Shown one piece after another: positions 1 through 32,000 of a stretch of DNA of 32,000 nucleotides. A model generated the notes under the pieces. It was not told the DNA's origin. It did not search any database and worked only from the letters and a program-made list of their open reading frames with translations. The stretch's first letter is position 1. Each line of letters starts with the position of its first letter. Both the position numbers and the translations under genes were made by a program. Source of the DNA: Mucisphaera calidilacus (lineage in GTDB: Bacteria; Planctomycetota; Phycisphaerae; Phycisphaerales; Phycisphaeraceae); the NCBI RefSeq assembly GCF_007748075.1, contig NZ_CP036280.1, positions 810,001 through 842,000 of the forward strand. Reading direction: 5' to 3'.

Positions 1-857
1 GCCACGAGACCGGGCGTGCCGTCCAGCGCGACCTTGCGCCCCACCTCGTGCCCTCCGTCATGGAACTCTCGGGCGTCGACGCCATGGTCGTCCTCCAGCG
101 GGCCAACCCCGAACTCGTCGCCAACGCACTCGCCTTCGGCATGAAGACCAACGCCTCCGCCACCTGCATCGCACCGCGACGGATCGTGCTCGTCGGTGAC
201 CACGCCGACCTTCTCCGCGAACTCCGCTCGGCCATCGACAGCCTCTCGATCAACCGCCGGCACCCCGCCTCCGACCGGTCTCTCGCACAACTCGTCACAC
301 GCGCCCGCGCCCTCGGCGGCACGTTCCACGGGAACACCGAAACCGGCCCGCTGCTCATCGACGACCTCCCGCCCGATGCCGAACTCTTCGAGCAGGACGT
401 CATGGCACCCGTTGCCTGTGTCATCCGCGTCAAGAACCGCCTCGAAGCCGTCGAGGCCGTCAACCGATCACCCTACGGGCTCGGCGCTTCCGTCTTCGGT
501 CCTGTCGGCGACGCCACCGAGGTCGCCGAGCGACTCGACGTCGGCACCGTCACCATCAACGACGTCATCGTGCCCACCGCCGACCCCCGACTCCCCTTCG
601 CCGCACGCAAAGCCAGCGGCTTCGGTGTCACCCGGGGCGAACAGGGATTGCTCGAACTCACGCGCACCAAGGTCATCACCGCACGGTCCTCACGCCGCCT
701 GCCCATGCACCTGCTGCCCGAGGCAGCGGCCGCGGCGGGCCAGGCCGTGCCCGCACTCTTTCAACTGATCCACGGCAACGGATGGTGGTCACGGCTCTCG
801 GCCATGACACGGCTCTTCCGTGCCTCACGCAGCCAGAACGAAGGGAAACGCCCATGA
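1..857 (+). CDS. Aldehyde dehydrogenase family protein, C-terminal part (5' end lies outside the window)
   Basis: Frame 3 is open from nt 3, with no stop before the ORF-track GTG at 48, so the gene enters from the left edge. ALDH hallmarks: VMELSG (ELGG-type motif), catalytic-Cys region NASATCIAPRR, and PYGLGASVFG. Stop TGA 855-857 overlaps the next gene's ATG (ATGA). Confidence 0.85.
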   Translation, partial: HETGRAVQRDLAPHLVPSVMELSGVDAMVVLQRANPELVANALAFGMKTNASATCIAPRRIVLVGDHADLLRELRSAIDSLSINRRHPASDRSLAQLVTRARALGGTFHGNTETGPLLIDDLPPDAELFEQDVMAPVACVIRVKNRLEAVEAVNRSPYGLGASVFGPVGDATEVAERLDVGTVTINDVIVPTADPRLPFAARKASGFGVTRGEQGLLELTRTKVITARSSRRLPMHLLPEAAAAAGQAVPALFQLIHGNGWWSRLSAMTRLFRASRSQNEGKRP

Positions 858-2461
858 TCCAGCCCATCCAAACAGACGACCGCGTCGTGGTTATCGGCGC
901 CGGACTCGGCGGACTCGCCGCCGCCTGCACCCTCGCCGCACGCGGGCACCGTGTCACCATCATCGAACGCAACGAGCACCTAGGCGGCAAGGCAGCCGTG
1001 CTCGAAGACGGCGGCTACCGCTTCGACATGGGACCCACCATTCTCACCCTGCCCGAGGTCCTCGAACGCATCGCCGGCGAGGCCGGACGCAAGCTCAGCG
1101 ACCTGCTCGACCTCGTCAAGCTTGAGCCGCAGTGGCGCTGCTTCTTCGACCAGACGGCCGGCGGCGGCGTCCTCGACCTCTTCGGCTCCAACGAGAAGAC
1201 CGTCGAGCAGATCCGGCAGCTTATCCCGGGCGAGAACGCCGAGAAGGTCGCCGCGGGTTATGAAGACTTCATCGACTACAGCCGCAGGCTACGCAGCATC
1301 AGTGACCGCTTCTTCTTCTGGAAACCCATCGGCGGCCTCAAGGACATGTTCGAGACACGGAGCATGTTCGACCTGAGCACCCTCAAAGACGTCTTCGACA
1401 TCCGCATGGGACGCTCCGTCGCCGGCATGATCCGAGGCCACGTCGGCGACGAACGCGTCTCCCAGATGCTCGACCACTACACCCAGTACGTCGGCTCCTC
1501 ACCCTTCGGATCCCCCGCCGTCCTCTGCGGCATCGCCGCCATGCAGGCCGACGGCGGGATCTGGTACCCGATGGGCGGCACCGGCGCCGTGCCCAAGGCC
1601 CTCGCCGAACTCGCCCAGCACCTTGGCGTCGAGGTCATGACCGGCGCCGAGGTCAGCCGGATCGAAACCCACAAGGGCCACGTCACCGCCGTCGAGCTGG
1701 AGAGCGGCCAGCGCATCCCCGCCCGCGCCGTCGTCTCCAACATGGACAGCGTCCGCACACACCGCGAACTCATCGGCGGCGACGTCGCGGGACGCTTCCT
1801 CAAGCGCCGCCAATACGAGCCCGCCTGCTCAGGCGTCGTGCTCTACCTCGGACTCGACCGCGCCTACGACCACCTGGCCCACCACAACTTCGTCTTCTCA
1901 CGCGACGCCGAGGAGGAATTCGACGCCATCTACCACAAGGGCCAGCCCGCCCCCGACCCCACCTGCTATCTCGCCGCACCCGCGCAGACAGAACCCGCGG
2001 TCGCGCCCGAAGGCGGCGACGCCCTCTACGTCCTCGTCCACACGCCCCACCTCCGCGACAGCCACGACTGGCGCCGCGACGGCTCGCTCTGGAAGGACTA
2101 CCGCGAGACCATCCTTCGCAAACTCGAAACCACGGGACTCATGCCCGACATCCGCGAACGCATCGTCGTCGAGCACGCCCTCTCGCCTCAGGACATCCAC
2201 GACCGATACCACGTCCTCAACGGCGCGATCTACGGGCTGGCCTCCCACGGCAAGTTCCTCGGAGCCTTCAAGCCCTCGAACCGTTCGCCCGACATCAAGG
2301 GCCTCTACCTCGCTGGCGGCGCCGCGCACCCCGGTCCCGGGATGCCCATGGTCCTCATGTCCGGCTGGATCGCCGCCGACGCCCTGGACAAGGACGCCGC
2401 GTCGCCACGGGTCACCAAGGGCACCACGCCCGCTCCCGAACTGACCGAAACCGTGGCGTGA
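854..2461 (+). CDS. FAD-dependent CrtI/CrtN/CrtP-family carotenoid desaturase/oxygenase
   Basis: Start taken at ATG 854 (MIQPIQTDDRVVVIGAGLGGLAAA), which puts the GxGxxG Rossmann fold at the N-terminus. The ORF-track start at 782 would add a non-homologous extension over the ALDH gene. Family motifs: IIERNEHLGGK, YRFDMGPT, and C-terminal GLYLAGGAAHPGPGMPMV. Confidence 0.85.
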   Translation: MIQPIQTDDRVVVIGAGLGGLAAACTLAARGHRVTIIERNEHLGGKAAVLEDGGYRFDMGPTILTLPEVLERIAGEAGRKLSDLLDLVKLEPQWRCFFDQTAGGGVLDLFGSNEKTVEQIRQLIPGENAEKVAAGYEDFIDYSRRLRSISDRFFFWKPIGGLKDMFETRSMFDLSTLKDVFDIRMGRSVAGMIRGHVGDERVSQMLDHYTQYVGSSPFGSPAVLCGIAAMQADGGIWYPMGGTGAVPKALAELAQHLGVEVMTGAEVSRIETHKGHVTAVELESGQRIPARAVVSNMDSVRTHRELIGGDVAGRFLKRRQYEPACSGVVLYLGLDRAYDHLAHHNFVFSRDAEEEFDAIYHKGQPAPDPTCYLAAPAQTEPAVAPEGGDALYVLVHTPHLRDSHDWRRDGSLWKDYRETILRKLETTGLMPDIRERIVVEHALSPQDIHDRYHVLNGAIYGLASHGKFLGAFKPSNRSPDIKGLYLAGGAAHPGPGMPMVLMSGWIAADALDKDAASPRVTKGTTPAPELTETVA

Positions 2462-2462
2462 T

Positions 2463-3254
2463 ATGAGCAAACCGGCCAGCGACACATGGTCCCCGAGTCA
2501 GCGATCCGCGTGGTGGTACCAGAAGTTCGCCGCCACCACCTGCCACCTCGTCGCAGGGACCTTTGGCCGTGTGCGCACCCTCAACGCTCCGCCGCCCATC
2601 GCCGACGACAAGCCCCTCATCATCGCCTCCAACCACCCCTCGTGGTGGGACCCGATGGTGGGACTCGTCGCCCTGCTCCGCTACTTCCCCGATCGGCCCG
2701 CCTTCGTCCCGATCGACCCCGAGGGCATGAACCAGCACCCGATCTTCCCGCGTGTCGGCTTCTTCCCGGTCGCCCCCAACACCGCCCGAGGCGCTCGCTC
2801 CCTGCTCCGACACGGCCGCGCCGCGCTCGAAACACCCGGCGGCCTCATATGGATCACCCCCGAAGGACGCTTCGTTGATCCCGGCCAGCGCCCGCTTCAT
2901 CTCAAGCCCGGCACCGCTGCGCTCGCGACCCGCGTGCCGAACGCCACACTCCTGCCCGCTACACTCGACTACCGCTTCGGCCCCAACCCCCGCCCCGACG
3001 CCAGGATCCTCTTCGGCCAGCCCATCGAAGCGAACAACCGGGAACCGGCCGACGTCCACGAGCAGCTCGCAGACAACCTGACCGCCAGCCTCGACCGGCT
3101 TGCCGCCACACCCGACGACGACCCCGCCTGGACCACCATCTTTGCCCCGCCCGACAGCATCACCCGGCGCTACTACCGACTCATCAAGGCCTATCTGAGC
3201 GATCCTCGCGCCTACGATTTAATGCACCTCAACGGAGACGCAGCTCATGACTGA
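2463..3254 (+). CDS. PlsC/LPLAT-family acyltransferase (carotenoid-glycoside acyltransferase role inferred from context)
   Basis: HX4D acyltransferase motif in IIASNHPSWWDP and block III ITPEGR. ATG 2463 lies 1 nt after the upstream stop. The 3' end overlaps the next gene by 8 nt. Confidence 0.8.
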   Translation: MSKPASDTWSPSQRSAWWYQKFAATTCHLVAGTFGRVRTLNAPPPIADDKPLIIASNHPSWWDPMVGLVALLRYFPDRPAFVPIDPEGMNQHPIFPRVGFFPVAPNTARGARSLLRHGRAALETPGGLIWITPEGRFVDPGQRPLHLKPGTAALATRVPNATLLPATLDYRFGPNPRPDARILFGQPIEANNREPADVHEQLADNLTASLDRLAATPDDDPAWTTIFAPPDSITRRYYRLIKAYLSDPRAYDLMHLNGDAAHD

Positions 3255-4389
3255 TGCGCTCACCATCGCGATCGCCGTCCTCGCCGCACTGCCCGCCGCG
3301 ATGATCGCCGTCAACCTGATCGTCTACACACGCCAGCCCCGCGACGCCGGTGAGATCAACGGCATCTCCGTCCTCATCCCCGCCCGTGACGAGGAAGAGG
3401 CCATCGAAGAGGCTGTACGATCGGTGCTCGACAGCGAGCGGGTGATCCCCTTCGAGGTCGTCGTTATGGACGACCACTCCACGGACCGCACCGCCGCCAT
3501 CGTCGAGAAGATCGCCGCCGAGGACCCCCGCGTAAGGCTCGCCCAGGCCCCACGCCTCCCCCGAGACTGGTTCGGCAAGCCCCACGCCTGCTGGTGCCTG
3601 GCCCGCGAAGCCCGGCACGACACGCTTGTCTGGATGGACGCAGACGTCCGGCTGCGACCCGGCGGCCTGCGAACACTCGCCAACGCGCTTCACCACAAAG
3701 AAGTCGCACTCGTCTCCACGGTCCCGCTGCAGCAGACGCGGACGCTCGCGGAGAAACTCATCGTCCCCCAGATCCTCTACGTCCTGCTTGGGTACCTGCC
3801 CATGGCCCGCATGAAGCAGGTCGCCTCTCCCGCCTACGGCGCCGCCTGCGGGCAGTTGATGGCCGCACGCCGCGACGACTACTTCGCCATTGACGGGCAC
3901 AAGCCCGTCCGCAATCTCATGCACGAGTCGCTCGCGCTCGCCCGCGCCTTCAGACGACAAGGCCGCATGACCGATCTCATCGACGGCACCAAGATCGCTA
4001 CCTGTCGCATGTACCGCACCGCCGGCGAGGTCTGGCACGGCTTCGCCAAGAACGCCCACGAGGGCATGGGCGCACCCGCCGCTATCGCACCGTGGACGCT
4101 CCTGCTGCTCGGCGCTCAGGTCCTGCCCTGGCTCCTGCTCCCCCTCATGCTCCTCGGCCCGATCTCTACTACTCCACTCGCCATCACCGCCACGGCCGTC
4201 GCGGTCGTATCCGCCGTCGTCTCCACGCTCGCAATCGGCATCGCCTTCCGTCAGGGCCCGGGCGCCATCCTCCTCCGCCCCCTCGGCATCGCTATGCTTC
4301 TCGCGATCCAGTGGTACGCCCTGATCCGCCACCTCGCTGGACGTCCCATCACTTGGCGCGGCCGTGCCTACGCCGCTGCGAACGGTTGA
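3247..4389 (+). CDS. Family 2 glycosyltransferase with C-terminal transmembrane segments (CruC/CrtQ-like role inferred)
   Basis: GT2 N-terminal signature ISVLIPARDEEEAIEEAVRSVL ... VVVMDDHSTDRT and a DAD-type motif in WMDADV. The C-terminal third is hydrophobic (WTLLLLGAQVLPWLLLPLMLLGP...). Confidence 0.8.
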   Translation: MTDALTIAIAVLAALPAAMIAVNLIVYTRQPRDAGEINGISVLIPARDEEEAIEEAVRSVLDSERVIPFEVVVMDDHSTDRTAAIVEKIAAEDPRVRLAQAPRLPRDWFGKPHACWCLAREARHDTLVWMDADVRLRPGGLRTLANALHHKEVALVSTVPLQQTRTLAEKLIVPQILYVLLGYLPMARMKQVASPAYGAACGQLMAARRDDYFAIDGHKPVRNLMHESLALARAFRRQGRMTDLIDGTKIATCRMYRTAGEVWHGFAKNAHEGMGAPAAIAPWTLLLLGAQVLPWLLLPLMLLGPISTTPLAITATAVAVVSAVVSTLAIGIAFRQGPGAILLRPLGIAMLLAIQWYALIRHLAGRPITWRGRAYAAANG

Positions 4390-4392
4390 GCA

Positions 4393-5031
4393 TCAGGGCG
4401 ACAGCCGTTCGATCGTCCACGCAGCATCACCCTCACGCCGGTATCGCAGCCTGTCGTGCAGCCGGCTTGTCCGGCCCTGCCAGAACTCGATCTCGAACGG
4501 ACGCACCAGGTAGCCGCCCCAGAAATCGGGCAGCGGCACCGCGCCACCCTCGAACTGCTGCTGCGCCCGCGCGTAAGCCTCCTGAAGCTCCTGCCGGCCC
4601 GAGAGCACGTGGCTCTGTTTCGACGCCAACGCCCCCAGCTGACTCTCTCGCGGCCTGCTATGAAAATATTGCTCCACGACGTCCCTGGGCAGAGGCGACG
4701 CCTCGCCACGCACACGCACCTGCCGGTGGTGCTTGTCCCAGTAAAACGACAGCGCCACCCTCGGCTGATGCCCGATCGCCAGCGCCTTGTCGCTCTCGAG
4801 ATTGGTGTAGAAGCGGAAGCCCGCTTCATCCACGCCCTTGAGCAGCACCACCCGTGCGCTCGGCGTGCCATCGGCACCCACGGTGGCCAGCGTCATCGCG
4901 TTCGGCTCGTAGATCGAGCCGTCGCACGCGTGCCCGAACCAGACCTCGAACTGCTTGATCGGGTCCGCGTCGACCTGCGACTCCAGCAGCGCCGTCTCGT
5001 CATACTCCTTACGCATCGCCTCAACGCTCAT
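4393..5031 (-). CDS. pdxH: Pyridoxamine 5'-phosphate oxidase
   Basis: ARVVLLKGVDEAGFRFYTN and FWGGYLVRPFEIEFWQGRTSRLHDRLRY closely parallel the E. coli PdxH motifs. The length (212 aa) is typical. The ATG overlaps the rluB stop (ATGA on the minus strand). Confidence 0.9.
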   Translation of the reverse strand: MSVEAMRKEYDETALLESQVDADPIKQFEVWFGHACDGSIYEPNAMTLATVGADGTPSARVVLLKGVDEAGFRFYTNLESDKALAIGHQPRVALSFYWDKHHRQVRVRGEASPLPRDVVEQYFHSRPRESQLGALASKQSHVLSGRQELQEAYARAQQQFEGGAVPLPDFWGGYLVRPFEIEFWQGRTSRLHDRLRYRREGDAAWTIERLSP

Positions 5032-5903
5032 GACTCGTCCTGCCTCGTGGCTTTCAATCCGACGTCGCGGTACAGCTTGTGGATCTCCATCCGCGTCAGC
5101 GGACGCCAGTGGCCCACCGACAGCCCCTTGAGCCGCAGCGGACCAATCCCCACACGCTTGAGCTTACGCACCTTCAAACCCACACGCGCCATCAGACGAC
5201 GAATCTCCCGGTTCTGGCCCTCGCTCAGCGTGATCCCCAGCAGAGTCCGGTCGCCACGCGTCCGGTCCACCTCGTGGCGGATGATCACCACCTCGTCCAC
5301 CGACGCACGCTTGCCCGCCGGCCCGCCCGCCCCCGGCTTCACCTTGCGGTCCGCCAGGTACAAGCCCTTGCGCAGCTTCTCCAGGTCTTCTTCTTCCAGC
5401 CGCCCCCGCACCGAGACGATGTAACGCTTGCTCACCCCATAGCTCGGGTGCGTCAGCCGGTTCGTTAATTCCCCATCGTCCGTGAGCAGGATCAGGCCCG
5501 TCGAGTCCGCGTCCAGACGACCCACCGGGTAGACACGCCGTGCCAGCCCCGGGTCGATCAGGTCCGTCACGCGCCGACGACCCTGCGGATCGTCCGTCGT
5601 CGAGATCACGCCACGCGGCTTGTGCAGCATCACGTAGGTGTGACCAAACCCGACGACGGCACGCTTCGGACCCTTACGCGGCTTCGCCAGCAACTCGCCG
5701 TCCACCACGATCCGGTCGGTCTGCGGGTCCACCCACACAGGCAGCGCACGCACCACCTCCCCGTTGACCGACACCCGCCCCTGCTCAATCAGCGCCTCGC
5801 AGTCGCGACGCGACGCCACGCCCGCCCGCGACATCGCCTTCTGCAGGCGCACGCCGTGGCTCGAATCACGCAGCGGATCATCGGTGGGCTTGGCATCACT
5901 CAC
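5028..5903 (-). CDS. rluB: Pseudouridine synthase, RsuA/RluB family, with N-terminal S4 domain
   Basis: S4 RNA-binding region VRLQKAMSRAGVASRRDCEALIEQGRVSVNGE and catalytic motif GRLDADSTGLILLTDDGEL. The GTG start overlaps the lptB stop by 8 nt. Confidence 0.8.
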   Translation of the reverse strand: MSDAKPTDDPLRDSSHGVRLQKAMSRAGVASRRDCEALIEQGRVSVNGEVVRALPVWVDPQTDRIVVDGELLAKPRKGPKRAVVGFGHTYVMLHKPRGVISTTDDPQGRRRVTDLIDPGLARRVYPVGRLDADSTGLILLTDDGELTNRLTHPSYGVSKRYIVSVRGRLEEEDLEKLRKGLYLADRKVKPGAGGPAGKRASVDEVVIIRHEVDRTRGDRTLLGITLSEGQNREIRRLMARVGLKVRKLKRVGIGPLRLKGLSVGHWRPLTRMEIHKLYRDVGLKATRQDES

Positions 5904-6681
5904 GGGTATCAGGCATCACGGCAGGGGGGTCCAGCCCCGGTTCCTGGTCGAACTCGTCGCCCCGGAACATCGAACCCAAATAGCTGTCACGAACCCGCTC
6001 GTCATTGATCAACTCGCGTGGCGTCCCCTCCGTCAGCAGCCGACCGTCCGACAGCACATAGGCGCGATCGACGATCTCCAGCGTCCGCTGCACGTTGTGG
6101 TCCGTGATCAGGATCGAGATGTCTCGCTGCGAACGCAGCCGACGCACCTCCACCTGCAGGTCCTCCACCGCCTTGGGGTCCACGCCGCTGAACGGCTCGT
6201 CCAGCAGGATCAGGGTCGGGTCCGAGATCAGCGCCCGCGCGATCTCCAGCTTCCGACGCTCACCGCCCGACAGCGTCCGGGCCGCCTGCCCACGCAGCTT
6301 CGTCAGGCCGAACTGCTCCATCAACTCCTCACAACGCTCACGCCGCTCCGACCGGCTCAGCGGACGCGTCTCCAGGATCGCCAGCAGGTTCTGCTCCACC
6401 GTCAGACGCTGGAAAATACTCGGCTCCTGCGCCAGGTAACCCATGCCGAGCTGCGCCCGCCGGTACATCGGCAGCTGAGAGATGTCCTTGTCGTGAAACA
6501 GAACCTTCCCCGAGTCCGGCCGTATCATCCCCATGGTCATGCGGAAACTCGTCGTCTTGCCGGCACCGTTGCGGCCCAGCAGACCCACGATCTCGCCCTC
6601 GCCCACGCGGAACGAGACGTCCGACACCACCTTCCTGCGACCGAACGTCTTCTGCAGACCTTGTGCTTCGAGCAACGACAT
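5896..6681 (-). CDS. lptB: LPS export ABC transporter ATP-binding protein
   Basis: Start set at ATG 6681 (MSLLEAQGLQKTFG); the 95-aa upstream extension in the ORF track is low-complexity. Walker A GRNGAGKTT, signature LSGGERRKLEIARAL, Walker B LILLDEPFSGVDP, H-loop ITDHNV, and LptB-type C-terminus RVRDSYLG. Confidence 0.85.
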   Translation of the reverse strand: MSLLEAQGLQKTFGRRKVVSDVSFRVGEGEIVGLLGRNGAGKTTSFRMTMGMIRPDSGKVLFHDKDISQLPMYRRAQLGMGYLAQEPSIFQRLTVEQNLLAILETRPLSRSERRERCEELMEQFGLTKLRGQAARTLSGGERRKLEIARALISDPTLILLDEPFSGVDPKAVEDLQVEVRRLRSQRDISILITDHNVQRTLEIVDRAYVLSDGRLLTEGTPRELINDERVRDSYLGSMFRGDEFDQEPGLDPPAVMPDTRE

Positions 6682-6753
6682 ATCCGCTAGGATAACGGCA
6701 CCGGCACCCGAGGGTATGCCGACACGATCCAAACCCCGATCACCGGAGCAGAC

Positions 6754-8607
6754 GTGAGCGGCATCGCCAACTGGTTCTGGAGGCTGGTGCCCGCCAACCC
6801 CCTCGTCGTGCGCATCGTCGGCAACGCCTCGAAGCGCACACCCCACCTCTGGCTCCGCTGCCTGTTCCTCGGCGTGCTCATCCTGATGCTCGCTCTCTCG
6901 CTGCTCGTCGCCGGGGCCTTCACCACCACGGGCGACGCCGGCCAACTCGCCGCCGCCGGGTCCCAACTCTTCGCCACCATCGCCTACGGGCAGCTCATCA
7001 TCCTCGGCCTGCTGGCACCCATGTTCCTCGGCTCGGCCCTCTCCACCGAACGCGCCAGCCAGACCCTCGACGTCCTGCTCACCACCCCCCTGAGCAACCT
7101 CCAGATCGTCCTCGGCACCCTCTTCGGTCGCCTCTTCTTCCTCGTCGCGCTCCTGCTCAGCAGCATCCCCCTCATGGCCGTTGTCCGCCTGCTCGGCGGG
7201 GTCCGAGGCGAAACCATCCTCCTCGCCTACACCGTCGCGGCGCTCATGCTCTACTTCCTCGGCGCCGTCGCCGTCACCCTCTCCAGCTGGCGCGTCGGCG
7301 GACGCAACGGCGTGCTCTTCTTCGTCATCGGCGTCGGCGGCTACCTCCTGCTCGTCTACGGCATCGACCTCTGGCTCCTCCGGCCCCTCGACGTCAACCG
7401 CGCCACCATCCTCACACCCCTACACCCGATGCTGGTCCTCACCACCTCGGTCAGCCCCGCCACCTACCAGACGCCCACCACCGCCGAACTCGTCGGATAC
7501 CCCTGGATCTTCGCCTGGTACCGCGCCCACCCCCTGACCGTCTTCACCCTCATCACCGCCGGTCTCGGCACCCTCATGCTTCTGGCCTCGACCATCACCA
7601 TGCGCAGCGGGCTTACCCAACGCGCTCGACGCGCCGAGGCCAAGCGATCCCGCGCCTCCACACAGGTCTGGTCCAACCCCGTCGCCTGGCACGAGTGCCA
7701 ACGCGTCGGACGCGGCTTCTTCGCAGTCAGCGCCAGGCTGATCCTGCCCATCACCTCCGTCATCCTCACCGTCCTGCTCCTAGCGTTCCACGCCGCCGAC
7801 ACCCTCACGCCCGCGCTCAACAACGCCGGCATCCAGCTCGCCTCCCACAACGTCGTCCACCGCTGCGTCGCGCTACTCGTCATCCTCCAGATGACCGTCG
7901 CCATCCTCATCGGCATCTTCTACGCCTCCTCCACCATCGCCCGCGAACGCGAAGACGGCACCCTCGACCTCATCCTCACCACGCCGCTCGGCGCCAACCG
8001 CTACCTCTGGGGCAAGGTCCGCGGCCTCCTCTCAGGCCTGCTGCCCATGGCACTCGGCGCCGTCGTCACCATCGCCATCCCCGCCCTCTACGCCCTCGTC
8101 GGCACGCGCCTGGGGTGGTCCTCCGCCTCCTTCACCGTCTACACCACCGTCTCGGCGACCGCCTCTGCCCAACGCGAGGTCCCCCTCGTCCTGCCCGAGG
8201 CACCCCTCTGGCTCGCCATCACCTACATCCCGGTCCTCGCCGCCGTCATCGCCATCGGGCTCGCACGCTCGATCACCGCGAAGAACGTCTTCGCCGCCCT
8301 CGTCCCCACGCTCCTGATGGGCTTAGCGCTGCTCGCGATCACCGGGTTCGTCGGCATGGCATCCGCCGCCTCGGGCGAGCTCTTCGGCGCGATCCTCAAC
8401 GCCACCAACCCCCTCACCCACGCGCTCATGCTCATCGACCCCTGGACCATCTCCGTCGCCTTCACCGACTACCCCACCGCCGGACGCGTTGCCCTCGCCG
8501 TCGGCTCCATCGTCGCCGCCGCCATCTACTCGGTGTTTGTCTACGGCCGCATCTCGATGACCATCAAGGGCTTCGACCACGCCATCCGCAAGCGAACCCA
8601 CGCTTAA
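6754..8607 (+). CDS. Internally duplicated ABC-2 family transporter permease
   Basis: Polytopic membrane protein carrying the ABC-2 permease motif twice: ERASQTLDVLLTTPL (about nt 7040) and EREDGTLDLILTTPL (about nt 7940). GGAG at 6744-6747 sits 6 nt before GTG 6754. Confidence 0.7.
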   Translation: MSGIANWFWRLVPANPLVVRIVGNASKRTPHLWLRCLFLGVLILMLALSLLVAGAFTTTGDAGQLAAAGSQLFATIAYGQLIILGLLAPMFLGSALSTERASQTLDVLLTTPLSNLQIVLGTLFGRLFFLVALLLSSIPLMAVVRLLGGVRGETILLAYTVAALMLYFLGAVAVTLSSWRVGGRNGVLFFVIGVGGYLLLVYGIDLWLLRPLDVNRATILTPLHPMLVLTTSVSPATYQTPTTAELVGYPWIFAWYRAHPLTVFTLITAGLGTLMLLASTITMRSGLTQRARRAEAKRSRASTQVWSNPVAWHECQRVGRGFFAVSARLILPITSVILTVLLLAFHAADTLTPALNNAGIQLASHNVVHRCVALLVILQMTVAILIGIFYASSTIAREREDGTLDLILTTPLGANRYLWGKVRGLLSGLLPMALGAVVTIAIPALYALVGTRLGWSSASFTVYTTVSATASAQREVPLVLPEAPLWLAITYIPVLAAVIAIGLARSITAKNVFAALVPTLLMGLALLAITGFVGMASAASGELFGAILNATNPLTHALMLIDPWTISVAFTDYPTAGRVALAVGSIVAAAIYSVFVYGRISMTIKGFDHAIRKRTHA

Positions 8608-9713
8608 GCCGAAGGCCTGGACGAACGCAGGAACGGGCTGCTCCGCATGCCGTCGAGCGGACGGATGAACAGCCCCGCCGCCGCAAGGCCCAGCATCGCG
8701 CCCTCCACGCTCTGCGTGAAGAGCATCCCGCTCACCGACAGCAGGCCCGCCAGACTCGCGTACACCGCACGCCCGGGGAGGCTGATCGGCGAAGCACTGC
8801 CCGCGATCAGCACCAGCAGCAGCACGATCGGCGTCGCCAGCACGACGTGAATCGTCCACGCCGCCGCGCCACGGAGTCCCGTCGCCAGCAACGACTCCAC
8901 CACCATCAGCGTCGCGCCCGGACTCGGCCACAGCAGCAGCGTCAGCACCGCAGCGACCAGCCCGTAAGCCGGCACACGCCAGTAGGTCAATCGACGCCCC
9001 AGCAGCCACGCACCCACGAGCAGAATCACGGGCAACGACACCTGCCCCACACAACTCGGGTGGGTGTCCCACAAAGCGCCAAACACCGAAGGCGTGCCGT
9101 GATCCAGAACACCCCGCACGTACAACCCCGGATCAACCGCCACCTCATCAAACGCCTCCAGCAACCACACGCCCGTCGGCAGCGACGCGTCCGCCATGCC
9201 AAGGGGCTGCGTCTCGAACGCCTCGCCCGAGGTCACCGCACGCACCACCGCCGCGTCGCCCGACGCCGGCGCAACAGGCACCCACGCCGTCGCCAGTGAC
9301 CACGTCAGCAGCACGCCCAGCAGCGCCGGATGAACACGCACCGGCGAGCTGCGACCCACCCACACCGACACCACGCCCGTCAAAACCCCAGCGACCAGCG
9401 CACGCACCGGACCATCCATCGGCCTCAGCAGCAGCGCAGTGGTCACACCCAGCGTCACCAGGTAAACCGACTTGGGCAGCACCGCCGTCCAGCACCACGA
9501 ACGAACCACAACCCGTGTCAGCACGCCGCCCGCAACAGCACCCACGGCGCACAGCACCACCAGCACCAACGCCGACAACCCCAACGCCAGACAGGCCACC
9601 ACGACCAGCGCAACCAGACCCGCAAGCATCTGAACATCGCAGTGCGTCGTCGTCACCGCCGTCCGCAACCACGGCGACCCGCCCACCCGAGCATCTCGCG
9701 TCGACTCAGTCAC
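8604..9713 (-). CDS. RnfD/NqrB-like polytopic membrane protein (divergent)
   Basis: Collinear similarity by eye to E. coli RsxD/RnfD: LVTLGVTTALLLRP...VAGVLTGVV vs ALLTGLLLAVSIPP...VLGTVFAVI; LLVGAWLLGRRLTYWRVP vs LAGGVWLLWQKAIRWHIP; C-terminal AVYASLAGLL vs LIFGALAGLL. Start uncertain. I chose GTG 9713 (8-nt GTGACTGA overlap with the upstream stop, a pattern seen twice more in this window). The alternative is ATG 9734. Confidence 0.55.
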   Translation of the reverse strand: MTESTRDARVGGSPWLRTAVTTTHCDVQMLAGLVALVVVACLALGLSALVLVVLCAVGAVAGGVLTRVVVRSWCWTAVLPKSVYLVTLGVTTALLLRPMDGPVRALVAGVLTGVVSVWVGRSSPVRVHPALLGVLLTWSLATAWVPVAPASGDAAVVRAVTSGEAFETQPLGMADASLPTGVWLLEAFDEVAVDPGLYVRGVLDHGTPSVFGALWDTHPSCVGQVSLPVILLVGAWLLGRRLTYWRVPAYGLVAAVLTLLLWPSPGATLMVVESLLATGLRGAAAWTIHVVLATPIVLLLVLIAGSASPISLPGRAVYASLAGLLSVSGMLFTQSVEGAMLGLAAAGLFIRPLDGMRSSPFLRSSRPSA

Positions 9714-10731
9714 CGCACGACTCCCGTTGAACATGCCGACCGCGCAGCACCGTCGCCAGGTCGATCGCCGACGGACACACACGCGTGCACAGGCCGCAGT
9801 CCAGACACCAGTCCAGCTTCGGATCCACCCGCCGATCACGCTCGATCACACGCACCAGCTCGATCGGCCGCAGGTGTGTCGGGCAAACCTCCGCGCACCA
9901 GCCGCACTGAATACAAGGCTCGGGCGCACGCCATGACACACTACCTGAGACACCGAAGATCGCCTCCACGTCACCGCTCAGCCGCCGACCCTCCAGCACA
10001 CGACCCGACAGCGGATCACCACACGCGACGGCCCCGCCCCGAAGGATCGATTCATCCAGCGGCCCGGGCGCAAGCCATCGGATCACACCCTCGGTCGACG
10101 CCACATCCTCGGCCACCCAAACCGGACGCGATCGCTCCAACCGCCCCGAACGCAACCACCGCGCAAGCCGGACACACAACCACGGGTCCACCATCACCAT
10201 CCCAACCGTCGTCGGGCAGCACCCCGGCGCCAGCCGGCGACGCCCGCCCGTCGCCGTGTGCCACGCGATCAGCGTCGGATCCGCCGCCGGGTAGACCGCC
10301 GACAACGACAAACGGCGCACGCCACGCTCACGCGCAAGACGACGGATCACCCGGCCGCCCGACATACCCCGGTCCATCGCCAGCATCCGAATCTTCGCGC
10401 CGCTCAGCGACGCAAGCAGCTCCAGCCCCTCCATCACCTCGTTCGGATACGTCCGAAGCAGCGCCCCGCGGATCGAGAAGGGCGGATACCGATCCAGACC
10501 CACGCAGATCACAAGGTCAGCAGGACGTTCAAGCACCCGTTCCAGCTGCTCATCGACGCCAGGCAGCCCCGCCTGCTCCCAGCCGCCCACTTCCTGCATC
10601 GCATCCAGCCACGCACGCAGCCCCGCACCACGCTCAGGACACGACACCGACGACCCGACATCCTCGGGAGGATCGGGAACCAGCAGCGCCGCACCACGCT
10701 CGAACTCCATGCCGCCGCAACGTCGGTCCAT
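9706..10731 (-). CDS. RnfC-like iron-sulfur protein (two 4Fe-4S motifs, degenerate N-terminal part)
   Basis: C-terminal CIQCGWCAEVCP and CLDCGLCTRVCP (two CxxCxxCxxxCP ferredoxin motifs), spaced as in RnfC. The upstream region resembles the RnfC 51K/SLBB part only weakly (VGGWEQAGLPG, ADLVICVGLD, YPAADPTLI). Confidence 0.6.
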   Translation of the reverse strand: MDRRCGGMEFERGAALLVPDPPEDVGSSVSCPERGAGLRAWLDAMQEVGGWEQAGLPGVDEQLERVLERPADLVICVGLDRYPPFSIRGALLRTYPNEVMEGLELLASLSGAKIRMLAMDRGMSGGRVIRRLARERGVRRLSLSAVYPAADPTLIAWHTATGGRRRLAPGCCPTTVGMVMVDPWLCVRLARWLRSGRLERSRPVWVAEDVASTEGVIRWLAPGPLDESILRGGAVACGDPLSGRVLEGRRLSGDVEAIFGVSGSVSWRAPEPCIQCGWCAEVCPTHLRPIELVRVIERDRRVDPKLDWCLDCGLCTRVCPSAIDLATVLRGRHVQRESCGD

Positions 10732-10781
10732 TGCCCCATCCTATCTCACTTCACACCCCAAACCCGAAATCTGCCGATCAC

Positions 10782-10810
10782 TCGACTCGCCACGCCCCGA
10801 CATCTACAAT
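10782..10810 (+). promoter_or_regulatory. Candidate sigma-70-type promoter for nadA
   Basis: TCGACT (10782-10787), a 17-nt spacer, then TACAAT (10805-10810). It is followed by AAGGAG (10825-10830) 6 nt before GTG 10837. Sequence pattern only. Confidence 0.3.
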
Positions 10811-10836
10811 GAGGTGTTCTACGCAAGGAGCCTTCC

Positions 10837-12021
10837 GTGACACAGCTCTGGCAGCCGCCGCTCGCCCCCAAGTACACCCAGGCCTCCGACGAGCAACTCG
10901 TCGAAGCCATCAACGCGCGCAGGCAGGAACTCGGCTCCTCCGTCGTCGTCCTCGGACACCACTACCAGCAGGACGAAGTCATCCGGTTTGCCGACTTCCT
11001 CGGCGACTCCTTCAAACTCTCCCAACTCGCCGCCGAACGCGTCACCGAGGTCGGCGCCAAGGCCGTCATCTTCCTCGGCGTCCACTTCATGGCCGAGTCC
11101 GCCGACATCCTCACGCCCGACGACGTCGCCGTTATCCTCCCCGACCTCTCCGCCGGGTGCTCCATGGCCGACATGGCCGACCACGAAGACGTCGTCGACG
11201 CATGGGATCAACTCAACGACGTCATCGACGACAACACCCGCGTCATCCCCATCACCTACATGAACTCCACCGCCGCCATCAAGGCCTTCTGCGGCGAGCA
11301 CGGCGGCGCGGTCTGCACCTCCTCCAACGCCCGGGCCATCATCGAGTGGGCCCTCCGCGGCGGCGACACGCCCCGCGCCGACAACGAGCAGATCAAGGTC
11401 CTCTTCCTCCCCGACCAGCACCTCGGACGCAACACCGCTGCGCTCCTCGGCTACGACGTCCACAAGCAGACCTGCCTCTGGGACCCCAGGCACCCCGAGG
11501 GCCTCGGCGGCAACAACCCCAAAACCATCGCCCAATCCACCTTCCTCCTCTGGAAGGGGCACTGCTCGGTCCACAAACTCTTCCGCCCCGAGCACGTCGA
11601 CCAGATCCGCGAGCAGTGGTCCGACGTCAAGGTCATCGTCCACCCCGAGTGCGACCACGCCGTGGTCCAGAAGGCCGACATGACCGGCTCCACCGAGAAA
11701 ATCATCGAGACCATCGAGCAGGCCGAGCCCGGCACACGATGGGCCATCGGCACCGAGGTCCACCTCGTCAACCGGCTCAGCAGGCAGGCCGCCAACCGAG
11801 GCGTCATGGCACGCATCCTCTCCGACTGCCAGTGCCTCTGCACCACCATGTACCGCATCGACATGCCCCACCTGCTCTACGTCCTCGACGAACTCGCCGA
11901 GGGACGCACGACCAACCGCGTCGCCGTCGAGCCGGCCATCAAACACTGGTCGCTCCGCGCCCTCGACCGCATGCTCCAGATCACCGGCGCGCCGCCGCTC
12001 AAGACCTCCGAACCCGCCTGA
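10837..12021 (+). CDS. nadA: Quinolinate synthase
   Basis: VVVLGHHYQQDEVIRFADFLGDSFKLS and FLGVHFMAESADIL are typical NadA motifs. Conserved cysteines are present (SAGCSMA, HPEC, CQCLCTTM). Confidence 0.9.
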   Translation: MTQLWQPPLAPKYTQASDEQLVEAINARRQELGSSVVVLGHHYQQDEVIRFADFLGDSFKLSQLAAERVTEVGAKAVIFLGVHFMAESADILTPDDVAVILPDLSAGCSMADMADHEDVVDAWDQLNDVIDDNTRVIPITYMNSTAAIKAFCGEHGGAVCTSSNARAIIEWALRGGDTPRADNEQIKVLFLPDQHLGRNTAALLGYDVHKQTCLWDPRHPEGLGGNNPKTIAQSTFLLWKGHCSVHKLFRPEHVDQIREQWSDVKVIVHPECDHAVVQKADMTGSTEKIIETIEQAEPGTRWAIGTEVHLVNRLSRQAANRGVMARILSDCQCLCTTMYRIDMPHLLYVLDELAEGRTTNRVAVEPAIKHWSLRALDRMLQITGAPPLKTSEPA

Positions 12022-12059
12022 CCGGGCCGAGTCGTTAACATCGCACCCGGAGGTACCGC

Positions 12060-13211
12060 ATGACCCGCACGCTGTTGTCAATCATCGCCACGGTTCTCAC
12101 GTTTGTCACGACCGCCTGCGCCACGCCGCCGAGCAGCAGCAACACGGAACCCCCGACTATGAACCACCAACGCCCGCGCCAACTCGGCTTCACCTTCGGC
12201 ACCCTCCCCGCCGGGCCCCTCAACGCCATCACCGACGTCGCGGGCGTCACCGTCGGGCACACCACCCTCATCGAGGGCGACGCCATCCGCACCGGCGTCA
12301 CCGCCATCCTCCCCCACCAGGGCAACCTGTACCGAGAGAAAACACCCGCCGCCGTCTTCGTCGGCAACGGCTACGGCAAGCTCGCCGGCTCCACCCAGGT
12401 CCAAGAACTCGGCACCCTCGAAACCCCCGTCATCCTCACCAACACCCTCTCCGTCGCCGCCGGCATCGAAGGCGCCATCCGCTACAGCCTCGGCCACCCC
12501 GACAACCAGGGCCTCCGCTCCATCAACGCCCTCGTCGGCGAGACCAACGACAGCTACCTCAACGACATCCGCGCCCTCGCCGTCAGGCCGCAACACGTCA
12601 TCGACGCCATCACCAGCGCCGCCGACGGACCCGTCGCCGAAGGCTCGGTCGGCGCCGGCACCGGCACCACCTCCTTCGGTTACAAGGGCGGCATCGGCAC
12701 CGCATCCAGAACCCTCCCCGCAGAGCGAGGCGGATACACCCTCGGCGTCCTCGTCCAGACCAACTTCGGCGGCGACCTCACCATCAGCGGGCTCCCCGTC
12801 GGCCGTGCCCTGAAAGAACCACCCAAGACCACCGACGACGGCTCCTGCATGATCGTCATCGCCACCGACGCACCCCTCTCCCCACGCAACCTCAAACGCC
12901 TCGCCGCACGCGCCATGCTCGGACTCGCACCCACCGGATCCTACATCTCCAACGGCTCAGGCGACTACGCCATCGCCTTCTCCACCGCCTACCGAATCCG
13001 CGAATCCGGCCTCCACGAAGAGCCCGTCGCCCTGCTCGCCAACAGAGCGATGTCGCCGCTCTTCCAGGCCTCGGTCGAAGCCACCGAGGAAGCCGTCATT
13101 AACGCACTCTTCGCCGCCACCACGATCACCGGACGCGACGGCAACACCCGCCACGCCATCCCCGTCGACCGCGTTCTCGACATCGCACGGCACCACCGCG
13201 TGATCGATTGA
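12060..13211 (+). CDS. P1/S58 family peptidase (DmpA-like L-aminopeptidase/D-esterase), secreted or lipoprotein
   Basis: GPLNAITDVAGVTVGHTTL, TGVTAILP, GETNDSYLNDI and GSVGAGTGTTSFGYKGGIGTAS match the DmpA/S58 family. N-terminal signal with Cys (LTFVTTAC). GGAGG lies 7 nt before the ATG. Confidence 0.85.
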   Translation: MTRTLLSIIATVLTFVTTACATPPSSSNTEPPTMNHQRPRQLGFTFGTLPAGPLNAITDVAGVTVGHTTLIEGDAIRTGVTAILPHQGNLYREKTPAAVFVGNGYGKLAGSTQVQELGTLETPVILTNTLSVAAGIEGAIRYSLGHPDNQGLRSINALVGETNDSYLNDIRALAVRPQHVIDAITSAADGPVAEGSVGAGTGTTSFGYKGGIGTASRTLPAERGGYTLGVLVQTNFGGDLTISGLPVGRALKEPPKTTDDGSCMIVIATDAPLSPRNLKRLAARAMLGLAPTGSYISNGSGDYAIAFSTAYRIRESGLHEEPVALLANRAMSPLFQASVEATEEAVINALFAATTITGRDGNTRHAIPVDRVLDIARHHRVID

Positions 13212-13221
13212 CACACGATCC

Positions 13222-13884
13222 TCACTCCTCCGTGACAACCCTCACCACCTCGTTCGGTCGCAGAATCCGCTCCGGCATGGACTCGGGTGTAAACAGATAC
13301 CGCTCCAAACCCTCGCGCTCATCGCGCTTTAACTCCACCGCGATACGGCCCTCCGCGTCCGCCGACGCATCCACCTCCTCCAGAAACGCCCGGAGCGTCA
13401 GGCCCGGACGATCACCGATCGCGTAACTCTGCAGCACCTGGCCCCGACGCAGAAACACCTCGCCCTCCTCGTAAGGCGTAATCCGGCCGATCGCCTCGAT
13501 GCTGATTCGGTCTCCCTTGCGCAGCGGGAGATCCGGAAAATTCATCACCGAGCCCTCAGCCTGGAACGTCTCCACCGAGCCATCCCCATGCGTCAGCGTC
13601 AGCTTCCACGGGCCACGCCCGTCGACTCCCGACGCCGCATACACCAGATCCACCAGCGTCAGCACGCCCTGATCCTCCTCCGGAAGCACGTAGTGCCCGG
13701 GCCGATTCACACCCGTGATCTGCGTCATCGGCCGGTCCGGAACGACAGCCTCCACCTCCCCCTCCGCCGACTCGGCCACCTCAGGGGTCGCTCGCTTCTG
13801 CTTGCCACCAACAGGCAGCCACATCAGACCCATCATGAGGATCAGAATGATCGCTCCGCCCGCAACCAGCCCTTGTTTGCTCAT
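13222..13884 (-). CDS. Membrane-anchored protein with SLBB-like (polysaccharide-export-type beta-grasp) repeats
   Basis: One N-terminal TM helix (GGAIILILMMGLMWL), then two segments resembling SLBB domains (ITGVNRPGHYVLPEEDQGVLTLVDLVYAASGV; GDRISIEA...VFLRRGQVLQSYAIGDRPGLTLRAFLEEV). The assignment is by eye and weak. Confidence 0.45.
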   Translation of the reverse strand: MSKQGLVAGGAIILILMMGLMWLPVGGKQKRATPEVAESAEGEVEAVVPDRPMTQITGVNRPGHYVLPEEDQGVLTLVDLVYAASGVDGRGPWKLTLTHGDGSVETFQAEGSVMNFPDLPLRKGDRISIEAIGRITPYEEGEVFLRRGQVLQSYAIGDRPGLTLRAFLEEVDASADAEGRIAVELKRDEREGLERYLFTPESMPERILRPNEVVRVVTEE

Positions 13885-13955
13885 CAGCCACTTCCCGGTA
13901 AACAGGTCCGTGAACCATTACGATAACCGCTCGCACCGCAATCCCGAAGACGAGT

Positions 13956-14930
13956 ATGGAGCAGAGCATGGATTTCTCTCAGGAACGCGTCGTGGTCACG
14001 GGCGGCGCCGGTTTTCTCGGACGCTCCGTCTGCGCAAAACTCCGCGAGCGTGGCGTCTCCGACGACCGCCTCATCATCCCCCGCCGCAAGGACTACGACC
14101 TCACCCTCGAGGCCGACGTCGCACGGCTCTACGCCGACGCAAAGCCCACCGTCGTCATCCACCTCGCCGCCGAGGTCGGCGGCATCGGCGCCAACCGCGA
14201 CCACCCCGGACGCTTCTTCTTCGCCAACGCCGCCATGGGACTCCACCTCATCGAGCACGGCCGCATCAACAACCTCAAAAAGTTCGTCCAGACCGGCACC
14301 GTCTGCGCCTACCCGAAGTTCGCCGAGGTCCCCTTCCGCGAAGACACCATCTGGGACGGCTACCCCGAAGAGACCAACGCGCCCTACGGCGTCGCCAAGA
14401 AGGCCCTCTTCGTCATGCTCGACGGCTACCGACGCGAATACAACCTCGCCAGCTCCGTCGTCGTCCCCGTCAACCTATTCGGGCCCCACGACAACTTCGA
14501 CCTCCACACCTCCCACGTCATCCCCGCCCTCATCCGCAAGTGCATCGAGGCCCGCGAGAACAACGCCGACCACATCGAGTGCTGGGGCACCGGCTCCGCC
14601 TCCCGCGAGTTCCTCTACGTCGATGACGCCGCCGAGGGCATCATCGTTGCCACCGAAAAGATGGACGACCCCACCCCCATCAACCTCGGCACCGGCTCCG
14701 AGATCACCATCAAGGACCTCGTCGAACTCATCGTGAAACTCACCAACTTCCAGGGCGAGATCCGCTGGGACGCCACCAAGCCCGACGGCCAGCCCCGACG
14801 CTGCCTCGATACCTCCAAGGCCGAAAAACGCCTCGGCTGGAAGGCGCAGGTCAACCTCGAACAAGGCCTCCGCGAAACCATCGAGTGGTTCGAGCAGCAG
14901 GACGAAGTCCGCGAAGTGGTCTACGGATAA
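13956..14930 (+). CDS. fcl: GDP-L-fucose synthase
   Basis: VVVTGGAGFLG Rossmann motif, VIHLAAEVGGIGAN, catalytic YxxxK in NAPYGVAKKAL, and FREDTIWDGYPEETN are typical of Fcl/WcaG. An alternative in-frame ATG is at 13968. Confidence 0.9.
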   Translation: MEQSMDFSQERVVVTGGAGFLGRSVCAKLRERGVSDDRLIIPRRKDYDLTLEADVARLYADAKPTVVIHLAAEVGGIGANRDHPGRFFFANAAMGLHLIEHGRINNLKKFVQTGTVCAYPKFAEVPFREDTIWDGYPEETNAPYGVAKKALFVMLDGYRREYNLASSVVVPVNLFGPHDNFDLHTSHVIPALIRKCIEARENNADHIECWGTGSASREFLYVDDAAEGIIVATEKMDDPTPINLGTGSEITIKDLVELIVKLTNFQGEIRWDATKPDGQPRRCLDTSKAEKRLGWKAQVNLEQGLRETIEWFEQQDEVREVVYG

Positions 14931-14933
14931 GCC

Positions 14934-15893
14934 ATGCCCGACCGCACGGTCATCACCATCGGGAACTTCGACGGCGTCCACCTCGGACACCGCGCCATCC
15001 TCCGCAACGCACGCGCCCTCGCCGACGAAAACCACGCCACCCTCCTCGCCCTCTCCTTCGATCCCCACCCCGCCACGCGGCTCCACCCCGACACCGTCCC
15101 GCCACGACTCACCACCCGCGCCCAACGCGAGACCGCACTCCGCCACGCCGGCGCCGACCACGTGATCTTCCTCACACCCGACCGGGCCACCCTCGACCTC
15201 GAACCCGAAGCCTTCATCCGGCAACTCATCGACGACCACCACCCCGTCGCCTTCGTCGAAGGCCCCGACTTCCGATTCGGCCACAACCGACGCGGCGACC
15301 TCGACATGCTCCGCGACCTCGGCCGGCAGCACGACTTCCAGGTCCACATCACCCAGCCCGTCGGAGTCACCCTCCACGACCGCTGGCAGCACACCGCCTC
15401 CAGCTCGCTCGCACGCTGGCTCATCGGACGCGGACGCGTCGAAGACGCCACCCTCGTCCTCGGACGACCCTTCGCCCTCCAGTCCACCGTCACGCGAGGC
15501 GAACAACGCGGAAGGACCATCGGCTTCCCCACCATCAACCTCCACCCCCAGCCCATCGCCGACATGATCCTCCCCGCCGACGGCGTCTACGCCGGCACCG
15601 CCTGCCTCCGCAAGCGCGAACACCCCGCCGCCATCAGCGTCGGCACCAAACCCTCGTTCGACGCCGACGCCCTCACCGTCGAGGCCCACCTCCTCGACTT
15701 CGACCAAGACGTCTACGACCAGCCCGTCACCCTCGAGTTCACACGCTGGCTGCGCGACCAGGCTCGCTTCCCCGACCTCGACGCACTCACCGACCAACTC
15801 GCCCGCGACGTCGAGCAGGTGAGAACCCACGCCGACAAGGGCCGCCTCGCCCCCACCGCCCGCGCCATGGCACCCATCATCAGCCGCCTGTAA
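14934..15893 (+). CDS. ribF: Bifunctional riboflavin kinase / FMN adenylyltransferase
   Basis: ITIGNFDGVHLGHRAIL (FAD synthetase motif) and RTIGFPTINL (riboflavin kinase motif). Starts 3 nt after the fcl stop. Confidence 0.9.
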   Translation: MPDRTVITIGNFDGVHLGHRAILRNARALADENHATLLALSFDPHPATRLHPDTVPPRLTTRAQRETALRHAGADHVIFLTPDRATLDLEPEAFIRQLIDDHHPVAFVEGPDFRFGHNRRGDLDMLRDLGRQHDFQVHITQPVGVTLHDRWQHTASSSLARWLIGRGRVEDATLVLGRPFALQSTVTRGEQRGRTIGFPTINLHPQPIADMILPADGVYAGTACLRKREHPAAISVGTKPSFDADALTVEAHLLDFDQDVYDQPVTLEFTRWLRDQARFPDLDALTDQLARDVEQVRTHADKGRLAPTARAMAPIISRL

Positions 15894-15922
15894 CACCCGC
15901 ACACCCGCACCGGAGCTCCGCC

Positions 15923-16963
15923 TTGCCCGACACCGCCGACGGCCGACCCCAGCTCACCGACTACACCTCCACACACGACGCCGCACAGGCCGCCGACTGG
16001 CTCCGCGCCGCGCCCGAGCCGGTCCGCGTCATCACCCACGCCAAGCCCGATGGCGACGCCTTCGGCAGTGTTGTCGCCGTCGTCGCCACCCTCCGCGCCC
16101 TCGGCAAAGACGCCATCGGATACGTCCTGCCCCCCGTGCCCGCCGGCATCACCCACCTCCCCGGGCAGGACCTCGTCCACACCGTCACCGAAGCCGACGC
16201 CCTCAAGCAACCCGGCTCCACCGTCATCGTCGACACCGGAGCATGGTCCCAGGTCAGCCGACTCGCCGACGCCCTCGACGACAACCTCGACAACACCCTC
16301 CTCATCGACCACCACCTCTCGGGCAACATCCCCGCAAAGCACCGGCACATCGACCCCAACGCCGCCGCCTGCTGCGAGATCCTCTGGCCCATCCTCAACC
16401 TGATCCTCACCGACGCCGGCCTCCCCGTCCCCATCCCGGTCCGCGACGGACTCTTCGCCGGCATCACCTCCGACACCGGCTGGTTCCGCTTCTCCAACGC
16501 AAGGCCCGAAACCCTCCGCGCCGCCGCCGACCTCCTCGAGCTCGGCGTCGACCACGCGGCACTCTACGGCGCCCTCGATCAGAGCGAACGACCCGAAAAA
16601 CTCGCCCTGCTCCGACGCGCTATCGACTCCCTCGAACTGCTCAACAACGCCAGCGTCGCCCTCATGTCCCTCGCCAGAGACGACTTCAAGGCCGCCGGCG
16701 GCCGCGAGGAAGAAACCGAGCGCTTCGTCGACCTCCCGCAGATCGTCCAGACCGTCCAGGTCGTCGCCCTCGTCTGCGAAACACTCGACGGCAAGGGCTG
16801 CAAGATCAGCTTCCGCTCCAAACCCGGGCCTCATGCCGTCAACGTCGCCGAACTCGCCGCCAGCCTCGGCGGAGGCGGCCACGCCCGCGCCGCCGGTGCC
16901 AAGGTCACCACGCCTTTCCCCGAATTACTGAGCGATGTTCGTCAGCGTTTAATGAGCCTGTAA
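15923..16963 (+). CDS. DHH/DHHA1 family phosphoesterase (NrnA-like oligoribonuclease/pAp phosphatase)
   Basis: DHH motifs HAKPDGDAFGS, IVDTG, LIDHHLS and DHHA1 GGGGHARAAGA. There is no in-frame ATG after the ribF stop. TTG 15923 is preceded by GGAG (15912-15915). The long ORF-track extension back to 14885 is an Arg/Pro-rich artefact overlapping ribF. Confidence 0.8.
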   Translation: MPDTADGRPQLTDYTSTHDAAQAADWLRAAPEPVRVITHAKPDGDAFGSVVAVVATLRALGKDAIGYVLPPVPAGITHLPGQDLVHTVTEADALKQPGSTVIVDTGAWSQVSRLADALDDNLDNTLLIDHHLSGNIPAKHRHIDPNAAACCEILWPILNLILTDAGLPVPIPVRDGLFAGITSDTGWFRFSNARPETLRAAADLLELGVDHAALYGALDQSERPEKLALLRRAIDSLELLNNASVALMSLARDDFKAAGGREEETERFVDLPQIVQTVQVVALVCETLDGKGCKISFRSKPGPHAVNVAELAASLGGGGHARAAGAKVTTPFPELLSDVRQRLMSL

Positions 16964-17006
16964 AGGCTATTTCGCCGGTATTTCGTGCCCGATCAGCGGT
17001 CCGGCT

Positions 17007-17258
17007 CGTGGATAACGTGGGGGAATGGCCCCAAAGCTACCCTTAGCTAACTCATACAGACGCCGCTCTGGCAGGAACGATTGTCCGTAAATACGCCTTA
17101 ATTGCCCTTCGGGGGGCGATCAGAAGCATATCGCGTACCAATCGACTCATGAATACAGGTCAATCCGTAGACCGACTCTCGCGATGTGGATTACCCGTGG
17201 TGACAAACTGGGTAACTCAGGGTGACCTGGCGCATGCGCATCCTCATCCTGTGGACAA
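17007..17258. promoter_or_regulatory. Cluster of three DnaA-box-like 9-mers (8/9 matches to TGTGGATAA, same orientation)
   Basis: CGTGGATAA 17007-17015, TGTGGATTA 17185-17193 and TGTGGACAA 17250-17258, all read on the + strand inside a low-GC non-coding island. Motif matching only. Confidence 0.4.
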
Positions 17259-17363
17259 GCTGTCCGATCGCGACGCCTCCTGACACCACCATGGCCGACC
17301 AAAAAAACCTTCCCCGCGTAAACCGGTGTCTTTTCGCGATTTGAAGCGATTGCGCCAGCTTAA

Positions 17364-17410
17364 CCCCTAGATAAGCTAAAGAAAACCATTGCGAACCCAA
17401 GATATAGTGT
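17364..17410. promoter_or_regulatory. NrdR-box-like tandem (one good box, one half-matching box 31 nt upstream)
   Basis: ACCCAAGATATAGTGT (17395-17410) matches 14/16 positions of the NrdR-box consensus acaCwAtATaTwGtgt as I recall it. CCCCTAGATAAGCTAA (17364-17379) shares only the left half, CCCwAGATA. Confidence 0.3.
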
Positions 17411-17678
17411 TTAGCATGGTCGATGGCCGTGACGGAGCCTAAGCTCCAAATCGGCAGGTGTGCCACGTCGCAGGTCTCGGACCCGCAACATGACAATCAG
17501 GGAAGACGCCAAAGGCCCTCACCGGCTCTCGCGCGATCCCTCTGTCGGTTGCTTCCTGGCCCTCATCGCGACGGCAGGGGGCAAGGACGCCTCGGCACAC
17601 ACTCGAGCGACAGCGCTCGTTTCAGGCTGTCTCTGGCTCCCTCGCGGGGCCGGGAAGAGAAGCCCGGGCGGTTCGGGC

Positions 17679-17706
17679 TTGACTGGGAAGATAACGTTCG
17701 TACTCT
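17679..17706 (+). promoter_or_regulatory. Candidate sigma-70-type promoter proximal to dcd
   Basis: TTGACT (17679-17684), a 16-nt spacer, then TACTCT (17701-17706), about 47 nt upstream of the dcd ATG. Pattern only. Confidence 0.3.
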
Positions 17707-17752
17707 GTTTGGTATGACCAAACAGAATCCTACCACGGAGATCGGTCGTACC

Positions 17753-18325
17753 ATGGCGGTGCTCTCAGACACGCAAATCCGGGAACTGGTCAACATCGAA
17801 CCCTTCGAGGACGCCGAAAAACGCCCGGGACGCATCTCCTACGGCGTCTCCTCCTACGGCTACGACGTCCGCGTCGGAACCCTCTTCAAAATCTTTACCA
17901 ACGCGCCCACCGACGGCGGCGCCTCCATCGTCGACCCCAAGAAGTTCGACGACCGCAACTTCGTCACCGTCGACACCCTGGAGACCGGCAAAGACCACGT
18001 CATCATCCCGCCCAACTCCTTCGCCCTCTGCGAGACCGTCGAGACCTTCGCCATCCCACGCGACCTGCTCGTCATCTGCGTCGGGAAATCCACCTACGCA
18101 CGATGCGGCATCATCGTCAACGTCACCCCCCTCGAACCCGAGTGGCGCGGCAAAGTCACCATCGAAATCTCCAACACCACACCCCTCCCCGCCAAGATCT
18201 ACGCCAACGAGGGCATCGCACAGATGATCTTCCTCAAGGCCGATCGCGTCTGCGCCGTCTCCTACGCCGACAAGGCCGGCAAGTACCAGAACCAGTCCGG
18301 TCTCGTACTGCCGAAGGTGGATTGA
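17753..18325 (+). CDS. dcd: dCTP deaminase
   Basis: Start at ATG 17753 ([13 protein letters not shown]...) gives the typical 190 aa. Motifs: [30 protein letters not shown]. The ORF-track extension to 17423 runs into the non-coding island and has no homology. Confidence 0.9.
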
Positions 18326-18384
18326 TTACTTCGATTCTTCATTCTTTCGTTTCGCTGCGTCATCTTTGACAAGGACTGTCTTTT

Positions 18385-21300
18385 ATGAAAATCACCCGTC
18401 GTTTTACCCAGCCCGGCACGGACGTCTTCGAATCCATCGAGTGGTCCCGACGATCCTGCCGCATCGCCAACCTCGACGGCTCCGTCGTCTTCGAGATGTC
18501 CGACGCCGAGATCCCCGCGTCGTGGTCCCAGCTCGCCTCCGACATCATGATCAGCAAGTACTTCCGAAAGGCCGGCGTGCCCGCCGACGGCGGGCCCAAC
18601 GGACTCCCGGATCCCGACTGGACCCCAGGAGGGGGTGACACGAACAAGGAGGTTCCGGTCGGTCCGGAAAAATCAGCTCGCCAGGTCATCCACCGACTCG
18701 CCGGATGCTGGCGACACTGGGGCGAACGGCACGGCTACTTCGACACCACCGAAGACGCCCAGGCCTTCTACGACGAGCTCTGCTACATGCTCCTCAACCA
18801 GGCCGCCGCACCCAACTCGCCCCAGTGGTTCAACACCGGCCTCAACTGGGCCTACGGCATCAACGGACCCGCCCAGGGACACTCCTACACCGACCCCATC
18901 ACCGGACAGACACGAAAGTCCGAAGACGCCTACACCCACCCCCAGCCCCACGCCTGCTTCATCCAGTCCGTCCAGGACGACCTCGTCAACGAGGGCGGCA
19001 TCATGGACCTCTGGGTCCGCGAGGCACGACTCTTCAAATACGGCTCCGGCACCGGAACCAACTTCTCCTCCATCCGCGGCGAGAACGAGTCCCTCTCCGG
19101 CGGCGGCAAGAGCTCGGGCCTCATGAGCTTCCTCAAGATCGGCGACCGCGCCGCCGGCGCCATCAAGTCCGGCGGAACCACGAGACGCGCCGCCAAGATG
19201 GTCTGCCTCGACCTCGACCACCCCGACATCGAACACTTCGTCAACTGGAAGGTCCGCGAGGAAATCAAGGTCGCCGCGCTCGTCGAAGGCTTCAAGGCCA
19301 TCCAGGACGGCAAGACCTCCGACACCGACACCGAGACCGTCGGCGAGACCTGCGCACGACTCGGACTCACCCTCGACTACGACTTCAACGGCGAGTCCTA
19401 CCAGACCGTCTCCGGACAGAACTCCAACAACTCCGTCCGCATCCCCAACGCCTTCTTCAACGCCGTCGACAACAACACCGACTGGAACCTCACCCACCGA
19501 ACCACCGGCAACACCGTCAAGACCATGCCCGCCGCCGACCTCTGGGCACAGATCGGCTACGCCGCATGGCGCTGCGCCGACCCGGGCGTCCAGTTCGACA
19601 CCACCATCAACGAGTGGCACACCTGCCCGCAGAGCGGACGCATCAACGCCTCCAACCCCTGCTCCGAGTACATGTTCCTCGACAACACCGCCTGCAACCT
19701 CGCCTCCCTCAACCTCCTCAAGTTCTACGACCGCAAGACACGAACCTTCGACCTCCAGGCCTACGAAAACGCCACCGCCATCTGGACCGTCGTCCTCGAG
19801 GTCTCCGTCCTCATGGCCCAGTACCCCAGCGACGAGATCGCCCAACTCTCCCACGAGTACCGGACCCTCGGCCTCGGCTACGCCAACCTCGGCGCCATGC
19901 TCATGCAGGCCGGCATCCCCTACGACTCCGACCGCGCCCGCGCCATCAGCGGTTGCCTCACCGCCATCCTCACAGGACGCAGCTACGCCACCAGCGCCGC
20001 CATGGCCAGGCAACTCGGGCCCTTCGACGGCTACAAACCCAACGCCGACGACATGCTCCGCGTCATCCGCAACCACCGACGCGCCGCCTACGGCGTCCCA
20101 CGCGACCCCGCACTCTCAAAACACCACGAACTCAGCACCTACGAGGGACTCGACACCCCGCCCGTCCCCATCGACGCGGGCAACCTCACCTCCGCACGCG
20201 AAGCCGCGGGCGTCCTCGCCAACGCCGACGCACTCGCCGACCACGCACGACGCGCCTGGGACGACGCCCTCGCCCTCGGCGAACGCTACGGCTACCGCAA
20301 CGCGCAGGTCACCGTCATCGCGCCCACCGGCACCATCGGCCTGCTCATGGACTGCGACACCACCGGCGTCGAACCCGACTTCGCCCTCGTCAAGTTCAAG
20401 AAGCTCGCCGGCGGCGGATACTTCAAGATCGCCAACCAGTCCCTCCAGCCCGCCCTCGAAGCACTCGGCTACTCCGAAGACCAGCGGCGCGCCATCCTCA
20501 CCTACGTCATGGGCGCACTCCGGCTCGACGTGCCCATGCCCGCCGCCAACGGCACCGTCTCGAAGGGCGCTCCCACCTTCGCCGAGTACCTCATCGAGAA
20601 GGGACTTGACGACGCCGACCTCCAACGACTCACCGACACACTCCCCACCGTCTTCGAGATCGGCCAGGCCTTCACGCCATGGACCCTCGGCGAAGAAACC
20701 ATCCGCAAGATCAACCTCGCCGACCGCGCCGACGACCCCGAACTCAATGTCCTCCGCGAACTCGGCCTCACCGGCAAGCAGATCAATGCCCTCAACCTCG
20801 CCGTCTGCGGAACACAGACCATCGAGGGCGCACCCGAACTCGACGAGCAGCACCTGCCCGTCTTCGACTGCGCCAACAAGTGCGGCAACCTCGGCAAACG
20901 CTACATCGCGCCACAGGGCCACATCCGCATGATGGCCGCCGCTCAGCCCTTCATCACCGGCGCGATCAGCAAGACCATCAACCTCCCCAACGACGCCTCC
21001 GTCGACGACATCCTCGCCGCCTACCGCCTCAGCTGGGAACTCGGACTCAAGGCCAACGCCCTCTACCGCGACGGCTGCAAACTCAGCCAGCCCCTCAACT
21101 CAGGCGGTTCCGACACCACCGACGACGACGTCCTCGATGCCGAACAGGACGACGAGGCCGTCGAGATGGCCCGCGACGAAGTCGCCGAGCAGGTCGCCGC
21201 CGTCGCCGCCGAACCCGAGCCCGTCATCCGCGAACGCATCGTCGAGATGGTCGTCGAACGACCCCTCCGGCGACGACTCCCCGACACCCGGCACAGCCGA

Positions 21301-21987
21301 ACCCACAAGTTCAACGTCGCCGGTCACGAGGGCTACCTCACCGTCGGGCTCTACGAAGACGGATCCCCGGGCGAACTCTTCATCACCATGGCCAAGGAAG
21401 GCTCCACCATCGGCGGTCTCATGGACTCCCTCGGCACCGCCATCTCCGTCGCGCTCCAGTATGGCGTCCCGGTCGAGTCGCTCGTCTCCAAGTTCACCCA
21501 CCAGCGCTTCGAGCCCGCCGGCATGACCCACAACCCCGACATCCCCTTCGCCAAGAGCCTCGTTGACTACATCTTCCGATGGATGGGCATGGAGTTCGTC
21601 GAGGGGTACCGCTCCGCCAACGCTCCCCTCCGATCCACCGAGGATACCGACGGCCAGGATCTCCCCAAGACCTCACGCAAGATGAACACCATCAAGCCCG
21701 CCGCTCCCTCCGGCAACGGCAACGGGCACGGCAAACCCGCCGCTCAGCCCGCCACCGAAACCGCCACGCAAACCTCGACCGCCGTCATGATCGAGGAACA
21801 ACGCAAGCCACGCTTCGAGGTCCAGCACGAGTCCGACCGCGTCGCCGCCGAAGACAACAGCCTCGACGCAGCCATGAAGGGACTCCAGGCCGACGCGCCC
21901 GCCTGCGACGTCTGCGGAACCATCACCGTCCGCAACGGCACCTGCTACAAGTGCCTCAACTGCGGAAACTCCATGGGCTGCTCCTGA
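18385..21987 (+). CDS. nrdJ: Adenosylcobalamin-dependent (class II) ribonucleotide reductase, long form
   Basis: 1200 aa. Contains the typical NrdJ blocks PQPHACFIQ, YGSGTGTNFSSIRG, TVSGQNSNNSVRIPN, active-site NASNPCSEYMFLDNTACNLASLNL, and a C-terminal Cys-rich tail CDVCGTITVRNGTCYKCLNCG. AAGGA lies 9 nt before the ATG. Confidence 0.95.
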   Translation: MKITRRFTQPGTDVFESIEWSRRSCRIANLDGSVVFEMSDAEIPASWSQLASDIMISKYFRKAGVPADGGPNGLPDPDWTPGGGDTNKEVPVGPEKSARQVIHRLAGCWRHWGERHGYFDTTEDAQAFYDELCYMLLNQAAAPNSPQWFNTGLNWAYGINGPAQGHSYTDPITGQTRKSEDAYTHPQPHACFIQSVQDDLVNEGGIMDLWVREARLFKYGSGTGTNFSSIRGENESLSGGGKSSGLMSFLKIGDRAAGAIKSGGTTRRAAKMVCLDLDHPDIEHFVNWKVREEIKVAALVEGFKAIQDGKTSDTDTETVGETCARLGLTLDYDFNGESYQTVSGQNSNNSVRIPNAFFNAVDNNTDWNLTHRTTGNTVKTMPAADLWAQIGYAAWRCADPGVQFDTTINEWHTCPQSGRINASNPCSEYMFLDNTACNLASLNLLKFYDRKTRTFDLQAYENATAIWTVVLEVSVLMAQYPSDEIAQLSHEYRTLGLGYANLGAMLMQAGIPYDSDRARAISGCLTAILTGRSYATSAAMARQLGPFDGYKPNADDMLRVIRNHRRAAYGVPRDPALSKHHELSTYEGLDTPPVPIDAGNLTSAREAAGVLANADALADHARRAWDDALALGERYGYRNAQVTVIAPTGTIGLLMDCDTTGVEPDFALVKFKKLAGGGYFKIANQSLQPALEALGYSEDQRRAILTYVMGALRLDVPMPAANGTVSKGAPTFAEYLIEKGLDDADLQRLTDTLPTVFEIGQAFTPWTLGEETIRKINLADRADDPELNVLRELGLTGKQINALNLAVCGTQTIEGAPELDEQHLPVFDCANKCGNLGKRYIAPQGHIRMMAAAQPFITGAISKTINLPNDASVDDILAAYRLSWELGLKANALYRDGCKLSQPLNSGGSDTTDDDVLDAEQDDEAVEMARDEVAEQVAAVAAEPEPVIRERIVEMVVERPLRRRLPDTRHSRTHKFNVAGHEGYLTVGLYEDGSPGELFITMAKEGSTIGGLMDSLGTAISVALQYGVPVESLVSKFTHQRFEPAGMTHNPDIPFAKSLVDYIFRWMGMEFVEGYRSANAPLRSTEDTDGQDLPKTSRKMNTIKPAAPSGNGNGHGKPAAQPATETATQTSTAVMIEEQRKPRFEVQHESDRVAAEDNSLDAAMKGLQADAPACDVCGTITVRNGTCYKCLNCGNSMGCS

Positions 21988-22037
21988 TCAGACACCCGAC
22001 GCACCCAAGCGTCAGAACCGATTTCTTCCCTCTCCGT

Positions 22038-22075
22038 CCCCTCGGCGTCTTCACCGATGCCGAGGGGGCTTTTCG
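22038..22075 (+). terminator. Rho-independent terminator downstream of nrdJ
   Basis: CCCCTCGGCGTC (22038-22049), loop TTCACC, then GATGCCGAGGGG (22056-22067): a 12-bp stem with one G-T pair, followed by GCTTTTCG. Confidence 0.75.
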
Positions 22076-22094
22076 ATTGAGCTAAACTACGCCC

Positions 22095-24386
22095 GTGCAT
22101 CAAACCCCCGAACCTCAACACGACGACCGGGAAACCAACCAACCCGCGCTGGCCAACGCCAGCAACGACACCCGCCACCAACTCCGCATCGCCTGCGCCC
22201 TCATCATCACCACCTGTGTCCTTATCCCCGGACTCGTCCCCACCTTCGTCAACCCCTGGCTCGACACCGACCCCCGCGTCGACGGACTTCCACCCTCCCT
22301 CGGCGGGATGACCGGCACCCTCGCCCTCACCATCCAGGCCGTCGGTCTCACCGCCGCACTCCTCGGCATCCTCATCAGCCATCGCGCCCACATCTTCACC
22401 ACCTGCCTCGCCGGCTCGGGTTGCCTCGGCGTCATCGCCTTACTCATCTGGAACACGCCCTCCGTCAACGACACCGTTCTCCTGAGCTCATGGGCCTCCG
22501 CCGTGATCATGGCACTCGCTATGGCCACCCTCGCCGCCGACCTCGTCTCGGGCAACGCCGTTCGACGATGGGCTCTCGCCGCACTCGTCGCCGCGCTCAT
22601 CCCCATGACCGCCGACGCACTCTGGTTCGTCCTCGTCGAACACCCCGCCAACCTCCGCTTCTACGAACGCAACATGCCCGACATGCTCGCGGCACGCGGC
22701 TGGGCCGAAGGCTCGCCCGAACACCAGATGTTCGTAAGACGCATGAGCTTCGCCGACGCCACCGGCGCCTACGCCCTCTCCAACGTCTTCGGCTCCGTCG
22801 CCGGTACCCTCACCTGCCTCGGCCTCGGCTACACAGCCCTCAAACTCCGCGACCGCAACAACCTCACGCCCCTCGCCATCGCCGCCGTCGGCCTGCTGCT
22901 CATCCTGCTCACCGCTTCACGCGGCGCCCTCGCCGTCTTTAGCCTCGCCGCCGCATGGTTCATCCTCGCCCGGCTCTACGGCACATCTCGCAAACACCGC
23001 TGGCCCCTCGCCCTCGCCGGCCTCGCGCTCATCGCCGTCCCCTGGCTCGCGATCGCCTGGGCCGGCTCCACGGGACCGCCCCCGCCCGAATCCGTCGCCG
23101 CCGACGGCCAGCCCGCATGGCTCAGCCTCCTCTTTCGCTACTGGTACCTCGAAGCCGCCCTCCGGATGCTCAGCGAAACTCTGTTCCTCCCGATTGGTCC
23201 CGGCGGCTTCGCCATCATGTTCGGCTACACCCGCGACCCCATGCTCCCCGAGTCCGTCGCCAGCACCCACAACATCATCATGGACCTGCTCGTGATGCTC
23301 GGCATCTTCGGCCTTGGCTGGCTCACCCTCGCCGCACGCTGGCTCTGCCGCGCGACCACCACCAGCCTGCCCGCCAAAAACTCAGCCCCCCACACCCAGC
23401 CCAACTGGCTCGCCGGCCTGCTTGTCGCAGGTCATCTCTTCACACCGGTCCTCTGGATCAAGAGCGATCTGCTCCTGCCCGAGACCGCGCTCCTCGCCAT
23501 CCTCGTCCTCGCCGCCTACACCCTCACGATCGCCTGGCTCGCCACCCGACCCATCACACCCGCCACGGCCTGCGGCCTCGCCGCGGCCGGTGTCATGCTC
23601 CTCGGCCACGGCCAGATGGAGATGACCTTCTTCAACGGCCCCGCCTCGCAACTCGCGTGGGTCGTCCTCGGCCTCGCAGGGGGGATCGCCATCAACCAGC
23701 CGCACACCACGCCGGCAGGGCGGTCAGGCATGTTCCTCGCAGCAGCACTCGCGATGCTGGTGCTTAGCGCACACCTCTACGCGCTGGCACGCACCGCCAC
23801 CGTCGAGTTCACGACCCATCGCGCCGCCGTCGCTCTGGCCAACAACCGGCCCGACCAGGCCAGTCAGCACCTCGCCACACTGATCTGGGAACAGCGCGCG
23901 AGCCGCGTCAGGATCGAACCCGTCGCCGAGAAATGGCTGACGCAACTCGCCCTCGAGCAAGCCCATCATCTCCACGCAACGGACCGTCCCCAAACGGCGC
24001 TCGACCGACTCGATCAGGCACACCTCAATCTCGACCTCACACGACCCAAAGGACTCCGAAAACACATCGAGATCCTGCAGCAGCAGGCAGGCTACGCGTC
24101 CACCCCGGACGCCTGCCTCTATTTCACCGATCGTTCCTACAGAGCCCTCAACTACCTCCTCACCCTCACCCCCTACAACGTCCGCGACCGTCTCCGCCTC
24201 GTCGACGTCCTCATCCGTCTGCACGATCTCGACGCCGCCCAGGCCGAGCTCGACCGCGCCCGCGACATCAACGCCGGCCTCTACCTCGACCCGCTCAAGC
24301 AACTCCCCGACGAGGCATGGACCGCACGCGCCGAGCACATCGATGCGCAACGACCCGCGGAACCAACCGGTATCATGGCCCCATGA
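22095..24386 (+). CDS. O-antigen ligase (Wzy_C)-like polytopic membrane protein with C-terminal TPR-like domain
   Basis: More than 10 predicted TM helices with an LLILLTASRGALAVFSLAAAW segment typical of O-antigen ligase/Wzy_C proteins. The C-terminal roughly 200 aa are soluble and helical-repeat-like. GTG 22095 is the first in-frame start. Stop overlaps the aroA ATG (ATGA). Confidence 0.6.
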   Translation: MHQTPEPQHDDRETNQPALANASNDTRHQLRIACALIITTCVLIPGLVPTFVNPWLDTDPRVDGLPPSLGGMTGTLALTIQAVGLTAALLGILISHRAHIFTTCLAGSGCLGVIALLIWNTPSVNDTVLLSSWASAVIMALAMATLAADLVSGNAVRRWALAALVAALIPMTADALWFVLVEHPANLRFYERNMPDMLAARGWAEGSPEHQMFVRRMSFADATGAYALSNVFGSVAGTLTCLGLGYTALKLRDRNNLTPLAIAAVGLLLILLTASRGALAVFSLAAAWFILARLYGTSRKHRWPLALAGLALIAVPWLAIAWAGSTGPPPPESVAADGQPAWLSLLFRYWYLEAALRMLSETLFLPIGPGGFAIMFGYTRDPMLPESVASTHNIIMDLLVMLGIFGLGWLTLAARWLCRATTTSLPAKNSAPHTQPNWLAGLLVAGHLFTPVLWIKSDLLLPETALLAILVLAAYTLTIAWLATRPITPATACGLAAAGVMLLGHGQMEMTFFNGPASQLAWVVLGLAGGIAINQPHTTPAGRSGMFLAAALAMLVLSAHLYALARTATVEFTTHRAAVALANNRPDQASQHLATLIWEQRASRVRIEPVAEKWLTQLALEQAHHLHATDRPQTALDRLDQAHLNLDLTRPKGLRKHIEILQQQAGYASTPDACLYFTDRSYRALNYLLTLTPYNVRDRLRLVDVLIRLHDLDAAQAELDRARDINAGLYLDPLKQLPDEAWTARAEHIDAQRPAEPTGIMAP

Positions 24387-25705
24387 GCGATTACCCCAGG
24401 CAGCTCGACATCACGCCCATCGGACGGTTCGACCACACCGTCGATCTCCCCGGCTCCAAGTCGCTGACCAACCGCGCCCTGCTGCTCGCCGCGCTCTCCG
24501 ACGGGCCCTGCTACCTCACCAACACACTCTTCGCCGACGACACCGAACGCATGCTCGAAGCCCTCGACGCCCTCGGCTTCAAGATCGAGATCCAGCGTGG
24601 CCACAACGCCGTCCTCGTCGAGGGACACGCAGGCGTCATCCCCGCCACCCGGGCCACGCTCAACCTCGGCAACGCCGGCACCGCCGTCCGATTCCTCACC
24701 GCCGCACTCACCCTCGGCAAGGGCACCTACACCGTCGACGGCATCGAACGCATGCGCCAGCGACCCATCGCCCAACTCGTCGCGCCCCTCCGCGAACTCG
24801 GCGCCACCATCAACCACACCCACAGCGACGGCTACCCACCCCTCGAAATCCACGCCAACGGACTCGAAGGCGGCGAACTCCGACTCGCGCCCACTCTCTC
24901 CTCTCAGTACATCACAGCGCTCCTCCAGATCGGCGTCTACGCGCGCAAGGGACTCAACCTCCGACTCGACGGCCCCATCACCTCCCGACCCTACGTCGCC
25001 ATGACCCTCGGCCTGCTCGAGCACTTCGAGGTCCCCGTCGAAGCCTCCGACGACCTCAGCAGCATCGACATCACACCCGAGTGGATCCGCGGCAACGACC
25101 TCGCCATCGAGCCGGACGCCTCCTCCGCCAGCTACTTCTGGGCCGCCGCCGCCATCACCCCAGGCAGCTCATGCACCGTCAACGGACTCGGCACCAACAG
25201 CATCCAGGGCGACGCACGCTTCGCCAGCGTCCTCGAGAAGATCGGCGCCCGCGTCGTAATCCGAGCCGATCACACCACCGTCTCCGCACCCGCCGACGGC
25301 AAGCTCCACGGCATCGACATCGACCTCAACGACATGCCCGACGCCGCCATGACACTCGCCGCCATCGCGCCGCTCCTCGACGGCACCACCACCATCCGCA
25401 ACGTCGGCAACTGGCGCGTCAAGGAAACCGACCGCATGGCCGCCATGCAGACCGAACTCAACAAGACTGGCGCACAGGCCACCATCAACGGCGACGACAT
25501 CACCATCCACCCCCTCCCCGACGGCAGACTTCGGCCCGCCACCATCGACACCTACGACGACCACCGCATGGCCATGACCTTCACCGTCCTCGGCCTCGCC
25601 AAGCAAGGCGTCACCATCAACGACCCCGCCTGCGTCGCCAAGACGCTCCCCGACTTCTTCGAGCGCATCGAAACCCTCCGCACGCAGGCATCACCCGCAC
25701 ACTGA
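24383..25705 (+). CDS. aroA: 3-phosphoshikimate 1-carboxyvinyltransferase (EPSP synthase)
   Basis: Start at ATG 24383 (MSDYPRQLDITPIG...). Motifs: LPGSKSLTNRALLLAAL, LGNAGTAVRFL, VKETDRMAAM, DDHRMAMTF. The ORF-track extension to 23933 is an alternative-frame artefact over the upstream gene. Confidence 0.95.
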   Translation: MSDYPRQLDITPIGRFDHTVDLPGSKSLTNRALLLAALSDGPCYLTNTLFADDTERMLEALDALGFKIEIQRGHNAVLVEGHAGVIPATRATLNLGNAGTAVRFLTAALTLGKGTYTVDGIERMRQRPIAQLVAPLRELGATINHTHSDGYPPLEIHANGLEGGELRLAPTLSSQYITALLQIGVYARKGLNLRLDGPITSRPYVAMTLGLLEHFEVPVEASDDLSSIDITPEWIRGNDLAIEPDASSASYFWAAAAITPGSSCTVNGLGTNSIQGDARFASVLEKIGARVVIRADHTTVSAPADGKLHGIDIDLNDMPDAAMTLAAIAPLLDGTTTIRNVGNWRVKETDRMAAMQTELNKTGAQATINGDDITIHPLPDGRLRPATIDTYDDHRMAMTFTVLGLAKQGVTINDPACVAKTLPDFFERIETLRTQASPAH

Positions 25706-27595
25706 GTGCCGAGAGACCAAGTGTTCAAAGGCCCCTTCTGGATCAGCTGCCTCGACCTCCTGCGACACAAACGCGCCATCACCGGGGCGGTCGCCGCCAC
25801 CCTCGTCGCCGCACTCTGCTTCGGCGCAGGCCTCGCCATGATCTACCCGATCTTCAGCCTCTTCTTCGGCACCGCGCAGGCAGGCGACGCCAGCCTCGCC
25901 CAGAACCCGCTCCCCGCGAAGATCCATCAATTCGCCGACACCTCGTGGTTCCCGTACTGGATCAGTGAACCGCTCCACGCACTCGCCGAGGCCATGCCCA
26001 CGGACGCCCTCGTCGCCTTCATCGCCGTCATGGGCGTCATCTACGCCTTCAGCCTCGTCGCCAACCTGATGCGCTACATCCAGCAGCTGCTCATCAGCCA
26101 CATCGCCGAGCAGCTCGCAGCCGACTACCGCGAGAAGCTCTACACCAACCTCATCGAGGCACCCACCGAACACTTCATGCGCGAGGGCGCCGCCGACCAC
26201 GCCAGCAAGATCTGGATCGACGTCCGGGTCCTCACCAACGCCCAGGTCACCGTCTTCGGCAAGGGACTCTTCGAGGGCGCCCGCGGCCTCGCAGCCCTCG
26301 TCACCGCTTTCTTCTTCGACCCGCTCCTTGTCAGCGTCTGCCTCATCACAGCGCCGCCCACCGCGTTGCTCATCCGACGCTACGGCACACGCATCCGTCG
26401 CAGCTCCCGCGGCGCACTCGACCTCTACGGCGTCGCCATGTCACGCCTCAACGCCTCCATCTCGGGCCTCAGCACCATCAAGGTCTTCACCGCAGAGTCC
26501 TACGAGCGACGACGCTTCCGCCTGCTCAACCGACAGATCTACCGCCAGATGATGAACATCCGCGAGGCCCGCGCCAAGGCCTCCCCCTCCGTCGAGGTCA
26601 TCACCATGATCGGCGTTGTCGCCGCCGCAACCCTCGCCGCCTGGTACATCATCCGACACGGCGCCGACCCCAGCGCCGCACTCGCCACCCTCGGACTCCT
26701 CGCCGGAGCCGCGGCCGGACTCAAGCCCGTCACCCAGCTCCACAACGTCATCCACCAGGCCGACCCCGCCGCCAAACGCATCCTCGACGCCACCGGCATC
26801 GACACCGAACCAACACGATACGACGCAACAGCTCAACGCCCGCCGCTCCCGCGCCACAGCCGATCCGTCGTCTTCGACGCCGTCACCTACCACTACCCCG
26901 ACGCCGAGACACCCGCCCTCGACGGCATCACCCTCGAGGTCGAAGCAGGCTCCACCACCGCGATCGTCGGCGGCAACGGAGCCGGTAAGTCCACACTCCT
27001 CTACCTCATCCCACGCCTCATCGAACCCGCTTCCGGACGCGTCCTCATCGACGACACCGACATCACCACCGTCTCCCTCCGCTCGCTGCGCAAGCAGATC
27101 GCCGTCGTCCCCCAGAAGACGCACCTCTTCGAGGGAACCATCGCCGAGAACATCGCCTACGGCTCCAGCGAACGCAGCCTCGACGACATCGAAGCCGCCG
27201 CCCGAGCCGCCTTCGCGCACGAATTCATCGACGCCCTGCCCGAGGGCTACCTGACACGCCTGGGCGAGTCCGGGTCCGGGCTCTCAGGCGGGCAGGGGCA
27301 ACGCATCGCCATCGCCCGCGCCATCCTCCGCAACCCCGCCATCCTCATCCTCGACGAGGCGACCAGCCAGATCGACGCCGAGTCCGAGGCGAAAATCAAT
27401 CAGGCCATCGACCGGTTCGCCCAGCAGCGAACGACGTTCGTGATCGCGCACCGCATGTCGACCGTCGTGAACGCCGACCGCATCGTGGTCATGGACCGCG
27501 GACGTGTCATCGACGTCGCGCCGCACAGCGTGCTGCTCGAGCGATGCGAGCTCTATCACAATCTCTCGAAGACCCAGCTCGACGCCGGGTCATAA
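25706..27595 (+). CDS. ABC exporter, fused permease/ATPase (MsbA-like lipid exporter family)
   Basis: N-terminal six-helix-type TMD followed by an NBD with Walker A GGNGAGKST, signature LSGGQGQRIAIARA and Walker B ILILDEATS. GTG 25706 directly abuts the aroA stop. An alternative GTG is at 25721. Confidence 0.85.
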   Translation: MPRDQVFKGPFWISCLDLLRHKRAITGAVAATLVAALCFGAGLAMIYPIFSLFFGTAQAGDASLAQNPLPAKIHQFADTSWFPYWISEPLHALAEAMPTDALVAFIAVMGVIYAFSLVANLMRYIQQLLISHIAEQLAADYREKLYTNLIEAPTEHFMREGAADHASKIWIDVRVLTNAQVTVFGKGLFEGARGLAALVTAFFFDPLLVSVCLITAPPTALLIRRYGTRIRRSSRGALDLYGVAMSRLNASISGLSTIKVFTAESYERRRFRLLNRQIYRQMMNIREARAKASPSVEVITMIGVVAAATLAAWYIIRHGADPSAALATLGLLAGAAAGLKPVTQLHNVIHQADPAAKRILDATGIDTEPTRYDATAQRPPLPRHSRSVVFDAVTYHYPDAETPALDGITLEVEAGSTTAIVGGNGAGKSTLLYLIPRLIEPASGRVLIDDTDITTVSLRSLRKQIAVVPQKTHLFEGTIAENIAYGSSERSLDDIEAAARAAFAHEFIDALPEGYLTRLGESGSGLSGGQGQRIAIARAILRNPAILILDEATSQIDAESEAKINQAIDRFAQQRTTFVIAHRMSTVVNADRIVVMDRGRVIDVAPHSVLLERCELYHNLSKTQLDAGS

Positions 27596-27708
27596 GAGTG
27601 CGCCGGTTTGAAATAAGACCCGTGGGATACGGTTTATACATAGGTGGTGCCCCGGTGTCGGTGTGCGCTACCATTCAGAGAGCTGTCGAAACACAAGGAG
27701 ATACGAAC

Positions 27709-28356
27709 ATGCCTCAGATCAAATCCATTGTCGCCGGTGCGCTGGCCATCACCTTCATGCTGGCCGCCTGGGCGACCGCCGAGCCGGTTGTCGGCAAGGC
27801 CGCGCCGCAGTTCGAGCTGAAGGACGTCTCAACCGGCGAGATGGTCAGCCTTTATGACCATCAGGACCAGATCGTGGTCGTCGTGTTCCAGAGCATCAAC
27901 TGCCCGTGGGACCGCATGCGTGAGGACGGCGGCTACCAGCGCTACCTCTCGCCGCTCGCCGAGAAGTACGCCGAGAAGAACGTGACCTTCATCGCCATCA
28001 ACTCCAACAAGACCGAAAGTGCTGATCAGGTCGCCTCTTACCACAGTCAGCACAACATGCCCTACCCGATTCTGAAGGATCCGGAGAACAAGGTGGCGGA
28101 CAAGTACGGTGCTCGCACCACGCCGCACATCTACGTGATCGATGGCGACGGGATGCTCCGCTACATGGGCGGGATCGAGAAAGCCCCGCTGTCGCCTGAG
28201 CAGTGTGGCGAGATGGACGAGAACTATCTCGTGCCGGTGCTCAATGCTCTTATTGCAGGCGAGGAAGTGCCTTACACGAAGACGCGCAGCAAGGGCTGCT
28301 CGATCAAGCGTGTCGCGAGCAAGGGCGAGTCGCTGCAGCGGCGTCACGCGGCCTGA
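27709..28356 (+). CDS. Secreted thioredoxin-fold protein, peroxiredoxin-like (PRX_like1-type, single CPW cysteine)
   Basis: ATG 27709 is preceded by AAGGAG (27695-27700). Signal peptide MPQIKSIVAGALAITFMLAAWATA. Redoxin core VVVVFQSINCPWDR ... FIAINSN ... MPYPILKD ... YGARTTPHIYVID. Confidence 0.75.
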   Translation: MPQIKSIVAGALAITFMLAAWATAEPVVGKAAPQFELKDVSTGEMVSLYDHQDQIVVVVFQSINCPWDRMREDGGYQRYLSPLAEKYAEKNVTFIAINSNKTESADQVASYHSQHNMPYPILKDPENKVADKYGARTTPHIYVIDGDGMLRYMGGIEKAPLSPEQCGEMDENYLVPVLNALIAGEEVPYTKTRSKGCSIKRVASKGESLQRRHAA

Positions 28357-28362
28357 GTCTGA

Positions 28363-29814
28363 TCAGAGGAACCATCGGCTGATTCCCTCCGCGGGCATGT
28401 CGCCCGGGAGGGGCGGCGGATCAAAGTTCAGGTCGGTCGCGACCGCGCACAAAGCGGCATGGCCGGCGCGCACAGCGCCTTCCATCGTGGCGGGCCAGCC
28501 GGTGTCGGTCCAGTCGCCAGAAATGTAAAGACCTTTGAGGTCGCCACTTGCAGCAGGTCGTGCGGACATCAGCTCCGGCGACGGGCTGAAGGTGGCGACC
28601 TTTTCCTTGATCACGCGTCCGTGCAAAAAAGAGGGTTTTGGGTCGTTAAACGACCGTTCAACGCTGTTAACCGCGCGAAACAGCTCGGTTTTGGCCAGTT
28701 TCAGGACGTTTTTGGGGTGCTCCAAAACGGCTTTGTGCGCGCCCGAGGTGAGCAAGTGTGCGTGCTGAACCGGGCCCTGGTGGTCGATCGGCGCGTCGGG
28801 CGGGAGCGTCGTGACGCCCTTGTTGAAGATCCAGTCGAAGGGCCGGTCGGGCGTCACCAGGTGGGGCAGCCTCATCAGCGGCGGGTCGGTCAGCTCGTAG
28901 AAGAGGTGGACCGCGACGATGGGCGCGAAGGTCCAGCGGTCGAGGTTGGCCAGGCGCTGGTCGCGGGCGATGAGGTTGGCGTCGACGAGTTTGTGGAGTC
29001 GGTCGGGCGGGACGGTGGTGATGACGTGGGTGGCGGGACGGTGCTGGCCGTCGGCGGTGACGACGCCGGTGACGCGGCCGCCCTCGTGGGTGATGCGGGT
29101 GACGGAGGTTCCGAGTTCGAGTGAGCCGCCGGCGTTGCTGAGTTCCTGTTCGAGGGGCTGGTACAGCTCGACGAGGGGGATACGCGGGAGGCCGACGCCG
29201 AGCGCCTTGGAGGTGGCGAGGAAGCCTTCCTGGAAGACCTTGAGGGCGAGGGGCGCATCGACGTTCTCGGGCTGGTCGTTGCAGGCGGAGGTGATGGTGA
29301 CGTCCCAGAAGCGCCGGCGGGCGGTGCGGGGCTGGCCCCAGTCGTCGAGGAGCTGTGCGATGGTTCGGCCGCGGTGGCGTTCGCGGCCGGCTTTGCCCAA
29401 GGTGAGGATGCGGGTCATGGCGTAGGCGATGGCGAGCTTGTCGCGCAGGGAGAGGCCGCGCATGGCGAGGAAGGAGGGCGCGAGGTGAAGCGGTGCGGGC
29501 AGGGGGGCGGGGCTGATGGTGTCGACGGTGTTGTGCTCGGTGGTGAAGTGGACGCGGTGGTGCCACTCGATGACGTCGTGCAGGCCGAGCTGCTGGTAGA
29601 GGTCGAGGATGTGGGTGCAGGCGGGCATGACCGCGTGCTGGCACTGGTCGAGGACGACGTCGGTGGTCGGGTCGGTGAAGGAGGAGGCGCGTCCGCCAAG
29701 GCGTTTGCGGGTTTCGAGGAGCCGGACAGGCAGGCCGAGGCGCGCGAGGCGGAGCGAAGCGGCGATGCCTGCGAGTCCGGCGCCGATGACGATGATGTTG
29801 GCGTTCGGGGTCAC
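28363..29814 (-). CDS. hpnE: FAD-dependent oxidoreductase, hydroxysqualene dehydroxylase (HpnE)-like
   Basis: N-terminal IIVIGAGLAGIAASLRLARLGLPVRLLETRKRLGGRASSF and C-terminal GLYISGDWTDTGWPATMEGAVRAGHAA match what I recall of the HpnE/amine-oxidase family. GTG start at 29814. Confidence 0.65.
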   Translation of the reverse strand: MTPNANIIVIGAGLAGIAASLRLARLGLPVRLLETRKRLGGRASSFTDPTTDVVLDQCQHAVMPACTHILDLYQQLGLHDVIEWHHRVHFTTEHNTVDTISPAPLPAPLHLAPSFLAMRGLSLRDKLAIAYAMTRILTLGKAGRERHRGRTIAQLLDDWGQPRTARRRFWDVTITSACNDQPENVDAPLALKVFQEGFLATSKALGVGLPRIPLVELYQPLEQELSNAGGSLELGTSVTRITHEGGRVTGVVTADGQHRPATHVITTVPPDRLHKLVDANLIARDQRLANLDRWTFAPIVAVHLFYELTDPPLMRLPHLVTPDRPFDWIFNKGVTTLPPDAPIDHQGPVQHAHLLTSGAHKAVLEHPKNVLKLAKTELFRAVNSVERSFNDPKPSFLHGRVIKEKVATFSPSPELMSARPAASGDLKGLYISGDWTDTGWPATMEGAVRAGHAALCAVATDLNFDPPPLPGDMPAEGISRWFL

Positions 29815-29845
29815 GCAGAGAGTTTAGACGGATCGCCCGGCGGCG

Positions 29846-31264
29846 TTAGTTGCGGCGTGCGGTGATCATCAGTGCGAGGGCGCTGATCGTGAGCGTGGCG
29901 GGTGCGGGCACGTTGGTGGTGCCGAAGTTGGCCGCGAGGATGGAGAGGTCAAGGAGGTCGACGGCGAGGTCTTCGTTGAAGTCGCCGGTCCACCAGTAGG
30001 CGTCGTCGCTGGTGTTGAAGCTGTCGGCGAGGATGGCGAGGTCGAGGAGGTCGACTGTGTTGTCGAGGTTGGCGTCGCCCGGGATGATGTTGCTGAGGTT
30101 GAAGGTTGCGGTGCCGTCAGTGGCGAGGCTGGTGGTGTCGAAGGTTCCGATGGGCGTGTTGATGATGATCTCGTCGAACCATCCGGTGACGTCGGCGTTG
30201 TTCCAGTCGAAGAATTGGATCGTGGTGTTGTCCCAGAACAGGAAGTCGATGTCGTCGAGACTCACGATCTCGATTTCGAGGGTTCCGCCCAGAGAGACGG
30301 GGGTGTCGGGGCTGGCGAAGGTGATCAACGGCTCTCTGAACCAGTGCATCACGGCCTTGAGTTGCAGGTGGCTGTCGCTCGCCAGGTTCATGCCCTCGAC
30401 GACGGTGACGGGGGCTTCGTCGTCACTACTGGGCGCGTCGATCAGACGGGAATCGCCGCTGCCGAGGTTGAACTGCCGGACGTAGCCCTCGTTGTTGATG
30501 AGTCCTTCTGCGGCGGCGGCCTGATCGATCTGCTGCTGGGTGATTCCGCTCTCTCTGAAGTCGGTGTTGGTGAGATCGGCGTTGGTGAAATGGGCGCCTG
30601 TGATATTGCTGCGGATGTGTGCGCCACGGAGTGTGCTGTTATCGAAGCGGGCGTCGATGTACTCGCCGAAGAGCCATGCGTCGGTGAGGTCGGCGTTCAT
30701 GATGGATGCCGAGTAGAATTCAGAATTCAACAGTGCATTCGTGAGTATGGCGTTATCGAGGTTCAGTCTTCCTTCGAGCCAAGAGTCATAGAGAAAGAGT
30801 GCGGCGTCGGTCAGATTGGCGTTTTCGAAGGAGAGATTGTGGTAGGAGTGATTGTGGTAAGTGTCGCCGTCGATACGGATTGTCGATTCAGTAAGATTGC
30901 TGTTACTAAAAGTTAAGCTGTCATAGTAATCACCTAGGATCACGACCGTTGTCAGGTTTGCACCGGTGAAATTGGTATTAGTAAGTATGCTTTCTAATAA
31001 ATACGCGGTGGAGAGGTTGGTGTTCTGGAAGTTGACACCCGTGAGGTCCTTGTTCGGGAGCCATGCCATGCTGAGGTCGAGGTTGCTGAGGTCGGCATCG
31101 GGCAGGGCGTCACGGCCTGCTCCGTCGGGGCAGGTTGTTGAAGATTCCTGCCTGATGCGCGAGCCGCTGGCGGGATCGGCGTACTCCCACTGGTAGATGT
31201 CTGCGTGGGCGCAGGAGACGAACAAAGCGGCAACGAGAAGGGCCCTGGAAGCGGAAGTGATCAT
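29846..31264 (-). CDS. Secreted pentapeptide-repeat protein with a dockerin-like repeat pair and a PEP-CTERM-type anchor
   Basis: Start at ATG 31264 (MITSASRALLVAALFVSCAHA signal peptide), with GGAG 7 nt upstream. Pentapeptide repeats: NFQNTNLSTAYL, NFTGANLTT, NANLTDAALF, NADLTDAWLF, NADLTNTDF. Two dockerin-like calcium-loop repeats: GDANLDNTVDLLDLAILADSF and GDFNEDLAVDLLDLSILAANF. C-terminal VPAPATLTISALALMITARRN. Confidence 0.8.
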   Translation of the reverse strand: MITSASRALLVAALFVSCAHADIYQWEYADPASGSRIRQESSTTCPDGAGRDALPDADLSNLDLSMAWLPNKDLTGVNFQNTNLSTAYLLESILTNTNFTGANLTTVVILGDYYDSLTFSNSNLTESTIRIDGDTYHNHSYHNLSFENANLTDAALFLYDSWLEGRLNLDNAILTNALLNSEFYSASIMNADLTDAWLFGEYIDARFDNSTLRGAHIRSNITGAHFTNADLTNTDFRESGITQQQIDQAAAAEGLINNEGYVRQFNLGSGDSRLIDAPSSDDEAPVTVVEGMNLASDSHLQLKAVMHWFREPLITFASPDTPVSLGGTLEIEIVSLDDIDFLFWDNTTIQFFDWNNADVTGWFDEIIINTPIGTFDTTSLATDGTATFNLSNIIPGDANLDNTVDLLDLAILADSFNTSDDAYWWTGDFNEDLAVDLLDLSILAANFGTTNVPAPATLTISALALMITARRN

Positions 31265-31448
31265 GATGTGGCTCCGGAAAGAGTTACTTCTTAAGAGCAA
31301 CATAGCCTTTGAGGGGTGTGGTGGGAAGGGGGAATTTGAGAGATTTGAAGAAAAACTCACCCTGCGTGGCTGGGAGGAAGGCAGGGCACCGTTTCTATTC
31401 GTGATGCTGTGTGGCGGGTCGTTGGGGCAGGGGTCGGTTGCGAAGGAT

Positions 31449-32000
31449 TTAGTATTCGCGGCGTTGTCGTGCGGCGGGGATGCCGAGTTGCTTGCGGTAC
31501 TTGGCGACGGTGCGTCGGGCGATGTCGATGCCTTTGGCCTTGAGGGCGTCGGCGAGGGCGTCGTCGGAGAGGGGGCTGGCCTTGTCTTCGGCGTCGACGA
31601 CCTCCTTGAGCCGGGCCTGGACGGCGGTCCAGCTCATCGCCTCGCCTTCTTCGGTTTCGGTGCCGCCTGAGAAGAACATGCGGAGGGGGAAGATGCCGCG
31701 CGGGGTCTGGAGGTACTTCTCGCTGACGGCGCGGGAGACGGTGGCGACGTGGATGCCGAGCTGGTCGGCGACGGTGGTCATGGGCAGGGGTTTGAGTCCG
31801 GACTCGCCCTGCTCGAAGAAGTCGCGTTGGGCGAGGACGACGACGTTGATCACGCGGAGCAGGGTGTTCTGCCGCTGTGCGATGGCGTCGAGGAGCCAGG
31901 AGGCCTCGCGGAGGTTGTTGCCGACGAACTCGCGGGTGCGTTTTTCGACCTCCTTGTCTTTGGCGAGCTGCTGGTAGGACTCGCTGATCTGGAGGGTGGG
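31449..32000 (-). CDS. rpoN: RNA polymerase sigma-54 factor, C-terminal part (5' end outside the window)
   Basis: RpoN box ARRTVAKYRKQLGIP and HTH VADQLGIHVATVSRAV, plus AQRQNTLLRVINVVVLAQRDFF. The reading frame stays open to nt 32000, in whole codons. Confidence 0.9.
   Translation of the reverse strand, partial: PTLQISESYQQLAKDKEVEKRTREFVGNNLREASWLLDAIAQRQNTLLRVINVVVLAQRDFFEQGESGLKPLPMTTVADQLGIHVATVSRAVSEKYLQTPRGIFPLRMFFSGGTETEEGEAMSWTAVQARLKEVVDAEDKASPLSDDALADALKAKGIDIARRTVAKYRKQLGIPAARQRREY

Follow-up and report, generated by a model that had tools for sequence, protein, structure and literature searches.

A predicted NrdR operator and a conserved DnaA-box-like motif in the long intergenic region upstream of dcd-nrdJ in the planctomycete Mucisphaera calidilacus

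Background

The NrdR operator is defined by two 16-bp boxes with six conserved positions, separated by a 15-bp linker (PMC13584703, PMC12051234). Natural boxes that deviate from this definition are documented (PMC13584703). A control of ribonucleotide reductase (RNR) genes by the replication initiator DnaA is established in E. coli and has been proposed in B. subtilis and Caulobacter (PMC8203912). The binding site at E. coli nrdAB is a 'double DnaA box', TTATCCACAaagTTATGCACT, which DnaA occupies as a pair (PMC8203912, PMC11317965). The searchable literature yielded no description of a planctomycete NrdR site and no paper on planctomycete DnaA boxes.

The window analysed here, a stretch of 32,000 nucleotides of the M. 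calidilacus genome, contains an island of 789 nt free of genes in front of dcd and nrdJ, which code for dCTP deaminase and a class II, B12-dependent ribonucleotide reductase. We favour, with a probability of roughly 0.6, the reading of this island as cis-regulatory DNA of the dcd-nrdJ operon, composed of an NrdR operator, a promoter, an upstream DnaA-like site and a leader. The promoter would thus have two inputs, much like that of E. coli nrdAB, the DnaA input being suggested by the conserved motif described below. The island is ordinary in kind, though an NrdR/DnaA-like control region has not been reported before for Phycisphaerae. The features are compiled in Table 1.

Table 1. Features of the island and the operon downstream (window coordinates)
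Feature	Position	Strand	Basis or remark
Intergenic regulatory region of the dcd-nrdJ operon	16964-17752	.	no codon-phase G+C signal; flanks by Pfam
DnaA-box-like site 1, CGTGGATAA (17007-17015), then CG-TG	17007-17019	+	extended motif GTGGAWAASNTG, 11/12
DnaA-box-like site 2, TGTGGATTA (17185-17193), CC, then CGTGGTGAC	17185-17204	+	possible tandem pair, 2-bp spacer
DnaA-box-like site 3, TGTGGACAA (17250-17258)-GC-TG	17250-17262	+	conserved 13-bp motif (T/G)GTGGA(T/A/C)AA(C/G)(C/T)TG
A7 tract	17301-17307	+	A/T tract kept here, between DnaA-like site and NrdR boxes (alignment, 22 loci)
GTAAACC, window form of a conserved 'TAACC' block	17318-17324	+	columns conserved in >=70% of sequences (22-locus alignment)
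TTTGAAG, 'TTAAG'-like block, about 23 nt after the TAACC block	17340-17346	+	columns conserved in >=70% of sequences (22-locus alignment)
NrdR box 1, CCCCTAGATAAGCTAA	17364-17379	.	C4, A6, A8, T9 kept; T11, G13 deviate
Predicted -35 hexamer TTGCGA, last 6 bp of the 15-bp NrdR linker	17389-17394	+	comparison across loci
NrdR box 2, ACCCAAGATATAGTGT, fills the promoter spacer	17395-17410	.	6/6 key positions, 14/16 consensus matches
Predicted -10 hexamer TAGCAT; transcription start site (TSS) inferred at about 17424	17412-17417	+	comparison across loci
Predicted 5' untranslated leader, about 329 nt, G+C-rich, structured	17424-17752	+	fold energy vs shuffles
Hairpin CGAGCG/CGCTCG in predicted leader	17604-17619		
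Hairpin AAGCCCG/CGGGCTT in predicted leader	17660-17680		
Hairpin in predicted leader	17704-17726		kept in L001 with one compensatory change
Shine-Dalgarno GGAG in predicted leader	17737-17740	+	
dcd (dCTP deaminase), first gene of the operon	17753-18325	+	Pfam DCD, E = 1.6e-32
nrdJ (class II, B12-dependent ribonucleotide reductase)	18385-21987	+	Pfam Ribonuc_red_lgC + Ribonuc_red_2_N

Results and discussion

The intergenic island and its neighbourhood

The island extends from the stop codon of a DHH/DHHA1 gene (16963) to the ATG of dcd (17753) and is flanked by ribF, the DHH phosphoesterase gene, dcd and nrdJ. The latter two genes are 59 nt apart, and their linkage is kept in the related loci L001-L043. 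An earlier note on this DNA had called the island non-coding and the longest such region of the window; a scan for codon-phase G+C confirmed this, 16964-17752 being the longest stretch in 32 kb without such a signal. The G+C content is 66% in the window, 57% in the island and 45% in 17341-17400, the last value as previously claimed. This trough is due to the tandem NrdR operator and promoter located there. A hidden gene was rejected: the open reading frames 17191-17496 (minus strand) and 17423-17752 (plus strand) had no Pfam match and no codon-phase G+C signal. The frame open from 17423, with an in-frame ATG at 17714, was also considered as an N-terminal extension of dcd or a leaderless start, and was discarded because its third-position G+C is only 0.45-0.65, where real genes have 0.87, and because in-frame stops interrupt it in most relatives.

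A palindrome, a CATCCT tandem, an A7 run and a GC hairpin were found again where the earlier note had placed them; its 7-bp hairpin is present as well, starting at 17660 instead of 17659. The 10-bp palindrome GCGCATGCGC (17230-17239), followed by two copies of CATCCT, does not exceed chance, with 22 10-bp palindromes in the window and an expectation of 0.84 in the island (P(>=1) = 0.56), and neither palindrome nor tandem is conserved in L001. For the A7 tract, a function in DNA bending or as an UP-like element is only a guess.

NrdR operator and promoter

As far as a sequence can tell, the island carries a canonical NrdR operator upstream of the ribonucleotide reductase operon dcd-nrdJ. This strongest and best-understood element of the region, with tandem boxes that overlap the promoter, had been missed by the earlier note. 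NrdR boxes were sought as 16-bp partial palindromes like ACACWATATATWGTGT with the key positions C4, A6, A8, T9, T11 and G13 (PMC13584703), and pairs by a linker of 15-16 bp, 14-17 bp being tolerated. The 32-kb window contains a single such pair, with a linker of 15 bp (17380-17394), and shuffled versions of the island yielded a pair in 5 of 20000 cases. Box 1 is a weak point of the proposed reading: it retains 4/6 key positions and matches the consensus ACACWATATATWGTGT at 8/16 positions overall. Among Phycisphaerae, about 30 loci from genomes and about 15 from metagenomes have the pair 95-560 nt before dcd, with linkers of 14-17 bp; within these loci it occurred nowhere else, apart from one borderline exception (L079).

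The predicted promoter is of sigma-70 type with 17 bp between the -35 and -10 hexamers, and NrdR box 1 is located just upstream of the -35 hexamer. The arrangement TTGnnn, 16-18 bp, TAnnnT with NrdR box 2 in the spacer was observed in 39/44 loci, and the NrdR pair together with the promoter recurs before dcd in about 45 Phycisphaerae loci. A scan for consensus promoters and terminators found nothing; the TTGCGA/TAGCAT promoter was missed because its match of 8/12 lies below the scan threshold of 9/12. Neither nrdR nor dnaA is encoded in the window or in any related locus fetched, hence their presence in the genome rests on literature that describes NrdR and DnaA as conserved across the PVC superphylum (PMC4989314).

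DnaA-box-like sites

A scan for the DnaA-box consensus TGTGGATAA / TTATCCACA with at most one mismatch returned the three 8/9 matches of the earlier note, all on the plus strand and at the coordinates it had assigned to them, as the sole matches in 32 kb. Shuffling the island 5000 times with its dinucleotides preserved gave 0.099 matches on average, with P(>=3) = 0.0002, and 0/5000 shuffles had three matches on one strand. The cluster is far above chance. Conservation in relatives, on which the earlier note had made its reading depend, was found for site 3 across the class Phycisphaerae: its sequence is kept and, for the most part, its position and orientation too. Site 1 is perhaps conserved in L001, which has a putative counterpart at -365 from NrdR box 1 (-357 in the window) in the form of a tandem pair TGTGGAGAA-GC-TGCAGATAA, and site 2 had no conserved counterpart in the relatives compared. 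The weak or missing conservation of sites 1 and 2 has to be seen as a second weak point.

From the start of site 3 it is 114 bp downstream to NrdR box 1 and about 174 bp to the predicted TSS. Its position is -96 to -131 in most Phycisphaerae loci, usually about 105-130 bp before NrdR box 1, and -15 in one subgroup, where it abuts the box. In 23/30 loci, the 200 nt preceding NrdR box 1 contain a DnaA box with at most one mismatch, and in these 30 loci the DnaA 9-mer ranked first among 1680 permutations of the same composition (mean 1.3 loci). The independent metagenome loci agree on the conserved box; the metagenome scan yielded no relative closer than 89% dcd identity. The extended 12-mer pattern GTGGAWAASYTG had 40 matches, all upstream of dcd, against about 1.3 expected in 0.93 Mb of sampled DNA, which consists almost only of dcd loci, so that 'found only here' says little on the rest of the genome. 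Positions +12 and +13 are TG in 30/30 loci. Within the box the sole variable position is T/A/C, giving TTATCCAC, TTTTCCAC or TTGTCCAC, and this is the position known to vary among DnaA boxes in other phyla. GTGGA.AA, the invariant core, is identical to that of the DnaA box. Depending on the lineage the motif lies on either strand, which indicates that it acts as DNA rather than RNA. A check for paired boxes at the conserved site gave a match of only 3/9 for the second 9-mer, its +12/+13 TG being invariant; this TG would fit a second box beginning 2 bp after the first, as in the E. coli 'double DnaA box' (PMC11317965). Tandem pairs are suggested by the sequences of window site 2 and of the -365 site of L001.

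From these observations we infer DnaA as the binder of the conserved motif. Alternatively, though we consider this unlikely, GTGGAWAASYTG may be bound by another factor and its match to a DnaA box be coincidental, with NrdR operator, promoter and leader as described. With 13 bp and an invariant TG, the motif exceeds the classical 9-mer and is both longer and less flexible than one DnaA box, so another protein could be the binder. The occurrence of 40/40 motifs upstream of dcd would be expected for a dedicated local regulator, but in a sample of almost only dcd loci this restriction says little genome-wide. The other factor could be a response regulator of the winged-helix type, recognising direct repeats spaced by 11 bp, e.g., TGTGG...TGTCC, a geometry typical of OmpR/PhoB-type sites too. 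The PVC superphylum has a conserved PhoB (PMC4989314). The chlamydial PhoB motif, however, is AT-rich and unlike GTGGAWAASYTG, and a PhoB-type reading of the direct repeat was kept only as a generic rival. Against any other factor stand the identity of GTGGA.AA with the DnaA-box core, the coincidence of the variable position with that which varies among known DnaA boxes, and the small chance of a block match to the 9-mer, as expressed by rank 1/1680.

If DnaA is the binder, the boxes might still serve its titration or reactivation, or be the relic of an origin, in a datA/DARS-like locus that lies beside the nrd promoter without a role in transcription. The three boxes in one orientation within 250 bp would agree with such a locus, as would the 2-3 boxes of L001 and several Tepidisphaerales-type loci, some of them facing pairs 15-17 bp apart, and the varying distance from the promoter. 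Yet throughout the class the conserved box lies within a narrow range of distances from the NrdR operator, and in the -15 subgroup it directly adjoins box 1, which points to a link with the dcd promoter. The sequence flanking the boxes is not conserved. Nothing requires DnaA titration, and we regard this reading as improbable. A chromosomal oriC, whether active or, as the earlier note had considered, relic, was rejected: the GC skew has no sign change at the island, as the note itself had stated, the lowest G+C of 45% represents operator and promoter with no AT-rich unwinding element beyond, and neither dnaA nor dnaN is located nearby.

The predicted leader

The leader has a minimum free energy of -149.8 kcal/mol and folds better than 99/100 shuffles (z = -2.65), in line with the long structured leader for dcd-nrdJ considered before. 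In relatives the operon as a rule has a long leader too, of 95-560 nt. Both observations, together with the retention of the hairpin 17704-17726 in L001 with a compensatory change, could be taken to mean that 17424-17752 is a new riboswitch or attenuator, e.g., for dNTP or B12, and the main point of the island. Several results render this highly improbable. Rfam models gave no match at gathering score in the whole window and no relevant match at E <= 10 in the island, and nothing relevant in 12 related loci, RNase P in L021 being the hit there. Leader sequence and length are not conserved even in the nearest relatives, and an alignment was possible only in short blocks. No motif is shared across the leaders; a hairpin with a CAGGAUG loop is confined to Tepidisphaerales-type leaders and absent from the window. 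A terminator-like site was not found. The leader belongs to no curated RNA family and has no covariation-backed fold, the marks by which a riboswitch is recognised. It is lineage-specific with no sign of ligand binding, and the island is not a riboswitch. The island search also returned a chance-level Rfam match at E = 5.8. Upstream of the operator, a small RNA in 16964-17363 was rejected, with z = 0.01 on the plus and -0.49 on the minus strand and no conservation; lacking also an Rfam match, the unannotated ncRNA considered in the earlier note was given up.

Proposed regulation and significance

The proposed cis-regulatory region would operate as follows. When dATP is plentiful, an NrdR tetramer loaded with dATP and ATP would bind both boxes, kink the DNA and block RNA polymerase, so that dCTP deaminase and the B12-dependent reductase would be produced only during a shortage of dNTPs; these steps are taken from the established NrdR mechanism. 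DnaA may bind 17250-17262 (GTGGACAAGCTG), probably as a pair on a strong box and a weak box 2 bp downstream, and would, by activation or repression, adjust transcription of the operon to the initiator's state in the manner of E. coli nrdAB. With transcription starting near 17424, the structured leader would be about 330 nt long. The earlier note's reading of a DnaA-controlled promoter with a long leader is favoured by the conserved site 3, the conserved promoter about 170 bp downstream and the leader fold, with DnaA as the putative binder of site 3. A distance of about 170 bp to the predicted TSS, and positions of -96 to -131 without helical phasing, are awkward for a direct contact with RNA polymerase. 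For the class as a whole, the chances appear evenly balanced that Phycisphaerae share a single dcd-nrdJ operon with NrdR and DnaA inputs, the latter via a GTGGAWAASYTG double site about 110 bp upstream of the operator.

The unusually long gene-free stretch is explained as a normal multi-input promoter region and can be taken off the list of candidate new elements. It provides a high-confidence model of an NrdR operator and promoter for an essential operon, in a phylum with almost uncharted promoters and regulators, and a sharply defined 13-bp motif whose binding by DnaA can be tested directly. Should DnaA be the binder, Planctomycetota and a class II, B12-dependent reductase would join the systems in which replication initiation is tied to dNTP synthesis, and the motif could serve to locate origins and DnaA regulons in Phycisphaerae genomes. 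The operon would then open the list of DnaA regulon members in Planctomycetota, suggesting an ancient coupling of DnaA with ribonucleotide reductase that does not depend on the RNR class.

Comparison with known systems

The operator has the same two 16-bp boxes and the same six key positions as the NrdR operators of Streptomyces coelicolor nrdRJ and E. coli nrdAB, nrdHIEF and nrdDG. It also shares the 15-bp linker, which places the box centres about three helical turns apart, and the overlap with the promoter of the RNR operon (PMC13584703, PMC12051234, PMC9110341). It differs in that the operon starts with dcd, with the predicted consequence that dCTP deaminase is co-regulated, in the departure of box 1 at T11 and G13, in the distance of about 340 nt that separates it from the first start codon downstream, and in its planctomycete host.

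E. coli nrdAB likewise combines NrdR boxes, upstream DnaA boxes and an A/T-rich element at an RNR promoter. There the DnaA site lies beside the -35 hexamer, whereas the conserved box of Phycisphaerae precedes the predicted TSS by about 170 bp, or about 70 bp in the subgroup. Its orientation is opposite to that of the E. coli site as printed, and its second half-site is very degenerate with only TG kept. The E. coli enzyme is of class Ia and that encoded here of class II. A further parallel is box R4 of E. coli oriC with its weak neighbour, TGTGGATAActcTGTCAGGAA, where a strong box is followed after 2-3 bp by a weak site starting with TGTC (PMC11317965, Table 1); similar arrangements are TGTGGATAAccTGTCC in L008, L041 and L043 and TGTGGACAAgcTGTCC in the window. 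In contrast to E. coli oriC, the dcd locus is without an unwinding element, a skew switch, an array of low-affinity sites and nearby dnaA/dnaN, and in its combination of NrdR boxes with an upstream DnaA-like site it resembles the nrdAB promoter.

Genomic context and composition

The host of the window is a high-GC representative of the Phycisphaerae (Planctomycetota), and the dcd product shares 91-92% identity with those of Mucisphaera and Phycisphaera MAGs. The pairing of dcd and nrdJ was kept in 43 of 43 fetched Phycisphaerae-type genome loci. In none of the phases did the non-coding island upstream of this pair carry a codon-phase G+C signal, and no other stretch of this kind in the window is longer; the G+C content of the island is 57% (window 66%), with a trough of 45% at 17341-17400. 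Within the window, G+C reaches its minimum (33% over 60 nt) at about 30873; this position is not intergenic, but lies in a pentapeptide-repeat/dockerin gene. Upstream of the island, an ORF of 692 aa (14885-16963) comprises two genes in different frames. In several related loci (L001, L002, L005, L006, L008, L009) dcd and nrdJ are separated by 0.5-2 kb, in the window by 59 nt. In many relatives (L009, L018, L021, L022, L024, L027, L029, L034) the nrdJ match is interrupted after residue 426, pointing to insertions in the gene that may be inteins. L021, a Phycisphaerales MAG, carries a bacterial RNase P RNA (class A) at 1-431, about 1.8 kb upstream of its dcd regulatory region and incomplete at the contig end.

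Features of the dcd-nrdJ control region and of other genes in the window
Feature	Position	Strand	Sequence	Remarks
ribF (FAD synthetase and riboflavin kinase)	14934-15893			first of the two genes in the 692-aa ORF
DHH/DHHA1 phosphoesterase gene	end 16963			about 330 aa, after ribF
Island	16964-17752			between the DHH/DHHA1 gene and dcd
A/T tract				between conserved DnaA-like box and operator in the alignment; includes the A7 run
NrdR box 1	17364-17379		CCCCTAGATAAGCTAA	4/6 key positions
Predicted -35	17389-17394		TTGCGA	end of NrdR linker
NrdR box 2	17395-17410		ACCCAAGATATAGTGT	15 bp downstream of box 1; 6/6 key positions
Predicted -10	17412-17417		TAGCAT	after box 2
Hairpin, 10-bp stem	17704-17726		UCUGUUUGGU-AUG-ACCAAACAGA	in-frame AUG in loop, 39 nt before dcd start
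dcd (dCTP deaminase)	17753-18325
nrdJ (class II B12-dependent ribonucleotide reductase)	18385-21987			59 nt after dcd
Pentapeptide-repeat/dockerin gene	29846-31360	-		contains lowest-GC stretch 30811-31050

A putative NrdR operator on a conserved promoter

Only one block of the island, the low-GC core at 17335-17432, could be aligned to related loci. It holds two sequences resembling the binding site of NrdR, the repressor of ribonucleotide reductase (RNR) genes. By definition such a site has two 16-bp boxes, each partially palindromic, at a separation of 15-16 bp and with the highly conserved positions C4, A6, A8, T9, T11 and G13 (PMC13584703; PMC12051234). Under fixed criteria the window has a single such pair, and shuffling the island 20000 times yielded one in 5 cases. 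About 30 genome loci and, independently, about 15 metagenome loci have the same pair at 95-560 nt before dcd, and none elsewhere apart from one borderline case (L079). The boxes lie within a sigma-70-type promoter in 39 of 44 loci: TTGnnn forms the end of the linker, box 2 constitutes the 16-18-bp spacer, and TAnnnT follows. The promoter of the window was missed by a consensus scan because 8 of its 12 positions match and 9 were required. This arrangement is a classic repressor geometry. In the established mechanism both boxes are occupied by a NrdR tetramer that carries dATP and ATP, and RNA polymerase is kept out (PMC9110341). A nrdR gene was not found within the window; NrdR is reported to be conserved across the PVC superphylum (PMC4989314). 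In all sequence-level criteria tested the locus agrees with a NrdR operator, and we infer that NrdR acts at the dcd-nrdJ promoter.

Box pairs upstream of dcd were also observed at L054 (3732), L061 (3577) and L072 (3679), loci from outside the Planctomycetota (Nitrospinota and unclassified bacteria); these pairs have a long spacer of 25-26 bp. In these loci dcd stands apart from nrdJ. Membership of dcd in the NrdR regulon may therefore be more widespread.

The conserved DnaA-box-like motif

All sequence elements listed in the earlier note were found in place, one hairpin being shifted by a single base. The 32 kb contain no 8/9 match to TGTGGATAA beyond the three in the note, and 5000 dinucleotide-preserving shuffles of the island contained 0.099 matches on average and three or more at a frequency of 0.0002; thus the cluster is real. 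The 10-bp palindrome is unremarkable, with 22 in the window and 0.84 expected in the island, and is not conserved. The proposal of a DnaA-controlled promoter with a structured leader was partly right; it was incomplete in overlooking the NrdR operator on the conserved promoter. An origin of replication was rejected: the locus has no GC-skew switch and no AT-rich unwinding element apart from the promoter, dnaA and dnaN are missing from the window and all fetched loci, and the neighbours are metabolic (ribF, DHH phosphoesterase, nadA, epimerase, an O-antigen-ligase-like gene).

Among the three sites, the third (17250-17258) is deeply conserved, the first (17007) weakly and the second (17185) not at all; the first two share the layout of box, 2 bp and (T/C)G. 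In 23 of 30 loci the 200 nt preceding NrdR box 1 contained a match to TGTGGATAA with at most one mismatch, which ranked this 9-mer first of 1680 with the same composition (mean 1.3 loci), followed by its own shifted versions. The consensus of 30 aligned instances is (T/G)GTGGA(T/A/C)AA(C/G)(C/T)TG. Positions G2 to A6, A8 and A9 were invariant, yet had served as selection criteria; T12 and G13, equally invariant, played no part in the selection. The fetched DNA (0.93 Mb) had 40 occurrences of the degenerate 12-mer, where about 1.3 were expected, each of them upstream of dcd. In most lineages the motif lies 96-131 bp before NrdR box 1 (114 bp in the window and in L001, with box 1 at 3558), in one subgroup (L036-L043, L109, L110) 15 bp. 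Tepidisphaerales-type loci have an extra box facing the first at 15-17 bp. The motif is mostly on the plus strand, in some lineages on the minus strand, and therefore acts as DNA rather than RNA.

The motif core is a DnaA box whose single variable position yields TTATCCAC, TTTTCCAC or TTGTCCAC, variants of the DnaA box known from other phyla. Nearly all chromosomal targets of E. coli DnaA, nrdA included, are double boxes 2-3 bp apart (PMC11317965). A weak second box could begin with the invariant TG two bases past the box, and an explicit pair, TGTGGAGAA-GC-TGCAGATAA, is found in L001 where the window has its first site. RNR genes are known to be under DnaA control in E. coli, and the same has been proposed for Bacillus and Caulobacter (PMC8203912). 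Box core, double-box layout and this precedent favour DnaA as the putative binder of the 13-bp motif. Against DnaA, the motif lies far from the promoter, at distances that show no helical phasing, and the second half-site of the conserved site matches at only 3 of 9 positions; another factor reading an 11-bp direct repeat is therefore a fair rival. By motif, enrichment and conservation, the locus is a candidate DnaA target.

Downstream of the A/T tract, a 'TAACC' block and, about 23 nt from it, a 'TTAAG'-like block (17318-17346) were conserved in 22 aligned loci; another sigma factor might use them as a second promoter, or an additional protein might bind there. The first 290 nt of the island (16964-17250) showed no conservation, even to L001, and its RNA, from either strand, folded no better than shuffles.

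The predicted leader

Of 100 shuffles, 99 folded less well than the predicted leader (17424-17752; z = -2.65), and the MFE and centroid structures alike contain the two leader hairpins described earlier. Across relatives leaders measure 95-560 nt, with neither length nor sequence conserved. No Rfam family matched in the window or 12 relatives, and a consensus scan found no terminator-like site. The 10-bp-stem hairpin is retained in L001, about 130 nt before its dcd start, with a compensatory T-A to C-G change. An open frame from 17423 into dcd was dismissed as chance because of its low third-position G+C (0.45-0.65, genes 0.87) and in-frame stops in most relatives.

Tepidisphaerales-type dcd-nrdJ leaders (L014, L018, L021, L022, L024, L027) carry one to three hairpins with a CAGGAUG loop, e.g., GUCGUCAGGAUGACGAC, about 133 nt (L022) or 131 nt (L027) upstream of the dcd ATG. 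Such a loop, with its GGA, is reminiscent of CsrA-type binding sites. This hairpin is missing from the window leader and matched no Rfam family.

Comparison with known systems

The 13-bp motif offers a clear-cut entry point, open to testing, for studying DnaA-dependent regulation in Planctomycetota. The dcd-nrdJ control region is not a new element type, but adds a member from an under-studied phylum to known kinds. The closest known system is the nrdAB promoter of E. coli, which has in common with this locus NrdR boxes, upstream DnaA boxes (here DnaA-like) and an AT-rich element.

Follow-up and report, generated by a model that had tools for sequence, protein, structure and literature searches.

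An extreme GC-skew flip in the chromosome of Mucisphaera calidilacus: very probably a replication-direction boundary and possibly a drifting terminus

GC skew is the standard tool for placing replication origins and termini, for checking assemblies and for calling genes as leading or lagging. Every bacterium studied so far has a G-rich leading strand, and a change from C-rich to G-rich marks the origin (e.g. PMC4613354). The typical bacterial GC skew is about 2.5% (SkewDB, PMC8941118), and the most extreme skews among RefSeq genomes are about +/-0.4 (bioRxiv 10.1101/808410). At described origins (Lobry, Grigoriev) the inflection is sharp and the G-rich strand is also T-rich. Inflections at the terminus or dif (Hendrickson and Lawrence; Kono et al. 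2011, PMC3025954) are likewise sharp, occur in variable regions, where they can fall within genes or beside them, and can shift as the lengths of the arms change; the dif prediction failed for the one planctomycete in the latter study. Local skew reversals are also a known trace of inversions, as in the anomalies of SkewDB (PMC8941118) and the gene-level 'inverted skew' (PMC6220195). In animal mitochondria, the G+T-rich and C+A-rich strands are independent of gene orientation, and inversion of the replication origin is known to reverse the sign of the skew (e.g. PMC7062073).

We analyzed 32 kb of the chromosome of M. calidilacus, a member of the Phycisphaeraceae (the window, by which we mean this whole stretch of DNA), in which the composition of the two strands flips. 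The flip resembles the inflection at bacterial origins in its C-rich to G-rich sign, its sharpness and the T-richness of the G-rich strand, but it lacks a dnaA/dnaN neighbourhood, a DnaA-box cluster and an origin-size AT-rich non-coding region, lies inside genes, shifts among collinear relatives and is about ten times the typical magnitude. Its sharpness, its position in genes, its variable surroundings and its mobility are those of terminus inflections; its sign, however, is opposite to that of every described terminus. As in inversion-caused reversals, the sign changes locally, but synteny is intact, both sides are equilibrated and the steps fall inside genes. Of comparable four-fold magnitude is the mitochondrial asymmetry, which has the same G+T-rich and C+A-rich strands. 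Animal mitochondria, however, replicate a 16-kb circle by strand displacement, whereas M. calidilacus has a two-arm bacterial chromosome of 3.5 Mb.

The plus-strand GC skew was -0.257 over positions 1-27,390 (G 6,769 / C 11,456), +0.052 over 27,391-28,930 and +0.289 over 28,931-32,000, and the G/C counts of the left and right arms differed with a chi-square of 542 (p ~1e-119). None of the 27 1-kb windows of the left arm was positive (mean -0.256, sd 0.061), and the minimum of the cumulative skew within the 32-kb window was located at 28,067. At four-fold sites the overall plus-strand skew was about -0.7 on the left and about +0.7 on the right. The plus strand of the left arm (1..27390; 15 plus- and 6 minus-strand genes) is C- and A-rich, with four-fold C of 0.63-0.75 and G of 0.12-0.18, and that of the right arm (28931..32000) is G- and T-rich, with four-fold G of 0.73 and C of 0.12. 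The G-rich strand also carries more T than A. The skew is far above the usual bacterial level, about ten times the typical value.

The asymmetry was then compared between genes of opposite orientation. In the left arm, four-fold plus-strand skews ranged from -0.49 to -0.88 among the 14 plus-strand genes scored (an NrnA-like gene, identified later, is absent from this table) and from -0.48 to -0.63 among the six minus-strand genes (pdxH, rluB, lptB, RnfD-like, Fer4 and hyp220); the three minus-strand genes of the right arm gave +0.55 to +0.85. Since genes of either orientation have the same sign of plus-strand skew, the bias tracks the DNA strand and not the gene strand. The preliminary description had reported an abrupt flip from hand counts of G and C in seven 60-nt lines, all of which proved exact; the flip is real both in sliding and bulk skew (-0.26 to +0.29) and at four-fold sites. 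Its statements that the asymmetry is much stronger than is typical and that it follows the DNA strand also hold, against the SkewDB and RefSeq values and gene by gene, respectively. The flip is very probably a true replication-direction boundary of some kind. Replication direction would reverse here, as at a replichore boundary, and an extremely strong replication-linked mutation bias in the lineage would make the boundary unusually clear, with neutral sites equilibrating near 75% C and 12% G on one strand and at the mirror image on the other.

The flip consists of two steps with a balanced plateau between them. A two-change-point fit placed the steps at 27,391 (support 27,202-27,433) and 28,930 (support 28,888-28,966), with G fractions of 0.14, 0.49 and 0.86 in the successive segments. 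The log-likelihood of this fit was -702.4; a linear ramp reached -708.6 and a single step -733.5. The plateau (27391..28930, 1.54 kb) has sharp edges and four-fold A, C, G and T of 0.07, 0.42, 0.41 and 0.10, with GC4 about that of the flanks. It contains the 3' end of the plus-strand gene of an MsbA-like ABC exporter (QDU70821, 25706..27595), in which the left step lies about 200 nt ahead of the stop codon, a 113-bp spacer (27596..27708), the whole of the plus-strand redoxin/AhpC-TSA gene (QDU70822, 27709..28356) and the 3' part of the minus-strand gene of an HpnE-like amine oxidase (28363..29814), in which the right step lies about 570 nt from the 3' end of the gene. The only other spacer is 6 bp, so that the 113-bp spacer is the sole sizeable non-coding DNA of the plateau; it has a promoter/RBS-like region, partly conserved among relatives (GAAATAAGACC...AAGGAGA). 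The change had been described earlier as complete by the intergenic region 27596-27708 and the redoxin gene as shifted toward G; in fact the plateau runs on to 28,930, and the redoxin gene is balanced (four-fold skew about -0.1). A pentapeptide/dockerin gene neighbouring the flip has a low GC content.

Relatives share the extreme skew. Among the seven genomes examined (the skewed clade and its closest relatives), five show a flip, each time with the same sign and within or adjacent to a single conserved gene block; the weak-skew genomes (L001-L005 and L066) showed no boundary. The position of the flip differs from genome to genome. In M. calidilacus it extends from msbA to hpnE, and in L060 (74% MsbA identity) from aroA to msbA. 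In L058 (GCA_040222855.1) it is located at a 52-bp spacer between two co-directional genes, and the coding strand of the aroA, msbA and redoxin genes is G-rich. L061 (Mucisphaera sp., a 3.25-Mb contig) is collinear with L058 over 21.9 kb at about 70% DNA identity, yet it is uniformly C-rich over the locus (22 kb) and has no flip. Close relatives would therefore replicate an identical set of genes, alike in order and orientation, in opposite directions. In Poriferisphaera corsica and strain ZRK32 the flip lies across yacL and the ffs spacer, and the syntenic region of strain WC338 is patchy, with several sign changes within 22 kb and one flank of opposite sign to that of ZRK32. The boundary thus shifts in place without rearrangement, both between L058 and L061 and between WC338 and ZRK32.

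These comparisons bear on the possibility, raised in the preliminary description, of a rearrangement or inversion breakpoint. On this reading a recent inversion or translocation would have ended here, and the DNA on one side would still show the skew that it had in its earlier orientation. Relatives are indeed distinguished by one small inversion, in which the segment of four genes aroA-msbA-redoxin-hpnE is turned relative to its neighbours. Both steps, however, lie within intact genes (msbA and hpnE), and the order of aroA, msbA and redoxin, with hpnE convergent to them, continues without a break across the flip and is shared by L058, L060 and L061. Alignment of 3 kb of the junction region showed L060 and the window to be collinear throughout, with 73% DNA identity. 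In addition, both flanks are at full compositional equilibrium and are separated by a balanced plateau, not by a single join. An inversion end point is therefore very improbable, and the synteny comparison refutes this part of the earlier proposal. An assembly chimera, or the edge of horizontally acquired DNA, is scarcely credible: nothing specific speaks for it, CP036280 is described as a single plasmid-free genome of 3.49 Mb (PMC8882080), the junction crosses conserved genes whose order is common to four other genomes, and similar flips occur in independently assembled genomes. The differing position of the flip among relatives without rearrangement, together with a collinear genome that has no flip, excludes both an inversion breakpoint and an assembly join.

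It is also conceivable, though improbable, that the flip is one of more than two replication-direction boundaries, owing to an extra active origin (for example, an integrated replicon) or to the long-lived remains of an old large rearrangement; neither 'origin' nor 'terminus' would then describe it. The several sign changes within 22 kb of WC338 would fit such a situation. The skew, however, stays uniform over 27 kb in the window and over 22 kb in L061, the flips in five of seven genomes at one conserved block point to a specific landmark rather than to scattered boundaries, and the gene list of the window contains no replication-initiator or mobile-element genes near the flip.

The change from C-rich to G-rich (-0.26 to +0.29), which gives a minimum of the cumulative skew, is the sign of an origin under the usual rule, as had been pointed out correctly in the preliminary description, and a terminus would show the opposite change, with a maximum. 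Hallmarks of both were searched for. Between 26.5 and 29.5 kb there was no DnaA box of the TTATCCACA type at one mismatch or fewer, the 113-bp spacer included, and there were two at two mismatches. Canonical DnaA boxes are present elsewhere in the window, and their sole cluster (17.0-17.26 kb) is not accompanied by a flip of the skew. No dnaA, dnaN, gyrB or parAB was found in the 32-kb window, from 27 kb to the left of the flip to 4.5 kb to its right, nor around any of the five boundaries over distances of 10-27 kb; in L058, L062 and L065 the 10 kb on either side of the boundary likewise contained neither dnaA/dnaN nor other origin-linked genes, and E. coli DnaA as a query gave no match in the window or the loci of the relatives. 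With spacers of 113 and 6 bp, the M. calidilacus flip offers no AT-rich non-coding unwinding region of oriC size (roughly >=200 bp). As for the terminus, a scan for the canonical 28-bp XerC/XerD dif site, requiring 10 or more of the 13 core positions, gave no match in the window, L058 or L060; a divergent dif may nevertheless be present. The earlier statement that neither dnaA nor a DnaA-box cluster nor dif lies at the junction is borne out by the gene list and by these scans. The flip zones had no 20-mer in common beyond chance, scans for repeats, promoters and terminators gave nothing above chance, and the inverted repeats seen were no better than expected between flanks of mirror composition. 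No tRNA genes were detected as orientation markers.

It is worth considering in this light that the flip may be an unconventional, movable origin of the usual sign, with a G/T-rich leading strand, which is not beside dnaA, is poor in DnaA boxes and fits into short spacers. The sign of the flip and the excess of T over A on the G-rich strand agree with the universal rule. The plateau, about one Okazaki fragment long in three genomes, would then be the interval between two leading-strand starts, in which both strands are made continuously; balanced plateaus among the genomes measure 1.5-2.5 kb. In P. corsica and ZRK32, the two Poriferisphaera genomes, the middle of the plateau is occupied by a conserved, AT-rich spacer 290-580 bp long. 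This spacer contains 4-5 degenerate words resembling DnaA boxes, where about 1.2-1.5 would be expected, and is flanked by yacL and ffs-dnaX, both transcribed away from it. Both yacL and ffs-dnaX are origin-proximal in Bacillus. L061 is compatible with a flip at the yacL/ffs spacer, just past the end of the locus.

Several facts are difficult to reconcile with this origin. The flips of M. calidilacus, L060 and L058 lie in gene bodies, with spacers of only 113, 153 and 52 bp, respectively, and no DnaA boxes. An oriC would be expected at a fixed position relative to its flanking genes, but the flip occupies at least three different places within one block and is missing from the collinear L061; such relocation without rearrangement is unexpected of a sequence-defined oriC, and at least two origin moves of 10-20 kb within the clade would be needed. 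The absence of dnaA, dnaN, gyrB and parAB near the five boundaries also speaks against an origin. In M. calidilacus, yacL (QDU71839) is 1,018 genes away from the flip (at msbA, QDU70821), although in Poriferisphaera this gene is where the flip lies; the flip and the yacL locus have therefore not moved together. Consecutive GenBank numbers place MsbA between gene 21 and gene 1,838 of 2,856. In P. corsica the flip is at 41.7% of the record (CP036425). The pipeline of the same laboratories puts dnaA as the first gene (PMC5177795); if this record too starts at dnaA, as it probably does, dnaA would lie roughly opposite the flip. The corresponding positions in ZRK32 (91.6%) and WC338 (35.3%) are mutually inconsistent, with no common record start. 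On balance, an origin of this kind, the chief alternative to a terminus, is possible but rather unlikely.

The orientation of the genes gives little help. The preliminary description had counted 17 of 23 left-arm genes on the plus strand; our tally is 15 plus and 6 minus, in agreement with the consecutive GenBank proteins QDU70801-70822. The orientation is convergent in 18 of 24 genes, with a binomial p of 0.02 that treats operon members as independent, which they are not. The median gene-strand bias of Planctomycetes is near 50% (PMC11040001), and across the window, L058, L060 and L061 we counted 41 genes on the C-rich strand versus 34 on the G-rich strand. Because of this near-even bias, and because the genes of relatives keep their orientation while the replication direction flips, orientation was rejected as a clue to origin or terminus. 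The paradox noted earlier, an origin-like sign at a terminus-like place, nevertheless stands, although not on its original basis of convergent orientation: it persists because the boundary lies inside coding DNA and shifts relative to conserved synteny, as a terminus does.

The position of the boundary in coding DNA without origin hallmarks, together with its sliding among relatives without rearrangement, suggests a terminus. The flanks, which differ among relatives and are variable and of accessory type, are typical of terminus regions and are counted in its favour. We judge the chances to be about even that the flip is a drifting fork-convergence boundary rather than oriC. Since the sign of the boundary is opposite to that of a terminus, this reading requires an inverted rule in the clade: the leading strand would be C/A-rich, opposite in sign to that of every bacterium examined to date. 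Of the three options in the preliminary description, a C-rich leading strand is thus now favoured, short of proof. In the fuller form of this reading, to which we give slightly less than an even chance, the leading strand of the Mucisphaera-Poriferisphaera clade is C/A-rich with an inverted skew about 10x the usual, the minimum of the cumulative skew is the terminus, and the 1.5-2.5-kb plateaus are two-sided fork-meeting zones.

Several points count against the terminus. The rule that a C-to-G change marks the origin is one, and we found no bacterial precedent for an inverted sign in the literature. A composition rich in G, with T in excess of A, is usually tied to the leading strand by single-strand deamination and by replication errors in mismatch-repair mutants; the excess of T over A on the G-rich strand is therefore that of an ordinary leading strand. 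The AT-rich spacer of Poriferisphaera, with its box-like words and genes transcribed away, is mildly origin-like, and a plateau of Okazaki-fragment size could also be obtained from an origin with leading-strand starts 1-2 kb apart. The absence of both a canonical dif and a shared flip-zone motif must be added to these points, as must the inconsistent record positions of ZRK32 and WC338.

If the boundary is a terminus, the 1.5-kb plateau would be DNA replicated about equally often from both sides, and the fork-meeting point would slide over the conserved block of about 20 kb with changes in the length of the arms or in the barriers to forks. The plateau may be delimited by a pair of opposed fork barriers, one near 27.39 kb and one near 28.93 kb; alternatively, the boundary may have shifted back and forth over time. 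Two opposed barriers, as in the fork traps of E. coli (Tus-Ter) and Bacillus (RTP-Ter), would yield a balanced plateau with two sharp steps. In M. calidilacus, however, no Ter-like repeat, above-chance inverted pair or barrier protein was identified, and the two steps, 1.5 kb apart, are much closer together than the barriers of E. coli, so that the resemblance is one of behaviour only.

The strength of the skew in this lineage exposes, from sequence alone, a kilobase-scale architecture of a replication boundary that is normally invisible. Should the boundary be an origin instead, it would be a hallmark-less origin that moves among relatives, which is equally unexpected. If the sign of the skew is indeed reversed in the clade, a rule treated as universal would be broken, and automatic origin calls and strand-bias statistics would be wrong for these genomes. 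Such a reversal would moreover suggest that replication or repair in this clade makes strand-specific errors of an unusual pattern.

The plus strand of the window changed from C-rich to G-rich at the flip, with a GC skew of -0.257 over 1-27,390 and +0.289 over 28,931-32,000 (chi-square 542). Left of the flip, no one-kb window out of 27 was positive. The sign change noticed in the preliminary description was thus borne out, and its 60-nt counts of G and C were all exact on recount. Genes were called from codon-position GC and Pfam, in agreement with the consecutive GenBank protein numbers QDU70801-70822, and the MsbA-like protein was 100% identical to a protein of M. calidilacus Pan265 (Phycisphaeraceae, Planctomycetota; 3,486,541 bp, CP036280). 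Left of the flip, plus-strand skew at four-fold sites was -0.49 to -0.88 in 14 plus-strand genes and -0.48 to -0.63 in 6 minus-strand genes, C-rich in both; on the right, three minus-strand genes were G-rich (+0.55 to +0.85). Since genes of both orientations share one sign on the left and the opposite sign is found on the right, the bias belongs to the DNA strand and not to the gene strand, as had been claimed. A minor C preference of the coding strand was added to this bias, and the G-rich strand also had T>A. Bacterial GC skew is typically about 2.5% (PMC8941118), and the extreme among about 7,000 RefSeq genomes is near +/-0.4 (bioRxiv 10.1101/808410). The species description of M. calidilacus makes no mention of skew.

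The flip had been thought complete by the 113-nt spacer, but it consisted of two steps, the second of which lies beyond the spacer. Four-fold sites were nearly pure C to about 27,280-27,420, balanced between G and C to about 28,950 and nearly pure G after that. A two-change-point model placed the steps at 27,391 (support 27,202-27,433) and 28,930 (support 28,888-28,966), with G fractions of 0.14, 0.49 and 0.86 in the three segments. Its log-likelihood (-702.4) was higher than that of a linear ramp (-708.6), and a single step was far worse (-733.5). The plateau between the steps takes in the redoxin gene in full, the spacer, and the 3' ends of msbA (200 nt) and hpnE (570 nt). At four-fold sites its GC content (0.83) was similar to that of the flanks (0.81-0.88), and it looks like the mean of both flanking regimes, not a third regime. 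The plateau would correspond to DNA replicated about equally often in either direction. Opposed barriers at the two edges could produce it, as could a boundary shifting back and forth.

A rearrangement or inversion breakpoint had also been considered. The order aroA-msbA-redoxin-><-hpnE, however, was uninterrupted across the flip and identical in three related genomes. The closest relative (73% DNA identity) was collinear with the window along the entire 3 kb aligned around the junction, and both steps fall within intact genes. The flip is therefore neither the end of an inversion nor an assembly join or island boundary. The flip is very probably a true replication-direction boundary. The terminus-like gene orientation pointed out earlier carries little weight as to its kind: gene-strand bias in Planctomycetes is about 50% (PMC11040001), and in the window and three related loci taken together the C-rich strand carried 41 genes and the G-rich strand 34.

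Extreme skew is a trait of the clade. It was present in GCA_040222855.1, a 9-kb Logan contig, Mucisphaera sp. (3.25-Mb contig), Poriferisphaera corsica (GC 48.5%) and strain ZRK32 (GC 47.5%), and absent in the other Phycisphaeraceae examined (L001-L005, L066). In five genomes a C-to-G flip lay within or adjoining one conserved block (ffs-dnaX-ybaB...GT4-GT4-SQS-SQS-hpnE-redoxin-msbA-aroA), at differing positions. It lay from msbA to hpnE in M. calidilacus, extended over aroA to msbA in the Logan contig, and fell in GCA_040222855.1 in a 52-bp spacer separating two co-directional genes, 7.6 kb past msbA. In P. corsica and ZRK32 it formed a 2.4-kb plateau comprising the dnaX 5' end, the ffs spacer and yacL. 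In M. calidilacus yacL is 1,018 genes away from the flip; the block was split there and the flip remained with the msbA part.

The Mucisphaera sp. locus was collinear with GCA_040222855.1 across the full 21.9 kb (about 70% DNA identity), and was C-rich throughout with no flip. The msbA coding strand was G-rich in GCA_040222855.1, and C-rich in Mucisphaera sp. and M. calidilacus. This opposite bias in collinear loci indicates that close relatives replicate the same genes, unchanged in order and orientation, in opposite directions. Poriferisphaera sp. WC338 (CP194516.1 1486234-1508084) shared the synteny of ZRK32 and P. corsica, and its 22-kb locus showed patchy skew with several sign changes, the yacL-to-ROK flank being opposite in sign to ZRK32. 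This patchiness points to an altered mutational regime or to a boundary that has recently moved back and forth.

Several features of these loci are recorded here in their own right. In Mucisphaera sp. (19855-21569) and GCA_040222855.1 (19787-21540), the called dnaX gene encodes about 399 aa, and a separate piece of 128-145 aa comes after it. The piece in Mucisphaera sp. weakly matched the tau C-terminus, and Poriferisphaera dnaX is one gene of 616-647 aa; either a frameshift or a split gene could account for this. In P. corsica, an AT-rich spacer (9548-9839) precedes the SRP RNA gene. It has a palindrome with 9-bp arms (GATCTGTAC...GTACAGATC), two direct repeats ACGCACTTrTG and a 24-bp element, GTATGTAT-N4-CTGAGAATAA, kept in three Poriferisphaera genomes, possibly a promoter or a site involved in replication. 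In the window, a pentapeptide-repeat protein gene with a dockerin domain (29846-31360, minus strand; GC about 0.55 against 0.67 around it) looks acquired; it nonetheless shows the strand skew of its arm in full, and it stands where relatives have SQS genes after hpnE. Two amine-oxidase/phytoene-desaturase-like genes lie at 782-2461 (plus) and 28363-29814 (minus), the latter being the hpnE-like gene of the squalene-synthase cluster, here apart from the SQS genes. A DHH/DHHA1 (NrnA-like) phosphoesterase gene (15950-16963, plus), concealed within a longer ORF, was overlooked in the first Pfam pass. lptB and rpoN adjoin in many Gram-negative bacteria; in the window they are 25 kb apart on either side of the flip (5896-6699 and 31449-32000, both minus).

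By the usual rule a flip of this sign marks an origin, and T is in excess on the G-rich strand. If two leading strands started some distance apart, the stretch between them could become a plateau about as long as an Okazaki fragment. The Poriferisphaera plateau holds a spacer of 290-580 bp that is rich in AT, has a few degenerate DnaA-box-like words and lies between divergently transcribed genes. The boundaries of M. calidilacus, the Logan contig and GCA_040222855.1, however, have neither origin-sized non-coding DNA nor a DnaA box. Canonical boxes are evidently in use in M. calidilacus, because three same-strand DnaA-box-like words, at 17007 (CGTGGATAA), 17185 (TGTGGATTA) and 17250 (TGTGGACAA), cluster in an AT-richer 750-bp non-coding region upstream of dcd-nrdJ (16964-17713). 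That region shows no skew flip, has AT-rich words like NrdR boxes near 17,360-17,410, and probably regulates the nucleotide-reductase operon. Our search likewise found no dnaA, DnaA-box cluster or dif at the junction, and dnaA/dnaN-type genes were near none of the boundaries examined. The boundary also shifts between collinear genomes, which is unexpected of a sequence-defined oriC, and the P. corsica flip is at 41.7% of a record that probably starts at dnaA, as the producers' pipeline puts this gene first. An unconventional, wandering origin is the main rival reading and seems to us less likely than not.

A point where forks meet shifts without rearrangement and lies among variable flanks, as this boundary does, and we give roughly even chances to a terminus with a C-rich leading strand. 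Against a terminus, the sign is wrong under the usual rule, to which no bacterial exception is known (PMC4613354), and neither dif nor a motif common to the flip zones was found. Two Poriferisphaera genomes differing by 0.9 Mb moreover share the position of the boundary, so that an anchor of some kind is implied. The remaining probability goes to artefacts or to replicon structures of greater complexity.

Neutral sites were near 75% C and 12% G on one strand, with the mirror image on the other, and T was nearly absent from those of the C-rich strand. This composition suggests a dominant strand-biased A:T-to-G:C pressure. Each main reading demands one undescribed thing, an inverted skew sign or a wandering origin. 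A new and very strong mutation process that is strand-specific is clearly at work in the clade; the sign of such a process is less constrained than that of ordinary weak skew, and for this reason we put the terminus above the unconventional origin.
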